NCBI GenBank assembly: GCA_041659505.1
Contig: JBAZYF010000004.1
Location: 14,922-78,921 of the forward strand
DNA from: Parcubacteria group bacterium
Lineage (GTDB): Bacteria; Patescibacteriota; Minisyncoccia; Moranbacterales; UBA2206
DNA: 64,000 nt
Direction of reading: 5' to 3'
Part shown: positions 1 through 64,000 of the stretch, in pieces
Position numbering within the stretch: position 1 is the stretch's first letter
Layout of the letters: each line of letters starts with the position of its first letter
The notes under the pieces: model-generated
What the model saw: the letters and a program-made list of their open reading frames with translations, nothing else
Told to the model about the DNA's origin: nothing
The model's database searches: none
Translations under genes and position numbers: made by a program

Positions 1-165
1 AAATACTTTTATGTCCATATTTTTTATAAAAATATTTAGATCTGATATCAAACGTGAATCAAAATTTAAAATTTCATTTAATGTTTTAGCATCATCCGAA
101 GTGCAAAGCATTTAGATGTAGCGGAGCGGAATCGCATATTCCGTGTGCGATGTGTCTGACAATTT

Positions 166-699
166 TTATGTTTTAAAATCCACCATCTTTTTATATTCCT
201 CTGAACTCATAATCTTTCTCATATCTGTGATTTTTTCAGTAAATTCAATGCCATCCAAATGATCATACTCGTGCTGGATTACACGACCAAGCATGCCACC
301 CGCATCAAGTCTAAATTTGTTGCCATTTTCATCACTAGCCTCGATAATTATTTTTTCTGGACGGCGGATGGGAGCGAAAAGCTTAGCATAGGCAACGCTA
401 CCACAGCCCTCATAAATCACGACTTGCTTTTTAGATGACCAGACAATCTCAGGGTTGATATATATGCGAAGTTTGTCGGTGGGCAGATTTCGGTATTTAG
501 TTTTACGAACCTCGGTAACAAATATTCTAAGCTTTTCCCCTATTTGCGAAGCTGCTATACCAATTAAGTCATGATAACGCATCGAATCAACTAAGTTCGT
601 TATTACTCATTGCGTTTCTTTCGCATCAACCTTGGCAACAAATTTAGATGGACGGGTTAAAATCGGATTACCTATTTGTATTATTTCTTTTATAATCAT
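166..699 (-). CDS. def: peptide deformylase; reading frame contains an in-frame TGA at 607..609 (N-terminal 30 codons 610..699 + C-terminal 138 aa ORF 166..582)
   Basis: C-part has GIAASQIG (GΦGΦAAxQ), EGCGS and HEYDHLDG (HExxH) motifs. Hand translation upstream in the same frame gives MIIKEIIQIGNPILTRPSKFVAKVDAKETQ-TGA-VITNLVDSM..., a typical Def N-terminus, so the gene is one frame broken by a single TGA. Confidence 0.8.
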
Positions 700-717
700 G
701 GCTTTGAATTTAAATTT

Positions 718-1437
718 TCAAATTATCTTAGTGTCATTTATCACATCATAAACCAAATGAATAAATGAATTTTTCAAAACATTACATTCCTTCAGTTTCA
801 ACGCTTTTATATGTTTTAATTCTTTTTGAGTATGCAACGATTCTCCGTCAATTAGACTTGCTGTTTCTTTTCCTCCGATAAGACAGGGAGCGATAACAAT
901 AGACACCCGATCGATCAGATTGTTTCTCAAAAGCACCGCATTGAGCGTCCCGCCTGATTGAATAGTTAGCTTTTTTATTCCGTACTTACTTTTTAATTTT
1001 CTGAATAAATCAGGGAAATCGATCTTTTTTGGACACTGAAGCACCCTCAACCCATCCAGTTTCATTTTAATTGCTGGATGTGACTTTTCTGCTGTTACTA
1101 CCGTCAAAGAGTTAAATTTTTTTAAAAGATATTTTATGCCACGCATTTGCAAATTATGATTATCCACGATAATGCAGTTGGCGCAAAGCTTTTTTGGTTT
1201 ATCCTTTCTATTATTCACATCGAGCGACGGGCATTTTTTTGTCATTACTTTTCCTGTGATTAGAAAATGCAAATCCGTCTTTTTCTCTAAATCATAGTAT
1301 TGCTGTCTCCCCTCCTTTACGCCCTTGATTTTTTGGTAATCCGTGTCAGTATCCATGGCGTCAGTATCCCCTGTGGAAATTTTTCCATCAAGGGACGAAA
1401 GCATGAATAGCGTTGTGATTGGTCGAGTTTTGTCCAT
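718..1437 (-). CDS. RibD C-terminal domain / dihydrofolate-reductase-like reductase
   Basis: TLFMLSSLDGKIS and LTIQSGGTLNAVLLRNNLIDRVSIVIAPCLIGG match the RibD_C reductase fold signature. Confidence 0.65.
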   Translation of the reverse strand: MDKTRPITTLFMLSSLDGKISTGDTDAMDTDTDYQKIKGVKEGRQQYYDLEKKTDLHFLITGKVMTKKCPSLDVNNRKDKPKKLCANCIIVDNHNLQMRGIKYLLKKFNSLTVVTAEKSHPAIKMKLDGLRVLQCPKKIDFPDLFRKLKSKYGIKKLTIQSGGTLNAVLLRNNLIDRVSIVIAPCLIGGKETASLIDGESLHTQKELKHIKALKLKECNVLKNSFIHLVYDVINDTKII

Positions 1438-1496
1438 GTTATTACGTAATCTATTACTTACCTCTCAATTTTACTCGGCTTTTCACTTTTTGGCAA

Positions 1497-1529
1497 AACA
1501 AAAAAATCCCAAATAATTGGGATTTTTTA
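1497..1529 (-). terminator. rho-independent terminator (bidirectional hairpin AAAAAATCCCAA-TTAT-TTGGGATTTTTT) downstream of tRNA-Glu
   Basis: Perfect 8-bp stem flanked by an A-run and a T-run, seen directly in the sequence. Confidence 0.6.
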
Positions 1530-1612
1530 CTTGGTAGCCCCAAGGAGAGTCCCTGCCTACCGGCAGGCAGGGAACTCCTCTTTCCAGGATAACCTGCCCG
1601 CTGAAATGATTG

Positions 1613-1687
1613 TACCGCGTATGGGATTCGAACCCATGATTTCCAGGATGAGAACCTGGCGTCCTGACCGGGCTAGACGAACGCGGC
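1613..1687 (-). tRNA. tRNA-Glu (anticodon CUC)
   Basis: Reverse complement reads GCCGCGT-TC-GTCTAGCCCGGTCAGGAC-G-CCAGG-TTCTCAT-CCTGG-...-ATGGGTTCGAATCCCAT-ACGCGGT-A. Typical tRNA-Glu D-arm (GTCTAG..CAGGAC), GGTTCGAATCC T-loop and anticodon loop TTCTCAT. CCA is not encoded. Confidence 0.85.
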
Positions 1688-1823
1688 ATATAAATTGGCC
1701 CTGCCCGCAATGCTACGCATAGCGTTGCAGGCGGGCAAAATACCTAAAATTCAGTTTATCAGCAATCGAAAGATTTATCAAGTAGAGACGTAGCATTGCT
1801 ACGTCTGTGTCCCTACCGAATAA

Positions 1824-3479
1824 TCATTCCCTGACCGACATTACATAAAAAATATACTTGTTTTTATTGAAAGTATACTTGTCTGTTATTAGATTCGGGC
1901 ATTTCGCTCGATATTGGTCGCGGATCCATTGGTCGGATTCTTGAAAAACAAGTTGCACGTCCTCACAGTTAATCTGATTCAGTCCGTCGAACGGACGATA
2001 AAATATATATTCTTTTATTTTCGGATAAGCGATATATTCTGTCGTTTTGAGACTCGTGTCTTTACCGCCCGCTTTGATCGAAGTATTATAGGCCGTAATG
2101 ACATAATTATTTTTATGCACATCCAGATCTTTGATCAAAAGTCCCATCAGATAGAGTTTCCGTTCAAAACCGCCAGCCGTGCGCAGATCATTCGCCCAAG
2201 GTCCGAAATAGACGTAAACCTGGAGAAAGCCACTAACAATAATCACCGCGACAAGCCCAAGCATAAATGTTAATGTCATATTGGTACTTTTCCCTCGTAA
2301 AGTCACGTCGCTTGAATCGCGCATCTTGCGATAAATCTTCAGAATATATTCCATCGGAAAAACACAAAACAGAAACACGCCCGGAATCATCCCGATGATC
2401 CGCAAAGAATGAGGAATGCCTTCAATGCTAAGGACTCCCGGAATAAGCATCACCCAAAAGATAGCCTGCGCTAGGATGGCGGGATAAAATAAGCCAGAAG
2501 GACTAAATTCCGTACCTTTTTCGGTGTTTTTTCTAAGTTTTATTTTCCGGATCGTATTTTCAATGATTTCTTTCACGCTGATAATAAAACCCAGCACGAA
2601 AAAGGCCACCCAACCGGCGGGAATGAGCGGTTGGCCGTTATAGTTGTGGCGTGGATTATTGTCTCCGTGTACAAAAAAAGCTTGCAGATGACTCCAGAGA
2701 CTTTTGAAAAACGCTTGCGTAGCAGTCAATTTTCCTGGATGAAAAACAGAAACGGTCTGGCTTCGGAATAAAAATTCGGCCCAATGCGTATAGAAATAGA
2801 AAAAAATAGGCAGGGCGCAAGCGATACTGATAGAAATAAACAATAAGATTACTTTCCAATTTTTCTTGAGCCAACCCTTTTCAAATAAAATATAGAATAA
2901 GCCAAAGATGATAAAAATGAGTGGCGCCACGCGAAAAGCGATGTAGGAATAGAAACCCAAACCAAGGAAAATCCCCGACGAAATAAACAGCCAATAGCTC
3001 TTTCTATTTAGCCCGCGCAAGAGAAAAAAGAGCGCCCAAACCAAGCAGAATGGAACCATGATCGCGCGAAAGGCAGTACGAGAAAAATCCAAATGCCAGA
3101 AAGAAAAAGATAGCATAAAAATTCCCAACAGCACAGAAAGGCGGGACAGTTTGAGTTCGCGCAAAAGAAAATAAAAACCAATTAGTGTCAGCGAACCCCA
3201 CATCGCATTGGCCAGGCGCAGCGAAAGACTGCTCACACCGAACAATTTAATAAACATGGCAGTAACATTGATGTGCAATCCTTCCCGACCAGTATTTTCC
3301 GGATAAAATATTTTGTAATCCCCGGTTTCAATCGCACGGATCGCATCGATTCCATTATACGCCTCATCATATTGAATGCCCGGCGGAAGCACATCCAACT
3401 TCCAAAAACGCAAAAAAATTCCCGCAGTGAGAATTAGGATGACTAAAAAATAAAATATTTTCGTGTCTTTTTTTTGCAT
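1824..3479 (-). CDS. ArnT/PMT-like (GT39/GT83 family) membrane glycosyltransferase
   Basis: N-terminal LRFWKLDVLPPGIQYDEAYNG motif typical of undecaprenyl/dolichyl-phosphate sugar-dependent glycosyltransferases. Polytopic membrane protein. Confidence 0.6.
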   Translation of the reverse strand: MQKKDTKIFYFLVILILTAGIFLRFWKLDVLPPGIQYDEAYNGIDAIRAIETGDYKIFYPENTGREGLHINVTAMFIKLFGVSSLSLRLANAMWGSLTLIGFYFLLRELKLSRLSVLLGIFMLSFSFWHLDFSRTAFRAIMVPFCLVWALFFLLRGLNRKSYWLFISSGIFLGLGFYSYIAFRVAPLIFIIFGLFYILFEKGWLKKNWKVILLFISISIACALPIFFYFYTHWAEFLFRSQTVSVFHPGKLTATQAFFKSLWSHLQAFFVHGDNNPRHNYNGQPLIPAGWVAFFVLGFIISVKEIIENTIRKIKLRKNTEKGTEFSPSGLFYPAILAQAIFWVMLIPGVLSIEGIPHSLRIIGMIPGVFLFCVFPMEYILKIYRKMRDSSDVTLRGKSTNMTLTFMLGLVAVIIVSGFLQVYVYFGPWANDLRTAGGFERKLYLMGLLIKDLDVHKNNYVITAYNTSIKAGGKDTSLKTTEYIAYPKIKEYIFYRPFDGLNQINCEDVQLVFQESDQWIRDQYRAKCPNLITDKYTFNKNKYIFYVMSVRE

Positions 3480-3533
3480 AATATAAAAAAATCATCATCT
3501 TGAGGGGAATACTGATTTTTTATTAACACAAGG

Positions 3534-3674
3534 CTTGCGTATTTGCCTAAAAAAAGTTCGCACGTTCATCCTTCTTAGCATCCAAAGTGTCCGGTAGACC
3601 AGCAAGGGATAGCCAATGCTAGGAAACCGTGCTCTCGAGAACTTTTTTCAGGTAAATATGCAAGTCAGAAAAAT
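3534..3674. repeat. MITE-like element, copy 1 of 2 (TIR CTTGCGTATTTGCC...GGTAAATATGCAAG; conserved core GTTCGCACG...TCGAGAA)
   Basis: About 85% nt identity to 21199..21330 across a 95-nt core. Both copies are bounded by about 20-bp inverted repeats. Confidence 0.7.
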
Positions 3675-3681
3675 ATTGAAG

Positions 3682-6033
3682 CTATTGAATTATCTTTCCT
3701 CCTTTACCCACTTGATCAATCTTAACCGAAAGCAATTTCGACATTCCGTCTTCCCCCATCGTCACGCCATACAGGAGCGACGCTTGACGCATTGTTTCGC
3801 GGTTGTGTGTGATGATTATAAATTGTGTCGAGTCAGAAAGATCTTGGATGATCCGGCCGAAACGCTTGGAATTCGCCTCGTCCAATGCCGCTTCCACTTC
3901 ATCCAGGATAGAAAATGGTGGTGGATTGTGGGCAATAATCGCAAATAGTAAGGCCAAAGATGTCAGTGAGCGCTCTCCGCCAGAAAGCATCGCAAGACTG
4001 GCGATTTTTTTGCCGGCCGGACAAGCGGTGATATCAATACCGATTTCATCTTTGTTGTCAGCATCTTCCTCGATTGCATCTGGCGCCCCTTCCACTTCAC
4101 CTTCCTGCTGGGCAACTTCTTCTTCCGAAAGATCTTCTTTTGTCCGCCGCGCTTTAATTTTAACTTTCGTCAGATGCGCGTCCCCTCCGCCAAAAATGAT
4201 GCGGAAATATTTGGAAAATTCCCGGTTGATTTCATCAAAGGTTTCGTGAAATTTCTCATTCACTTTTTTCTCCATTTCTTTGATTACTTCGCGCAGCGAC
4301 ACCAATGCATTTTCCAAATCGGCTGATTCGGTCGTCAAAAATTGGAAGCGTTTTTCCGTCTCATCATATTCTGTCACCACCAATGGATCGATGCCACCGA
4401 TCTGTTCCATCTGAAATTTCAACTTGGCAATTTCTCGTTCCAAAGAAAATTGGTCGACAATTTCCAGCTTCTTTTCCAGCAGTTCCGCTTCCACTTTCAA
4501 TTCTTCCAAGATACGCGCCCGTAGATCTTCCTCACGCACCTCGATCTTAGCCAATGAAATCTTAAAATCATTAAACTTATCCTTGAAAGAATTAGCCTCA
4601 TCTTGTTTCAAGCGCAACTCTCGCTCAAGCTGAAAAAATTGCTGACGTTTTTGACGATCCAAGGTAATTTCCGCTTGAATTTCCCCTACAATTTTTCGCA
4701 ATTCTTCTTCGAGCGTTTTAATTTCCGCGCGTACTCGCACTGATTTGGCCTTAAGGTCAATGATGGCTTGCGAATCAACGGAAACAACAACTTCCACCGG
4801 TTTTGTTTCCACTTTTTTCACTGGAGCAGGCGTTTCCTTTTTGCCTTTTTCAATATCCCCGCGTAACTCAGTCAGTTTCTGTTGGATCTTCTTCGCCAAT
4901 TCCCGCACTACTTCAATATCTTTCAAATCTTTGGCCACGTTTAACTTTTGCACCAAAATTTCTTGATCCCGCCTGATCTCTTCCAAATTGCCTTTGACAT
5001 AGCTCAGATCGACCGGCTGGCTCTGAATCTTGATTTCTTCGATAATTTGGATGCTTTTTTGCTTTTCCTTTTCCAACTCGATCCGTCCCTCAGAAATGAT
5101 CAACTCGCGCTCCAACTCGTTCAGGCGACTTCTTTTTTCCCGTTGGATTTTTTCCAATTCCTGCAAAGTTTCATTAGTCTTTTCCTCCTTGGAACGCCGA
5201 TTAACTTCATCCATTAGCTTATCCGCTTCGCGCTGAATATTCATCATTCTCGCCCCAAATGTGTCTTTTTCTTCATTGAGCCTGACCTTGTCATCATTAA
5301 ATTTGTTCCAAAGATAAGTATAGAGCTTGGTCTGCTTTTCTTTCAGATCTTTGGAAACTATCTCGCTTTGCGCCGCTTTTTCTGCTTGGCGTTTGAGAAC
5401 CTTGAGGTGCGGCTTGATTTCTTCAATCAGTTCGCCTACGCGTACCAAATTCGCCTTGGTTGTTTCCAGTTTCCGCAGTGACCGTTCTTTTTTGATCTGA
5501 TACTGCTTCACTCCCGCCGCTTCCTCAATCACAAACCGGCGATCAAGCGGGGTGGCATTCAAGACTGAGTCCGCCATACCTTGATTGATAATGGCATGGC
5601 TTTCTTTCCCCACGCCGGCCTTGGCTAAAATATCCACGATATCTTGCAGTCTAACTCGAGAATTGTTGACCAAATATTCACTCTCACCACTGCGAAAAAT
5701 TTTGCGACAAATCGCTACCTCATCAAATTCGAGTGGCAAACGTTTTTCGCTGTTGTCAAAATAGAGCGTGACTTGCGCACTGCCCAATTTAGCTTTTTTT
5801 CCCGATCCGGCAAAAATGATGTCTTCCGATTTTTTACTGCGCAGATTTTTCATCGATTGCTCCCCAATCACCCAACGCATCGCGTCAGCAATATTGGATT
5901 TCCCCGAACCGTTCGGTCCGACAATCGCGGTTATCCCTTGCGCTCCGCCGTCGCTTGCAGACGCCGAAAAATCCAACACCGTTTTTGATGCGAAAGATTT
6001 GAATCCATTGATTTCCAGTTTTTTGAGAAACAT
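3682..6033 (-). CDS. smc: SMC-family chromosome segregation ATPase (short form, 783 aa)
   Basis: N-terminal Walker A GPNGSGKSN and a C-terminal LSGGERSLTSLALLFA signature followed by ILDEVEAALD (Walker B). Long coiled-coil middle. Confidence 0.75.
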   Translation of the reverse strand: MFLKKLEINGFKSFASKTVLDFSASASDGGAQGITAIVGPNGSGKSNIADAMRWVIGEQSMKNLRSKKSEDIIFAGSGKKAKLGSAQVTLYFDNSEKRLPLEFDEVAICRKIFRSGESEYLVNNSRVRLQDIVDILAKAGVGKESHAIINQGMADSVLNATPLDRRFVIEEAAGVKQYQIKKERSLRKLETTKANLVRVGELIEEIKPHLKVLKRQAEKAAQSEIVSKDLKEKQTKLYTYLWNKFNDDKVRLNEEKDTFGARMMNIQREADKLMDEVNRRSKEEKTNETLQELEKIQREKRSRLNELERELIISEGRIELEKEKQKSIQIIEEIKIQSQPVDLSYVKGNLEEIRRDQEILVQKLNVAKDLKDIEVVRELAKKIQQKLTELRGDIEKGKKETPAPVKKVETKPVEVVVSVDSQAIIDLKAKSVRVRAEIKTLEEELRKIVGEIQAEITLDRQKRQQFFQLERELRLKQDEANSFKDKFNDFKISLAKIEVREEDLRARILEELKVEAELLEKKLEIVDQFSLEREIAKLKFQMEQIGGIDPLVVTEYDETEKRFQFLTTESADLENALVSLREVIKEMEKKVNEKFHETFDEINREFSKYFRIIFGGGDAHLTKVKIKARRTKEDLSEEEVAQQEGEVEGAPDAIEEDADNKDEIGIDITACPAGKKIASLAMLSGGERSLTSLALLFAIIAHNPPPFSILDEVEAALDEANSKRFGRIIQDLSDSTQFIIITHNRETMRQASLLYGVTMGEDGMSKLLSVKIDQVGKGGKIIQ

Positions 6034-6157
6034 TAAACCAATCCTGTCTAAAGAATTATTTTCTAACTAATTCCACCCATCTTACTACATTATTATAGTA
6101 CTACACTTTTAGAGAAAAATAAACCCCCAACAGCGTTGACAAAATACTTCCTTGGAT

Positions 6158-7405
6158 TTATTTCAAATCCAAGAGCCATTTCCAAGCAGGAATTATTTCG
6201 ATTTTTTTCTTTCCGCTTTTTCTTTCCCCTTCCAGGCTCTCAGTGATAATTATGCCTTTTGTGAGTTTGAATTTTTCCATTGCCTCCAAGAGACCGGACA
6301 CCTCCCTGTCCGCAGTTTTTGGCTCCGCCAAGCTCAGCGTCACCTGAATCGCTTCACTAATTTTCAGGCCTTTTTTGACAATAAAATCACATTCTTTTTT
6401 GCCCTTATAATAATAGACCTCCATCCCTCGTCTTTTTAGCTCTAAAAAAATCAGATTTTCCAACATCTTTCCGGAATCGCCGGAAAAGGAAAATGCCACG
6501 GAATTTCGCAGACCATTATCAATAGCATACATTTTCTTGTTTGAAACATACTGCTTTTTCAAAGAAAAATCATACTTGAAAAGCTCGAAGGCTAAATAGC
6601 TTTCCGCAATAAATTCGATGTAATTTTTCACCGTTGTGGCGCTCTTTATCCCCAAAAAATTCTTAAGCGAATTATAGCTAATCTCGCTCGTGATATTGGT
6701 GAACAAATAATTGACCAGCGATTTGAAATTTTTGGTTTCCCGGATCTTAAAGCGTGCCAGAAGATCGCGATAAACAATATCCTCAAATATCTGCTTGGTT
6801 ATTTCACCATCTTTAGTTTTGACAAACTCGGGAAATCCACCACCGAACAGATATTGCTCAAAATATTTCAGCACTTCCACTTCTTTTTTCGTTCCTTCCT
6901 GTTCAATCGAAACAGAATGGAAATGCAGGAATTCCTTGAAGGAAAAAGGGTACAGTTCTATTTTCAAATACCGCCCGGTGAGGTGCGTCGCCAATTCGCC
7001 ACTAAGCAATTTCGCATTTGATCCGGTTAGAAAAATTTTATAACCTTCTTCGAAAATTCTCCGCACAAAGCGTTCCCATTTCGGCACATTTTGGATCTCA
7101 TCGAGCAAGATCACTTTTGTGTTTGATCTCTTTTGAAAAGCAACCATCAGATTTTGAAAATCCGCCACGGTAAAATCTACTAATCTTTCATCATCGAAAT
7201 TAAGATAGTGGAAGGCCGGATAATGCAAGGAAAATTGCTTGAGTAAAGTTGACTTACCAGCGCGCCGAATTCCCGAGATCACGGTTATTTGTTTTGTTTT
7301 CAGATATTTTTCAAAATCAACATCACGCAATGTTCCCGGTTTTTTTTCACGAAACGTTTCTGCTTGATCGCTGATTACCCGTCCCAAAAAGCCTAAATCT
7401 AGCAT
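6158..7405 (-). CDS. AAA+ ATPase with DUF4143 domain (COG1373 family)
   Basis: GIRRAGKSTLL Walker A and a C-terminal DUF4143-like region. Confidence 0.7.
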   Translation of the reverse strand: MLDLGFLGRVISDQAETFREKKPGTLRDVDFEKYLKTKQITVISGIRRAGKSTLLKQFSLHYPAFHYLNFDDERLVDFTVADFQNLMVAFQKRSNTKVILLDEIQNVPKWERFVRRIFEEGYKIFLTGSNAKLLSGELATHLTGRYLKIELYPFSFKEFLHFHSVSIEQEGTKKEVEVLKYFEQYLFGGGFPEFVKTKDGEITKQIFEDIVYRDLLARFKIRETKNFKSLVNYLFTNITSEISYNSLKNFLGIKSATTVKNYIEFIAESYLAFELFKYDFSLKKQYVSNKKMYAIDNGLRNSVAFSFSGDSGKMLENLIFLELKRRGMEVYYYKGKKECDFIVKKGLKISEAIQVTLSLAEPKTADREVSGLLEAMEKFKLTKGIIITESLEGERKSGKKKIEIIPAWKWLLDLK

Positions 7406-7514
7406 AATATTATTAACTTTAGTAATGTTGATAATTTAAGCATATCAACATTAGTATTATACATAAATTATGTGAACCCGTCAAGCCAATTTCGCTCACC
7501 CTCCTATTTTCAAT

Positions 7515-8933
7515 CTATTCCACACTCAATCCGCTCGGCGCAGTTGGCGAAACAGTATCAGCCTCTCCTTGCAATGGATGCGGATAAGTATATGGAGCGT
7601 ATCCCAAATATGCATTATCTCCTGTCGCAGTAAAAACCATATTGCCTGCGTTAGGGTAAACACTGCCGTCAGTCGGATAGCTGGCTGATGCGCCATTCGC
7701 TCCGGTGAAAGTTTCTTTGCCATGTGTGCAGACATTGCCATATCCATCGGTGGTGTCACCTGCTGCGCATGGGGCGTGGAGGAAAAAATCGCGATCTTGC
7801 AAGAGTCCGGCACTAACATGAGGCGAAGCTTCAACATAGCCATACTCTCCATCATTAAAATCAGCTCCCCGATAAGTATTGTTCCACATAAAAGAATTAT
7901 GCACCTGGTCTTCGGCCGGCCAAGCTGTTCGCAGGATTGACCAATTATCGCTGTAATATTCCTCCTCTTGAAAATAGATCCTTGGATTATATTGAACCGT
8001 TCCCGTGATGGAATTATTAAAAATCAGATTGGCAGAGCCCCGAGTCAAAAACATAAAATCAATTCGCTTGCCATGCTCGACGTTATTATAGAACTCGATA
8101 ACTGATTGACCCCTTCTCTGACAAGAACCGGCTTCCCAATAGCCTGCTCCGCCACAGCCACCATCAGCACTGCCATGAGCCATAAAAGGTGTATAAGTGC
8201 CTACTTCATCCGGTATATCATCAGCATCAAACTCATTATGCCGAACAACCAGTTTTCCGCCATTGAAAGTCGCTATTTGCTCTTGCGTGTAGCCAAGAGT
8301 GTAACTGGCATTGGTAACAAAATGATTATCCTCAACATACAGAGCGTCGGATGTTCCAGCTGCTAGCGAGCTCCAAGATGCATCAGCATTGGTTCGACTG
8401 CCCGAACTAAACTCGACGCCAATTACCGGATTATAAAAATAGTTATGATCAATCAGTCCTTTTAGATGATCAAACAATATTGGCTTGCTGCCAAAGTGAA
8501 AAATATTATTATCAATTCTAATTTCACCACCAGAAATACCACCTTGCATTTCATGCACAAAAATAGCAGCTTCTGGAGTCGCGTTTACCATTTGAAAGGT
8601 AAAATCAGTGATGCGCACCAGACTGCTCGCAGTGAAACCGGTAATGTTGAAAAATCCGTTCGGCATTGTTCCGCCGGCGGTGAGCGTTGTTTCATTACCC
8701 AAAATAGTCACCGCCTTCCCTACTGTAAGCGCTGATGACCAAGTGCACGCTCCGCTGACTGGAAAAGCAATTGTGTCTCCAGTTGATGCGGCATTGTAAG
8801 CCGTTGTGACATCCGCCAAGGAGCAACTGCCGGCAGTATGCGTGTCTGCAAGAGAATTCCTTGCCACCCCAAACACCCCACAAAAAATGATTGCGAGAAA
8901 GAATATTTTTAGTTTTAGATTTTTGATTGACAT
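7515..8933 (-). CDS. secreted right-handed beta-helix (pectin-lyase-fold) protein, paralog A1
   Basis: Signal peptide MSIKNLKLKIFFLAIIFCGVFGVA. Repeated N-x-I/V-x-x-N beta-helix rungs. C-terminal YTPYTYPHPLQGEADTVSPTAPSGLSVE-stop. About 70% identical to the 17058..18566 paralog. Confidence 0.75.
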   Translation of the reverse strand: MSIKNLKLKIFFLAIIFCGVFGVARNSLADTHTAGSCSLADVTTAYNAASTGDTIAFPVSGACTWSSALTVGKAVTILGNETTLTAGGTMPNGFFNITGFTASSLVRITDFTFQMVNATPEAAIFVHEMQGGISGGEIRIDNNIFHFGSKPILFDHLKGLIDHNYFYNPVIGVEFSSGSRTNADASWSSLAAGTSDALYVEDNHFVTNASYTLGYTQEQIATFNGGKLVVRHNEFDADDIPDEVGTYTPFMAHGSADGGCGGAGYWEAGSCQRRGQSVIEFYNNVEHGKRIDFMFLTRGSANLIFNNSITGTVQYNPRIYFQEEEYYSDNWSILRTAWPAEDQVHNSFMWNNTYRGADFNDGEYGYVEASPHVSAGLLQDRDFFLHAPCAAGDTTDGYGNVCTHGKETFTGANGASASYPTDGSVYPNAGNMVFTATGDNAYLGYAPYTYPHPLQGEADTVSPTAPSGLSVE

Positions 8934-8947
8934 TTTTTAGTTAAAAA

Positions 8948-10708
8948 TTATTCTACTGCCAGTCCGGTCGGAGATGTTGGCGAAGTGGTATCGGCTTCGC
9001 CTCGGAGTGGATGAGGATAGGTGTATGGCGTGTAATAAACAGACCAGGCATTTCCATTCCATTTATAAAGCGTTCCTGAAATATCATCACTCCTATTTTC
9101 TGAACCGACGCCTTTGGCCCCAATCAGAGTTGAGACATTGGAACAAGATTGATTGGTGACCCAAAAACCAACTCCTACATTAGTTCCGCTGCCTGGATTG
9201 ATCGCGTTCATTTGCGCCAATGTCCCGCAACCTACACCAGATGTTCCGTCGAAACTACTGGTATAATTCCAATAATCAACATTTTGAGTGATCGTATACG
9301 GCGAACCGACTGAAGCATCACTACAAAAATCAAAACCTTTTGTCATCGGCATCAGGCTGCCGCCGGAATAATTGATCCAGGTATATGTATTTTGGACATG
9401 TTGAGAATAGTTTGATCCGTCATTTTGACCGGCAGGATCCTGGCAGGAATCGCAAGAATATTGATTATAGGTAATCGTCGGTTTGTAATATGAATCATTA
9501 TCGTTATAAAACATCAATAACCAACTGCCGCGATGTGCTATCCAATTTGAAAAAGCCGGAGCGTTGACTATTTTGTTTCCATATACTTCCAGCTTGATAT
9601 TGGACCATTCTTGGCAATTGATATAAGTTGGATCACACAAATCATGTCCCTCATAACCGCAATCCCAATCCCTGCCCACCCGGTAGGAATCTCCGGACGC
9701 ATTGGCTGAACCCATAGCGTTAAAATGCAAAGTGTCATTGGTATTGGTCGTGGTAGTAATAGATGTGATCAAATCATATTGCCCCTTAGTTGTGTTATAA
9801 ACCAACGTACCGACTTTTGCTCCCAGCGCAACAAAATTTTTGGCAGTATCAATCAAAGTAGTTGTTGATCCACCCGTAGCCGTTCCAGTCGTGACGAGTG
9901 ATGATTTCATCGATTGCAAGCCATGATTAACCCAAAGACCGGATAGAGTGGCATTGGTCAAATCTTCAGTATTGTACCGAAACACCAAACCAGGCGAACC
10001 TTGCCCGTCATCAAAAAGCCCTCCTTCCATGGTTGTGGTCAAACTGACTAAATTGTCCTCTACAAATAATCCTACGTCCGTTCCGTATTCTCTCGGAACA
10101 ATTCCCCATGAAATGCTGTCATTTCCGCTCGGCCTGACCAGATAATCAACATTTATGAAATGATTCAAATAAATTACACCGTAGACTGGGCCATCCACCA
10201 TTATCATCGTTCCGTTAACTCCGCTATTTTGCAATATATTATTATGAATTTTAATATTGGATATTGCGTTGCTATTGCTTGAATTTATTATCCGCAATGA
10301 GCCTTGAGCTTTATAGGTTGAATCGCCATCCAAAGTAAATCCACTAAACTCAAAGGTCGCATCTGAAGTAATAGAATCCAGGTCGGGATAGTATAAAATT
10401 TGTCCTCGGTCAGTCGCGCCAGCAGCAATGATTTTAGTTGTTCCGCCGATTCCGCCTTCCAGCGCTATGCCTTTGGTAATATTCAATAAATGGCCATAGC
10501 CGTCGGCTCCTGTTGTTTCCGTCGACCAAGTAGCTGTTCCGGCACAAACTTGAATTGTGTCTCCCTTGCTAGCCGCTGCCACGGCCGCAACAACTGCAGG
10601 TTGAGCAGGGCCAACACAAGCCGCCAAAGAATTCCCAGCCACCCCAAAAATACCGCCAAAGATTATTGCAAGAAAAATAATTTTTAATTTTAATTTGTCA
10701 TTTTGCAT
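8948..10708 (-). CDS. secreted beta-helix protein, paralog B1 (true start at internal MQNDKLKLK; the ORF track extends it to 10843)
   Basis: Signal peptide KLKIIFLAIIFGGIFGVA. AACVGPAQPAVVAAVAAASKGDTIQVCAG N-domain shared with B2. C-terminal YTPYTYPHPLRGEADTTSPTSPTGLAVE-stop. Confidence 0.75.
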   Translation of the reverse strand: MQNDKLKLKIIFLAIIFGGIFGVAGNSLAACVGPAQPAVVAAVAAASKGDTIQVCAGTATWSTETTGADGYGHLLNITKGIALEGGIGGTTKIIAAGATDRGQILYYPDLDSITSDATFEFSGFTLDGDSTYKAQGSLRIINSSNSNAISNIKIHNNILQNSGVNGTMIMVDGPVYGVIYLNHFINVDYLVRPSGNDSISWGIVPREYGTDVGLFVEDNLVSLTTTMEGGLFDDGQGSPGLVFRYNTEDLTNATLSGLWVNHGLQSMKSSLVTTGTATGGSTTTLIDTAKNFVALGAKVGTLVYNTTKGQYDLITSITTTTNTNDTLHFNAMGSANASGDSYRVGRDWDCGYEGHDLCDPTYINCQEWSNIKLEVYGNKIVNAPAFSNWIAHRGSWLLMFYNDNDSYYKPTITYNQYSCDSCQDPAGQNDGSNYSQHVQNTYTWINYSGGSLMPMTKGFDFCSDASVGSPYTITQNVDYWNYTSSFDGTSGVGCGTLAQMNAINPGSGTNVGVGFWVTNQSCSNVSTLIGAKGVGSENRSDDISGTLYKWNGNAWSVYYTPYTYPHPLRGEADTTSPTSPTGLAVE

Positions 10709-10725
10709 TTTTATTTTTACACTTT

Positions 10726-12264
10726 TTAATTTACCATGAGTCCTGTCGGAGAAGTCGGAGAAATAGTATCCTCTCCGCCTCTCAGTGGATGTGGGTAGGT
10801 ATATGGTTGATAATAGAGCGTCCAAGTATTCGGTGCTGTGCATTTATAAAATCTTCCGGCTTGTGTATATGTTTTCATATCACCCATTTCTTCAGGGACT
10901 TCAGAGCAAGGCGAGTAGGAAGTCTGCCAATAGCCGTCGCCAATTGCACAAGAACTTGTCGGGACAGCACTTCCACAATTGATCCCCTTTTGCACATTGC
11001 CATCTAAAGTATTGGGATTATAATTCCAATAATCCACATTTTCCGTAATAGCATATGGTGAACCGACTGCATAATGCGCGCAATTGTCTTCCGAGACATA
11101 GATCGGGCGATTAGTACCATTGCCCAAATTATTCCAGACATAAGTATTTTGGACATGCATCGAGTATCTAGTTCCAGTTCCATTCTGGCAACTATCGCAA
11201 GAATATTGATAAATATCAGGAAGTGGCATATGCCCCGTTCCTGTTACTACATTATTGAACATCAGCATCCAACTACCCCGCAAACGCATCCATTCTTGCG
11301 GCGTGCTATAAGGATTGTAAAGATTAGAATGGATATTCCCGTACCACTCTGTTTTTATCTGCGACCACTGCTCACAACTTCGTCTTTCTGGATAACAAGA
11401 ATTGGGAACATTAAAAGGCGCATAGCCACACTGCAAATTCACAAAGCTATCATTATCATCTGTTGTCATGCTTTGCAATCCATGCAAATCTTGCCACTGA
11501 TTTCCATCCAAAAGCACTTGTCCCAAATCATATGTGTTATAGCGAATAATCATACTTCCACCCTGTCCAGCTGAAAATGCACCAGCCGATGGAACCGTAG
11601 TTGCCGATATCACATTATCTTCAAAGAAAAAATTATTGCCCGTGCCATATTCCCGTTGCCCCAGATCCCAAGATTTTTCATTACGTCCCTCTTCCCGAAT
11701 GACCGTTTCGCATTCGATAAATGTGTTGGCATATGCCACGCCATAGACCGGTCCGTTCAAGTTGATTGTTTCCTGGCGTTCATTTTTGAAAATATTGTCA
11801 TGGATTTTTATATTCGACAACGGAGTTGTTCCCGAATTACTGACATCCAGCACTCCTTCGTAATAAGTTATGTTATTTGCATCAACAGTAAACCCACTAA
11901 ATTCAAATGGAGTGTCGTTGGAAATTGAAGTCGTGTCAGGTTCGTAAAGAATCGCTCCATATGGCGCAGCGCCAGCAAGAGTTATGCTTGTCGTTCCGCC
12001 TATGCCACCTTTCAAATTAATTCCCTTTTTCATACACAACGCTGTGTTACCAGCGCATCCTTGCACTCCGGCCGTCCAAGTTGCGCTTCCCGCACAAACT
12101 TCCACTGTATCTCCATAAGTTGCGGCGACCACAGCAGAAACCACAGCCTCCTGAGCCGGTCCCACGCAAGCCGCCCAAGATTTCTCCGCCATACCAAAAA
12201 TACCGCAAAAGATTATCGTGAGAAAAAATATTTTTAGTTTTAGGTTTTGGATTTTGAAATTCAT
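10726..12264 (-). CDS. secreted beta-helix protein, paralog B2
   Basis: Signal peptide MNFKIQNLKLKIFFLTIIFCGIFGMA. C-terminal YQPYTYPHPLRGGEDTISPTSPTGLMVN-stop. Confidence 0.75.
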   Translation of the reverse strand: MNFKIQNLKLKIFFLTIIFCGIFGMAEKSWAACVGPAQEAVVSAVVAATYGDTVEVCAGSATWTAGVQGCAGNTALCMKKGINLKGGIGGTTSITLAGAAPYGAILYEPDTTSISNDTPFEFSGFTVDANNITYYEGVLDVSNSGTTPLSNIKIHDNIFKNERQETINLNGPVYGVAYANTFIECETVIREEGRNEKSWDLGQREYGTGNNFFFEDNVISATTVPSAGAFSAGQGGSMIIRYNTYDLGQVLLDGNQWQDLHGLQSMTTDDNDSFVNLQCGYAPFNVPNSCYPERRSCEQWSQIKTEWYGNIHSNLYNPYSTPQEWMRLRGSWMLMFNNVVTGTGHMPLPDIYQYSCDSCQNGTGTRYSMHVQNTYVWNNLGNGTNRPIYVSEDNCAHYAVGSPYAITENVDYWNYNPNTLDGNVQKGINCGSAVPTSSCAIGDGYWQTSYSPCSEVPEEMGDMKTYTQAGRFYKCTAPNTWTLYYQPYTYPHPLRGGEDTISPTSPTGLMVN

Positions 12265-12297
12265 TTGGAATTTGTCCGCCAGCTGGCGGATTAAAAT

Positions 12298-13917
12298 TTA
12301 TTCCACTGCCAGCCCCGAAGGCACAGTAGGCGGCGTCGTGTCACTTTCTCCAGAAACATATTCATAGGCACCAATGTCCCAGAGACCAGAGGATGGACGA
12401 GCGACGCCGTTTTTGTCAAAACAAATCTCCGGTGTTTCTGAGCACAATGCAGTCAGATTAAACCCGGCGCTGATGGCAGCTGATCCGACGCCCAACGTAC
12501 CGTTCGCTTGAAGGTTGAGAGCGGAAACTGTCGGCTGACTACCATGCTGGTCAAAACCACATTCTCCGGCCGGATAGACGCCGACCGTATTCCAGTTACT
12601 AAAGGAATAGATGGCGCCGGTTTGATTGGACCAGTTATCAGCGTCTCCGCAATAGAAATTATAGTCAATAGCAGACAAGTCCGGCCAAGGAATTTCCGAT
12701 CCATAAAGAGAAATGAAAGTGCCGGCATCATTTCTGATCAAATTGTTTTTGACAATTGTTGTCCCATCGGGATCAGTAAGACTAATTCCTATTCCACCAA
12801 CCCCATTGTCAATTATGGTATTATTGACCACCAAAAGATTAGTAAGCAGGTCATGATTCCAAGCGCCTGTAACGATCCTCCCATTGGCGGGATAATTTAT
12901 CGGGTCATAAGACGAGATGAAAAGATTGTTGAATATCTTATACCCGTCCATGATACACCCCTCTCCGCCATCAGGATTTAAGAATATGCCAAAGCTAGTT
13001 GTGTGGCTATCTACTGACGGATATTTGGAATAATAACCGTCAAAATAGTTGTCATAGATTTTGACATTAGACGATGTGCCGCTACAGAAGGCGTGGATTC
13101 CGTTGTGATGATAGAAATTGGACGGCTCGTCCCAATTATAGCAATCGCTCATTTCATTATCGTGGATCGAGCTGTTGCTAGAAGCTCCGATTTTGATGTG
13201 CCGATTGATATATTGGCTGTAATTGTTTTTCACCTCTGTTCCGCTGCCAGAAATATAAACCGCGCATTCAGCGTTTTTGATCGTGTTACTGTAAATCGTA
13301 TTATTATCCCCTGTCGTTACGATTCCTGTCGCCGTATAAAAATCTCCGTCATCAGTATTGGCAATATGTATCTGAAGATTTTCGATGTCCATTTTAGTAA
13401 CGCTGCAGTGGGAGCCAGCTACATTAATACCTGTACCTTCTGATTGGTAGGCGCAAGTCCCGCCAGGACAAGCTTGGCCAATGGTACCATCCAGAGTCGC
13501 GACGATTTTCCCGTTCGTACCGCCATCTACATTAACATAGTTGTGAGAAATATAAATTGCTCCCGTGGCATTTGGCCAAGCCGGAGAAGTCAAAACAGCA
13601 TCCGTTTCGAATTTGACCGTGATCGGTGCGCCGAATGAGCCATCGCCAGCCGAAGTGATCGCGTTAGTATTATAGGGCTCCGTTATGGTGCCGCATATGT
13701 GCAGTGTATTCCCAGCGATCCAATTGGAAGCATTATTAATACCATAATAAGAATCACCCAAGTCATAGGCATTGGCACAGTCTGTCCCATTCTCACTGCC
13801 TGCTGCCGATGAAGCAAAATAAACATCCGCCGCGAAAGACTCTCCTGCCATTCCAAAAACCCCGCAAAAAAGAATTGCAAGAAAAATAATTTTAAATTTT
13901 AATTTGTAATTTTGCAT
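12298..13917 (-). CDS. secreted beta-helix (PbH1-repeat) protein, paralog C1
   Basis: Signal peptide. NNTIYSNTIKNAECAVYISGSGTEVKNN and LVVNNTIIDNGVGGIGISLTD parallel-beta-helix repeats. C-terminal GAYEYVSGESDTTPPTVPSGLAVE-stop. Confidence 0.75.
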   Translation of the reverse strand: MQNYKLKFKIIFLAILFCGVFGMAGESFAADVYFASSAAGSENGTDCANAYDLGDSYYGINNASNWIAGNTLHICGTITEPYNTNAITSAGDGSFGAPITVKFETDAVLTSPAWPNATGAIYISHNYVNVDGGTNGKIVATLDGTIGQACPGGTCAYQSEGTGINVAGSHCSVTKMDIENLQIHIANTDDGDFYTATGIVTTGDNNTIYSNTIKNAECAVYISGSGTEVKNNYSQYINRHIKIGASSNSSIHDNEMSDCYNWDEPSNFYHHNGIHAFCSGTSSNVKIYDNYFDGYYSKYPSVDSHTTSFGIFLNPDGGEGCIMDGYKIFNNLFISSYDPINYPANGRIVTGAWNHDLLTNLLVVNNTIIDNGVGGIGISLTDPDGTTIVKNNLIRNDAGTFISLYGSEIPWPDLSAIDYNFYCGDADNWSNQTGAIYSFSNWNTVGVYPAGECGFDQHGSQPTVSALNLQANGTLGVGSAAISAGFNLTALCSETPEICFDKNGVARPSSGLWDIGAYEYVSGESDTTPPTVPSGLAVE

Positions 13918-13928
13918 TTTTACACTTT

Positions 13929-15431
13929 TTAATTTACCATAAGTCCGCTAGGAATATTTGGCGGAGTAATGTCAATTTCTCCTTGCAACGGATGTGGATA
14001 GGCGTAAGGAATATAATTCCAACTTGTTTTCGTTCCACAATCAATCGACGGATCGTGATAACAAAAATCTCTATCTTGAGCAAACCACGCACTGTCCCCT
14101 GCGATAGTCGCAGAATCATTACACGCGCCACCCGTCGCACAAGTTGCCGTAGTCCCATTATTATACCAATAGACTGGGGAGGGATATTGATTCCTTCCTC
14201 CAGCTCCATACTCCTGACCCCAGCCCGTCTGATCCCGACAAGGATAGCCATTTCCTCCACTGCTTCCATCTACATTATCCACAGTAGCAAGGCAAATTGC
14301 GCTCCCATCTGTACCGATAGGACAATCCGAATTACTCGTACAAGCTACTATGCACGATCCACTTGCACTTCCATAACAGTCTCCATCGCCTGAGCATACT
14401 GCATGGTTTCCACCGCTGCAATGCATAAAAGTAGGAGTATTACAAGCTCTTACTATTGCTCCTGTGCAAGCCGCACCCAAAAATCCAGACCCAACAGTTG
14501 CGCGCCAAACTTGGGCGAAACCCGGAGTCCAAAAATCGCCAGTAATCGTGTTGTCGTACACAATCGCACCCCCGCCCCGCAGAGCAACAGCTGTTAAATT
14601 ATTACAATTACCCCCGACACAATTTATTGTATTGTTGTAGACTTCTGTCATTCTTTGACCGCGCGCAGCAGGAGTGCTCCCCGTATCATGCATCTGGATA
14701 TCACCACCGTTAATAATATTATGCCTCACAACCAGCCTGACGCCATGCTCAGTGTCTGTCAGATCACCGTTAGCACCACCTGTCCAAGTGAAGGTCGAGT
14801 CTTCGATAAAAATAGCCCAATCAGTGCCATACTGATCTGCACTTTGCCAAGTAGAATTATTGCCAGCTATCTTAAGAAGCCTTGACCATTGATTGCTTAG
14901 AAGGGTGATATGATCAAACAACGCCTTTGGATGAGATGGGATGAGCCACCATGGATCAATCGTGAAAGCGTGTCCATTAATGTTGGTAAATTTTAGATGA
15001 TCCGCTCGAAGAGAATTCCAGATTGTGCTTTCATCCCCACTCAGGCGGATAAGTTGTTCTTCTAGCCCTCCACCGCCACCCACAGTTCCTGCAAACCCCA
15101 GATCGGTAATTCTAAAATTCGCCCCACTTGTAAGCGAAACGCTGAACAAGGTTGTATTATTAGCCGTCAAGGTTGTGGCATCGCTTCCATTGCCTTTTAT
15201 TGTTATCCCCTTTGTCACCGAGACATAAGACGACCATGTCGCCGATGTGCAGTTAAGATAGACCGTATCACCAGCAACAGCAGCATCAACAGCAGACTGA
15301 ACATTCGCTTGGGAACAGTTTGTCACATTAATTATCGTAGCTTGAGAATTTTCCACCAATCCAAAAATCCCGCCAAAGATAATTGCCAACAAAAATATTT
15401 TTAGTTTTAAATTGTCATTTCGCATTTTCAT
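13929..15431 (-). CDS. secreted beta-helix protein, paralog D
   Basis: Signal peptide MKMRNDNLKLKIFLLAIIFGGIFGLV. Cys/Gly-rich middle. C-terminal YIPYAYPHPLQGEIDITPPNIPSGLMVN-stop. Confidence 0.7.
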   Translation of the reverse strand: MKMRNDNLKLKIFLLAIIFGGIFGLVENSQATIINVTNCSQANVQSAVDAAVAGDTVYLNCTSATWSSYVSVTKGITIKGNGSDATTLTANNTTLFSVSLTSGANFRITDLGFAGTVGGGGGLEEQLIRLSGDESTIWNSLRADHLKFTNINGHAFTIDPWWLIPSHPKALFDHITLLSNQWSRLLKIAGNNSTWQSADQYGTDWAIFIEDSTFTWTGGANGDLTDTEHGVRLVVRHNIINGGDIQMHDTGSTPAARGQRMTEVYNNTINCVGGNCNNLTAVALRGGGAIVYDNTITGDFWTPGFAQVWRATVGSGFLGAACTGAIVRACNTPTFMHCSGGNHAVCSGDGDCYGSASGSCIVACTSNSDCPIGTDGSAICLATVDNVDGSSGGNGYPCRDQTGWGQEYGAGGRNQYPSPVYWYNNGTTATCATGGACNDSATIAGDSAWFAQDRDFCYHDPSIDCGTKTSWNYIPYAYPHPLQGEIDITPPNIPSGLMVN

Positions 15432-15442
15432 TTTTACACTTT

Positions 15443-16990
15443 TTAATCTACCATAAGTCCGCTCGGTGCTCCGGGCGCAGTCATATCACTTTCTCCAGAA
15501 ACATATTCATAGGCGCCAATGTCCCAGGCACTGCCTTGCGGACGAGGGACACCTAAATTGTCTGCTGTGAAATAGGAGGACAGGGAAACGCCGTGATCCT
15601 TAGCAACCACATCTGTTGCAGTCGACGCATAATTCGCATCCAGTGTTGGCTGACTGACTGTGCTGTGCGCATCAAAATTGTAGCCATGACTGGCGGTAGC
15701 TGCTTTCCAACCAGCAAAATCATATTGCGCCCAACTACCGTAAGAAAAAACTCCATCTCCGTAATATACATTATAATCACACTGCGCTACTGCATCATAA
15801 TCATAAGGTTCCACAACAAAGGAGGTGTTGTAAATCAGATTATTTTTAATAATATGCCCGATGTCCATCCCTCCACCCCAACCACCGACTTGCAATGACA
15901 ATCCCCCATCTAAGCCGATGAAAGTATTATTTGCCACAACGGCATAATTACTGCCCTTTAAATTCATCAATCCATTTCCGCAAGCACCATCAGGATCAAC
16001 TTCTTTGACTAAAACATTATTATAAATCTCGGGAGAATAAATATAGCCTTCCAGAAAAACCAATGCGGTTGAATTTGTTCCACACATTCCTGAAAAGTTA
16101 TTTGAATATATTTCCAATCCCTCTAGTCTCGATCCCTCATGCACCGCCCAAGCATGAATTAGGTTTGTGTGAATTTCCGGCGCACCGCTCCATTTGCGAC
16201 TTTTATGGAAAGTGTTGTCGTGAATTTGCACATCAGACATTGTTTCGTTGGTATTTTGCGAACCGACCGTCACACAACTGTGTCCGCAATCATCACAAAC
16301 ATTTCCGCTGATTTCTGCACCACTCGAACCGGCGCGATAGCCAATATACATTCCATTAGATGCGTCTTTCAAAATATTGTCCTGTAACGTTAGGTTGGTA
16401 GAAATTCCATCAAACCCGATGCCGATACAAATATTATTGGCATCCGTTCCTTCCACTCTTTCATACAACGGATAAACGGCTAAATTTTTAACTGTAACAT
16501 TCGAACCGTTATTGAAAAATACTCCGGCTATGTCGTACTGAAAAGTTCTGGCCGTCCCGTTGTCCGTTGCTTCAATAAGGCCGTTGGTTCCGCCATCAAT
16601 TGTGATGTAGGATTTGTTACTTCCATAAATCGCCGCATCCCCATTGCTTCCACTTTGGTACCAATGATTTTTGGACATTTTCGCGCCAGTTTCAAAGAAT
16701 ATGGTAATGGGACTCTCTGACGTTCCCGATCCTTGGATTGTGATTGGGGATGAAAAAGTTCCGCAAAGATGCGCGGTGTCTCCAGCACTGATTTTATTTG
16801 TGCCACTTCCCCAATTGCCAGAAGTGTTGAGCCATGAGACCGAATGCGCATTCACGCAATCCGCGCCAGTATCGGAGCCTGATACATTTTGAGCAATATA
16901 CAACTCTTCCGCGTGAGAATCCTCCATCAATCCAAAAATTCCGCAAAAAAGCACTACCAGAAAAAACATTTTTAGTTTTAGCTTTTGCAT
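15443..16990 (-). CDS. secreted beta-helix protein, paralog C2 (start at internal MQKLKLKMFF; the ORF track extends it to 17041)
   Basis: Signal peptide. Beta-helix rungs. C-terminal GAYEYVSGESDMTAPGAPSGLMVD-stop, pairing with C1. Confidence 0.75.
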   Translation of the reverse strand: MQKLKLKMFFLVVLFCGIFGLMEDSHAEELYIAQNVSGSDTGADCVNAHSVSWLNTSGNWGSGTNKISAGDTAHLCGTFSSPITIQGSGTSESPITIFFETGAKMSKNHWYQSGSNGDAAIYGSNKSYITIDGGTNGLIEATDNGTARTFQYDIAGVFFNNGSNVTVKNLAVYPLYERVEGTDANNICIGIGFDGISTNLTLQDNILKDASNGMYIGYRAGSSGAEISGNVCDDCGHSCVTVGSQNTNETMSDVQIHDNTFHKSRKWSGAPEIHTNLIHAWAVHEGSRLEGLEIYSNNFSGMCGTNSTALVFLEGYIYSPEIYNNVLVKEVDPDGACGNGLMNLKGSNYAVVANNTFIGLDGGLSLQVGGWGGGMDIGHIIKNNLIYNTSFVVEPYDYDAVAQCDYNVYYGDGVFSYGSWAQYDFAGWKAATASHGYNFDAHSTVSQPTLDANYASTATDVVAKDHGVSLSSYFTADNLGVPRPQGSAWDIGAYEYVSGESDMTAPGAPSGLMVD

Positions 16991-17057
16991 TTTATTAAAA
17001 AATAAATTGCTACCAGTGTTACTTACCTTGTTACGTAACAAGGTACTTACTCCAGTT

Positions 17058-18566
17058 TTAATCTACGCTCAATCCGCTCGGTGAAACTGGCGGAGTGATA
17101 TCAGTTTCTCCTTGTAATGGATGCGGATAAATATATGGGGTGTAATCAACGTAAGCGTTATCGCCCGTAGCCGAAAAAATCATATCACCTGCGTTAGGAT
17201 AGACACTATCATCGGTCGGATAACTAGCTGATGCGCCATTTTGCCCAATGAATGTTTCCTTACCGTGAGTGCAAACATTTCCATGTCCATCAGTCGTGTC
17301 TCCTGCTGCGCAGGGAGCGTGGAGGAAATAGTCGCGATCCTGGCGCAGAAACGGGTTGGATGTCGTGACAAGTTCATCACCACAAGTACCAGTTCCACTT
17401 CCCGTGCAACAAGCCATCGGAACACCATTGCCGGTACAGTCATAGTTGGTCGGGTATGTCCCGATAGAGCCAACCAGGCCATCATTAAAATCATGCCCGG
17501 CATAAATATTATCCCAAACAAAAGTGTTATGCACCTGATCTTCTGCTGGCCAAGCAGTTCGATGTATTGACCAATTATCACTAATATATTCTTCTTCGGA
17601 AAAATATATCCGCGGATTATTACTTACTATACTTGAAATGGAGTTATTATAAACTAAATTTGCTGAACCACGGGAGATAAACATAAAATCGATCCGTTTT
17701 CCATGTTCGATATTATTATAAAACTCAATGACAGATTGGCCTCTTCGCTGGCAAGAACTGGCTTCCCAATAGCCTGCTCCACCACAACCACCATCCGCGC
17801 TTCCGTGCGCCATGAAAGGCGTGCAAGTTTCCAGGCCATCCGGCACATTATCACAATCAAACTCATTATACCTTACAACTAATTTTCCACCATTATTTGT
17901 GCCGATTTGTTCTTGAGTATACCCCAGAGTATAATTTGCATCAGAAACAAAATGATTGTCTTCGATAAAAATTGCGTCCACAGTGCCAGCTGCCAGCGAA
18001 ACCCAAGCGGCATCTGCATTGGTTCTACTACCGGCGCTTATCACAACTCCTTGGATTGAATTATGAAAGTAGTTATGATCAATTAGGCCTTTTATATGAT
18101 CAAACACTATGGCCTTGTTCCCATAGTAAAAAGTATTATTGTCGATTCTAATATTTCCCCCATCTACTCCGCCCTGCATATCGTGCACATATACAGCGGT
18201 GGCAGGAGTCCAATCCATCATTTGAAAAGTAAAGCCACTGACACGAACAAGGCTACTGGCGGTAAAACCGGTAATGTTGAAAAAGCCATTACTCATAGCG
18301 CCGTCAGAGATTAAATTCGTATTGTTACCTGAAATTGTCAAAGCCTTGCTGACCGTAAACGCTGATGACCAAGTACACACCGTAAATGCAGGAAAAACAA
18401 TCGTGTCTCCACTCGAAGCAGCATCGTAGGCTGACTGGGCGTTTTCCAATGAGCAGTCCCCGTCACCATAATCCGCAATATTTATAGTTGCCGCAAAAGA
18501 ATTTTTTACTAATCCGAAAACCCCGTAGAAAAAAATTATGAGAAAAAAGATTTTTAGTTTTTGCAT
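17058..18566 (-). CDS. secreted beta-helix protein, paralog A2
   Basis: Signal peptide MQKLKIFFLIIFFYGVFGLV. C-terminal YTPYIYPHPLQGETDITPPVSPSGLSVD-stop. Close paralog of A1. Confidence 0.75.
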   Translation of the reverse strand: MQKLKIFFLIIFFYGVFGLVKNSFAATINIADYGDGDCSLENAQSAYDAASSGDTIVFPAFTVCTWSSAFTVSKALTISGNNTNLISDGAMSNGFFNITGFTASSLVRVSGFTFQMMDWTPATAVYVHDMQGGVDGGNIRIDNNTFYYGNKAIVFDHIKGLIDHNYFHNSIQGVVISAGSRTNADAAWVSLAAGTVDAIFIEDNHFVSDANYTLGYTQEQIGTNNGGKLVVRYNEFDCDNVPDGLETCTPFMAHGSADGGCGGAGYWEASSCQRRGQSVIEFYNNIEHGKRIDFMFISRGSANLVYNNSISSIVSNNPRIYFSEEEYISDNWSIHRTAWPAEDQVHNTFVWDNIYAGHDFNDGLVGSIGTYPTNYDCTGNGVPMACCTGSGTGTCGDELVTTSNPFLRQDRDYFLHAPCAAGDTTDGHGNVCTHGKETFIGQNGASASYPTDDSVYPNAGDMIFSATGDNAYVDYTPYIYPHPLQGETDITPPVSPSGLSVD

Positions 18567-18602
18567 TTTTTATACCTAAAAAACAGTTTATAAACTATCC
18601 TA

Positions 18603-18640
18603 ATTATAGCAAAAAATCACAAAAAAATAAACCTCGTTTT
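18603..18640 (-). promoter_or_regulatory. candidate promoter of the beta-helix array (-10 TATAAT in ...GCTATAATTAGG...) located after the rnc terminator
   Basis: Minus strand reads ctcgtGAAAacgag+T-run (rnc terminator), then ttgtgattttttgcTATAAT, then about 40 nt to the ATG of paralog A2. Confidence 0.4.
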
Positions 18641-18680
18641 CACGAGATTTAAATCAATAATCAAAATAGAAAAATGTTTC

Positions 18681-19397
18681 TTACCAGCCTTTTTCTTCCA
18701 AGGCTTTTTCAGCCGCATTGCGTTGCGCCTCTTGCTTAGAAAGTCCTTCACCCTTGGCGACCATTTCTTCCCCAACATAGGCACCGACGATAAATTTCTT
18801 GTCATGATCTGGACCAGTTTCTTCCAAGACGCGATAGGACGGCGTCACGCCAGCGCGTTCTTGCGCTTCTTCTTGGAAACGGCTTTTGGCATCAAGGTAT
18901 AGTTTCTTTTCGATGATATTGGGCAACTTGGTCACAACATGTTTCAGGATAAATTTTTTGCAAGCATCATAGCCTTTGGTTTTCTGGTCAAGATAGATCG
19001 CCCCAGTGATTGCTTCAAATGCATTTGCCAGCAGATATTGCCGGGCGCGTCCTTTGTCTTTCGCTTCGCCACGACTCATCATTAAAAATTCCTCCACGCC
19101 GATTTCCGTGGAAATGGTCGCGAGCATCTCGCCATTCACCAAGGCTGCTCGCCAGTTAGTCATTTCCCCTTCCGGATTATTGGGATAATTATTATAGAGA
19201 TATTCCGTCACAACCAGCTCCAAAACTGCATCACCCAAAAATTCCAATCGCTCATTATGCTCCAGTTTATAATCCCGATGCTCGTTCAAATAGGACCGAT
19301 GGGTAACGGCTTGTTGCAAAAGATCCAAATCGTTAAATTTTACCCCGATTTTTTTCGCTAGTTCTTCGATCACGAGAATAGAATTTTCAATTTTCAA
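18681..19397 (-). CDS. rnc: ribonuclease III
   Basis: ERLEFLGDAVLELVVTEYLY RNase III signature plus a C-terminal dsRBD. Confidence 0.93.
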   Translation of the reverse strand: MKIENSILVIEELAKKIGVKFNDLDLLQQAVTHRSYLNEHRDYKLEHNERLEFLGDAVLELVVTEYLYNNYPNNPEGEMTNWRAALVNGEMLATISTEIGVEEFLMMSRGEAKDKGRARQYLLANAFEAITGAIYLDQKTKGYDACKKFILKHVVTKLPNIIEKKLYLDAKSRFQEEAQERAGVTPSYRVLEETGPDHDKKFIVGAYVGEEMVAKGEGLSKQEAQRNAAEKALEEKGW

Positions 19398-19500
19398 TTT
19401 TCAATTTTCATTGAATTTCCAATTTTTTAATTTCCAATTTCAAAATTTATTGAAAATTAGCTAACTGAAAATTGATTGCAAATTGAGAATTGTGAATTGA
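19380..19500. repeat. AT-rich heptamer tandem repeats (CAATTTT x4 and imperfect inverse GAGAATT/GAAAATT copies)
   Basis: Direct reading of the rnc-nusB intergenic region. The two halves are imperfect inverted copies of each other. Confidence 0.6.
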
Positions 19501-19516
19501 GAATTAATATTAAAAA

Positions 19517-20041
19517 TTATTTCTCCTCAACTTTTTTATCACTTTCTTTCTTGATGGTCTTTTTCTTTTTTGTTTGGTCGTCTTTCATCGGCTCGCCCAG
19601 TTCGCGATAAATCGTTCCCAGCACACCATTCACAAACCGTCCGGAAGCGTCTCCACCAAAAGATTTGGCCAGCTCAATCGCTTCGTTGATCGCCACTTTC
19701 GGCGGGACTTCTTCGTAGTTGCCGAAAAGTAATTCGCAAATTCCCAAGCGCAAGATGTTGCGGTCGACCAGCGTCACTTGATCAAGCGGCCATTCGGGAG
19801 CACACTTCTCAATGAGCGGGTCGATTTTATCCTGGTTGTCCAACGTTGTATTGACTAAGGTTTCCACGAACGTACAATCGTCCATTCCAGGCGCAAATTC
19901 CTTAATGTTCTTTCGCATAATCTCACTCATCGCCTCTTTTACTCCACCCTTAAAATCCCACTCATAGAGAGATTGCATCGCTATTGACCTGGATAAGTGC
20001 CGATTTGCCATTCTTGTTTTTATGAAAAAACTAATTCGCAT
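19517..20041 (-). CDS. nusB: transcription antitermination factor NusB (probable start at internal MANRH)
   Basis: [13 protein letters not shown] ... [15 protein letters not shown] ... [27 protein letters not shown] match NusB throughout. Confidence 0.88.
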
Positions 20042-20071
20042 GTGCGCTTTCGCAGTGCGCTTTTCGCATAC

Positions 20072-20278
20072 TTATTTTTTCTTCGCTTTTCTGGCGAGCT
20101 TTTTGGTCGTATCGACCACTTCTTTGCCTTTATATTGGCCACAATTGCTACAAACCATATGGGCTTCAATCTTGGTCTTGCAATTAGGACATTCTACTAG
20201 ATTTTTTGGGCTAAGTTTATAGAACACTCGAGCTCGGTCTCTGCGGGCCTTAGTATGGCGTTTTCTTGCTACTGGCAT
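20072..20278 (-). CDS. rpmF: 50S ribosomal protein L32
   Basis: MPVARKRHTKARRDRARVFYKLSPKNLVECPNCKTKIEAHMVCSNCGQYKGKEV is the L32 zinc-ribbon pattern. Confidence 0.88.
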   Translation of the reverse strand: MPVARKRHTKARRDRARVFYKLSPKNLVECPNCKTKIEAHMVCSNCGQYKGKEVVDTTKKLARKAKKK

Positions 20279-20400
20279 AGTTTAAATATAATGGTTAATT
20301 TCACCTACGTAATATATCACCAATATTACTATTTGGCAAATACACGCACTGTGGAGACGCCCCGCTGGGGCGTCTTGGCTTGTTGCAATTAATTTTTAGA

Positions 20401-21168
20401 CTATTTTTCCGAAGGCGTAACACTTACGATTGTCACATCATCCACTGGTCGATCGGGTGTTGTCGTTGGGACGTTTTCAATCTTCAATGCAACATCAAGA
20501 CCACTGACGACTGAGCCAAAAACTGTATAATTTGCTGTAAGCGGTGCCGAAGGACTAGCAGTTACGATAAAAAATTGACTGCCATTGGTGTTTGGTCCAG
20601 AGTTGGCCATTGCCAAAGTTCCTTGCGGATAGGTTTCTGTGCCTGCGAGCTCGTCTTTAAATTTATAGCCTGGATCACCTGTTCCCCAGCGATTTTTCAT
20701 TGCAGCATCTTTTGAGAGCGGATCACCGGCTTGGATCATAAACCCTTTGATCACCCGATGAAATTTAGTATTGTCATAGAAATTCGCCTGAGCTAACTGC
20801 AAAAAATTCGTCACCGTGAGTGGTGTCGCTGTGCCATTAAATTTTACTTTAATATCCCCCAAACTCGTCTTGATCGTAGCGAAAGGATATTTCTTGATCA
20901 AATCCGAATTGACCACTGGCGCTGTCGGTGCATTTGTACTCATAGCTTTATCTTCGTTTAATGAATTATTTAACCGCGCATTTTCCGCGTCGGTCGCTTT
21001 GGCAATATCTTCCTTCGCCTTTTTACTGATATCCAACGGCTTAGTTACGGTCCCAGTCAATTGGTCCGCCGCCTTGTCCGCCGCGCTCCCGTCCCCATTG
21101 GAACAGCCAGCTAATATGACTGCCAAAAGCAACACTCCACATAAACCTAAAATTTTCTTTGTTTGCAT
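20401..21168 (-). CDS. ppiB: cyclophilin-type peptidyl-prolyl isomerase, lipoprotein (start at MQTKK; lipobox LAGC)
   Basis: FHRVIKGFMIQAGDP ... GTLAMANSGPNTNGSQFFIV cyclophilin signatures. N-terminal LLAVILAGCSN lipobox. Confidence 0.88.
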   Translation of the reverse strand: MQTKKILGLCGVLLLAVILAGCSNGDGSAADKAADQLTGTVTKPLDISKKAKEDIAKATDAENARLNNSLNEDKAMSTNAPTAPVVNSDLIKKYPFATIKTSLGDIKVKFNGTATPLTVTNFLQLAQANFYDNTKFHRVIKGFMIQAGDPLSKDAAMKNRWGTGDPGYKFKDELAGTETYPQGTLAMANSGPNTNGSQFFIVTASPSAPLTANYTVFGSVVSGLDVALKIENVPTTTPDRPVDDVTIVSVTPSEK

Positions 21169-21198
21169 GAATTTTAAAATTAATTTTTTATCCTGGAA

Positions 21199-21330
21199 CT
21201 TACGTAATCGCCAAAAAGTTGTTCGCACGTTTATTTCTTTTAGCATCCCAGGCTTCCGGTAAACCAGTAAGGGAAAGCCAAATTGAGGAAACCGCGCTTT
21301 CGAGAATAATTTTTTGGTGATTACGTAAGT
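21199..21330. repeat. MITE-like element, copy 2 of 2 (TIR ACTTACGTAATCGCCAAAAA ... TTTTTTGGTGATTACGTAAGT)
   Basis: Core 21221..21307 matches 3556..3652. Flanked by near-perfect 20-bp inverted repeats. Confidence 0.7.
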
Positions 21331-21379
21331 TCTGCACTCTTCTTATTTTAACTTTAATTTTAAAAAATGTCGAGAAGCA

Positions 21380-22252
21380 CTACTTTGTCACAACCACCTC
21401 GCATTTGTTCTTAGTACTCGCGCAATCATAAACCACATCACTCGACACATCTGTTCGCAAAATTTTAACATTCTCGTTTTTCAATCGTTCCAAAACTTCC
21501 GCCGTCGGATGGCCATAACGATTATTTTTCCCCACCGAAATCACGGCTTCACTAGGATGCACAAACTTCAAAAATTGCTCACTTGTAGCTGATTTTGATC
21601 CGTGATGAGCAACTTTCAGTACATCGGAATTGAGCGGTAATTTGGCGCCGACCAATTGACTTTCCATTTCTAGCGGAAAATCTCCCGTAAACAGAAAACT
21701 ATTTTCCCCAAACGTCAGTTTCGCCACGACACTGGCGGAATTTGTATCGTCTTTTTTCAGGCCAGAAATTATGCCATCAGTCGGGCTAAAAATTTCCAGT
21801 TGCGCATCATCATCCAATTTTATTTTCATCCCCCGCCGAGCCTTTTGTTTTTCCACTTTTTTATCCTCCGCCGTTTTTTCCAGAGCCGCAAAAATTTGTG
21901 ACTCACTCTGCGCCCCACTTTCAATCAATTGATCCACAGAATAGTTTTTGAGCACATCAACGAGGCCGGAGATGTGATCCGCGTCCGGATGCGTCGCAAT
22001 CACCACGTCAATCTTGCGATCCCAAAACGGTACATATTCTCCCAGCTTCTCCAAAAGTTTCGTCCCGCTCGGTCCGCCATCAATGAGGATTTGTTTTTCG
22101 CCCTGCGAAATCAAAATGGCGTCACCTTGCCCCACGTCCAAAAACGCTACTTGCAACTTTTGACTCTGCGCGTGAGAAGTCACGCCAAAGAATATCAGAC
22201 CAAAAGCTAAAAGCGCGCTTAGTGAAAAATAGATTAGTTTGCGGTTTGGCAT
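21380..22252 (-). CDS. comEC: ComEC/Rec2-related metallo-beta-lactamase-fold domain protein (C-terminal module of ComEC, as a separate ORF with its own TM/signal segment)
   Basis: VAFLDVGQGDAILI ... IATHPDADHISGL ... VAHHGS motifs of the ComEC MBL domain. Confidence 0.8.
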   Translation of the reverse strand: MPNRKLIYFSLSALLAFGLIFFGVTSHAQSQKLQVAFLDVGQGDAILISQGEKQILIDGGPSGTKLLEKLGEYVPFWDRKIDVVIATHPDADHISGLVDVLKNYSVDQLIESGAQSESQIFAALEKTAEDKKVEKQKARRGMKIKLDDDAQLEIFSPTDGIISGLKKDDTNSASVVAKLTFGENSFLFTGDFPLEMESQLVGAKLPLNSDVLKVAHHGSKSATSEQFLKFVHPSEAVISVGKNNRYGHPTAEVLERLKNENVKILRTDVSSDVVYDCASTKNKCEVVVTK

Positions 22253-22267
22253 AATTCTTTATTTGTC

Positions 22268-23899
22268 CTATGAATTCTCGTCTGAACTGCTATATAGCCG
22301 ATCCCGCACTCGCCCCCTAGTCACAATCTCTTGAGTGGGAGAAAAATATTCCTTACCGGATTCTTTTTTTATGAAATAGATTACGCCCACTAAAATTATA
22401 TACCAAACAAGCATTCCTTGCCACGAGAGCCCGACTGTGAGAGCAGAAAATTTGAGATTGGCGAAATAATTGATTACGAGAATTTCATAGCGCAGTGGCA
22501 AATATGCCAGCCAAGAAAAAAGGATCGCTAGTGGCTGAAAAATGAAACTAATGGCAATCGCCAAAAAACCGATGAGCATCGTGATGGGCAAAATCGGCAG
22601 GACTAAGATATTGGTCACGGGCGAAATGAGCGAGAGGGTTTGAAAGTTGAAAAGAATGATCGGTAAGACAAAAATTTGCGCACTGAGCGACATAAACAAA
22701 ATCTCAGCAATAAAGGGAACGCCGGCCGGATATTTTTTTAATTTTTCACCGAAATATTTATCCATCAACGGATAGAAATAGACGATACCGATCGTAGCTA
22801 GAAACGACAACTGGAATCCGACGTCATAGCGCAGAAGCAGCGGATTCCAGAAAAGCATCACTGCCGCCGAACATAAAATCGCATTGCCCGCATTCGCCAG
22901 CCGTCCATTTTTCATCGCATAGAGCAAAAGCGTTCCCATCACCCCCGCGCGGATCGCCGAGGCGGGAAAGCCAGTCATAAGGATAAAAACCCAAATACCG
23001 ATGAGCGCAAACCAAAACGCTTGCCGCCGCCACAACCCCAAAAAGAATCCCAAAAGCATCAGATATTGCGCCACGATGGTAATATTGTACCCGGAAACCG
23101 CCACAATATGCGTCATGCCAGTGCGCGAAAAATTGGCCTGGATTTCTTTGGACAAATTACCACTTCCGCCGATAATGAGGCCTTCCAAAAGGGCAGCTTC
23201 CGGCGAAGGAATAAGGGCGTAAATATTTTTGCTAAATTTATTTTTCAACATAACCACCGCACTATAAAACCGATTACCCAAATTCTGACCAGTCTTTTCC
23301 AACTGCGGTTTTTGACAAATGTAGAAAATATCTTGCCTGGCCAAATAGGCCCGGTAGTCAAAATCACTGTCCGCCATATTTTTTGGCAACGTAAGCTTAC
23401 ATTGCAAATCCAATTCTTCACCATAGACATATTTCTGATAAGCGCTCTCTTGGATGAGAATGTTGTAATTTATCTCCCCCGCCGTCGCAATATTGCTTTG
23501 GCGTGGCGAAGTTGAAGAAAAAACTAGGTCTTGCTGGTTGTCTTTTATTTTCGGCTCCGCCACGATCATTCCCCTCCTGGAAAAATCCACTTCCTCCGGC
23601 GCAGCTTCAAATGCTGCTATTTTATCAATCCTAATTTGCGTGACAAAAAAACCAGCTGCAAAAAACAAAAGCGCGAGTGTTATGAAAATCGCGTTTTTAT
23701 TTTTGTAACAGACAAAAAAGATGATAACCGCCGAAAGCAAAGCAAGCTGCGCAAAAATCGCAGGAATATAATTCGGATAAAAAAAAGAAGCGCCAAAAAC
23801 GCCCCCAATAAAACTTCCCGACACAGTCAAAAATATTTTCGCTTTGTCCATGAAAATATTATAACAGAAATTATCCAAGCCACTAAAAAGAGCCAGCAT
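22268..23899 (-). CDS. comEC: ComEC/Rec2 competence membrane channel domain protein (DUF4131 + Competence domain; N-terminal module of ComEC)
   Basis: Polytopic protein. FSRTGMTHIVAVSGYNITIV ... ASAIRAGVMGTLLLYA Competence-domain motifs. Ends 15 nt upstream of the MBL ORF. Confidence 0.8.
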   Translation of the reverse strand: MLALFSGLDNFCYNIFMDKAKIFLTVSGSFIGGVFGASFFYPNYIPAIFAQLALLSAVIIFFVCYKNKNAIFITLALLFFAAGFFVTQIRIDKIAAFEAAPEEVDFSRRGMIVAEPKIKDNQQDLVFSSTSPRQSNIATAGEINYNILIQESAYQKYVYGEELDLQCKLTLPKNMADSDFDYRAYLARQDIFYICQKPQLEKTGQNLGNRFYSAVVMLKNKFSKNIYALIPSPEAALLEGLIIGGSGNLSKEIQANFSRTGMTHIVAVSGYNITIVAQYLMLLGFFLGLWRRQAFWFALIGIWVFILMTGFPASAIRAGVMGTLLLYAMKNGRLANAGNAILCSAAVMLFWNPLLLRYDVGFQLSFLATIGIVYFYPLMDKYFGEKLKKYPAGVPFIAEILFMSLSAQIFVLPIILFNFQTLSLISPVTNILVLPILPITMLIGFLAIAISFIFQPLAILFSWLAYLPLRYEILVINYFANLKFSALTVGLSWQGMLVWYIILVGVIYFIKKESGKEYFSPTQEIVTRGRVRDRLYSSSDENS

Positions 23900-23939
23900 A
23901 ATAAATCTATGCTGGCTCCTATTCCTTGTTGAGGAGGAC

Positions 23940-24521
23940 TTAATTTCTCAACATTAACAAGGCAAAATCGCGGAAAACAAAGTAGTCAGAGAGATAGCGC
24001 CAACCCAACTTCACACGGACACTATCTGTATAAAGATACGGAACAAGGTAACCCCTGTTGTCTACAACGACCGACCCCCAGCCAAATACAAATTTTTTGG
24101 CAAAATATTTTCGGAAGAAAACAATGCCTCTGTCCTGAATAGCTTTAAGGTCAACAAGATTGCAGCAAGATTCGAGCATCTTATTTTTTTCCAAATACTT
24201 ATAAATATCATAGCCCCTTGCCGCATCATCCCTCTCCTCATCATAAGCAACAGCTTTGAGCTTGCCCTCCTGTATAGGATGTAGCCAAAGGCTAAGTTTA
24301 GTTACCAGAAAACTTGTCGGTCCTTGCAACTCAAGCTCAGGATTTGCAAGTTTTTTTACAAAATCAGGATATTTTGGCGATACGCTGCGGTTAATGCAGA
24401 TAATTGGATGCTCCATATCCATGATTGCATTACATTTCTTTTCATTAATCATCATAATAACCTCCTTTGTTTCAAATATAGAACGTACAATCAATTGATT
24501 TTCGCTACTCGCTATGGCCAC
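23940..24521 (-). CDS. hypothetical protein
   Basis: ORF only. No recognizable family. Confidence 0.4.
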   Translation of the reverse strand: MAIASSENQLIVRSIFETKEVIMMINEKKCNAIMDMEHPIICINRSVSPKYPDFVKKLANPELELQGPTSFLVTKLSLWLHPIQEGKLKAVAYDEERDDAARGYDIYKYLEKNKMLESCCNLVDLKAIQDRGIVFFRKYFAKKFVFGWGSVVVDNRGYLVPYLYTDSVRVKLGWRYLSDYFVFRDFALLMLRN

Positions 24522-24676
24522 AAAACGACTAAAATAATAATTTCATAGCTATAACGGAGCAATATTCGGTTTTTAATGTTCAACTATTAATACTAGCACA
24601 TTTTTAGGTTTTTGTCAAACCAAAAAACCAAAAAGACCGTAATGAAGCCCTCCATGTATTAAAATAAACCTAAAAA

Positions 24677-24925
24677 CTACTTAACCCCCAGGACATCCAC
24701 CATCTTCCTCTGCGTACTCTTTCCCCCAACAATCGTGATGAAACTTTTAGCCACGCCAAAATGTTCCGCCAAGATTTTAATCAGCGCATCATTCGCTTTA
24801 CCATCCACCGGCGGAGCAGTAAGGCGCACGCGATATTCTCCCTCACTGATTTTCTCCACACTGTTTTGCGAAGAGCGTGGACTGACCTTAAGATATATTC
24901 TCATTGGTTTTTGGGAAGAAAACAT
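24677..24925 (-). CDS. DUF167 (YggU) family protein
   Basis: VDGKANDALIKILAEHFGVAKSFITIVGGKSTQRKMV matches the YggU pattern. Confidence 0.75.
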   Translation of the reverse strand: MFSSQKPMRIYLKVSPRSSQNSVEKISEGEYRVRLTAPPVDGKANDALIKILAEHFGVAKSFITIVGGKSTQRKMVDVLGVK

Positions 24926-25742
24926 TCTTTAACTTCAAAAGCAGACTTACTACCATAAGAATGACGAGTAAAATATTCATTCCCAGAAAAATATCCCGCA
25001 CAATCCCAGTCTTCAAATCAGTTCCCAGGTTGATAGCATGAAAAAAAGCAAAAGCATAAAGCACGATGTTCAAAAAATGCGTGACGCGCCAAACGCGATA
25101 GGACAGATATTTGCGAAAGAATGATGTAAGAATAAGCGCAAGCATTAGATACATCCCAAGCACACCCAGCGTGACTGCTTCCGGATGATAGCTTGATGCG
25201 AACGGCACAAAAATATCCTTGAAGCTAAATTTAAGATATTCATCGCCCAGTAGCACCAAACCGTGGATGAGGGTAAAAAGCAAGGCTTGGACAGAAATCC
25301 AGGCATGAAAATTCAAAGAATTAATTGGTTGAAAAAAATTTTTCAAACCCGGAAAACGAATCGCGATGCCGAAAAAAATTGCTAAATATAAAAGCAAAAA
25401 AGAAACAAGACCGCCGGCTCTGGTGAGATACCACGCCCATTTTTCCGCTGCCGTTTGCGTCGATTCCCGAACGGTTATATTTTGCACCGCGCTCGGGCTA
25501 GTATTATCCAGGGGATTAGTGCCATTCAAAACTTCCGTACCATCCAAAATTCCATCACCATCCGAATCGGCAAGATTAGGATCAGTTTTATAAATCTGCT
25601 TTTCGCCTTCATCGGTCAGGCCGTCCAAATCATTGTCAAGAACTGGATCATTTCCATAATCCACCTTTGACTCTTGCGCCAAGGCCACGCCGAAATGCGT
25701 TCCTAAAATAATTATTGCGATGATGAGGAGTAGTTTTTTCAT
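24888..25742 (-). CDS. membrane protein: signal peptide, Ca-binding DxDxDG repeats, then a ferric-reductase-like (MsrQ/FRD-type) heme-binding TM domain
   Basis: DNDLDGLTDEGE and DSDGDGILDGTE loops. Four conserved His in consecutive TM helices (LIHGLVLL, SYHPEA, RVTHFLNIV, AFFHAINLG). Confidence 0.45.
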   Translation of the reverse strand: MKKLLLIIAIIILGTHFGVALAQESKVDYGNDPVLDNDLDGLTDEGEKQIYKTDPNLADSDGDGILDGTEVLNGTNPLDNTSPSAVQNITVRESTQTAAEKWAWYLTRAGGLVSFLLLYLAIFFGIAIRFPGLKNFFQPINSLNFHAWISVQALLFTLIHGLVLLGDEYLKFSFKDIFVPFASSYHPEAVTLGVLGMYLMLALILTSFFRKYLSYRVWRVTHFLNIVLYAFAFFHAINLGTDLKTGIVRDIFLGMNILLVILMVVSLLLKLKNVFFPKTNENIS

Positions 25743-25758
25743 AAACTATTCTTGCCAG

Positions 25759-26697
25759 TTATACCAAATAAAAATTCCTTTTCATCTCTCCCGAAACCCA
25801 AGCATTACCACGATAATCTAGAAAAATAGCTCTCAAACTATGCTCGAGTGCAAATTTTTTTCCATTCTCTCTGCCTTTAATAAATAATACTTTCGCCCAA
25901 AAATCCGCCTCCACTACTGTCCTAGCCATGACTGTCACTGATTGCAGATCAAAAGAAAAACTTTCCGGAGCTTGCGGATCCACCAAATGATGGAATCTTT
26001 TTTCGCCTCTTTGCCATTTGCGTTTTCCGATCCCTGATGTGGCCACGGCCTCATTTTTCAAAATCAATAATATTTTTTCTTCCGCAATTCCCTCAATATC
26101 AATTTTCCAATCCTCTCCTTTCTTATCCTTGCCCCAGGCTAGCATATCGCCGCCCGAATCAATAAGAAAATTTTTCCACCCGAATTGTTTCAGCATCTCG
26201 CCAGCATTGTCTGTGATATATCCCTTAGCAATTCCCGCAAAATCCATCCGCGCATTGAAAGAAATTTCTTCATCCCAAATGACCAAATCATCCTCCAGTC
26301 TGTGCGCATTAATTTTGGGAATGGCCTTTTCTTCTCTGATTGAAAGCAAATTCTCCACTTGCCCAAAATCCTTCGCATATCCAATTTGTTCTAAAATCGT
26401 AATCACTCGCGGATCAAACAGACCTTCGCTCAAATCATGATAATGTAATATTTTTTTTGCCACAGCGAGAAAATGTGACGAGGCTTTTGAAAATTTTCCC
26501 AAACTGTTATTCAGCTGATTCAGCTCGCTATTTTCCTCAAAACGGCTAAAAATATGCTCAGCCGAAAGATAGAAATCTCGCAGAGCCACCAAATCTTTTT
26601 CTGCCGCTTCCTTTAAGCTCTCATTGCAAACCAGCTGAAAATAGATATCCGTCCCGAGCGCTTTGAATCTTTTTTCCACCACCAGCTGTTTTTCCAT
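25759..26697 (-). CDS. apbE: FAD:protein FMN transferase ApbE (probable start at MEKQLVV)
   Basis: FAGIAKGYITDNAGEMLK ... LIDSGGDMLAWG ... KRFHHLVDPQAPES ApbE motifs. Confidence 0.8.
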   Translation of the reverse strand: MEKQLVVEKRFKALGTDIYFQLVCNESLKEAAEKDLVALRDFYLSAEHIFSRFEENSELNQLNNSLGKFSKASSHFLAVAKKILHYHDLSEGLFDPRVITILEQIGYAKDFGQVENLLSIREEKAIPKINAHRLEDDLVIWDEEISFNARMDFAGIAKGYITDNAGEMLKQFGWKNFLIDSGGDMLAWGKDKKGEDWKIDIEGIAEEKILLILKNEAVATSGIGKRKWQRGEKRFHHLVDPQAPESFSFDLQSVTVMARTVVEADFWAKVLFIKGRENGKKFALEHSLRAIFLDYRGNAWVSGEMKRNFYLV

Positions 26698-26701
26698 TTG
26701 G

Positions 26702-27013
26702 TTATTTTTCAAATTGATCCACAATGCCATTGCCATCGTTATCAGTTACGATATACATTTCCGGAATATTCGGATGCGGGTCATTGGGATCCAGGAGACC
26801 ATCACCATCACTGTCTTTTTGGACAATTGTTTTTGTACTCACATTAGTCGTTACCTCAGTTTTTGTCGAGCCACTGGTTGAAGTTGAGGTGCTTGTTGTT
26901 GGACGATCTTCTTCCTCCTCGTCATCATCTGCCAAGGTCAAATTGACCGTAGCCAAAAAAATAACCAGAAAAAGAAAAATCGCTAGAAATATTTTTGCTT
27001 TTTTTTCGTTCAT
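26702..27013 (-). CDS. small secreted acidic protein with a DSDGDGLLD calcium-binding loop
   Basis: Signal/TM segment, then a D/E-rich S/T-rich linker, then DSDGDGLLDPNDPHP. Same loop type as in 24888..25742. Confidence 0.45.
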   Translation of the reverse strand: MNEKKAKIFLAIFLFLVIFLATVNLTLADDDEEEEDRPTTSTSTSTSGSTKTEVTTNVSTKTIVQKDSDGDGLLDPNDPHPNIPEMYIVTDNDGNGIVDQFEK

Positions 27014-27017
27014 AATT

Positions 27018-27329
27018 TTACGATTTTTTTGTTGTACTACTACTTTTGCTTGGGCTTGGTTTAGTCACTGCGGTGTTGGTTGTTGTCGTTACCTGTTGAG
27101 TTTGCAACGCTTGCGGAGTGCTGTTCAGTTGACGCAACTTATTCTCTCGGTCAGCCGAAATGGCATTTTGCGTATCCAGAATTTTTGCGTCAAGCGGATC
27201 AAGCGTTGCATCTGTGCTCGTCTCCAGTGCCAAATTTTTCTGATCCTGATTTTTAATCACAAAAACTGCGATAATCATCAGTAGGATATTGATCGTAAAG
27301 ACTAAAATTTTAGTAAGATGTTTTTGCAT
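27018..27329 (-). CDS. small membrane-anchored Thr/Ser-rich protein
   Basis: N-terminal TM helix and a low-complexity tail. Confidence 0.35.
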   Translation of the reverse strand: MQKHLTKILVFTINILLMIIAVFVIKNQDQKNLALETSTDATLDPLDAKILDTQNAISADRENKLRQLNSTPQALQTQQVTTTTNTAVTKPSPSKSSSTTKKS

Positions 27330-27340
27330 AAATATTTATC

Positions 27341-27509
27341 TGTCATTCCCGCGAAGGCGGGAATCCAGGTTCCACTAGTTATAAACTCTATAAAATCGAG
27401 ATACAAGTCTTGGTGCCTTCCCGTTTCAGATAGTCTTGAATTTTAATAATTCGTTTTTTCTTAATTTTGAATCTGAGGTGCCTAGATTCCCGCCTTCGCG
27501 GGAATGACA
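27341..27509. repeat. MITE-like palindromic element, TGTCATTCCC family, copy 1 (TIR TGTCATTCCCGCGAAGGCGGGAATCCAGG)
   Basis: Ends are reverse complements of each other. Each end is itself a hairpin ATTCCCGC-GAAG-GCGGGAAT. About 85% identical to 54157..54324. Confidence 0.8.
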
Positions 27510-27580
27510 TGAGCCTGAAACCTCCGCAAAATTATAGCAGAAATCGATATTGCTGGCAATGGTCTGTCCGCAATCCTTTG

Positions 27581-28285
27581 CTAGCGTCTAATTCCCATCT
27601 TCTCAAAATTATCCCCAATTTGCGCTTGGATCTTTTCCAGATTGATTTTCTGGCCTTTCGTCTTTTGCTTCAGATTTTTATCCAAAATCACGTCCTCGCG
27701 ATATTCTTGTAAATAGTAGGCCATAGCGCCTTTTAGCCACTCAGCAATCACCAAAAAATCTTTTTCCCTATGGATACCCGGCACGACCGTCGTACGAAAT
27801 TCATAGGGCAGACGACTATTTTTGATCAACTCAACGCTTAATTTTATCCGCTCCGTGTCCACTTTCACACCGACCGTTTCGCCATATCGTCCAAGCTGAT
27901 TTTTAATATCCATCGCCACAAAATCCAACAGTTTTTCATCTAGCAGTTTTTTCAAAATATCCGGTCGTGCGCCGTTTGTGTCCAGTTTTATGCGAAAACC
28001 CAATGCGCGCACTTTTTGGACAAACTCGATCAAATCCGGTTGCAAAGTTGGCTCACCGCCCGTAATGCAAACTCCTTCCAGTTTGCCGATTCTTTTTTTC
28101 AAAAATGCGAAAAACTCCCGTTCCGTTTTATTCTCCATTCCTGATGTCTTGATACCCGCGCCCAAAACCAATTCCGGATTATGACAAAACGGACACCGAA
28201 AATTACAGCCAACAGTAAAAACGGTGGTTGCCAAGGTTCCGGGAAAATCAATCAAAGTTAATTTTTGATAGCCGCCGATGTTCAT
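27581..28285 (-). CDS. nrdG: anaerobic ribonucleoside-triphosphate reductase activating protein (radical SAM)
   Basis: GCNFRCPFCHN CxxxCxxC cluster and GGEPTLQPD. Sits in the operon with nrdD. Confidence 0.88.
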   Translation of the reverse strand: MNIGGYQKLTLIDFPGTLATTVFTVGCNFRCPFCHNPELVLGAGIKTSGMENKTEREFFAFLKKRIGKLEGVCITGGEPTLQPDLIEFVQKVRALGFRIKLDTNGARPDILKKLLDEKLLDFVAMDIKNQLGRYGETVGVKVDTERIKLSVELIKNSRLPYEFRTTVVPGIHREKDFLVIAEWLKGAMAYYLQEYREDVILDKNLKQKTKGQKINLEKIQAQIGDNFEKMGIRR

Positions 28286-28321
28286 ACTAATAATTTATGT
28301 TAGAAAATTTTGTTTATATCC

Positions 28322-28472
28322 CCTTCGCCCTCCGGGAGAAGGTGGCCGAAGGCCGGATGAGGGAAAGGGCTTAATATTAGGCAAAAGCTAAATTAGCACA
28401 GACTGTTTTTGATTTATAGCCCTTGCCCTAACCTGTCACGTGCTCGTGACATCCTCTCCCGAGGGGCGAGGA
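28322..28472. repeat. palindromic intergenic element (TIR CCTTCGCCCTCCGGGAGAAGG ... CCTCTCCCGAGGGGCGAGGAGG; inner GTCACGTGCTCGTGAC palindrome)
   Basis: The left arm and the reverse complement of the right arm align with few mismatches. Confidence 0.6.
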
Positions 28473-28537
28473 GGAAAATAAATATAATTCAGGGCAATCC
28501 CGAAAAATTCAAGATTGCCCCGCTATCTTTCTATTAT

Positions 28538-28798
28538 TTAGCAACAAGCAACGCCGTCCAGCTTGAATTCCTTGCGATCATCAAATTCCGCTTGTTTGCC
28601 TCCGTTCCATTGCGCTACCGGTCGGATATAGCCTACTACTCGAGAATAGACTTCGGTTCTTTGAAAATTACGTAGCACTGGATCGGCCTCATGACAACTC
28701 TTACACTTACAAAACTCTCCACTCTCTACGACATAACTCATATACTCTTCGTCCATCTTCAGCTCTCGGCCACAATCGTGGCAAATTTGTTTTTGCAT
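28538..28798 (-). CDS. stand-alone NrdD C-terminal homolog: zinc ribbon + glycyl-radical loop (GrcA-like candidate spare-part for class III RNR)
   Basis: 86 aa. CHDCG...CKCKSCH, then EVYSRVVGYIRPVAQWNGGKQAEFDDRKEFK, which is near-identical to the last 45 aa of the adjacent NrdD. The nt-level differences are concentrated at third codon positions. Confidence 0.65.
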   Translation of the reverse strand: MQKQICHDCGRELKMDEEYMSYVVESGEFCKCKSCHEADPVLRNFQRTEVYSRVVGYIRPVAQWNGGKQAEFDDRKEFKLDGVACC

Positions 28799-28835
28799 AT
28801 TGTTTTTTTAATTTATTATTTTATTTTGAAAAAAA

Positions 28836-31052
28836 TTATTTTTTCTTTTCTACTTTAAATTCCTTGCGATCATCGAACTCTGCTTGCTTGCCACTGTTCC
28901 ATTGCTCGACCGGTCGAATGTACCCTACAACACGGGAATACACTTCGGCTTTTTGCTCTGCGACGCACTTAGGACAATATGGATGCTCACCATTGATGTA
29001 GCCATGCACCGGGCAGATACTGAAAGTTGGCGTGAGGGTGAAATATGGAAGGGCATAGTTTTCCGCAATCTTGCGCACTAATTGCTTGGTCGTTTCGATG
29101 TCCCAAATGCGCTCTCCCAAAAATCCATGCAGCACCGTTCCGCCGGTATATTTCGTCTGCAATTTATCCTGCAGATCCAACGCTTCAAAAATATCTTCTG
29201 TGTGCTGGACTGGCAATTGCGATGAATTGGTGTAATATGGTTCAGCATTCTTCTCCTTAACTTTCTGGTCGTTGGCAAAAATAATATCCGGATGCTTTTT
29301 CTTGTCCATCCGCGCCAAGCGGTACGAAGTACCTTCGGCCGGCGTTGCTTCGAGATTATAGAGATTACCGGTTTCTTTTTGATAGCCGATGATTCTTTTG
29401 CGCATATGCGTCAGGATTTCTTCTGCCATTTTTTGTCCAGCCGGAGTCGTAATATCTTTCCCAATCAGATTAAGGAGCGCTTCGTTCATGCCGACTAGAC
29501 CGATTGTCGAGAAATGATTCGCCCAATATTGTCCACGGCGCATTTTGATCGGTGCCAGATAGAATTTGGTATAAGGATAAAGTCCGCCCTCGGTCAGTTT
29601 TTCTACCATCGTGCGTTTTGTCTCAAGACTCTCTTGCGCCAGATCCATTAGATGATTGAGTTTTGCCAAAAATTCTTGTTTGTTTTTTGCAATATATCCC
29701 AAGCGAGGCAGATTGATTGTCACCACGCCGATCGATCCAGTCAGTGGATTGGCACCAAACAGTCCGCCACCGCGCTTGTGCAATTCCCGATTATCCAAAC
29801 GCAACCGGCAACACATCGAACGCGCATCATCAGGATCCATATCTGAGTTCACAAAGTTGGCAAAGTACGGAATACCATATTTAGCAGTCATTTCCCAAAT
29901 CGCATCGAAACGCTTATCTGTCCAGTCAAAATCTTTGCCGATGTTATAGGTCGGGATGGGGAAAGTGAAAATCCGGCTGGCAGCGTCCCCCTCTGTCATC
30001 ACTTCGGCAAATGCCTTATTGATCAGATTCATCTCTTCTTGGAATTCACCATAAGTTTCTTTCTGGGGAAAACCGCCAAAAATCACTGCTTCATTTTTCA
30101 AGTTCTTGGGACAAGTGATGTCCATCGTGATATTAGAAAATGGCGTTTGGAATCCCACGCGCGTCGACACATTCATATTAAACACGTAAGACTGAATTTC
30201 TTGCTTAACCTCAGCATAAGTCAATTTATCATAGCGCACGAATGGAGCGAGCAAGGTGTCAAAATTGGAAAAAGCTTGCGCGCCGGCCACTTCACCTTGC
30301 GTCGTATAGGTAAAATTGACCATTTGTCCCAAAATTGAACCCAAGTGTTTGGCTGGTTTGCAAGCCACTTTTCCTGGCACACCAGTAAACCCACGGCGCA
30401 AAAGATCTTGCAAATCCCAACCGCAACAATAGGCTGCCAACAGTTGCAAATCATGAATGTGGAAATCTCCGCCCTCATGTGCCTCACGGATCGCTCTGGT
30501 GTACACACGATTCATCCAATATTTCGAGCTGACAATCGAGGAAATGTAATTATTAAGACCTTGGAGCGAATAAGCCATATTGGCGTTTTCTTTCACTTTC
30601 CAGTCGATTTCTTGGATATATTTATCCACCAGATTGACCGCCTCATCCAATGATTCCTGCGCTTCGCGATTTTTGCGATGTTGTTCGCGATAAAGGATAT
30701 AGGCCTTGGCAGTTTCTTCAAAATCCAAAATCATCAGCACTCTTTCCACCAGATCCTGGATCTCTTCGATCTCCGGCACATAACCTTTTTTATGTTTTCG
30801 CCCCAAAAGCTTCACCACTTTTTCCGTCACTTTCTTGGCATCATCCGCCGTACCTTCTTTGGTCGTCACAAAAGCCTTCGCCACTCCTTTAGTAATTTTC
30901 GCCTGGTCAAAATTCGCCACATTGCCATTACGCTTGATGACTTTTTTGATTTCTATATCCCCGCCCGCATCGCTACGCGAAGCGTTGCGGGCGGGCCCGC
31001 CTGATTTCTTCACTTCATTCCCCTTGCCGCTTTTTTTCACTTTTTTTGCCAT
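28836..31052 (-). CDS. nrdD: anaerobic ribonucleoside-triphosphate reductase (class III) with N-terminal ATP-cone
   Basis: ATP-cone (VIKRNGNVANFDQAKITKG). Glycyl-radical enzyme body. C-terminal CPVHGY...CPKC zinc site followed by the RVVGY glycyl loop. Confidence 0.93.
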   Translation of the reverse strand: MAKKVKKSGKGNEVKKSGGPARNASRSDAGGDIEIKKVIKRNGNVANFDQAKITKGVAKAFVTTKEGTADDAKKVTEKVVKLLGRKHKKGYVPEIEEIQDLVERVLMILDFEETAKAYILYREQHRKNREAQESLDEAVNLVDKYIQEIDWKVKENANMAYSLQGLNNYISSIVSSKYWMNRVYTRAIREAHEGGDFHIHDLQLLAAYCCGWDLQDLLRRGFTGVPGKVACKPAKHLGSILGQMVNFTYTTQGEVAGAQAFSNFDTLLAPFVRYDKLTYAEVKQEIQSYVFNMNVSTRVGFQTPFSNITMDITCPKNLKNEAVIFGGFPQKETYGEFQEEMNLINKAFAEVMTEGDAASRIFTFPIPTYNIGKDFDWTDKRFDAIWEMTAKYGIPYFANFVNSDMDPDDARSMCCRLRLDNRELHKRGGGLFGANPLTGSIGVVTINLPRLGYIAKNKQEFLAKLNHLMDLAQESLETKRTMVEKLTEGGLYPYTKFYLAPIKMRRGQYWANHFSTIGLVGMNEALLNLIGKDITTPAGQKMAEEILTHMRKRIIGYQKETGNLYNLEATPAEGTSYRLARMDKKKHPDIIFANDQKVKEKNAEPYYTNSSQLPVQHTEDIFEALDLQDKLQTKYTGGTVLHGFLGERIWDIETTKQLVRKIAENYALPYFTLTPTFSICPVHGYINGEHPYCPKCVAEQKAEVYSRVVGYIRPVEQWNSGKQAEFDDRKEFKVEKKK

Positions 31053-31094
31053 ACAGTTTTTGTTATTTTTTATTTCAATTAGCCCCCTAAAAAA

Positions 31095-31544
31095 TTATTT
31101 ATCAAATGTATCCAACTCCCGCTTAAAACTTTCGATATTCGCAAATGATTTATAGACACTAGCAAACCGCACATAGGCCACTTCATCCAACTCGCGCAGT
31201 TTTTTGAGAATGAGCTTGCCGATTTCGCGCGAAGTGATTTCTGGTTTTTCTCTTGAACGAATTTCGTACTCAATTTCTCCGATAAATTTGGCAATCTTCT
31301 CTTCCGAGACTGGACGTTTCTCAAGCGCCTTACGCACTCCTGTCTCGATCTTTGGCCGGGAATAGTCCACCCGTGTGCCATTCCTCTTTAGTACTGAGAG
31401 GCGCAAGAGTTCGACTTCCTCGTAAGTACTAAAACGCGCTTCACATTTCAGGCATTCGCGCCTTCGGCGTGTAATCTTGCCCTCATTGGTTTCCCGCGAA
31501 TCGACGACCTTGGTTTCAGTATTATTACAAAACGGACAATTCAT
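31095..31544 (-). CDS. nrdR: transcriptional repressor NrdR (start at internal MNCPFC; coordinates of the start approximate to +/-1)
   Basis: MNCPFCNNTETKVVDSRE...ITRRRRECLKCEARFSTYE zinc ribbon plus an ATP-cone. Confidence 0.9.
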   Translation of the reverse strand: MNCPFCNNTETKVVDSRETNEGKITRRRRECLKCEARFSTYEEVELLRLSVLKRNGTRVDYSRPKIETGVRKALEKRPVSEEKIAKFIGEIEYEIRSREKPEITSREIGKLILKKLRELDEVAYVRFASVYKSFANIESFKRELDTFDK

Positions 31545-31666
31545 ACTTTTTTCTCTTTTTATACTATATATAGTGTACCGCCATAGAATTATACCACAAC
31601 CGAAATTCCTGACAAGGGGCACATTTCAAGCCAAAAACAAGAGTTATCCACAGGGGGGAATTTTGA

Positions 31667-31894
31667 TTATTTTCCCCGCACCCCAAATTTCGCAACGATA
31701 ACTGCTAATGGACAATAACCGGTCAAGGAAAAGTTAATCAGCATCGCGCCGACCAAGAGTGTGAAATAGCGAAAATTAGGATGACCGGCCAAGGACATTA
31801 CTTCCGAAAGCACTACAAAAATTCCGGCAATCAAAAAAACGATTCTTTCCACATACCAACGATCGGTTTCTTGACGATAAATTTTCTTTTGCAT
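31667..31894 (-). CDS. DUF2892 family small membrane protein
   Basis: 75 aa, two TM helices, C-terminal LTGYCPLAVIVAKFG pattern. Confidence 0.55.
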   Translation of the reverse strand: MQKKIYRQETDRWYVERIVFLIAGIFVVLSEVMSLAGHPNFRYFTLLVGAMLINFSLTGYCPLAVIVAKFGVRGK

Positions 31895-31904
31895 ATTTTT
31901 ATTC

Positions 31905-32084
31905 TGAATGACTTACGCATTTGCCCAAGTCAGCCGTATTGGCTAAAAAATCCTGTTTGAGAATGCCTTTTTTCTTCAAAATTTTCCATTGGTTGCCGCT
32001 TCTTGAGGGGAAATTTTAAAAAGAAAAAAGAGCGTTCGAGTAATTTTTTTAGCCAATACGGCTGTGAGGTGAAATGCATAACTC
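31905..32084. repeat. about 180-bp nested-palindrome element, efflux-operon family copy 1 (abuts the RND pump stop codon)
   Basis: AGTCAGCCGTATTGGCTAAAAAA ... TTCTTCAAAATTTTCCA ... GGAAATTTTAAAAAGAAAAAAG ... TTTTTTAGCCAATACGGCTGTGAGG. Outer and inner inverted repeats. Confidence 0.8.
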
Positions 32085-35000
32085 CTAGTCTAAATGTTTA
32101 GCTCGCATTGAAGTGTCCCATTTTTTATGTTCAACCATATAATAGATGATTGGAAAAACCACCAAAGTGAGAAAAGTTGAAGCCGTGAGACCGAAGATGA
32201 GCGCCCAGGCCAGCCCTTCCCAGACCGGATCAGTTATGATTGTGAGCGATCCCAAAATGGCCGTAAGCGAGGTCAGGGTGATCGGAAGCAAACGAATTCT
32301 ACCTGTTTCAACCAAAGCCTCAATCATTGGCTTGCCAAGCTTTTTGAGCGGTTCGAGATATTCGAGATATATGACCGTATTTTTGACGGAAAGCCCCGCA
32401 AGTGCAATGACGCCAATCATCGACGTTGCATTAAAATAGGTGCCTTTGAGGGCGTTAAGGATTGCAAAGCCGGGAAAAACTCCAATGAGACCAAGCGGAA
32501 TACTTACCATCAAAAGAAGCGGCACAAAGAGTGATTCGGATTTGGCGGCCAAGACAAAATAGATGAGAAAAATCGCCACCCCCATCGCCAGTCCCAAGTC
32601 GCGAAAAACTTCCAAGGTCAATTTCCACTCGCCGTCGATTTTGACAAAATAATGCTCATGCGTCTGCGTGTTTTCATATTCCGCACCGAGCAGATTCCAA
32701 GCTACTACTTTCCCATTGCCATCCGGCAATTTATATTTGAGAAGCTTGGGGAAAAAATCCAAAACAGCATACACAATACTGCGATTATTCATCTCGGCGG
32801 AAAGATAGGTCGCTTGCCGGCGATCATCAGACAAAATTGGCAGATCGGTTGCACTGTCGGTTTTTTCAATAATTTCCAAAAGTGGCACACTCGTACCATT
32901 TCGTGAGGGAATTTCAATTTTCGCTAGATCCTCCTCTGTGTTGCGATCATCTTTTGGCAAACGCAAGATGATATATTCTTGCTCCGGTTTGCGCGAGTTG
33001 CCCGGCGTCACTTCATGATATTGTCCGACCGCAAAGCCAGATAGCGCCACATGCAAAAGCGTCGAGATGTCAGTCGGAGCGACGCCTAAAAGCTCCGCTT
33101 TATCGGTCCGGATGCGATAAGTATAATCCAATGTCCGCTCGGGAGTAGAAAGGTCGAGATCAATGACACCTGGGATATTTTCAATTTCTGCTTCGAAATC
33201 GCGCGCCATCTGTTCACGATTTTTTTCGTCCCTACTCTCAATTTTTAGCAAAAATGTCGCCAATACCGGCGGTCCCGGCGGATCCTCGACGATGCGCATC
33301 TTAATATTCGGATGTTCGCTCAGATATGGACTGGTCACATTAACAAATTCCTGCGCAAGCTTTTCTGAACTAATATTGCGCTCATTGCTTTCGGTCAGAT
33401 TCACCCTGAGCGTCGCTTGGTTTTGAAACAGACGGAAAGAACTACCCCGGAAAAGTCCATTGAAATCCACCACGGGCGCCTCACCCACAAAGCTCTCCAC
33501 ATTTTGCACTTCCGAATTTTCCAAAATCAGCTCCTCGATAGATTTAGCGTCAGCTTGCGTCTCACCCACAGCTGTGCCATTGGGCAGATTGATATAAACA
33601 TAGACTTGATTTTTGTCCGCTTTCGGAAGCATCCGAAAAGGCACAAGCGGAGTGAGTGGCAAGATGAGAGAAAAAACAAAAATAACCGCGACCACGCTAA
33701 TTATTTTTTTCCTTCTCCCGGCCGTTGCTAAAAAATATTTGAGCCATTTTGTATAGCGCTCTTCCAATTTTTTAAACTGGCGGAAGAAAAAACCTTCCTC
33801 ATAGCTTTTTCTCTTAATATTGGGATCATTTTTTGGTGTAAAAATCAACGCGAGATAGGGATTGATCGAAACAGAAAAAATAAGTGAAGCAAACAAAGCG
33901 GCCGGCACGAAAAACGGAATCGGCGCCATGTATGGTCCCATCATTCCGGTCACAAACGCCATCGGGATGAAAGCGATCGCCATCGTGAGTGTGGAAAGCG
34001 CCAGTGCCCCACCCACTTCATCCACCGCTCGTACAATTAATTTTATCCGATTCTCCTGCGGGTAGAGTCGAAAATAGCGCGCCACATTTTCAATCACCAC
34101 GATTGCGTCATCGACTAAAAGCCCTAAGGAAAGAATGAGGGCAAACAGTGTAATGCGGTTAACAGTTTGCCCAGCCAAAAGTCCCACACCAAACACGGCC
34201 AAAAGAACCAAGGGGATAGAAACCGCCGCCGTCATTGCGTTACGAAAACCCAAAAACAGCATAAGGAGTACCGCCACAACGAGGATCGATTTGGTCAGAT
34301 CGAAAGTCAGTTTGCTAATTTCTTCACTCGAAGTTTTGCCTTCATCGCGCAGCACTTCAACTTTGACATCTTGAGAGATCATCGTGCCTTTGAATTTTTC
34401 CAATTTCCCTATAACATCAGAAGAAACGGTTGTGGCATTGGTTCCCTTAAGCTTAGAAAGAGCAATGTGCACCACTGGCACATCCGCCTCGTTTTTCTTT
34501 GCCACTGAAACAAAACTAGTAATTTCTCCCGGACCGTAAGTAATCTCCGCGATATCTCCCAAACGCAAAATCGCACCTCCCTCTTGACGCAAAACTAAAT
34601 TTTTCAAATCTTCCACATTCCGAATATTTCCAGAAACATCCAAAAGTGGATTTCTTTTTGCTCCTTCGATTGGATTGACACTAAAAACACCGTTTGCACT
34701 AGTTATCGCTCCCATAATTTCAAAAAGAGAAATATTCCTTGCTGACAGTTCCCCCGCGCGCGGTTCCACAAAAAGATTATTGATCCGCCCACCTTTAATC
34801 TCGACTTTTGATATGCCCTTCGCCTGCTTGAGTTCATCAGAAACATCAAAAGCTAATTTCCGCAAAGTACTTTCCGATAATATACCAGAAGATAATCCAA
34901 TATCCAAAATTGGCACATCATCCGGATCAATCGCTTGGACGACGGGATCCATCGCGCCCGCTGGTTTCAGTCCAATATTATCCTGTAATTTTTGGTTCAG

Positions 35001-35381
35001 CTCAACTTTAGCATTCTCTAAATCAGACCCGACTAAAAATTTCACCATCACCATACTCCGCCCACCCGGAAAAGTTTGCGAAGAAATATTGTCAATCTTC
35101 GTCAACTCGGAAATTTTATCCTCCATAGGACGGGTGATCAGCTCATAAATCTCAGACGCGTCCGCATTGGGAAAATCGGTCGTGATGATAAACGCCGGGG
35201 CGACGATTTCCGGATTATACTGCTTGGGCGTGAGAATAAAAGAAAATGTCCCCCAAACCGCAATCACAATGATAGCTAAGATGGACAACTCTTTTTTTTG
35301 CAAAAACAACCGGGTAATTTTCCCCGCCAAGCCTAATTTTTCTTTGTGCGTATCATCAAAAGATTGGTCATTATTATGCAT
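32085..35381 (-). CDS. RND family efflux transporter (AcrB/CzcA superfamily), 12-TM
   Basis: 1098 aa. Conserved AcrB-family N-terminus and two large periplasmic loops. Confidence 0.88.
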   Translation of the reverse strand: MHNNDQSFDDTHKEKLGLAGKITRLFLQKKELSILAIIVIAVWGTFSFILTPKQYNPEIVAPAFIITTDFPNADASEIYELITRPMEDKISELTKIDNISSQTFPGGRSMVMVKFLVGSDLENAKVELNQKLQDNIGLKPAGAMDPVVQAIDPDDVPILDIGLSSGILSESTLRKLAFDVSDELKQAKGISKVEIKGGRINNLFVEPRAGELSARNISLFEIMGAITSANGVFSVNPIEGAKRNPLLDVSGNIRNVEDLKNLVLRQEGGAILRLGDIAEITYGPGEITSFVSVAKKNEADVPVVHIALSKLKGTNATTVSSDVIGKLEKFKGTMISQDVKVEVLRDEGKTSSEEISKLTFDLTKSILVVAVLLMLFLGFRNAMTAAVSIPLVLLAVFGVGLLAGQTVNRITLFALILSLGLLVDDAIVVIENVARYFRLYPQENRIKLIVRAVDEVGGALALSTLTMAIAFIPMAFVTGMMGPYMAPIPFFVPAALFASLIFSVSINPYLALIFTPKNDPNIKRKSYEEGFFFRQFKKLEERYTKWLKYFLATAGRRKKIISVVAVIFVFSLILPLTPLVPFRMLPKADKNQVYVYINLPNGTAVGETQADAKSIEELILENSEVQNVESFVGEAPVVDFNGLFRGSSFRLFQNQATLRVNLTESNERNISSEKLAQEFVNVTSPYLSEHPNIKMRIVEDPPGPPVLATFLLKIESRDEKNREQMARDFEAEIENIPGVIDLDLSTPERTLDYTYRIRTDKAELLGVAPTDISTLLHVALSGFAVGQYHEVTPGNSRKPEQEYIILRLPKDDRNTEEDLAKIEIPSRNGTSVPLLEIIEKTDSATDLPILSDDRRQATYLSAEMNNRSIVYAVLDFFPKLLKYKLPDGNGKVVAWNLLGAEYENTQTHEHYFVKIDGEWKLTLEVFRDLGLAMGVAIFLIYFVLAAKSESLFVPLLLMVSIPLGLIGVFPGFAILNALKGTYFNATSMIGVIALAGLSVKNTVIYLEYLEPLKKLGKPMIEALVETGRIRLLPITLTSLTAILGSLTIITDPVWEGLAWALIFGLTASTFLTLVVFPIIYYMVEHKKWDTSMRAKHLD

Positions 35382-35404
35382 ATTATTTTAATTTCACGAT
35401 TTAA

Positions 35405-35585
35405 GCGTTTACTCGAGTCAGCCGTATTTTTCTAAAAAAATCCTGCCTGAGAAGGCCTTTTTTCTTCAAAATTTTCCATTGGTTGCCTTTGATAGAGGGA
35501 AAATTTTGAAGAAAAAAGAGCCTTCGAGTTATTTTTTTAGAAAAATACCGGCTGCGAGGTGAAAAGCGTAACTCCTGAGTTTTGT
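35405..35585. repeat. nested-palindrome element, efflux-operon family copy 2 (between adaptor and pump genes)
   Basis: Same architecture and about 85% identity to copy 1. Confidence 0.8.
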
Positions 35586-35608
35586 AGCCCTATCTGACTT
35601 AGTACTCA

Positions 35609-36766
35609 TTATTCATCTGAAACCACATCTCCATCCAGCAAAAAATACTGCCCTTCTATGATGATTTTTTCGCCTGCCGTAATCCCGGAAAGTACCTCGC
35701 GCAATTCGCCGAACGAATCACCTAGCGTAATTTTATTTTTCGTAACTGTTCCATCTGCTTTTAAGCTAAACACAAAAGTATCATCATACTCGCGCAAAAT
35801 TGCTTCTTCGGGAATAAGAATAACCGCGCGCGAACTTCCCACAGGCACAGCCACGGTTGCATATTGCCCAAGCGAAAGCGCTCGAATGTTTTCTGCGGCG
35901 GAAAATCGGATCCGCATGATAGATTTTTGCGTCGCCGTTCCGACTGATTGCGCAGTAGAAAAAACGTAGCCGGACAATGACAAGTTTTTTTGTCCTTCGG
36001 GATAAACTGATACGGAAATGTTTTTTGAGCTATTTCCCGCCACCGAACTGGGAACCGAAACACTTACTTCCAACTCAGTTGGCGAAGCAATCGCATAGAG
36101 CGGTGTCCCCGGAGCGGCAAAAGAACCAACGGAAAAATATTTTCTTGTGATAACTCCGGAAAAAGGCGCGGTAATAGTGGCGTTTTTCGCCGCAATATGC
36201 GCTACCAATTCCCCGCCTTGAGCCGCGGCCTCATTCGCCTTCGCACCGGAATTTTGCAAATCACGCATTTTTTTTGCGCTATCCAATCCTTCTTCGGCAA
36301 TTTTTACGTCTTTTTTTGTCACATCGCTATTGGAATAGCTTTCCTTGGTTTTTTTGAGCGACGCCTCGGCTTCATCCACTTTTTGATCATAGAAATCTTT
36401 TGTGTCCCGAACAGTTTTTTTGATTGCATCAAGCGTCATTAGCGCACTCTGATCCATCGCCGCAAGTTCACTACCATCAAGCACAGCAAGCACCTCTCCC
36501 GCGCGCACCACGTCACCCTCTTCTTTCAAGAGCTTCGTCACATACCCGCCAGCCTTAGGCGAAACATCAGCTTGTTTTGCGCCGCTGACAAACCCTGAGA
36601 AATCTCGCGTCGGCTGAAAATCGGACTCCGTCGCAACAATGGTCTTGACGTTTTTAATCGAGTTACTAGTTTCAGATGTCTCCTCTCCCTTGGCAAAAAA
36701 AGCGCCTCGAATAAGATAAAAAAATGCAAACATAGCTAGCGTTCCGATGAGATATCTTTTTTTCAT
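35609..36766 (-). CDS. RND efflux periplasmic adaptor (membrane fusion protein, HlyD family)
   Basis: N-terminal TM anchor, coiled-coil hairpin, beta-barrel/MP domains. Adjacent to the RND pump. Confidence 0.72.
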   Translation of the reverse strand: MKKRYLIGTLAMFAFFYLIRGAFFAKGEETSETSNSIKNVKTIVATESDFQPTRDFSGFVSGAKQADVSPKAGGYVTKLLKEEGDVVRAGEVLAVLDGSELAAMDQSALMTLDAIKKTVRDTKDFYDQKVDEAEASLKKTKESYSNSDVTKKDVKIAEEGLDSAKKMRDLQNSGAKANEAAAQGGELVAHIAAKNATITAPFSGVITRKYFSVGSFAAPGTPLYAIASPTELEVSVSVPSSVAGNSSKNISVSVYPEGQKNLSLSGYVFSTAQSVGTATQKSIMRIRFSAAENIRALSLGQYATVAVPVGSSRAVILIPEEAILREYDDTFVFSLKADGTVTKNKITLGDSFGELREVLSGITAGEKIIIEGQYFLLDGDVVSDE

Positions 36767-36779
36767 AATGATTGAGGCT

Positions 36780-36957
36780 TACGCACTTACCCGAGTCAGC
36801 CGTATTTTCTAAAAAAATACTGTCTGAGAATGCCTTTTTTCTTCAAAATTTTCCACCGGATGCCGTTGATTGAGGGAAAGTTTTGAAAAGAAAAAAGAGC
36901 GTTCGAGTCATTTTTTTAGAAAATACGATTGCGAGGTTAAATGAGTAAATTCCGATG
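36780..36957. repeat. nested-palindrome element, efflux-operon family copy 3 (abuts the csoR stop codon)
   Basis: Same architecture. The right TIR is partly degraded (GAAAATACGATTGCGAGG). Confidence 0.75.
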
Positions 36958-36962
36958 GTAAT

Positions 36963-37208
36963 TTATTTTTTAATTATTTCTTTCAAAAGTCTGCCCAACT
37001 TATTCCTATCACTGGTTTTCATTTTCGCAGCGCAATCAACTAAACTCTGTTCGGTATATCCAGTCATCACACGTTCAAACGCCGCCTTGGCCGCTTTCAT
37101 CTGGATCAGCACGGAAAAACAATCCTGGTTTTTTTCCGTAAGCATCTTTTTGATTCCCTCCAGCTGACCGATGACATTATTGATCAACTGCTCGTTACTT
37201 TTTGACAT
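36963..37208 (-). CDS. csoR: CsoR/RcnR-family metal-sensing transcriptional repressor
   Basis: 81 aa. VIGQLEGIKKMLTEKNQDCFSVLIQMKAAKAAFERV...CAAK matches the DUF156 pattern, with Cys residues at the metal-site positions. Confidence 0.78.
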   Translation of the reverse strand: MSKSNEQLINNVIGQLEGIKKMLTEKNQDCFSVLIQMKAAKAAFERVMTGYTEQSLVDCAAKMKTSDRNKLGRLLKEIIKK

Positions 37209-37250
37209 ATTTTTTTAAAAGTTAATACTTAGTGATTCCAAGTCTAACAT

Positions 37251-37270
37251 ACACCCCCTGGGGGTGTCAA
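37251..37270 (-). promoter_or_regulatory. candidate CsoR operator: perfect G/C-tract palindrome ACACCCCC-T-GGGGGTGT overlapping a TTGACA -35 hexamer upstream of csoR
   Basis: Seen directly in the sequence. Established CsoR operators are CCCC-N-GGGG type pseudo-palindromes. Confidence 0.55.
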
Positions 37271-37297
37271 GGGTTTACTAGTTTTCCTTCGCCTTGC

Positions 37298-37333
37298 AAA
37301 CAAAAACACTCCCAAAAAAGAGTGCTTTTGATC
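37298..37333 (-). terminator. rho-independent terminator (GCACTC-TTTTTTG-GGAGTG + T-run) after hypothetical gene 37428..38195
   Basis: Hairpin plus TTTTTGTTTG on the minus strand. Confidence 0.55.
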
Positions 37334-37427
37334 AGATTCTATTGCAGAATCATATTACCACTACCTATTTATCAACTATAACAACAAATAAACGCGCTGC
37401 TGGCTCGTGAGTCAAACAGCCCAATCA

Positions 37428-38195
37428 TTAGATTCTTTTTTGTACGCCACCATTTTCAGATTGATTTAGGTATTTTTTTAAAAAATCTTCTCTCGTCATG
37501 TGAGCACTCCTAGTAGTTTTACCTATCGCAGATCCATCAGTTTCATCAATGACAAAACCAAACTTCTCTATAATTTTTGGATGTCTTGCAATAATCCATG
37601 ATTCTCCTTTGACCATTTCTATATCTTTATTTTTATTCACAATCTCAGCTAATATTTCCAACCCGTTTTTAAGTTTCACAATAGTTTCACCCAAAGATTC
37701 TCTCGGCCGTATATGTATCTCCGCGATATTTTTCTTCATATGACAGACGAGCAATTCATTGATTTGTATTCGTTCAAAATCATCCAAAGGATCCTTCTCG
37801 TTAAGTTCCGGGTATTTGATTGTTAAATCAACCAATGGCTTAATCAATTTAAACACTTGTTCGATAAATTCTCTCTTATCTTTTATGTTCGCGCATTGAT
37901 CTAATTCTACGCCGATCGTGTTTTCAACTCCATGTAGTTTCATAATCCTCGCCAAATTCTCTTTCATGGAATCTACTCGCTCCTTCCCTTTCTGATAAGT
38001 CTTAAAAATGACACCGATTTTGGTTTTTACCACGACATACTCCCTTTCCTTTTCTATATCCTCATGAGATTTTTGCAGTTCCTTTTTCCCATCAGAACTC
38101 TCCTGTTTTAAAATTTCTTCTCTCATTTTTTTAAGCTTACAGACATAATTAACTCCCCCTTGAACCACTTCCTGATTGTACCACAAATAAATCAA
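37428..38195 (-). CDS. hypothetical protein located inside the copper island (between copA and csoR)
   Basis: ORF only. No recognized domain. Probable start at internal MREEIL. Confidence 0.4.
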   Translation of the reverse strand: MIYLWYNQEVVQGGVNYVCKLKKMREEILKQESSDGKKELQKSHEDIEKEREYVVVKTKIGVIFKTYQKGKERVDSMKENLARIMKLHGVENTIGVELDQCANIKDKREFIEQVFKLIKPLVDLTIKYPELNEKDPLDDFERIQINELLVCHMKKNIAEIHIRPRESLGETIVKLKNGLEILAEIVNKNKDIEMVKGESWIIARHPKIIEKFGFVIDETDGSAIGKTTRSAHMTREDFLKKYLNQSENGGVQKRI

Positions 38196-38201
38196 ACCAT
38201 C

Positions 38202-40394
38202 CTACTTCGAAACACGCAGACTATTGAGAACCACAGAAACCGAACTGAAAGACATCGCTATCGCCGCGATTGCCGGCGTGAGAAAGCCAAACATCGCGAG
38301 CGGTATGGCAATGATGTTGTAGAAAAAAGCCCAAAAAAGATTTTGCCTGATTGCACGGAAAGTTTTGCGGGAAATTAAAATCGCCTCCACGACTTTTTTC
38401 AGATTATTCTCCAGCATCACGATCTGCCCAGCTTCCTTGGCGATATCCATCGCGCTACCCATCGCAATCCCCAGATCGGCCTGGATAAGACTTGGCGCGT
38501 CATTGATCCCATCGCCGACAAAAACAATTTTTTCTCCCCGCACTTGAAGCCGTCTGATCGCTTCCAGTTTCTCATGCGGCAATACATCAGCAATGACATT
38601 TTCAATTCCCAAATGCTCAGCCACAGACTGCGCCACCACTTCGCGATCACCGGAAATTATTCCCACCTTGAGACGCATTTTTTTCAACGTATCGACAACT
38701 TTTTTCGCTTCATCGCGAATTTCATCTTCGATCAAGAATGCCCCTAGAACAGTGCCGCCTTGAGCCACAAAAAGAAGCGCGCCTGTTTGATTTTTAGGGT
38801 CAGCCTCCATCTTAGAAATCCACTTTCCGCTCAACTCATTTTCTGCCATAATTTTTGCATTACCCAAAAGAACTGTTTTTCTTTCTCCATCGATTCCCGA
38901 AATTCCCCGCCCTTTATACTCCAACGTACTTTTTAGCTTTCGTTTTTCCATAGCGAGATTCAAGCTATTGGCATAAGCTACGATCGCCTTGGAATAGGGA
39001 TGCTCAGAATTTAGCGCCAAGCTATAGGCGATACTCAAAAAATCCGTCTCTGATGTTTTTACTTCCGGATTTTTAAGGATCACTTTGACGACCGGCCTAC
39101 CTTTGGTCAATGTCCCAGTTTTGTCGAAAATAACCATCGAAATATCCTTGATCCGTTCAAAGCTTTCTCCGCTTTTAAACAAAATTCCCTGTTTCGCCCC
39201 GCGCCCCGCCCCCACCATAATGGCTGTCGGCGTAGCCAGGCCGAGAGCACAAGGACAAGCAATAACTAAAACAGAAACCGCATAGATGACCGCTTGGACG
39301 CCCTTTTCCGTAAAAAAGTACCACGCAAGAAAAGTAATGAGCGTAAGCAAAAGTACCGTCGGCACAAAAACTCGCGCCACCTTGTCTGCTAATTTTTGAA
39401 TGGGCGGTTTGGAATTCTGTGCCTCTTCAACTGTTCGAATGATCTGTGCCAGCGCCGTCCCTTCGCCCGTCTGCGCTACCCGCACCTTGAGAATACCGTC
39501 TTCATTGAGCATCGCGCCAAAAACATAATCGCCCACTTTTTTTTCAACCAGTAATGACTCTCCTGTAAGCATCGATTCATCCACCGATGAATGTCCCTCA
39601 ACAATGTAGCCGTCCAGTGGAATTTTTTCGCCCGGTCGCACCACCACCACATCTCCAATTTTGAGCTCAGAAATCTCCACTTCTTTTTCTTCCCCACTAA
39701 TCAATATCCGTGCCCGCTTGGCACCCAACTCCAAAAGTTTTCGCATCGCTTCACCCGTTTTTTGCACACTGATATCCTCCAGATATTTCCCTAAAAGGAT
39801 AAACATGATGATCATTGCCGCGGTTTCAAAATAGTCCTTTTGCCCGTGGAAAACCGCCCAGAGGCTGAAAAAATAGGCGACGAGCGTACCCATTGAAATC
39901 AAACTATCCATATTAGCTTCTTTTTTTCTAGCCTGAAGATAAGCCATGCGATGAAACGGCCAACCCAAAATGAACACCACAATTGTTGCCAAAACAATAT
40001 GCACCCACATCACAAAATCAATTCCTGCAATCAAAAAACCAGACTTAATCTTAAAAAACATCCCCAAAAGGATCGGTAAAGAAAAAAGTGCCGATAAAAC
40101 TAGCCGGACTTTAATATTACCAAAAAGTTCATTTTTATACTGCGCATACTTATTAACTATCTGATACCTGCGCGAACGTTCACTGCCAATTCCATAACCA
40201 TTGGAAAGGATGATCTTTTTGACATCACTTTCGCTAAGCAGCTTATCATCATATTCCACCAAGGCTTTTTTGGTCGCAAAATTAATCGAAGCTTTTTTGA
40301 TTCCTGGCGTTTTCACCAGCACCCGTTCATTACTCGCCGCACAGCTGGCGCAGGTCATTCCGGTGATTTCAAAAATAATTTTCTTTGTTGGCAT
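38202..40394 (-). CDS. copA: copper-translocating P1B-type ATPase
   Basis: N-terminal [16 protein letters not shown] motif ([12 protein letters not shown]). [15 protein letters not shown]. Confidence 0.93.
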
Positions 40395-40444
40395 AAGTTT
40401 AACTAAATTAATTGATTCTTATTCTAAGGTTACTACATAAACTA

Positions 40445-40609
40445 ATTGTCATCCTGAGCGAAATTCTGTACTCAGAACGCAGTCGAAGCCTGCCTGCCGG
40501 TAGGCAGGGATCTACTTACCAAAACCTCTAGTTTTGAAGATATAGACTAAACTTAGGATAGCGCAAGGCAGATTCTTCGACTCCACTACGTTTCGCTCAG
40601 AATGACAAT
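40445..40609. repeat. MITE-like element (TIR ATTGTCATCCTGAGCGAAA ... TTTCGCTCAGAATGACAAT) containing the CCTGCCTGCCGGTAGGCAGG hairpin
   Basis: 19-bp terminal inverted repeats with 1 mismatch. The inner hairpin is the reverse complement of the hairpin at 1549..1570. Confidence 0.7.
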
Positions 40610-40613
40610 ATTT

Positions 40614-41996
40614 CTACTCTACTATAAATTTACCACGAACCATCCCCATCCAACAACTAAACGGGATTTCGCCGACTTTATCAGGAGGAGTAAAATTCAC
40701 GACATTATCTCCAGAGCTGATACTTTGCGAAATCTTGAGACTAGGCACAATAATTTTATTCGTACAGCTTGTCACACTATCCCCTTTGATCACCCAACGC
40801 ACCGGCACGCCCTTTTTCAAATGTAAGGTATTTGGTGAGAATCCTGCGTTAGTCACATGCATTTCCACCACTTGCTCTGCCACATCAGTTTTTGCCGTTC
40901 CCATTTGTTCTTTTTGATTACTTTGATCGCCGAACACATTGCCCGATACGCCAACCAACGCCAAGCCGGAATTGAACGTATAAAAGGCAAAAATAACAAC
41001 TAGCATGCCAGCTACCTTTTGAAAAATCGCCGCATTTTTACCCTTGCTCCAAGCGGTAGTCACGCCAAGAGTGAGAAGGGACGGCACAGTGCCGAGTGCA
41101 AAAAGAAACATCCCAAGCCCTCCGCGCATAAAACTGCCCGAAGCAATGGCAAGGATCTGCATACTTTGCGTAAAACCACAGGGCAGAAAAAAAGTCATAA
41201 TTCCTAAGAGAAAAGGCGCGGCTGGATTTTGAGATTTTTTCAGCCTATTCCAGGGCGCGCTGAAAAATCTCGGCATCCGCATTCCCAGACTGGCGATATC
41301 AGGAAATAATCCCAATACATTAAGACCCAAAATTGCTAAAACCACTGCAATAATGATAGTGTAGACCGCGACAAAATTTCCACTGATATTTATCTCTCCG
41401 CCAATCGCACCGAGCAGTCCACCTAGGACAAAAAATCCGCCTAACCGGCCAAGATGGAAAAATAAGTTCGGCTTCACGGCTCCACCTAAAAACCCGCGCT
41501 TATCACCTTTATATTTTTCTGAAAAAGCAATCACCACCGATCCCACTACGACCAAGCAACTAGAAACAGAAGCGACAAGTCCGATGAGAAAGGCTGTTCC
41601 AAAATCAGCGCCAGAACCAGTGACACCGATTTTTTGCCCGAAACTAGAACCTTGAAACAGTTGAAAACCAAAAATTATTAAAATAACAAAAGCCACGGCC
41701 CAAAGCCAAGATTGCCAAGAACTCTTTCCAGCCTTCTCTATAGACATGATCGTTTTTCGCTCCGATGCAGTATGACCAAATTTCTCTACTATCTTTTTAA
41801 CTTCAGAAAAATCCGGCTCGGTATCTGCATAATCAAGTTCCACACTGCCTTTTTTTCGATCGGCACGAATCTTTTTTACGCCCGGAACGCCAGCCAATTC
41901 ATCATCGAGCAACTTCTCGCAACTAACACAATGCATCCCTTGGATATAGATTATTTTTGTTTGCATATTCATCCCCCACCACTTTTTCGCTCGCAT
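40614..41996 (-). CDS. HMA-domain / DsbD-CcdA-like transmembrane / C-terminal cupredoxin-like domain fusion protein
   Basis: GMHCVSCEK HMA motif. 6-8 TM helices with Cys residues (SSCLVVVGS, FFLPCGF). C-terminal beta-rich domain with ...SCWMGM. Confidence 0.5.
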   Translation of the reverse strand: MRAKKWWGMNMQTKIIYIQGMHCVSCEKLLDDELAGVPGVKKIRADRKKGSVELDYADTEPDFSEVKKIVEKFGHTASERKTIMSIEKAGKSSWQSWLWAVAFVILIIFGFQLFQGSSFGQKIGVTGSGADFGTAFLIGLVASVSSCLVVVGSVVIAFSEKYKGDKRGFLGGAVKPNLFFHLGRLGGFFVLGGLLGAIGGEINISGNFVAVYTIIIAVVLAILGLNVLGLFPDIASLGMRMPRFFSAPWNRLKKSQNPAAPFLLGIMTFFLPCGFTQSMQILAIASGSFMRGGLGMFLFALGTVPSLLTLGVTTAWSKGKNAAIFQKVAGMLVVIFAFYTFNSGLALVGVSGNVFGDQSNQKEQMGTAKTDVAEQVVEMHVTNAGFSPNTLHLKKGVPVRWVIKGDSVTSCTNKIIVPSLKISQSISSGDNVVNFTPPDKVGEIPFSCWMGMVRGKFIVE

Positions 41997-42104
41997 CCGC
42001 GATTAAGCTAGAGGTAATTTATTAAATTATGCTATTGACATATCATGTGATTTATTAAAATAAAAAACGTAATCATAAAAGCGAAAAAGTGGTGGGGGAT
42101 AAAC

Positions 42105-42374
42105 TTACTTAGACATCTTATTCAATCGCAAAATCTCATCGATCATTTCTTGCTTTCTTTTCTCGTTCGTTCCTTTCATAGCATTTATAAAACAACTATT
42201 GAGATGGCGCGCTAACAGCTTATCATTAGCAGATTTTAAAAGTCCCATCACAGCCAAATTCTGTTGCATGATCGAAACACAATATTCCCCACCCTCGACC
42301 ATCGTAATCACTTTCGCCAAATGCGTTCGCGCCTTTTTAAGCCCAATCAAAATTTGCCCATCTTCTTTTTGCAT
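42105..42374 (-). CDS. csoR: CsoR/RcnR-family metal-sensing repressor, second copy
   Basis: LKKARTHLAKVITMVEGGEYCVSIMQQNLAVMGLL...HLNSC matches the DUF156 pattern. Confidence 0.78.
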   Translation of the reverse strand: MQKEDGQILIGLKKARTHLAKVITMVEGGEYCVSIMQQNLAVMGLLKSANDKLLARHLNSCFINAMKGTNEKRKQEMIDEILRLNKMSK

Positions 42375-42474
42375 ATTGTTATAAGTTTAGGAAATTATTC
42401 TGATTCGTATTTTTTAAAATTAAAAATTTTAAATTTTAAATTCCGCCTTAGCGGGTTACCTCCCCCCTAGGTAT

Positions 42475-42503
42475 AATATACTCGCACCTGGAAATCTTGT
42501 CAA
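42475..42503 (-). promoter_or_regulatory. sigma70-type promoter for csoR copy 2: TTGACA-17 bp-TATATT, followed by TACCTAGGGGGGAGGTA pseudo-palindrome (candidate operator at about 42455..42471)
   Basis: Minus strand reads TTGACAagatttccaggtgcgagTATATTatacctaggggggaggta. Confidence 0.6.
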
Positions 42504-42504
42504 A

Positions 42505-42537
42505 TAAAAAAACACCGGCAAAAAAGCTCCGGTGTTT
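42505..42537 (-). terminator. rho-independent terminator after mraY (CACCGG-agcttttttg-CCGGTG + TTTTTTTA)
   Basis: Hairpin plus T-run on the minus strand, immediately downstream of the mraY stop codon. Confidence 0.65.
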
Positions 42538-42556
42538 CTATGTTATCTTTTTGTAA

Positions 42557-43663
42557 TTAGTGGTATTTCCCCATCCCGACAATTCCCACGATTATACCGA
42601 TAAGCGCCGTGACGGCGGTAAAGATCCAGACACGCATCGTCACTTTGGTCTCCGGCCAGCCCTTGGCTTCAAAATGATGATGAATCGGCGCTGCCAAAAA
42701 GACTTTGCGATGGAAAAATCTTTTGGAAGTCAATTGGATCGCCACCGAGCCAGATTCCAAAAGATAGATGAACACGATTATGAACAAAACTAGCGTTGAA
42801 TTAGTCAGCATTGCCACAACACCCAACGTTGCGCCAAGCGAAATCGCTCCCGTGTCTCCCATAAAAAAACGGGCCGGATGGATATTGAACCAAAGAAATG
42901 CCAGAAGTGCCCCGGCAATCGCTACGCAAAAAGCGGCCAAGTCGATCTTATTTTGAAAAAAAGAAATGAGCCCGAAAGAACTGAAAGCGATCAAAAGCAC
43001 CCCGGCATTAAGTCCGTCCAATCCGTCAGTTTCATTGGAAGAAATTGCTGTAAAAAGAATGACAAACATAAACAGCGGAAGGTACCAAAGACCAATATTA
43101 AAATCGCCTACGGCTGGAATATGGATATTATCCCAACCCAACTTATAATAAAACCACCAGGCGCCAAGAGCGGAAATCAAAATCAGCCAACCGAATCGAT
43201 AAAGAAAACGGATACCTCCGCCCTTATTCTTACCGATCCCTCGCACGCTTGCCCAATCATCGCAAAGCCCCAAAATGCCAGCCGAAATCAAAGCGAATAA
43301 TGGAAGCCAGACTTGCTTTCTGCTAAAAAAATCCAGCCGTGCCAAAAAATTAACTCCGGTCCACTCCGCAAACAAAGGAAAAAGATAATGCGAGGCATAA
43401 ACTAAAACTAAAACAGAAAACCATACCAGTACCCCGCCCATACTAGGTGTTCCGTTTTTATGTTTATGCAACTCACTAACATAGGTCAATTTTTCTCCGT
43501 CCACTCCATTAGTTTTGATCCTGATTCCGATTTTGTATTTATATAAGAAATGAGTGAGTAGCGGCGTCAAAAAAAACGCCAGCAGAAAGGCTAAAAAACC
43601 GGTGAATAAAACCTTAAGCATATCAAGCACAGCAGGAATAGTTTGGATTTGCGCTAGTTCCAT
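42557..43663 (-). CDS. mraY: phospho-N-acetylmuramoyl-pentapeptide transferase
   Basis: FFMGDTGAISLGATLG, APIHHHFE and 10-TM topology. Confidence 0.9.
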   Translation of the reverse strand: MELAQIQTIPAVLDMLKVLFTGFLAFLLAFFLTPLLTHFLYKYKIGIRIKTNGVDGEKLTYVSELHKHKNGTPSMGGVLVWFSVLVLVYASHYLFPLFAEWTGVNFLARLDFFSRKQVWLPLFALISAGILGLCDDWASVRGIGKNKGGGIRFLYRFGWLILISALGAWWFYYKLGWDNIHIPAVGDFNIGLWYLPLFMFVILFTAISSNETDGLDGLNAGVLLIAFSSFGLISFFQNKIDLAAFCVAIAGALLAFLWFNIHPARFFMGDTGAISLGATLGVVAMLTNSTLVLFIIVFIYLLESGSVAIQLTSKRFFHRKVFLAAPIHHHFEAKGWPETKVTMRVWIFTAVTALIGIIVGIVGMGKYH

Positions 43664-43669
43664 AATATT

Positions 43670-44725
43670 TTATTTCCATTCATAGTTATTATACACCCAA
43701 CTTAGAAGTACCCGCATATCATCCCAGCGCTTTTCGTCATTCAGAAGTACGGTAATCACCTTATGCTTGCCGGTTGGATCAGTCGATCCCATAAGGAGCG
43801 ACTTGCCAGCCAGCGGAGTAAACCCGGTTTTGCCGCCTAAGCAATTGGAAATATTGCCCAAAAGCAGATCGGTATTTTTCAGCTGATGCATATACTTTCC
43901 GTCGGTGGAATAGAACTGACCTTCTGGTATTTTCATTATATCCCAGATCAACTCATATTGCATAGAAGCAGCAGCGATCCGTGCGATATCGTAGGCGGAA
44001 GAATAGCACTCATTTTCCCGACCGTCAATCTCCAAGCCCGACGGGGTGCAAAAATGCGTATCGATAAGTCCCATGTTCTTAGCTTTTTGATTCATCTCTT
44101 CCACGAATTTTTCTGGCGTGCCTGAAATATATATCCCCAAAGATGTTGCCGCGTCATTGGCACTATTCAAAAGCATCGCTTTCAAAAGATCGATAGCATG
44201 CACCTTCTCCCCTGCATACATTTGATTGCCATTACAAAACACACTGGTCGGACAACCCACCACCGTCCCGTCAACACGCAACCCTTCCTTTTTTATCGTC
44301 ACTTCCGCAGTAAGATCGGGAATATTTTCGATCGTCAAGATTGCCGTCATCATCTTGGTAAGTGAAGCGATCTGGGTCTGCTTGCGACCATTATCATAGT
44401 GCAAAATTGTTCCGCTGTCTACATCGATGGCCACTGACGAACCGGCCCAGACCTGCAGATCGGTACAATTGGTTTTTCGTTTTGGCACCAACCCTGAGCT
44501 GGATAGATCGAGAGAGGAAAAATCCGGCTTTTGCGTCAAATCAAAATTCTTTTCCGCAGCAGCTCCATCACTACTTGTCATTATGACTTCCTCACCCAAA
44601 ACTTTCTGGCTTTGACCGCCGGCGAAAAGCCGCTCCTTCATCTGCCCTAGATCACGTGAAAAATTCCCAGAAAAAATGCTAGGCAACATCAGGACAAACA
44701 AAATTGTATAAAGCATATTAAACAT
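43670..44725 (-). CDS. dacA: D-alanyl-D-alanine carboxypeptidase (PBP5/S11 family)
   Basis: SLTKMMT (SxxK), LNSANDAA (SxN) and KTGFT (KTG) motifs. Signal peptide. Confidence 0.88.
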   Translation of the reverse strand: MFNMLYTILFVLMLPSIFSGNFSRDLGQMKERLFAGGQSQKVLGEEVIMTSSDGAAAEKNFDLTQKPDFSSLDLSSSGLVPKRKTNCTDLQVWAGSSVAIDVDSGTILHYDNGRKQTQIASLTKMMTAILTIENIPDLTAEVTIKKEGLRVDGTVVGCPTSVFCNGNQMYAGEKVHAIDLLKAMLLNSANDAATSLGIYISGTPEKFVEEMNQKAKNMGLIDTHFCTPSGLEIDGRENECYSSAYDIARIAAASMQYELIWDIMKIPEGQFYSTDGKYMHQLKNTDLLLGNISNCLGGKTGFTPLAGKSLLMGSTDPTGKHKVITVLLNDEKRWDDMRVLLSWVYNNYEWK

Positions 44726-44755
44726 CGTAAGTGGTGGACGGTAAAATTTTAAATC

Positions 44756-45388
44756 CTAACTTTCAGCCTCGGCTGTCTTTTCGATCTCGTCATCATTTTT
44801 CTCCCCCGCCTTCTCTACTACCTCAGCACTATTTTTTTCCGGCGCTGAAGGAACTTCTTGAGTATTTTCTTCAATTTTCTTATTTAAAACTTCCCAATCC
44901 GGCAATTTCTCGACACTGTCCATTCCCAATTTTTTCAAAAAATCCAGAGAAACGCTGTAAATATAGCGGCGATTATCTTTGATATTTTCTGTCCGGTCCA
45001 TAAGGCCCCGGATGAGCAATGCGCGTATAGTAAAACTGCAATTCACCCCGCGGATCGCCTCTATCTCTGCTCGCGTCATCGGTCCGCGATAAGCGACGAT
45101 CGAAAGAACTTCTAGGGCTGCTTGGCTCAAATTTTCTTGGATCTCACTCTTGACCAGTTCCGCCACAAACTCGGCATTCTCAGGATTGGTTACCAACTGA
45201 AGTTCATCCTTGATCCTAACAATCAAAAGTCCGCGGCCCTTGGCATAATCTTCATTTAGTTTTGCAATTGCCTCCTCCACTTCCGCTTCGGTCGCGTCAG
45301 AAACTTTCGCCAACTTCAGAAGCTTCATCGGTTCACCGCTGACAAAAAGGATACTTTCGATGATTGATTTGATTTTTTCCGGTTGCAT
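44756..45388 (-). CDS. scpB: segregation and condensation protein B
   Basis: IIESILFVSGEPMKL ... SQAALEVLSIVAYRGPMTRAEIEAIRGV winged-helix pattern. Confidence 0.88.
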   Translation of the reverse strand: MQPEKIKSIIESILFVSGEPMKLLKLAKVSDATEAEVEEAIAKLNEDYAKGRGLLIVRIKDELQLVTNPENAEFVAELVKSEIQENLSQAALEVLSIVAYRGPMTRAEIEAIRGVNCSFTIRALLIRGLMDRTENIKDNRRYIYSVSLDFLKKLGMDSVEKLPDWEVLNKKIEENTQEVPSAPEKNSAEVVEKAGEKNDDEIEKTAEAES

Positions 45389-45476
45389 AAGATTGGATTA
45401 TTAGAATTTAAGCTAATAAATTCGGCATTATAAAATTGATGAATTGGAAATTGTTTAGAAATTAAAAATTAAAAAT

Positions 45477-46220
45477 TTACTCACCCGTTCCGCTCTGCAT
45501 GCTTAGTTTAATTTCCTGAAACAACTCCTGTTGTTCTACTCGGATGATCCGTTGCTTCACCATCTCCAGCATCGCCAAAAAGGAAATAATTACATCAATT
45601 TTGTCCTTCGCCTCAGCCACCAGTTCGGAAAAGCAGGTTTCTATCTTGTTGCGCAAGGCCACTTCCAGGTCACTGATTCGTTCTTCCAGGGTAATGACTT
45701 CTCCCACAATCTCTTCTTGCAACACGGAAACGATCGGGACTTCACAAAGCACTTTTTGGAAATATTTTTTCAGATCATAAGCATTGATGCCTTCTGGCGG
45801 ATAGAAAACTGACCGGATTCCCAAATACGGCGGCTTGGAATAGCAAACGTGGTTTTCCACCGCCAGTTTCTTGATTTTGGCGGAGATGTCTTTGAACCGC
45901 TTATACTCCGCCAACTGCTCCGCCAAATCTTCAATTTCCTCCTCCTCTTCATCAGTAAATTTAAGGATCGGCAAAAGAGCGCGCGATTTGATGAGGATCA
46001 ATTTAGCCGCCACAGACAAAAAATCCGCCAAATGCTCCAGGTGGATATTTTGATTATCCCGGATATAGTCCAGATATTGATCCGCCACTCGAGCCAAGTT
46101 CAGCTCGGTGATGCTCAATTTTTCTTTCTCAATCAGCTCCAAAAGCAATTCCAACGGGCCCTCAAATTTTTCTAACTTGACCTGGTACACAAAATTATAC
46201 GCTAATCTTTTTAACCTCAC
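45477..46220 (-). CDS. scpA: segregation and condensation protein A
   Basis: LEKFEGPLELLLELIEKEKLSITELNLARVADQYLDYI kleisin N-terminus. Confidence 0.88.
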   Translation of the reverse strand: MRLKRLAYNFVYQVKLEKFEGPLELLLELIEKEKLSITELNLARVADQYLDYIRDNQNIHLEHLADFLSVAAKLILIKSRALLPILKFTDEEEEEIEDLAEQLAEYKRFKDISAKIKKLAVENHVCYSKPPYLGIRSVFYPPEGINAYDLKKYFQKVLCEVPIVSVLQEEIVGEVITLEERISDLEVALRNKIETCFSELVAEAKDKIDVIISFLAMLEMVKQRIIRVEQQELFQEIKLSMQSGTGE

Positions 46221-46255
46221 TATCTTAGCACCTTTTTTTCAAAATGGCCACCTCC

Positions 46256-47428
46256 CTATTTCCGCTTCCCCGACAAGCGATAAGCGGGGATCAAAGCGGA
46301 AAAAACCACCAGTGCCAACAAGATAAAAATGGCGGAAAGTGGTAAAAATAGCAAAAGAGCAAAAGACAAACTGGCGGCTACGATATAGCCGACCGGCATC
46401 GCTGTGCGAAAAAAACCGATCAGATCAACATCATCCCCGTCGATCCGTTTATAAAAATAGGAATCGCGCAAAATTTCCACCATCGCCGCGCCGATCCTGG
46501 TCAGAAGCAGGACCAACGACCACAAGAGGACATTCGGCGAATGAGTCAGAAAAACTACGACTGAAGCAATCACCATGATGAACAGAGCAAAAATCAAAAG
46601 TTTTTTTTCACCGGTTTTTTTATCCGCTAGAAAACCCATCGGGTATTGCAAAAAAACAAACGGCAGAAGCATTGCGGAAAAAATAATGCCGATCTGGTTC
46701 CAGTCTAAACCTAGATCGATGAGGTATAGAGGCATATAGATGATCATCAGCGCGTAAAAAAATTCCAAGACAAAAGAAATATAATAGATCGCCATCACAT
46801 TTTTCCGCTGATAAACTTTTCTCAGCAGATTGGATATGGAAATATCCCTTTGCGGTTTTTCATTCGTATCCCTCAGCTTGGTCAGTGCATAGAAAAAAAC
46901 CACTATGTTAAAAAGCAAGAGAAAAATAAAAATACCGGAAAAATCAAAATGCTCCAAGATTCGGGTCGAAATAAACGGACCCAATAGAAAACCCGTATTA
47001 AGAATCGTGAGGTGCATCCCGCGGATCCGTCCCGACTCTTTGTCGCAAGAAAAAGATTCCAAAATCGTGTCCAGACTGACCCACTCCAAACCGGAAAAAA
47101 TCACATAGAGCATCAAAAGAAAGATGCCCCAACCGGACGGCTGCGAATTAGCCAAAAAAACTAGGCTGACAATCTTAAGGGCCAAAATTACCAAAAAAAT
47201 ACTAGTTTTCCCCAATGTTCTCGTCAATTTATACAGATTCAAAAGGATAAGCAGCGAGATTGCGTAGGCGATAAGATAAAAGCCTCCGACATTTTCCGTG
47301 CCGGAAGCTTCTCTGAAATAACTCGACATCACATAGATCAAGACGGCCTGTGAAAAGCCTAGGAAAAATGAAATGAAATTGATCGCTTTAGTTTTTTTGT
47401 GATCCAAATGTTCTTTGTGTTTTGGCAT
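46256..47428 (-). CDS. MFS transporter
   Basis: 12 predicted TM helices with two-fold repeat architecture. Confidence 0.65.
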   Translation of the reverse strand: MPKHKEHLDHKKTKAINFISFFLGFSQAVLIYVMSSYFREASGTENVGGFYLIAYAISLLILLNLYKLTRTLGKTSIFLVILALKIVSLVFLANSQPSGWGIFLLMLYVIFSGLEWVSLDTILESFSCDKESGRIRGMHLTILNTGFLLGPFISTRILEHFDFSGIFIFLLLFNIVVFFYALTKLRDTNEKPQRDISISNLLRKVYQRKNVMAIYYISFVLEFFYALMIIYMPLYLIDLGLDWNQIGIIFSAMLLPFVFLQYPMGFLADKKTGEKKLLIFALFIMVIASVVVFLTHSPNVLLWSLVLLLTRIGAAMVEILRDSYFYKRIDGDDVDLIGFFRTAMPVGYIVAASLSFALLLFLPLSAIFILLALVVFSALIPAYRLSGKRK

Positions 47429-47460
47429 CGTACTTTTTTGTTTTTAATTTTACTATTGAA

Positions 47461-48780
47461 TTATGGCGTAATTCTTTTCACATCGCGTGGAAAAAGGATC
47501 GCTTCTTTGATACTGCCAAGATTTAGGATCTTTTGTACGATCCGCTCTGAACCAAGACCCCAGCCGCCATGCGCCGGCATGCCTAATTTGAAAATATCCA
47601 AATAAGACTCAAATTCATCCGGCACCAGGCCGTGTTTCAAGATGCTTTTTTTCAATTCTTCATAGATATGGATCCGTTGTCCGCCACTGGCAATTTCCAC
47701 TCCGCGAAAAATCAGGTCGAAAGTTTCTGTGTATTGTCCGTCCGCACTCGGCATCGAGTAGAACGGTCGAACATTGACAGGATAATGCGTGAGAAAAACA
47801 AAATCACTATTGTGCGTCTTTTTCGCCCATTCACAGATCAAGCGCTCGCCTTCCGGATCAATATCCACGTCTTCCGTCTTTTTGCCATATTCCTTTTCCA
47901 AAATCTCTAGCGCTTCAGTCAGGCGCAAACGCGGAAATTTCTCCAAAAACAAAAGTTCTCCCGCAGCATATTCCGCCAACTCATTCTGGCAATTCTTAGA
48001 GACATCTGAAAGCATCCGCCGCATCACCTTTTCCAAAGCATCCATCACATCAGAGAAACTATCGATGAAACCCATTTCAGCATCAAGCCCGGTATATTCG
48101 TTGACGTGGCGCGTAGTAAAATGCGGTTCGGCGCGAAAGACAGTGCCAATTTCAAATACCCGTTCAAATGCGCCCACTCCGGCTTGCTTGTAGAACTGCG
48201 GACTTTGAGCTAAAAACGCATCCCGATCGAAATATTTTATTTTGAAAAAATTCGCACCTCCCTCGGTGGCGGCAGCTACAATTTTAGGTGTTTTAATTTC
48301 CAAAAAGGAGTTTTCCCGCATCACCTCAGAGTATGATTTCAGAAGTTCCGCATTGACCTTGAAAATATCATTGACTTTCTTGTTGCGCAAGACCAGATTA
48401 CGGTTGTCCAAAAGCGTATTCAGATTGACATCCAACTCATTTTTTGCTACATCAAAAGGCAACTCCGCTTCTACTTTTGAAATAATCGTTATTTTCGCCG
48501 CCTCTACTTCAATTTTCCCAATTTTATCCTCTTTCCCCTGCCCACCAGGACGTTCTTTCACTAAGCCTTCGATTTCTACCACAAATTCAATACGGACATC
48601 TTTCGCATTTTGGTAGGCGCTTTCCTTGTCAGGAATGACCACGACCTGGACCACCCCACTCCGGTCGCGCAAATCGATAAAAATTAATTTCCCATGGTCA
48701 CGCCGGGAGTTGACCCAGCCTGCCAGCTTAACATATTGGCCAATCATTCTCGGCGCATCGACAATAAGCGTTCGTTCCAT
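47461..48780 (-). CDS. aspS: aspartate--tRNA ligase, archaeal/eukaryal type (class IIb, short form)
   Basis: N-terminal OB fold (KLIFIDLRDRSGVVQVVV). FRAEPHFTTRHVNEYTGLDAEM motif 2. GGQRIH motif 3. 439 aa. Confidence 0.8.
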   Translation of the reverse strand: MERTLIVDAPRMIGQYVKLAGWVNSRRDHGKLIFIDLRDRSGVVQVVVIPDKESAYQNAKDVRIEFVVEIEGLVKERPGGQGKEDKIGKIEVEAAKITIISKVEAELPFDVAKNELDVNLNTLLDNRNLVLRNKKVNDIFKVNAELLKSYSEVMRENSFLEIKTPKIVAAATEGGANFFKIKYFDRDAFLAQSPQFYKQAGVGAFERVFEIGTVFRAEPHFTTRHVNEYTGLDAEMGFIDSFSDVMDALEKVMRRMLSDVSKNCQNELAEYAAGELLFLEKFPRLRLTEALEILEKEYGKKTEDVDIDPEGERLICEWAKKTHNSDFVFLTHYPVNVRPFYSMPSADGQYTETFDLIFRGVEIASGGQRIHIYEELKKSILKHGLVPDEFESYLDIFKLGMPAHGGWGLGSERIVQKILNLGSIKEAILFPRDVKRITP

Positions 48781-48784
48781 AAAT

Positions 48785-49159
48785 TTACTCGGTAATATTA
48801 GTTAATCTCTTAATTTCTTCTACCATTTCGCTCGGAGTGTATTGCGACTTTGTGATAAACCCATTAGCTCCAAGTGCCATCACCTTGTTCCTCTCTTCTT
48901 TTTGACTCAAATTGCTAGAGACAATAATTTTGATGTTTTTGTCATAGTTTCCATCCCGCAAACTTTTAATTACACCAAAACCATCAATTCTGGGAAGCAT
49001 CAAGTCCAAAAGTATTATATCCACTTTTTGTTTTTTAACTATTTCCAGAACTTGATCGCCAGAAAAAACAGTTAAAACTTCATAACCTATTTCCTTAAAT
49101 TTACGCTCATAAATCTCAGAGATCATTGAGTCATCCTCTGCAATAAGAATTTTCGTCAT
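48785..49159 (-). CDS. stand-alone response regulator receiver (CheY-like)
   Basis: ILIAEDD ... IILLDLMLP ... receiver-domain Asp residues. Confidence 0.8.
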   Translation of the reverse strand: MTKILIAEDDSMISEIYERKFKEIGYEVLTVFSGDQVLEIVKKQKVDIILLDLMLPRIDGFGVIKSLRDGNYDKNIKIIVSSNLSQKEERNKVMALGANGFITKSQYTPSEMVEEIKRLTNITE

Positions 49160-49320
49160 ATTTTATTTTAAGCTATTATTAAATGGGCGCTTCTGTGCCA
49201 TAATTAGTCACTTTTGAATTATAGCGCAGTAGTAGAAAAAATCAACTCTTTTGCTAAAATTTACCTTTTTAGCTATTATTCATAAGTTAGTGCTAAATTA
49301 ACTAATAACTTTAAAAAAAT

Positions 49321-50646
49321 ATGGCAAACGAAAAGTCCGCCTCCGCCAAAGCTTCGGCGAATAAAAAAAAGCTCGAGTCTGTGGCAATTATCGGTCTGGG
49401 TTATGTCGGGTTACCGCTCGCGATGCGTTGTGTGGAAAAGGGCTATGCGACTTATGGACTTGATCTCGATAAACGGAAAGTGGATTTAATCAAAAAAGGT
49501 CAAAGCCCGTTCAAGGAAGAATTCATTGAAGACAGAAAAACTCTACTCAAAAAAATCACTGCTACGACTGATCCGGCCATTCTCAAAAAGGCCGACATTA
49601 TTGTGGTCTGCGTACCAACACCCGTCGATGAAAAATTTTTTCCCATCCTCACTCCCCTCACTTCCGCGACAGAGATGATTGTCAAAAACCACAAAACCGG
49701 CCAACTGATCATGATCGAATCAACCATCAACCCAGGTATCTGCGATGATGTGATTGCGCCAATTCTCATTGAAGCGGGACTCAAAGAAGGCAAAGATTTC
49801 TACCTCGGCCATTGTCCGGAGCGGATCAATCCAGGTGATAAGAAATGGAACGTCACCAATATCCCACGAGTGCTGGGCGCATCTTCCCCGGCCGGACTCG
49901 CTATCGCTAAAAATTTCTATGAATCAATCATCGACGCACCGATCAAACTGATGGGTTCGATCAAAGAAGCCGAAGCATGCAAAGTGGTGGAAAATTCTTT
50001 CCGCGACATCAACATTGCCTTTGTCAACGAACTAGCGAAAAGTTTTGACAAATTGGAAATCGACGTCAAAAACGTGATTGATGGCGCCGCCACCAAACCC
50101 TTCGCTTTTATGGCGCACTACCCCGGCCGTGGCGTGGGCGGTCACTGCATCCCGGTCGATCCTTACTATCTGATTGAAAAAGCCAAAGCGTCTGGCTTTG
50201 ACCACAAATTCTTGCGCGTCGCCAGAGAAATCAATAATTCTATGCCAGCCTATACTGTTGAATCGATGCAAGATCTTTTAAATGAAATCAAACTCCCGAT
50301 GAAAGACACGGCCATCGGCGTGATGGGACTGTCCTACAAAGCCAACGTAGATGATTTGCGCGAATCCCCGGCCATCAAAATCATTTTGGAACTCAAAAAG
50401 AAAAAAGCCAAAATCATCCGTTATGACCCCTTCATCAAATCAATGTCTGATGTCGCCGATCTCAAAACCTTCCTCAAAAAATGCACCGCGATAATTTTAG
50501 TCACCAACCACCAAGAATTTGCAGAACTTGATCCAAAAGAATTCAAGAAGAATAATGTCAAAGCAATTGTCGATGGAATGAACTGCCTAGACAAAAACAA
50601 AATCAAAAAACTCGGCATCAAATATCGTGGGATTGGGAGGAAATAA
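49321..50646 (+). CDS. nucleotide-sugar dehydrogenase (UDP-glucose/UDP-ManNAc dehydrogenase family)
   Basis: VAIIGLGYVGLPLA Rossmann motif. Catalytic GGHCIPVDPYY. Only plus-strand gene in the window. Confidence 0.88.
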   Translation: MANEKSASAKASANKKKLESVAIIGLGYVGLPLAMRCVEKGYATYGLDLDKRKVDLIKKGQSPFKEEFIEDRKTLLKKITATTDPAILKKADIIVVCVPTPVDEKFFPILTPLTSATEMIVKNHKTGQLIMIESTINPGICDDVIAPILIEAGLKEGKDFYLGHCPERINPGDKKWNVTNIPRVLGASSPAGLAIAKNFYESIIDAPIKLMGSIKEAEACKVVENSFRDINIAFVNELAKSFDKLEIDVKNVIDGAATKPFAFMAHYPGRGVGGHCIPVDPYYLIEKAKASGFDHKFLRVAREINNSMPAYTVESMQDLLNEIKLPMKDTAIGVMGLSYKANVDDLRESPAIKIILELKKKKAKIIRYDPFIKSMSDVADLKTFLKKCTAIILVTNHQEFAELDPKEFKKNNVKAIVDGMNCLDKNKIKKLGIKYRGIGRK

Positions 50647-50701
50647 TGTTATTCGCTTCGCGAACCCGTACTACGAAAACGGGACATGCGAAGAAATTCA
50701 C

Positions 50702-50737
50702 AAAAAAAAGCGCTCCAGAAATCGGAGCGCTTTTTGA
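50702..50737. terminator. bidirectional rho-independent terminator (AGCGCTCC-agaaatc-GGAGCGCT flanked by an A-run and a T-run) between the dehydrogenase and proS
   Basis: Perfect 8-bp stem, seen directly in the sequence. Confidence 0.7.
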
Positions 50738-50761
50738 AAACCCTATTAGAATGAGCCCGGA

Positions 50762-51994
50762 TTATTTCACCATTCCCAAAAGCTCATCAATTTTCACAAT
50801 TTTACTGTCTGTTTCATTACGTTTTTTGAGTTCTACTCCGCCGGCAGTGAGGGATTTTTCGCTGATAATGACGCGATAGGGCAAGCCTAAAAGATCCGCG
50901 TCGGCGAATTTTTCTCCAGCCGAAACCTCGCGGTCATCAAAGAGCACTTCAATTTTTTCGGTGTTCAGTTTTTGATAGAGCTCTTCTGCCGCTGATGCGT
51001 CCTTGCCCAAACTGATCAAATGCACTTTAAACGGTGCCACCGCTTCTGGCCAGATAATCCCTTTTTCGTCATGAAAAATCTCCACGATTGTGCCCATAAG
51101 CCGCGCCAGGCCAATTCCATAGCAACCCATAACAATCAGTTGCTCTTCGCCATTTTGATCCTTATAGGTCAGATTGAAGGGCTTGGAATATTTTGTACCC
51201 AGTTTGAAGATGTTGCCTACTTCGACCGCTTTCGTTTCACGTAAATCGGCATTGCCACAGAGCGGGCATTTGTGTTCCAAGTCTTCAATAATTTCTTTGT
51301 TGATAGCGATGTGGCAAGCATCGCAAACATAGATCGTGTCTTCACCCGCTTCAGTTTCGGCTTGAAATTCGTGGGAATATTTGGCAAATGTTCCACCAGA
51401 GGCATAAGTGAAATATGTTCTCGCTCCGATGCCAGCACGCTCAAAAATATTTTTGTAGGCTTGTGCAACGCGGTCATAATATTTATCCAAATCCGCTTGA
51501 TCGACATGGAAAGAATAAAGATCTTTCATGATAAATTCGCGCAAACGCAAGATGCCTGATTTGGCTCTTTTTTCTCCGCGGAATTTGTTTTGAAAATGAT
51601 AGACGGCTTTGGGCATATCTTTGTAGGACTCGATGATTTTTTTGGCGAGCGGCGCTACAACTTCCTCATGGGTCGGCGCGAGCGCCATATTTTTTTCTTC
51701 GCCCAGTCCGACTTTCACCAAAACATCAAGGTCATCCCAACGCCCGGTCTTTTCCCAGTTCTCCTTTGGATGCATTGAAGGCATAAAAAGTTCTTGGCCG
51801 GAAACAGCGTTCATTTCTTCTCGGATAATCTCTTCTATTTTTTTGCAAGTGCGCCAACCGAGCGGCAGATAGGTATAGGTGCCCGCCATTAGCTTGTCGA
51901 CATAGCCTCCGCGGATCAGCAGTTGAGCATTGATGCTTTCCTCATCTTTGGGCGCGACTTTGTTGGTTTTGGAAAATAGTTGTGATTGTTTCAT
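50762..51994 (-). CDS. proS: proline--tRNA ligase (short form, no editing insertion)
   Basis: LLIRGGYVDKLMAGTYTYLPLGWRTCKKIEEIIREEM ... class II motifs. C-terminal Cys cluster. Confidence 0.8.
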   Translation of the reverse strand: MKQSQLFSKTNKVAPKDEESINAQLLIRGGYVDKLMAGTYTYLPLGWRTCKKIEEIIREEMNAVSGQELFMPSMHPKENWEKTGRWDDLDVLVKVGLGEEKNMALAPTHEEVVAPLAKKIIESYKDMPKAVYHFQNKFRGEKRAKSGILRLREFIMKDLYSFHVDQADLDKYYDRVAQAYKNIFERAGIGARTYFTYASGGTFAKYSHEFQAETEAGEDTIYVCDACHIAINKEIIEDLEHKCPLCGNADLRETKAVEVGNIFKLGTKYSKPFNLTYKDQNGEEQLIVMGCYGIGLARLMGTIVEIFHDEKGIIWPEAVAPFKVHLISLGKDASAAEELYQKLNTEKIEVLFDDREVSAGEKFADADLLGLPYRVIISEKSLTAGGVELKKRNETDSKIVKIDELLGMVK

Positions 51995-52117
51995 GATAGT
52001 AATTATTATGATTATTTAGTTTAAGAATAGGTTTTATTTGCCTATTTGTCAAAGATTAGTTATGAGAGCGGAGCGTTGACCGCTCTCATAATTTTTCTGT
52101 TTTTACTCGGAAAAATT

Positions 52118-52453
52118 TCATCCTCCAGGGAACATCCACTGTCTTTGTTTTTCAGCAATTCCAGTTTTTACATGACTTTCACTTTCCCAGGTCTTTTTGC
52201 TGAAAATTACCGAGAAAAAACTGGCCTTAATTTCTGTCTTTTTCTTTTTACTGAGCTTAATGAAATAAAACACATCGGCCCTGTCTTGACCAGCTACTTG
52301 GGCAAAAGCAATGATTTCTTCATTTTCATTAGTCGCAACAAGACAGCGCGAGGACAAAATTCTATCAACAGTTATTTCGATTCCATTTTTTCCCAAAAGA
52401 CTGGTTGCCTCCCCTGCCTGCACTCGGTTGAGTTTTTCAATTTCATAGTCCAT
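52118..52453 (-). CDS. hypothetical protein
   Basis: ORF only. Confidence 0.3.
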   Translation of the reverse strand: MDYEIEKLNRVQAGEATSLLGKNGIEITVDRILSSRCLVATNENEEIIAFAQVAGQDRADVFYFIKLSKKKKTEIKASFFSVIFSKKTWESESHVKTGIAEKQRQWMFPGG

Positions 52454-52514
52454 AGCTTTTTCCTTTCATTTTCGTTGAAATAATAAAGTAAAAACAATGA
52501 CCTCATCCAAAGAA

Positions 52515-52549
52515 CAAAAAAACAGCTCGCGGAAGGCAAGCTGTTTTTG
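52515..52549. terminator. bidirectional rho-independent terminator (AACAGCT-cgcggaaggca-AGCTGTT + T-run) about 160 nt downstream of hpf
   Basis: Seen directly in the sequence. Confidence 0.55.
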
Positions 52550-52711
52550 AGTGTTTGCAATAGTTTCGTCTAATCCCCGATTCCAAACACACAAAAAGAG
52601 CCTGCCCTTGCCGGAACCGGAAAACCTTGGGAAATTGTGCGTTTGGCCTTTTGCATGTGTTTAAAATATTTACGCTTTCACTCTAGCAAGAAATGGTTAT
52701 TTTTGTCAAAC

Positions 52712-53086
52712 CTATTTTTTGAACCGTGCGTCTCCGTCAATCACAATTTTTTTCTTAAGCGATCTCGCTCCACGTCTCTTGAGATCAACCATTTTACTTT
52801 TATCTTTGACAATTTGCAATGTCAACTCCTCGCAAGCGATGTCGGCTGAACCTTCAATACTCTCCGAAATTTCTTCCGCCCGATAGAGCGCGTAGGGAGT
52901 TTTCACCATCAGCTCGACACGATACTTGCCTTTTTTGTCCAGAGATATTTCCACCTCAAACTCCAAAACATTCTTGATAATTCTGTTCACTTTTTGTAAT
53001 CTTTTTTCAATATACTCCTGGGCTTTTTTGTTCGAGTCCAGGCCCTTAAACATAAATCTCATACTTTGCGGTTTTTTCACTACCAT
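52712..53086 (-). CDS. hpf: ribosome hibernation promoting factor / RaiA family
   Basis: KGLDSNKKAQEYIEKRLQKVNR ... SIEGSADIACEELTLQIVKDKSK matches the RaiA fold pattern. Confidence 0.82.
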   Translation of the reverse strand: MVVKKPQSMRFMFKGLDSNKKAQEYIEKRLQKVNRIIKNVLEFEVEISLDKKGKYRVELMVKTPYALYRAEEISESIEGSADIACEELTLQIVKDKSKMVDLKRRGARSLKKKIVIDGDARFKK

Positions 53087-53155
53087 ATGTTTTGATCAGT
53101 ATTGAAGAGAAACTGACATATTCTCTAAAAAACCGATTAATTAACTTTCTTAGGA

Positions 53156-54142
53156 CTAAAAACCAACATACATTATCTCTTCTTTGATTTGCGTATCATA
53201 ACCTTCTCGTAATTTTTGCTTGATGATTCCAGCCAGAATGATCACGTCTTCCGCTGTAGCTGTTCCGTCATTGATGAAAAAATTGGCATGTTTTTCACTC
53301 ACCATCACTCCACCGATTTTCTTCCCCTTAAATCCAGCCTCTTCGATCAACCAGCCAGCCGGAATTTTTCCATTTGGCGCTTTTGCTCCAGTTTCTTTTT
53401 CAAATTCTTGCAAAACTTCTGGATTATCTACGACTGGATTTTGGAAAAAACTGCCCGAGCTGAAACCTTTTGGCTGATGCTCGATGCGTTTTTTTGCGAT
53501 TTCCTTCATCCTCTCTGTGATTGTTTTTTTGTCCCCTTTTTCTAATTTTAACTTGACTGATAGGACCACCAGGTTTGGATTTTTCTTAAAAAGGCTAGTG
53601 CGATAGGCATAATCACAATCCGCTCTTTTGTATTCCTCAACCTTACTACGATTATCGGAGATTTTTAGCGCACGCACACTTTCCAAATTATCCGCCATTT
53701 CCCCGCCAAAGGCTCCGGCATTGCCCCGCACCGCTCCGCCAACCGTCCCAGGAATTCCCATCGCCCACTCCATTCCAGTCAAACTATTTTCCCTAGCAAA
53801 ATTAACAACACTCGACAAACTTTCCCCCGCCCAGCATTCAATTGATTCTCCTACAACTTTAATTCCCGTTTGTTTCTTGCTTGCCTGCCAAATCTTTAGC
53901 GCAGGCAGGTCTCTTGTTTCTTGTACCTTGATGATTAGTCCATCAAAGCCCTGGTCGCTAAAAAGAATATTGCTCCCACCGCCTAACATAAAAATTTCCA
54001 ATTTATTTTCTCGAGCAAAATCCAACGCCTCCAAAAGCTCCGTTTCATTTTTCACCTCCGCAAAAAACTTCGCCGGTCCGCCGATTTTGAAAGTAGTGAG
54101 TGGTGCTAAGGGGATGTTTTTTTGGATGATTATCTTGGACAT
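53156..54142 (-). CDS. murB: UDP-N-acetylenolpyruvoylglucosamine reductase
   Basis: FKIGGPAKFFAEVKNETELLEALDFARENKLEIFMLGGGSNILF FAD-binding N-terminus. Catalytic C-terminus. Confidence 0.9.
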   Translation of the reverse strand: MSKIIIQKNIPLAPLTTFKIGGPAKFFAEVKNETELLEALDFARENKLEIFMLGGGSNILFSDQGFDGLIIKVQETRDLPALKIWQASKKQTGIKVVGESIECWAGESLSSVVNFARENSLTGMEWAMGIPGTVGGAVRGNAGAFGGEMADNLESVRALKISDNRSKVEEYKRADCDYAYRTSLFKKNPNLVVLSVKLKLEKGDKKTITERMKEIAKKRIEHQPKGFSSGSFFQNPVVDNPEVLQEFEKETGAKAPNGKIPAGWLIEEAGFKGKKIGGVMVSEKHANFFINDGTATAEDVIILAGIIKQKLREGYDTQIKEEIMYVGF

Positions 54143-54156
54143 AATTGAAAAATATG

Positions 54157-54324
54157 TGTCATTCCCACGGAGGCGGGAATCCAGGTTCCACTAATTATAA
54201 ACCATAGAAAATTGAGCTACGAGCCTGAAAACTCTCTACCTCAAAAAGTCTTGAATTTTAATAATTCGTTTTCTCTTTATTTTTAGCTTGAGGTGCCTGG
54301 ATCCCCGCCTTCGCGGGGATGACA
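54157..54324. repeat. MITE-like palindromic element, TGTCATTCCC family, copy 2
   Basis: TGTCATTCCCACGGAGGCGGGAATCCAGGTTCCACTAATTATAAAC ... GAGGTGCCTGGATCCCCGCCTTCGCGGGGATGACA. Homologous along its whole length to 27341..27509. Confidence 0.8.
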
Positions 54325-54367
54325 TCAAACTAGAATACTATAATTCTAGCATAAAACTAGCTTTCAT

Positions 54368-57148
54368 TCAAGCTGATTTTCCACCGTTTTGAGCATCCTC
54401 TTTCCGCACTTCTTCCCAAAAAAAGACCGCCAAAAATGAACCTAGAACAACCAGCCAGTCTATCCAATCAATCGGAAGCATCCGCAGATATGCTTGGCAA
54501 AATGGCAAATACATAAACACCAACAATATCACAACCGAAATCAAAACCGCTCCAATCGCGTACCTATTTTTGAAAAATCCCAGCCGAAAAGGTGAAAGCG
54601 TTTCACTGCGCGCCTGCAAAAGATTGGCCATCTGCGTCATTGAAAGGACGGCATAAGCGGCTGTAGTTGATTTGAGATAAAGTATACTATCAACGGAAAA
54701 GCTCTGACCAAAATGCCAGCCACCGCGAAGCATCGACCAAAGAAATGCCACCACCGCACCCGTTGCCATAATCAGCCCAAGGTAAATTATCCGGCGAAAT
54801 CCGCCAAAACTCATCACACTATTTCTAGAGTTCAAGTTTGTCTTTGAAGCACCAGGCTCTTCCGGCTCAAGACCGAGCGCAAAAGAAGGAAAAATATCTG
54901 TCCCTAAATCAATTGCTAAAATCTGCACGGCTGAAATTGGCGAGGGAATTTGCAAGAGCACGCCAAAAATTACCGTGAAAAGTTCACTGGCGTTCGATGT
55001 GAAAACATAGTGCACAAATTTTTTGAGATTTTGAAAAACGGTCCGTCCCGTCCGCACCCCTTTCACGATCGATGCAAAATTGTCGTCCATTAGGATCATG
55101 CTGGCCGCTTCTTTGGAAACATCCGTTCCGATAATGCCCATCGCCACGCCGATATCGGCTTTTTTCAGTGCCGGTGCATCATTCACGCCGTCCCCTGTCA
55201 TCGCAATCACTTCGCCATTTTTTTTGAGCACGGTCGCAATCCGCAATTTTTGTTCCGGCGCGATCCGCGCAAAAACACAGGCGCCATTTTTGATTCTTTG
55301 ATATAATATTTTATCAGAAAGCTCGTCAAGCTGCTTGCCATTAATGACCAGGCTAGCTCCCTTGGGATCGGAGCCAGGCTCCGGTTTTATCAGACCGACA
55401 TTTTCCGCAATTGCGCGTGCGGTTATTTCATAATCACCAGTAATCATAACAACATCAATCCCCAAATCTCGACACTCCGCAATCGCCTTGCCAACATTGG
55501 CACGTGGCGGATCAATCATTGCCATCATCCCGACCCAGACTAGGCCTTTTTCCGCTTCGACAAGATATTTATCTTGCGAAAATCCATCCAGCTCGCGATA
55601 GGCAAAAGCTAGGACGCGCAGAGCATCCTTGGACATCTGGTCGTATAACGCCTTAGCTTTATTTTTTTCCTCAGCGTTAAAGGGCAAGATCCGCTCACCA
55701 ACCTTGGTGAAATTACAAAGGTCGATCATTACGTCTGGCGAACCCTTGACGAAAGAAATCGTTTTAGCGTTGCGGTAAATCACACTCATCCGCATCCGCT
55801 CTGAGGAAAAAGGATTTTCTGTAATTTTTTTCTCTCCACGCTCATAGAATTTTTTAGCCTTGTTATATTTTTGCCCCGCCACAATGATCGCCCCCTCCGT
55901 CGGATCACCGATTATTTTATAATTTTTCTTGTCCGTCGTCAGACTGGCGTCATTGCACAACGAACCGACACGAAAAAGCAGCTCCAAATTCGCCACCTCT
56001 TTCGGATTTATTTTTGCTTCGTTACGATAAAAATTTCCCACCGGTTCATAGCCAGTACCATCGACCTCCAAAACTTCACCATTAATCACAATTTTTGTCA
56101 CAGACAATTCGTTGCGGGTAATCGTACCGGTCTTATCTGTACAAATGAGCGAAACGGAACCTAGTGTCTCCACGGCATTCAATTTTTTCGCCAGGACATT
56201 CTCATTGATAAGCCGCTTCATCCCAAAAGACAAGGCGACAGAGATAGCAGCAGGAAGACCTTCCGGCACGACCGAAACGGACAGCGCTAAAGCAAACAGA
56301 AAATTTTGATAGAGCGACATCTTGAAATATTGACCCGCAATGAGCACAACAATGCCGATAAAAACCGAGAGGACCGTCACATCCCGGCCGAGCGTGCGCA
56401 TTTGTTTCTGGAGTGGCGTCGCGTCAGATGCCACCTCTTGCGTCAAATGAGCAATCCGACCTAATTCCGTATCCATCCCCGTCCCCGTCACCACAAAACG
56501 CGCTTCACCGGTCGCCACTGTTTCTCCCATAAACACCATATTATCAATATCTGTAAAAGCGATGCCGGTTTCTTTGATGATTTTTGCTTCCTTCCTTTTT
56601 GGTTTTGATTCGCCGGTGAAGATAAAACTATTAACCTTAAGATCATAGCTTTCTAAAAGATATCCGTCTGCTGCGATACTGTCTCCGGCAGCGATGAAAA
56701 TGACATCACCGGGCACGACCAATTTCGTGTCGAGTTGTTTTTTCTCTCCATCTCGAAACACCAGCGCATAACTGGCTGTTAATTTTTTGATGCTCTCCAG
56801 GACGCGATCGGCCTTGAATTCCTGAAAAAATCCGACCGTCGCGTTAAGCAAAACAATGATGCCGATAATCGTTGCGTCGCGATATTCTGAGAACGCCAAA
56901 GCCAACCCAGATGCAACCAGAAGGATCCAAACCAGCGCATCATCAAACTGGGCGAAAATTAATTTCAACCATTTCCAGTTCTGCTTTTTAATCAACTTAT
57001 TTTCACCAAATTCTTGGAGCTTCTGTTTCGCTTCATCTACACTCAAGCCTTCTAGACTTGAACCAAACTTTTTCAAGATTTCTTCCGGCGAAAGATTATA
57101 AATTTGTTTTTTGTTTTTTCCGCCCAAGGCGGATGCGTGTTTTGGCAT
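54368..57148 (-). CDS. cation-transporting P-type ATPase, type IIA (Ca2+-ATPase-like)
   Basis: DKTGTITRNEL, TGDGVNDAPALKKADIGVAMG, 10 TM helices, N-terminal cation-ATPase domain. Confidence 0.88.
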   Translation of the reverse strand: MPKHASALGGKNKKQIYNLSPEEILKKFGSSLEGLSVDEAKQKLQEFGENKLIKKQNWKWLKLIFAQFDDALVWILLVASGLALAFSEYRDATIIGIIVLLNATVGFFQEFKADRVLESIKKLTASYALVFRDGEKKQLDTKLVVPGDVIFIAAGDSIAADGYLLESYDLKVNSFIFTGESKPKRKEAKIIKETGIAFTDIDNMVFMGETVATGEARFVVTGTGMDTELGRIAHLTQEVASDATPLQKQMRTLGRDVTVLSVFIGIVVLIAGQYFKMSLYQNFLFALALSVSVVPEGLPAAISVALSFGMKRLINENVLAKKLNAVETLGSVSLICTDKTGTITRNELSVTKIVINGEVLEVDGTGYEPVGNFYRNEAKINPKEVANLELLFRVGSLCNDASLTTDKKNYKIIGDPTEGAIIVAGQKYNKAKKFYERGEKKITENPFSSERMRMSVIYRNAKTISFVKGSPDVMIDLCNFTKVGERILPFNAEEKNKAKALYDQMSKDALRVLAFAYRELDGFSQDKYLVEAEKGLVWVGMMAMIDPPRANVGKAIAECRDLGIDVVMITGDYEITARAIAENVGLIKPEPGSDPKGASLVINGKQLDELSDKILYQRIKNGACVFARIAPEQKLRIATVLKKNGEVIAMTGDGVNDAPALKKADIGVAMGIIGTDVSKEAASMILMDDNFASIVKGVRTGRTVFQNLKKFVHYVFTSNASELFTVIFGVLLQIPSPISAVQILAIDLGTDIFPSFALGLEPEEPGASKTNLNSRNSVMSFGGFRRIIYLGLIMATGAVVAFLWSMLRGGWHFGQSFSVDSILYLKSTTAAYAVLSMTQMANLLQARSETLSPFRLGFFKNRYAIGAVLISVVILLVFMYLPFCQAYLRMLPIDWIDWLVVLGSFLAVFFWEEVRKEDAQNGGKSA

Positions 57149-57160
57149 TTTATTTTAAAA

Positions 57161-57847
57161 CTATTCCAAAATATATTTTTCTAATTCTTTTTTCTCCCTG
57201 AAATAATCGATGTTATTTTGCATAAACTTTTCATATTCCAATGGATCATTATCAAACTGACCGAGGATTGTTTCTTTCACGCAGAGTTTCCCATCCCTCT
57301 TTCCAGTATAGTCTAAATAACTAGAACATGGCCAGTCTTTTTCAGGATAGTTATGAATCGCATGATTAGCGTTTACATAAACCGAGAGATGCAAAAGATA
57401 TTCATTAGAATCGATATGGATGGATTTGAATGGTCCTTGAAAAAGAGAACCGGAACGGGCGTGTTTTTTATTGAAATATGCTGTATACCCAGAGCTAATT
57501 TTCAACATGAATTTACTTATTCCGTTTTTTTGTAGCTGCCTCAAAACAAAATGGTAATGGTTTGGATTAAGACAGTAATAAATTATTTCTACTAATTTTT
57601 TGATTTCGGGATTGTTAACGGCATTAGGGGCTAAGTCCCCTATAGGGGACTTAGCCCCTTGAATTGCCACTAACTTTTCTCGATAATTTTTTTCATACAA
57701 ACTTCCAATCGCTTCAATACGATTAAATTCATTCATACCCACAATAAACCGAGTATAATCTCCATCACTCAAGAACACCTCCCGCTTATCCACTCCGCGA
57801 TTGTAGATATGATAATATTCGCCATTGGCAAATTCTGTTTTTCGCAT
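57161..57847 (-). mobile_element. IS200-like Y1 (HuH) transposase, REP-associated tyrosine transposase (RAYT)-like, carrying an in-frame 32-bp palindrome
   Basis: YHIYNRGVDKREVF N-terminus. HuH motif NHYHFVLRQ. Downstream catalytic region YLLHLSVYVNANHAIHNY. No flanking IS ends detected, so the gene appears to stand alone. Confidence 0.7.
57627..57658. repeat. perfect palindrome GGGGCTAAGTCCCC-TATA-GGGGACTTAGCCCC inside the RAYT ORF (encodes GAKSPIGDLAPN in frame)
   Basis: Seen directly in the sequence. Both arms are exact reverse complements. Confidence 0.85.
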
Positions 57848-57861
57848 GTTGCTTCAATATG

Positions 57862-59325
57862 TCAGTAATTACGCATCCAATCACTGGGGTTTAAAAGATT
57901 TGGTTTTGGCTCTGTATTTATTTCATCATGTCTCGTGGAAATACTTATGCCAGCACAATCTAATTGGACGACAAAATTAAGAAAGTTGCCATTATCGTAT
58001 TTGCTTAAAACTTGTTTTTTTGCTTCTGGGATTTTGGTAATCGAAAGGTCTATCATATAAATCATTCTACTGGGAAGTGCTGTTATGAATTCTTTTGATG
58101 GCACCTCGAATATTTCCATTGTTTTTATACCTACTTCAGCACGTTCAAAAACAATTCTCAACCAGTCTACCCGCTTATTAATCATTTCTCTTAACTGTCG
58201 CGTCTTAGGATTAACAGTGGATTCGCTACTATCGGAAAAATAGCCATTTAAAAAAGTTTGCACCCTAAATAATTCATGCAAATAACCTTGACTGAAATTA
58301 GACCAGATATTACGTCGCAACTCTTCACAATAATCATCATATTGATTATGATTTTTTTCTATTTCTGATATTCTTCCTACTACACGCTCCTGATAAGCGT
58401 CCTCCCATCTATTCATCTTAATATAATCCAAAATATCATTTCGCCCCATATTTTGTAACTCTTGAATAAGGCGCCTCGCTTCATCTTTATCCTCGGGGGC
58501 TGGCGGAATCGCTTCATACTTTTTTTTGGGCTTATCTCGATATGCCTGCTCTTTCTCTAGAATCCGAATTTTGTCTGTGACGACTCTCAATTGAGGCTTC
58601 AATTTATTACATTCATTACTTATTTCCCCAATCTTCACAGATAACTCAGAAGACGTTTGAGAAAGTTCTGCACATTTTTGTTTAAAACTATTTTCTTTTT
58701 GTTCCTCTGTGATACCCAATTCTCGTTCTTGAGCTATTGTTGTGATAAGCGGCTCTTCTTGAGTTTTGTGTGCTAATTTTATCTCGCTTAATTTATTTTC
58801 ATAGGACTGCAGTAATTTAGAATCTTCTTCTGAAAATTTTTTAAACTCAGTCAAAGATTCATCGCGTTGAGCTTTTTCTTTTTTTCTTTTCCAAAATTTG
58901 AGACGAGAAATTTTCATCGACTGAAGCTCTTCTTTTTTGCCCAAGCGCTCCTCTGTTCTAATCCTTGTTTGCTGTATTTTATTCTCGATCGCCAAAATAT
59001 CCTCTGCTTGTTTTGCTCGCAGTTGAGAAAGTTGCTCTTCCAGCTGGCTAGTATTTAAAGTATGGGACTCTCTGGATTTAGCCACTGAATCTTTCACATA
59101 ACTCCATTCTATTATAAGCCGTTGTTGTTGTTTTTCTGTTTCACGCTTCTGCTTATTAAGTGTCTCAACCTGCAGACGCATTTCTTCTATCACTGGCATA
59201 ATTTGCTTTTCCCTACCACGCAAATCATCCAGCATGCGATTTAATTCGTCTTGTGTATATTTCTCAGGAGTAAACTCTTGACTTATTTGTTCCTGAGGTT
59301 TTTGTTTTGGTTCTTTTATATCCAT
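57862..59325 (-). CDS. hypothetical coiled-coil protein with a globular C-terminal domain
   Basis: About 280 aa of K/E/Q-rich heptad-like sequence, followed by an about 200-aa C-terminal domain of unknown family. Confidence 0.4.
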   Translation of the reverse strand: MDIKEPKQKPQEQISQEFTPEKYTQDELNRMLDDLRGREKQIMPVIEEMRLQVETLNKQKRETEKQQQRLIIEWSYVKDSVAKSRESHTLNTSQLEEQLSQLRAKQAEDILAIENKIQQTRIRTEERLGKKEELQSMKISRLKFWKRKKEKAQRDESLTEFKKFSEEDSKLLQSYENKLSEIKLAHKTQEEPLITTIAQERELGITEEQKENSFKQKCAELSQTSSELSVKIGEISNECNKLKPQLRVVTDKIRILEKEQAYRDKPKKKYEAIPPAPEDKDEARRLIQELQNMGRNDILDYIKMNRWEDAYQERVVGRISEIEKNHNQYDDYCEELRRNIWSNFSQGYLHELFRVQTFLNGYFSDSSESTVNPKTRQLREMINKRVDWLRIVFERAEVGIKTMEIFEVPSKEFITALPSRMIYMIDLSITKIPEAKKQVLSKYDNGNFLNFVVQLDCAGISISTRHDEINTEPKPNLLNPSDWMRNY

Positions 59326-59444
59326 ACTGTGTAGAATTATAAAATAAATTTTATCAACTTAAAATTTTATTAGAAAAATAGCTTCTCATTATTTCACATA
59401 GTTCCTCCTTCGAAAAAATCAAGCCAATCCTTTAATCCTGCAAA

Positions 59445-60842
59445 TCATGGTTCAGACAATTTACTAACCACCTCCCAACCATTCCCCGCACCGATAGCAA
59501 TCACCACATCGTCCGTGCCGATTTTATCTTTAAGAAATTCCACCACCTCATCAATCGTCGCAATATGCTCCGCTTTGCCACGATCATATTTATTGACCAG
59601 ATCCACCAGATCTTTTGAATGCACGCCACCTTGCGCTTCACGAGCACTGCCATAGATATCGAGAATAATCACATGATCTGCATCAGAAAAGCTTTGGGAA
59701 AACTCCGAAAGCAAGGCTTTGGTGCGCGTGAAGGTGTGGGGATGAAAAATTGCCCAAATATTTTTCTCCGGATATAGTTCGCGCGCCGCTTGGAGTGTCG
59801 CCCGAATTTCATCCGGATGATGACCATAGTCATCAATGAGCGTTGCACCGTTGCGTTCACCGATAAATTCGAATCTGCGCGCCGTCCCACGAAAAGTTTT
59901 GAGCGCCTCTTGGATTTTCTCCGCGCTAAAATTAAGCTTGTGGCAAACCGCAATTACGGCCAGCGCATTTAGCACATTATGTTTTCCAAATAATTGTATT
60001 TCAAATTTTCCCAAATTTTCTTCTCCACGCAATACCTCAAATATCTGACTCGGAAGCATCGAGACTTCTCTTTTTAATTCTAAATTAATTATCTGATAAT
60101 CACAATCGGCAGAAAAACCATAGGTCAAAACTGCACAGGTCGCTTCCTTGGCAACTTCTAGAGTAGAGGTTGCATCACCGCAAACGACCAAAAAACCAGT
60201 TTTGGGAATTCTTGCTACAAAATCCTTAAAGACTTTTTTATACGCCTCAAAATCCGGGAAAAAATCCGGGTGATCGTAATCACAACTGGTCAAAATTACG
60301 CTGTTGGGATTGTAGCGCGCTAATTTATTCTGATACTCATCCGCTTCCAATACGAAAATCTCCCCTGTTCCAGTAAGTGCGTTTCCTGCCCAATTCGTCA
60401 CGCAACTGCCAATTGCCGCTCCAGGCTCCGCACCCAATTCTTTCAATGTATTGGCGAGCCAGGCTGAAGTAGTGGTTTTTCCATGCGTCCCACAAATCGC
60501 AATCCCATAGCGCCCATTAAAAAGTTGCGCTAATATTTCCGGATAACTGATTATTGGTAATTTTCTTTTGATTATTTCCTGAACCTCCACATTATTATTT
60601 TCGTTATAGGCGCTGGAATGAATTACCAAATCAATATCGGCTGGAATATTGTCCGCCGAAAATTTTTCGAAATACTGGATCTGATTTTTCTGAAGCACCG
60701 CATCGGTGAAAAACTTTTCCGCCGTATCAGAGCCTATTACCTCAATTCCCCCGGCCTTTAGTATTTCCGCAACACCCACCACGCCAGAACCTTTGATGCC
60801 AATCACATAAACTTTTTTGATTTTTTCCAGATCGATTGCCAT
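59445..60842 (-). CDS. murC: UDP-N-acetylmuramate--L-alanine ligase
   Basis: VYVIGIKGSGVVGVAEIL ... GTHGKTTTS Mur ligase motifs. Confidence 0.9.
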   Translation of the reverse strand: MAIDLEKIKKVYVIGIKGSGVVGVAEILKAGGIEVIGSDTAEKFFTDAVLQKNQIQYFEKFSADNIPADIDLVIHSSAYNENNNVEVQEIIKRKLPIISYPEILAQLFNGRYGIAICGTHGKTTTSAWLANTLKELGAEPGAAIGSCVTNWAGNALTGTGEIFVLEADEYQNKLARYNPNSVILTSCDYDHPDFFPDFEAYKKVFKDFVARIPKTGFLVVCGDATSTLEVAKEATCAVLTYGFSADCDYQIINLELKREVSMLPSQIFEVLRGEENLGKFEIQLFGKHNVLNALAVIAVCHKLNFSAEKIQEALKTFRGTARRFEFIGERNGATLIDDYGHHPDEIRATLQAARELYPEKNIWAIFHPHTFTRTKALLSEFSQSFSDADHVIILDIYGSAREAQGGVHSKDLVDLVNKYDRGKAEHIATIDEVVEFLKDKIGTDDVVIAIGAGNGWEVVSKLSEP

Positions 60843-60861
60843 ATGTTTAAAACTAAAAAAA

Positions 60862-61965
60862 TTATTCTTTGATCATTCCCAGGATCCCCTGTGCAATTTT
60901 TTCTGTCGCATCAGGATGATAGAATGTCGCAATATTCTCAGCCAGTTTCTCGCGCAATGCTTCATTCTCCATCAACTCGTCGATTTTTTCTAAGAGCATA
61001 TGCTCGCCCATATTACTTTCTTCCATCACGATACATCCACCGATTCGCGCCAAAGAATAGGCGTTCATCCGTTGATGATCGCTCGCAGATGTTTCCAGGG
61101 GAATGAGAATGGCTGGTTTTTTGTTGGCAGCAATCTCGGAAATAGTCGTTGCACTACCACGAGAAATTACCAGATCCGCCACTGCAAGAACGTCTTCAAT
61201 ATTTTCCTTGATAAAGGCGATCGGATAATAACCTTCGCGCCCCGCCTTAAAACCAAGTTCTCCCGCCATATGAACAACATTTTCAAAATCATGTTCTCCT
61301 GTTTGATGAATAATTTGATATTTGTGCAAAAGTTGAGGCAAGATCCGCAAAATTTTATCATTGATACTTTTCGCCCCTTGTGATCCGCCCGTGACAAAGA
61401 TGACTTTTTTTGACTCTGTGAGATTGAACGTTTGTCTGGCGCGATTAACATCGCCCTGCGTAATTTTTTCACTCAAAGGGTTACCCGTAAGCACCACTTG
61501 CGCCGCCGGAAAATATTTTTCCGCTTCCGGATAAGACACCGCCACGCGATCGGAAAATTTTCCCAACATTGAGTTGGCCAATCCCGGATTGGAATCTGAC
61601 TCGTGGATCATAATCGGGATACGATAAAGCCAACCGACGACGACGACCGGAAAAGAAGCATAGCCGCCTTTGGAAAAAATCGCGTCCGGCATCAAAACCA
61701 ACAAAAGCCACATTGATTTTAATATTCCAAAAGGAATCTTAAAAAAATCGGTCACATTCTGGAAAGAAAAATAACGGCGCAATTTTCCCGCCTGGATATT
61801 GCGGATCGGGATATTTTCCCGCCCCATAATTTCATCTTCCAACTTGCCCTTCGGACCGATGAAATAGAATTCCACCTCCGGCACAATTTCTCTGATTTTC
61901 TTGGCCACCGCTATGAGCGGAGTCAGATGTCCGCCAGTCCCCCCTCCGGTAAGTACGATACGCAT
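60862..61965 (-). CDS. murG: undecaprenyldiphospho-muramoylpentapeptide beta-N-acetylglucosaminyltransferase (start at internal MRIVLTGGG)
   Basis: RIVLTGGGTGGHLTPLIAVA G-loop. C-terminal UDP-GlcNAc-binding domain. Confidence 0.9.
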   Translation of the reverse strand: MRIVLTGGGTGGHLTPLIAVAKKIREIVPEVEFYFIGPKGKLEDEIMGRENIPIRNIQAGKLRRYFSFQNVTDFFKIPFGILKSMWLLLVLMPDAIFSKGGYASFPVVVVGWLYRIPIMIHESDSNPGLANSMLGKFSDRVAVSYPEAEKYFPAAQVVLTGNPLSEKITQGDVNRARQTFNLTESKKVIFVTGGSQGAKSINDKILRILPQLLHKYQIIHQTGEHDFENVVHMAGELGFKAGREGYYPIAFIKENIEDVLAVADLVISRGSATTISEIAANKKPAILIPLETSASDHQRMNAYSLARIGGCIVMEESNMGEHMLLEKIDELMENEALREKLAENIATFYHPDATEKIAQGILGMIKE

Positions 61966-61987
61966 AAATTTCGTATTTGATAAAAAA

Positions 61988-63088
61988 TTAATTATTACCA
62001 ATTTGCTTGGAAATATTCAAAAGCACGCCGATTCCTGCCATCAGAAAAACGAGCGACGTTCCACCATAGCTAATGAAGGGCAATGGAATGCCGGTGAGCG
62101 GGATGAGGCCGGAAATGGCGGAGATGTTGATGAAGGCCTGAAAAACAATCCAGGAAGTGATGCCGACGGCAGCTAATTGCGAAAAGCGATCTGGGGCATT
62201 TTGTGCTATGCGAAAACCGATCATCGCCAACGCTAAAAATAAAATAACTATAACAACCACGCCGATCAAGCCCAATTCCTCACCGATAATCGCAAAGATC
62301 GAATCACCAACCGGTTCCGGCAGATAATTAAATTTTTGCATGCTATGGCCCAGACCCACGCCAAAAATTCCACCCGAACCAATCGCCAGAAGCGCCTGAT
62401 TGATCTGATAGCCGATCCCGCGCGGATCAAGTTCAGGATGGAGAAATACTAAGAACCGATCCATCCGATAGGACTCAAATTTGATGAGCAGTCCCAAGGC
62501 GGCAAAACCGGAAATTGCTATTAGTGCCATATGAGACAGCCTCGCGCCAGAAATGAAAAAAATCGACATGGCAATAAAAATAATCACGCCAAGCGTTCCC
62601 ATATCTGGCTGTTTTTCCAAAAGAAAACTAACCACCGCTACCACTGCTAGAAACGGCAAAAGTCCCTCATAGAAATCCTTCACTTTTTCCGCCCGGCTTT
62701 CCAGCCAGGCCGCCAGATAAATAATAATCGACAATTTCAACATTTCTGAAGGCTGGAAAGAAAACGGACCGAGTTGCAACCAACGACTGGCTCCGTAGAC
62801 CCGAGAACCGACACCTGGCACGAAAACGAGAATAAGCAGAAAAATGCTTAAGATAAACAAGGGAAAGGCAATTTTTTTCCAAAAATTATAGTTGATTTTT
62901 TGCACTGCATAGAGAACTAGGAGTCCCGGCAAAACTCCATAGAATAATTGATGCTTGAAAAAATAGTAGGAATCGCCAAACCGACTATGCGAATAAGCGA
63001 TGCCCGCCGATGCGATCATCGCCAAACCAAAAGTGAGCAGTGTCAGAACGACAAATAATAAATTTTTGTTTATTGTTTTTCCCGCCAT
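61988..63088 (-). CDS. ftsW: SEDS-family peptidoglycan glycosyltransferase FtsW/RodA
   Basis: 10-TM SEDS protein. SRWLQLGPFSFQPSEMLKLSIIIYLAAWL motif. Confidence 0.88.
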   Translation of the reverse strand: MAGKTINKNLLFVVLTLLTFGLAMIASAGIAYSHSRFGDSYYFFKHQLFYGVLPGLLVLYAVQKINYNFWKKIAFPLFILSIFLLILVFVPGVGSRVYGASRWLQLGPFSFQPSEMLKLSIIIYLAAWLESRAEKVKDFYEGLLPFLAVVAVVSFLLEKQPDMGTLGVIIFIAMSIFFISGARLSHMALIAISGFAALGLLIKFESYRMDRFLVFLHPELDPRGIGYQINQALLAIGSGGIFGVGLGHSMQKFNYLPEPVGDSIFAIIGEELGLIGVVVIVILFLALAMIGFRIAQNAPDRFSQLAAVGITSWIVFQAFINISAISGLIPLTGIPLPFISYGGTSLVFLMAGIGVLLNISKQIGNN

Positions 63089-63750
63089 TTTTTTATCTCA
63101 TTATGATTTCCGCTGAGTAGCACTTCTGGCACTTGCCAGCCATTAAAATTTTCCGGCTTGCTGTATTGTGGATGCTCTTTATAGTTTTTTTCTTTATGCG
63201 ATTCATGCTTCGCACTTTCCGCGTTTCCTAAAACTCCCGGCAAGAGCCGCGTCACCGAATCCACAAGTACCATAGCCGGAAGCTCCCCACCTGTAAGAAC
63301 ATAATCACCGATCGAAATCTCTTCATCGGCAATTTGCTCTGCCACCCGCTCGTCCACACCCTCATAGCGCCCGCAGATCAAAATTAGATTGGCATATTTT
63401 GAGAGTCGCTCCGCCGTCCGTTGGGTATATTTTTTGCCTTTGGCAGAAAATAAAATTGTTCTGGTTTCCGCCCTAGGCGGACCCGCCTTGGGCGGGTTTT
63501 CTTCCCTGCTTTTTGCAATCAGCTTTTTCACAGCTTCCACGCAAGCATAAATCGGCTGAACTTGTAGCACCATCCCTGCTCCTCCGCCATAAGGCGTATC
63601 ATCAACTTTTCCATGCTTATCGGTCGTGTGATCCCGCAAATTATGCGCGGTAACTTCGATCGCCCCACTTTTTTGGGCACGACCAATAATTGACTCTTTG
63701 AGATAGGAGTCGAAAATAGACGAAAAAATTGTAACAATATGAAATTGCAT
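63070..63750 (-). CDS. trmD: tRNA (guanine37-N1)-methyltransferase
   Basis: FHIVTIFSSIFDSYLKESIIGRAQKSGAIEV ... DDTPYGGGAGMVL and a SPOUT knot region. Confidence 0.9.
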   Translation of the reverse strand: MQFHIVTIFSSIFDSYLKESIIGRAQKSGAIEVTAHNLRDHTTDKHGKVDDTPYGGGAGMVLQVQPIYACVEAVKKLIAKSREENPPKAGPPRAETRTILFSAKGKKYTQRTAERLSKYANLILICGRYEGVDERVAEQIADEEISIGDYVLTGGELPAMVLVDSVTRLLPGVLGNAESAKHESHKEKNYKEHPQYSKPENFNGWQVPEVLLSGNHNEIKKWREKQ

Positions 63751-63840
63751 AATAATCTAATCATAGCAAAATAAATCAAAAAAGGCTAACTTTCGTCAGC
63801 CTTGAATTTTGTTTGCTATAATACACATTATACCTAAAAA
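63751..63840 (-). promoter_or_regulatory. trmD-ftsW-murG-murC leader: TATAAT -10 element, then a GGCTGAC-gaaag-TTAGCCT hairpin + T-run, immediately before the trmD ATG
   Basis: Minus strand reads ggTATAATgtg ... aaggctgacgaaagttagccttttttgatttattttgctatgattagattattATG. Confidence 0.35.
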
Positions 63841-63844
63841 AACT

Positions 63845-63888
63845 AAAAAGGCCTCTGGGGAAAATTCTTCCCCGAAGGCCTTTTTTTG
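63845..63888. terminator. bidirectional rho-independent terminator (GGCCTCTGGGGAA-aattc-TTCCCCGAAGGCC flanked by an A-run and a T-run)
   Basis: Seen directly in the sequence. Lies downstream of the partial minus-strand gene at the window edge. Confidence 0.65.
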
Positions 63889-63892
63889 AAAC

Positions 63893-64000
63893 TTATCTTA
63901 GCCCTGCAGTTTTCTGCAGGGCGTGAACGACCTCTGCAATGCCGATTTTTTTGTCGCCGTTGACGTCGCCACTGACGTCTACGGAAACGCTTTTCCCTGC
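63893..64000 (-). CDS. 3' end of a gene truncated by the window edge; C-terminus contains a dockerin/EF-hand-like loop DVNGDKKIGIAE
   Basis: The only open frame reads ...SVDVSGDVNGDKKIGIAEVVHALQKTAGLR-stop. The 12-residue D-x-N-x-D...E Ca-binding loop resembles a dockerin repeat. Confidence 0.3.
   Translation of the reverse strand, partial: AGKSVSVDVSGDVNGDKKIGIAEVVHALQKTAGLR

What the first reader, a model, noticed from the sequence alone, without database searches (positions are those of the whole stretch)
57161..57847. Stand-alone IS200-like Y1 (RAYT-type) transposase carrying an in-frame 32-bp perfect palindrome: candidate mobilizer of the local palindromic elements
The ORF has the Y1/HuH transposase hallmarks: YHIYNRG, the HuH motif NHYHFVLRQ, and a catalytic Tyr region. 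It has no recognizable IS ends, which is typical of domesticated REP-associated tyrosine transposases that mobilize REP or REPIN hairpin elements. Such elements are abundant in this window. Inside the gene, GGGGCTAAGTCCCC-TATA-GGGGACTTAGCCCC (57627..57658) is inserted in frame. It adds about 12 residues (GAKSPIGDLAPN) within the region preceding the HuH motif. This may be a protein-coding-compatible palindromic insertion (compare Rickettsia RPEs) or a self-recognition hairpin.
Basis: partly seen in the sequence, partly recalled or inferred. Interest (0 to 1): 0.6.

Follow-up and report, generated by a model that had tools for sequence, protein, structure and literature searches.

The report
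Hairpin-carrying RAYT-like transposase gene in CPR bacterium
The gene encodes an intact, chromosomally fixed Y1/HUH (RAYT-like) enzyme of candidate-phyla-radiation bacteria, and its in-frame palindrome is not a one-off insertion but the family's own REP-like hairpin, which sits at the same place and in the same reading frame in most family members, also brackets the gene in most relatives, and is scattered through their genomes, even in frame inside essential genes.

Summary
The ORF (57161-57847, minus strand, 228 aa) and the palindrome are real. The palindrome is a perfect 34-mer (57626-57659), read in frame as GAKSPIGDLAP.

The protein passes Pfam Y1_Tnp. It has the HuH motif (H97/H99) and an invariant Tyr157. 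Its predicted fold is closest to E. coli TnpA-REP (4er8).

It belongs to a large family (>4,800 proteins; all those named come from Moranbacteria/Parcubacteria). In this lineage the gene keeps a fixed place, murG-murC-Y1-ATPase-murB, so it is domesticated and not a hopping IS.

New finding: in 80 independently sampled family loci, the same locus-specific hairpin occurs just upstream (58 loci), at site 1 (58; the window's site), at site 2 (31) and just downstream (49).
- The unit is a fixed-length 23-nt hairpin, ACTTRG-N11-CYAAGT, with compensatory variation.
- It is always read in one frame (59/59).
- Cognate hairpins are also dispersed at low copy.
- In relatives, the window-type doublet lies in frame inside AtpD, RsmH, RlmN, LigA, PolA, RecG and UvrD.

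The window's gene keeps only site 1. No other copy occurs in the 64 kb. The window's two MITEs are unrelated.

Verdict: a RAYT/REP-like system with conserved intragenic hairpins, a new variant of a known kind. That the enzyme acts on the hairpins is inferred, not shown.

The parts
57161..57847 (-). Y1/HUH (RAYT-like) transposase-family gene, 228 aa, intact
   Evidence: ORF. Pfam Y1_Tnp 28.3 bits, above cut-off 23. 4,827 homologs; all those named are from Moranbacteria/Parcubacteria. All 19 invariant family residues are present. AF2 model pLDDT 87; best PDB match 4er8 TnpA-REP.
57626..57659 (.). Site-1 hairpin: perfect 34-bp palindrome (doublet form of the family's REP-like unit), read in frame as residues 63-74 (Q)GAKSPIGDLAP
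   Evidence: Same site and frame as the hairpins in 58 of 80 family loci. Same core is dispersed in related genomes. Encoded residues are disordered in the model.
57794..57814 (-). N-terminal motif YHIYNRG (residues 12-18), first beta-strand of the HUH fold
   Evidence: Y12, H13, N16, R17 and G18 are invariant or nearly invariant. Strand E11-18 in the model.
57551..57559 (-). HuH motif, codons H97-Y98-H99 (CAT TAC CAT)
   Evidence: Read directly from the sequence. H97 and H99 are invariant in 120 sequences. On strand E97-104 of the model.
57377..57379 (-). Codon of Tyr157, the presumed catalytic tyrosine (helix 148-159)
   Evidence: Y157 is invariant. It lies within the stretch matched by Pfam Y1_Tnp (residues 83-160). 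Helix in the model. The catalytic role is inferred from the IS200/RAYT family, not tested.
57320..57358 (-). Site 2 (residues 164-176): the second conserved hairpin position of the family, empty in this gene
   Evidence: 31 of 80 family loci carry a cognate hairpin here. No hairpin in the window at this place.

Best explanation
The gene is an intact member of a large clade of Y1/HUH single-strand-DNA enzymes found in CPR bacteria (Moranbacteria/Parcubacteria). This clade behaves like RAYTs: a vertically inherited chromosomal gene tied to its own family of REP-like hairpins.

The 34-bp palindrome is the 'site 1' copy of that cognate hairpin, in its doublet (REPIN-like) form.

Shown:
- The family's hairpin is a fixed-length 23-nt unit, ACTTRG-N11-CYAAGT. 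Its foot is conserved and its tip varies with strictly Watson-Crick compensation.
- The same locus-specific variant occurs upstream, at two fixed in-frame positions inside the ORF, and downstream.
- It is also scattered at low copy through the genome, including in frame inside essential genes.
- The internal copies fall in surface loops and use a reading frame free of stop codons.

Inferred:
- The Y1 protein binds these hairpins when the DNA is single-stranded. It nicks next to the conserved foot through Tyr157, with HuH-bound metal, and rejoins the ends.
- This copies or exchanges hairpin units between sites, most efficiently at its own gene.
- That activity keeps the four gene-associated copies identical to each other while the sequence turns over between lineages, and now and then seeds new copies elsewhere.
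- The window's gene is a pared-down state: flanking copies and site 2 are lost, site 1 is kept and still a perfect palindrome.
For: Family and fold.

Fixed locus and vertical descent:
- murB-Y1-murC-murG in L036.
- murG-murC-Y1 in L115 and L116, and Y1-ATPase adjacency in six further loci down to about 50% identity.
- L194 has the same synteny. Neighbours confirmed by Pfam.

Hairpins in and around the gene:
- 62 of 80 unbiased loci have a palindrome with a stem of at least 11 bp inside the gene, only at residues ~55-86 or ~164-176.
- With relaxed detection: upstream 58, site 1 58, site 2 31, downstream 49; only 5 loci have none.
- Same core within a locus, different between loci.
- Cognate hairpin density is 2.94/kb at the gene, 0.027/kb more than 200 bp away, and 0.0004/kb for heterologous cores.

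Defined element:
- 138 of 142 units span exactly 21 nt between foot motifs, including non-coding copies (42/42 upstream, 29/31 downstream).
- 98% of cells paired; 89 compensated cells against 26 in shuffles (0/500); 3 G-U in 450 cells.
- Frame identical in 59/59.

Turnover in place:
- Orthologous site-1 palindromes in the syntenic locus all differ (window, L036, L194, L115/L128, L116).
- Window and L036 differ only by paired, symmetric changes.

Dispersal of the window-type palindrome:
- 111 genomic stretches; up to 11 exact-core copies per MAG; 12 of 83 lie within 120 bp of a Y1 gene.
- In-frame copies in AtpD, RsmH, RlmN, LigA, RecG, TatD, PolA and UvrD, shown to be extra residues against solved homologs for AtpD and RsmH.

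Breakpoints at the hairpin: L071 is truncated exactly at site 1. L194 has a 10-bp duplication inside site 1 that shifts the frame.
Against: - No biochemical evidence that this protein binds or cuts these hairpins. The link rests on association and on analogy with TnpA-REP and IS608 TnpA.
- In this window the hairpin is single-copy, and the gene lacks flanking copies. Activity in this genome is therefore unproven, and the genome outside the 64 kb was not available.
- Copy numbers in relatives (about 10 exact copies per MAG, about 27 per Mb extrapolated) are low for a REP family.
- Conserved position and frame could equally reflect a cis-regulatory role.
- Hairpins were found with a palindrome finder, so the high percentage paired is partly built in.
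- Loop orientation is not fixed, unlike the ends of IS200/IS605 elements.
- One MAG (CAIPMZ) has 11 copies, none of them next to a detected Y1 gene.
- The sequence profile does not reach any solved Y1 protein. The NCBI RAYT model is far below its cut-off.
Confidence: 0.6

Rival explanations
1. The hairpins in and around the gene are mainly cis-regulatory. Extruded in single-stranded DNA during transcription, or folded in the mRNA, they are bound by the Y1 protein or slow the ribosome or RNA polymerase. This throttles expression of a potentially harmful nuclease. Their conservation reflects that role, not mobility. This rival does not exclude the main explanation.
For: Position and frame are conserved across the family (59/59). 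One copy lies in the 5' leader (-20 to -60) and one right after the stop codon. The window keeps a perfect site-1 palindrome although its flanking copies are gone. IS200 is known to control its transposase through hairpins, and REP hairpins have been proposed to down-regulate RAYT expression (discussion in PMC3733652).
Against: There is no sign of an mRNA hairpin: in-gene mismatches are A.C 9 against G.T 5, and only 3 G-U in 450 cells. Regulation alone does not explain why the same hairpin is dispersed elsewhere, including inside other genes. It also does not explain why non-coding and coding copies share one fixed length.
Confidence: 0.2
2. One reading: a small mobile palindrome (RPE-like) happened to insert in frame into this particular gene, which otherwise has no hairpin.
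For: The peptide lies in a hypervariable, disordered linker. The same palindrome does insert in frame into other genes of relatives. The window's linker is about 15 residues longer than the shortest ones in the family.
Against: 58 of 80 independently sampled family members have a hairpin at this site, always in the same frame. This includes all syntenic orthologs examined. The site is therefore ancestral. What changes is the hairpin's sequence and whether it is a singlet or a doublet.
Confidence: 0.05
3. The gene is the transposase of a complete, active IS200-type insertion sequence, with the upstream and downstream hairpins as its left and right ends.
For: Most family loci have matching hairpins on both sides of the gene at fixed distances, as in IS200/IS605. 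Some contigs carry two or three family genes (L118, L002).
Against: In the window there are no flanking hairpins, and the gene abuts its neighbours. The locus is conserved between genomes whose Y1 proteins are only 50-70% identical. Paralogs on one contig are divergent, not recent copies. Loop orientation of the flanking copies is not fixed.
Confidence: 0.05
4. The Y1 protein mobilises the MITE-like elements of this window (27341-27509 and 54157-54324).
For: One MITE copy lies 2.8 kb from the gene. Each MITE end contains a small GC-rich hairpin. Some RAYT relatives (TIRYTs) are associated with terminal inverted repeats (PMC3733652).
Against: The MITE hairpin is unrelated to the gene's own hairpin. 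It occurs in none of 196 loci that carry family genes or palindromes. In relatives, a Y1 gene's internal hairpin matches the copies that bracket it, so the internal copy marks the cognate sequence.
Confidence: 0.03

Closest known systems
RAYT / REP-REPIN systems ('REPtrons'): E. coli TnpA-REP (PDB 4er8), Pseudomonas RAYTs (Nunvar 2010; Bertels & Rainey 2011, PMC3116915; Ton-Hoang 2012; Messing 2012, PMC3479197; Di Nocera 2013, PMC3733652)
   Same: - Y1/HUH fold with one catalytic Tyr; best structural match.
- Chromosomal, syntenic, apparently vertically inherited gene.
- In most of the family the gene is bracketed by short hairpins that are also dispersed in the genome, as singlets and as inverted doublets.
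- Hairpin sequence is specific to the lineage.
- REPs inside ORFs, often in replication and repair genes, were already reported (PMC3733652).
   Different: - The cognate hairpin is also built into the enzyme's own ORF, at two conserved positions in one fixed frame. I found no description of this in the papers read.
- The unit is a perfect 23-nt hairpin with a paired ACTTRG foot, not a GTAG tag next to the stem.
- Copy number is low.
- The host is CPR.
- The protein scores 25 bits against a cut-off of 80 on NCBI's RAYT model, and the family profile finds no solved Y1 protein by sequence.
- The window's own gene has no flanking copies.
IS200/IS605-family TnpA (IS608, ISDra2, IS200; PDB 2vjv, 2xm3, 2f4f)
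   Same: Same fold and the same Pfam family. The gene lies between two similar subterminal hairpins in most family loci. The presumed chemistry is the same: a single-strand nick made through a 5'-phosphotyrosine link.
   Different: About 80 residues longer, with an extra C-terminal helical region. Not multi-copy, and fixed in the chromosome. Hairpins are perfect palindromes of either orientation. Extra copies lie inside the ORF. No TnpB partner is present.
Rickettsia palindromic elements (RPEs) and other intragenic REPs
   Same: Palindromic repeats are tolerated in frame inside essential protein genes, adding a short surface peptide.
   Different: Much shorter (32-46 bp, about 11 codons, against roughly 100-150 bp for RPE-1). 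Here a candidate enzyme is clearly associated. Sequence relatedness to RPEs was not tested.

Membership tests
Pfam PF01797 Y1_Tnp (IS200-like Y1 transposases) | Score at or above the curated gathering threshold | tested here: met
   28.3 bits against a cut-off of 23, residues 83-160.
HUH Y1 endonuclease superfamily | HuH metal-binding motif on a beta-strand, plus one catalytic Tyr on the following helix | tested here: met
   H97-Y-H99 and Y157 are invariant in 120 sequences. Strand 97-104 and helix 148-159 in the model. Fold matches 4er8, 2vjv and 2xm3. Catalysis itself is not testable here.
RAYT (NCBIfam NF047646, REP-associated tyrosine transposase, equivalog) | Score at or above the curated cut-off | tested here: not met
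   25 bits against a cut-off of 80.
RAYT / REPtron | Single-copy, vertically inherited chromosomal gene, not a multi-copy IS | tested here: inconclusive
   One copy in the 64-kb window. Synteny is conserved across genomes down to about 50% identity. Whole-genome copy number was not available, and some relatives' contigs carry 2-3 divergent paralogs.
RAYT / REPtron | Gene flanked by its REP/REPIN hairpins | tested here: not met
   The window has no flanking family hairpin. The feature is met in most of the family: upstream in 58 of 80 loci, downstream in 49 of 80.
RAYT / REPtron | The same hairpin dispersed in many copies through the genome | tested here: inconclusive
   The window has a single copy in 64 kb. 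Relatives have up to 11 exact-core copies per MAG, and 0.027/kb against 0.0004/kb for the control: dispersed, but at low copy.
GTAG-tagged REPs (Di Nocera 2013) | GTAG tetranucleotide at one end of the stem-loop | tested here: not met
   The window hairpin has CTAAG/CTTAG arms and the family foot is ACTTRG. Only a subset (L121, L125, L149, L188) starts with GTAG.
IS200/IS605 insertion sequence | Transposase between left- and right-end subterminal hairpins, with the unit present at several sites | tested here: not met
   No flanking hairpins, and 12-14 bp to the neighbouring genes. The locus is fixed and syntenic.
RPE-like in-frame palindromic insertions | A repeat copy inside an ORF that adds residues absent from orthologs without breaking the frame | tested here: met
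   Met in relatives: AtpD and RsmH alignments show the peptide opposite gaps in solved homologs, and eight housekeeping genes are affected. In the Y1 gene itself the hairpin is ancestral, not a new insertion.

The most novel reading that the evidence does not exclude
The Y1 gene and its substrate form one co-evolving unit. The enzyme uses the conserved foot (ACTTRG/CYAAGT) as a cut-and-rejoin site and swaps the variable 11-nt tip between hairpin sites. This keeps the four copies in and around its own gene identical, so the gene's substrate specificity is written inside its own coding sequence.

If that is right, the several thousand family members would form a natural library of enzyme-hairpin pairs whose specificity can be read straight from the gene. 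The same activity would be a generator of short in-frame peptide insertions in essential proteins of CPR bacteria.
Probability: 0.3. Interest if true: 0.8.

Novelty: new variant of a known kind. Interest (0 to 1): 0.63.

Why it matters
How RAYTs recognise and move REP/REPIN hairpins, and how enzyme and hairpin specificity co-evolve, is still largely inferred from a few proteobacterial examples.

In this family each gene carries its presumed substrate inside its own ORF, and in most members also on both sides. Several thousand natural variants are available. Specificity pairs can therefore be read from sequence and tested directly, and they could supply orthogonal HUH-tag/ssDNA pairs for bioconjugation.

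The result also extends RAYT/REP-like systems to the streamlined genomes of CPR bacteria. It shows that their essential enzymes (ATP synthase beta, DNA ligase, Pol I, RecG, UvrD, RsmH, RlmN) tolerate 11-codon hairpin-encoded insertions. That is a source of protein variation and a likely cause of assembly breaks and frameshifts in these genomes.

For the window itself the message is more modest: an intact, domesticated Y1 gene that retains one perfect internal hairpin.

Tried and rejected
- **Rfam** scan of 56900-58100 at E <= 1: only weak chance-level matches.
- **PDB by sequence:** the single protein and the 120-sequence profile found no Y1 protein. Only the fold search made the link.
- **Viral contigs:** the palindrome pattern gave 2 hits, so this is not a phage feature.
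- **MITE link:** the MITE end hairpin is absent from all 196 loci. Rejected.
- **mRNA-structure reading:** no excess of G.T over A.C mismatches and almost no G-U pairs. Not supported, though DNA-level regulation is not excluded.
- **Weak flanking hairpins in the window:** only TCCGCC-CAA-GGCGGA at 57119-57133, inside the first codons of the ATPase ORF. Its relation to the family's downstream hairpin could not be shown.
- **Fixed loop orientation** (as for IS200/IS605 ends): not found.
- **Literature searches** for CPR/Patescibacteria together with REP, RAYT or in-frame palindromes found no relevant paper. One search failed on syntax. The library lacks most subscription journals, so absence is not proof of novelty.
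- **Whole-genome copy number** of the Y1 gene and of the hairpin in the window's own organism could not be obtained.

Full report
**1. The observation**

The minus-strand ORF 57161..57847 encodes 228 aa. It carries YHIYNRG (residues 12-18), NHYHFVLRQ (96-104) and Tyr157 in LSVYVNANH. The palindrome is real and slightly longer than reported: a perfect 17+17 palindrome at 57626..57659. It is by far the longest perfect palindrome in the window. As single-stranded DNA it folds at -21 kcal/mol, z = -8.2. It is read in frame as (Q)GAKSPIGDLAP(N).

The side claim that such elements abound in the window does not hold. The arm occurs nowhere else even with two mismatches. Hairpins with the family motif are at chance level. 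The only repeated palindrome-bearing element is a two-copy MITE with unrelated terminal repeats.

**2. The protein**

- Pfam Y1_Tnp is passed: 28.3 bits against a cut-off of 23, residues 83-160.
- NCBI's RAYT equivalog model is far from passed: 25 bits against 80.
- A search of 5.8 billion proteins found 4,827 relatives of 210-250 aa. All those with a source name come from Moranbacteria or the Parcubacteria group.
- In an alignment of 120 relatives, H13, R17, K21, R22, C92, H97, H99, Q104, Y157, N161 and H165 are invariant, and the window's protein has all of them.
- The AlphaFold model is confident (pLDDT 87, pTM 0.83). Its only disordered stretch, residues 65-78, is the palindrome-encoded peptide.
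- The best match among solved structures is 4er8, E. coli TnpA-REP bound to a REP hairpin (E = 8e-6). IS608 and ISDra2 TnpA follow.
- Sequence searches of the PDB find none of these.

**3. A fixed chromosomal gene**

The neighbours are MurB, a P-type ATPase, an unknown 487-aa protein, MurC and MurG. The same order recurs elsewhere:
- murB-Y1-murC-murG in Moranbacteria UBA2206, L036.
- murG-murC-Y1 in L115 and L116, and Y1-ATPase in L121, L125, L128, L135, L149 and L185, where Y1 identity falls to about 50%.
- murG-murC-HD-Y1-ATPase in L194.

The gene abuts its neighbours (12 and 14 bp) and has no end hairpins. This is the behaviour of a domesticated gene, not a hopping IS.

**4. The palindrome is a family feature**

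The protein alignment first showed that related peptides recur at the same place in homologs (TKSPIGDLVP, SKSPIGLLEP, AKPPIGGLAS and others). Sometimes they occur a second time in another loop.

I then examined 80 loci fetched by protein similarity alone.
- 62 have a palindrome with a stem of at least 11 bp inside the gene. All map to residues ~55-86 (site 1, the window's site) or ~164-176 (site 2).
- With relaxed detection, the same locus-specific hairpin is found upstream at -20 to -60 (58 loci), at site 1 (58), at site 2 (31) and downstream at +1 to +48 (49). Only five loci have none.
- Cognate hairpin density is 2.94/kb at the gene, 0.027/kb more than 200 bp away, and 0.0004/kb for heterologous cores.

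**5. The element**

- In 138 of 142 units the distance between the foot motif CTT[A/G]G and its mirror image is exactly 21 nt. This holds for non-coding copies too (upstream 42/42, downstream 29/31), so reading frame does not impose it.
- The unit is ACTTRG-N11-CYAAGT.
- On one unit per locus (48 units, 45 distinct), the foot is nearly invariant and positions 7-10 co-vary. 98% of cells are paired. 89 cells are compensated on both sides against 26 ± 6 in shuffles (0 of 500 reach the observed value). The slid controls collapse. Only 3 of 450 cells are G-U.
- Caveat: the units were picked with a palindrome finder, so the percentage paired is partly built in. The diversity of compensated variants is not.
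- In-gene mismatches show no wobble bias. The structure therefore looks like a DNA-level one.
- All 59 in-gene units are read in the same frame, giving x-L-G-xxxx-K-L/S. Three-quarters have a CTTGG foot, which is open in all three frames. The positions are therefore ancestral, not repeated random hits.

**6. The window's clade**

Here the hairpin is a doublet, GGG[A/G]CTAAGTCCCC-NNNN-GGGGACTTAG[T/C]CCC. It amounts to two units joined head to head, like a REPIN. Close relatives carry singlets or doublets upstream and downstream as well (L028, L051, L065, L087, L101). The window and L036 keep only site 1.

Within the orthologous syntenic locus the site-1 palindromes all differ (window, L036, L194, L115/L128, L116). 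The window and L036 differ only by paired, symmetric changes. The hairpin therefore turns over in place while remaining a perfect palindrome. That argues for active maintenance and against a decaying relic.

**7. Dispersal**

An exact-pattern scan of 185,579 species genomes found 111 stretches.
- In CPR MAGs there are up to 11 exact-core copies per genome.
- 12 of 83 copies lie within 120 bp of a Y1 gene, a region that makes up roughly 0.1% of a 1-Mb genome.
- Many copies lie inside long ORFs and are read as G-T/A-KSPxGDL-V/A-P. With a 4-nt loop this is the only frame without a stop.
- The hosts include AtpD, RsmH, RlmN, LigA, RecG, TatD, PolA and UvrD.
- Against solved homologs the peptide aligns to gaps in AtpD and RsmH.

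Intragenic REPs, often in replication and repair genes, were already reported in other phyla (PMC3733652).

**8. The hairpin as a weak point**

- In L071 the Y1 frame starts exactly at site 1, with unrelated sequence upstream.
- In L194 a 10-bp tandem duplication inside the palindrome splits the gene into two ORFs.

**9. Mechanism**

Shown: the association, architecture, covariation, dispersal and tolerance in frame described above.

Inferred, from the chemistry of TnpA-REP and IS608 TnpA: the protein binds the hairpin in single-stranded DNA, nicks near the conserved foot through Tyr157, and rejoins. This copies or exchanges units, most efficiently at its own gene. That would explain why the four gene-associated copies stay identical while the sequence changes between lineages.

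A regulatory role for the gene-associated copies is a live, non-exclusive rival. The IS200-type reading, the one-off-insertion reading and the MITE-mobiliser reading are each contradicted by tests reported above.

**10. Novelty**

The closest known system is the RAYT/REP 'REPtron'. The differences are:
- conserved hairpins inside the enzyme's ORF;
- a paired ACTTRG foot in place of a GTAG tag;
- low copy number;
- a CPR host;
- failure of the curated RAYT model.

I found no description of these points in the RAYT papers I read or in full-text searches. The library is incomplete, so this is not proof. I rate it a new variant of a known kind, and of moderate to high interest as a family-level finding. 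For this window's gene alone the result is more ordinary: a domesticated Y1 gene with one retained cognate hairpin.

Noticed in passing
window 27341-27509 and 54157-54324: Two copies (85-87% alike) of a MITE-like element of about 170 bp. Its 25-bp terminal inverted repeats (TGTCATTCCCGCGAAGGCGGGAATC) each contain a small hairpin. The second copy lies between murB and the P-type ATPase. The hairpin is absent from all 196 fetched loci.
   Followed up: partly
window 7500-18600: Seven tandem paralogous units of about 1.5-1.8 kb (repeat families D1, D5 and D7). This looks like a tandem array of related genes.
   Followed up: no
window 31912-32081, 35400-35571, 36778-36948: Three copies of a 140-170 bp repeat, 72-87% alike (families D6 and D15).
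   Followed up: no
window 57862-59325 (-): A 487-aa ORF rich in charged, coiled-coil-like sequence, with no Pfam hit. It sits between murC and the Y1 gene. It is absent from that position in the syntenic loci L036, L115 and L116.
   Followed up: partly
window 57119-57133: A small hairpin, TCCGCC-CAA-GGCGGA, inside the first codons of the ATPase ORF, 28 nt after the Y1 stop codon. Relatives have their downstream hairpin at this place. A relationship could not be shown.
   Followed up: partly
L003, L009, L015, L017, L030, L034, L035, L039, L040, L044, L058, L075, L082, L111 and others: The same 10-nt arms (CTAAGTCCCC/GGGGACTTAG), with 7-8-nt loops and C/G-run flanks, are dispersed in filamentous cyanobacteria (Phormidium, Phormidesmis, Leptolyngbya) and in Poribacteria. 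This may be a separate REP family. No homolog of the window's Y1 protein was found in those slices.
   Followed up: no
L002 6359-9276: A family Y1 gene with three internal palindromes lies next to a diversity-generating retroelement (bAvd plus reverse transcriptase). A cognate palindrome sits just upstream of the reverse transcriptase gene, and a second, shorter Y1 gene lies 2.8 kb further on.
   Followed up: no
window residues 40-62 (57662-57730) compared with L194 9784-10014: The stretch upstream of site 1 exists in two unrelated forms across the family: EFNRxxxIGSLYEK and LLNDExDGLMxxWR. These forms do not follow the similarity of the rest of the protein. The window and L194 are 82% identical after site 1 but unrelated in residues 40-62. 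This suggests cassette-like exchange around the hairpin.
   Followed up: partly
L194 9950-10010; L071 570-610: Damage at the hairpin. In L194 a 10-bp tandem duplication (TCCGAGAGTT) inside site 1 shifts the Y1 frame. In L071 the gene is truncated exactly at site 1.
   Followed up: yes
L121, L125, L149, L188 (hairpins around the Y1 gene): In a subset of the family the hairpin foot begins with GTAG (for example GTAGACAT-CGA-ATGTCTAC). This recalls the GTAG-tagged REP superfamily.
   Followed up: no
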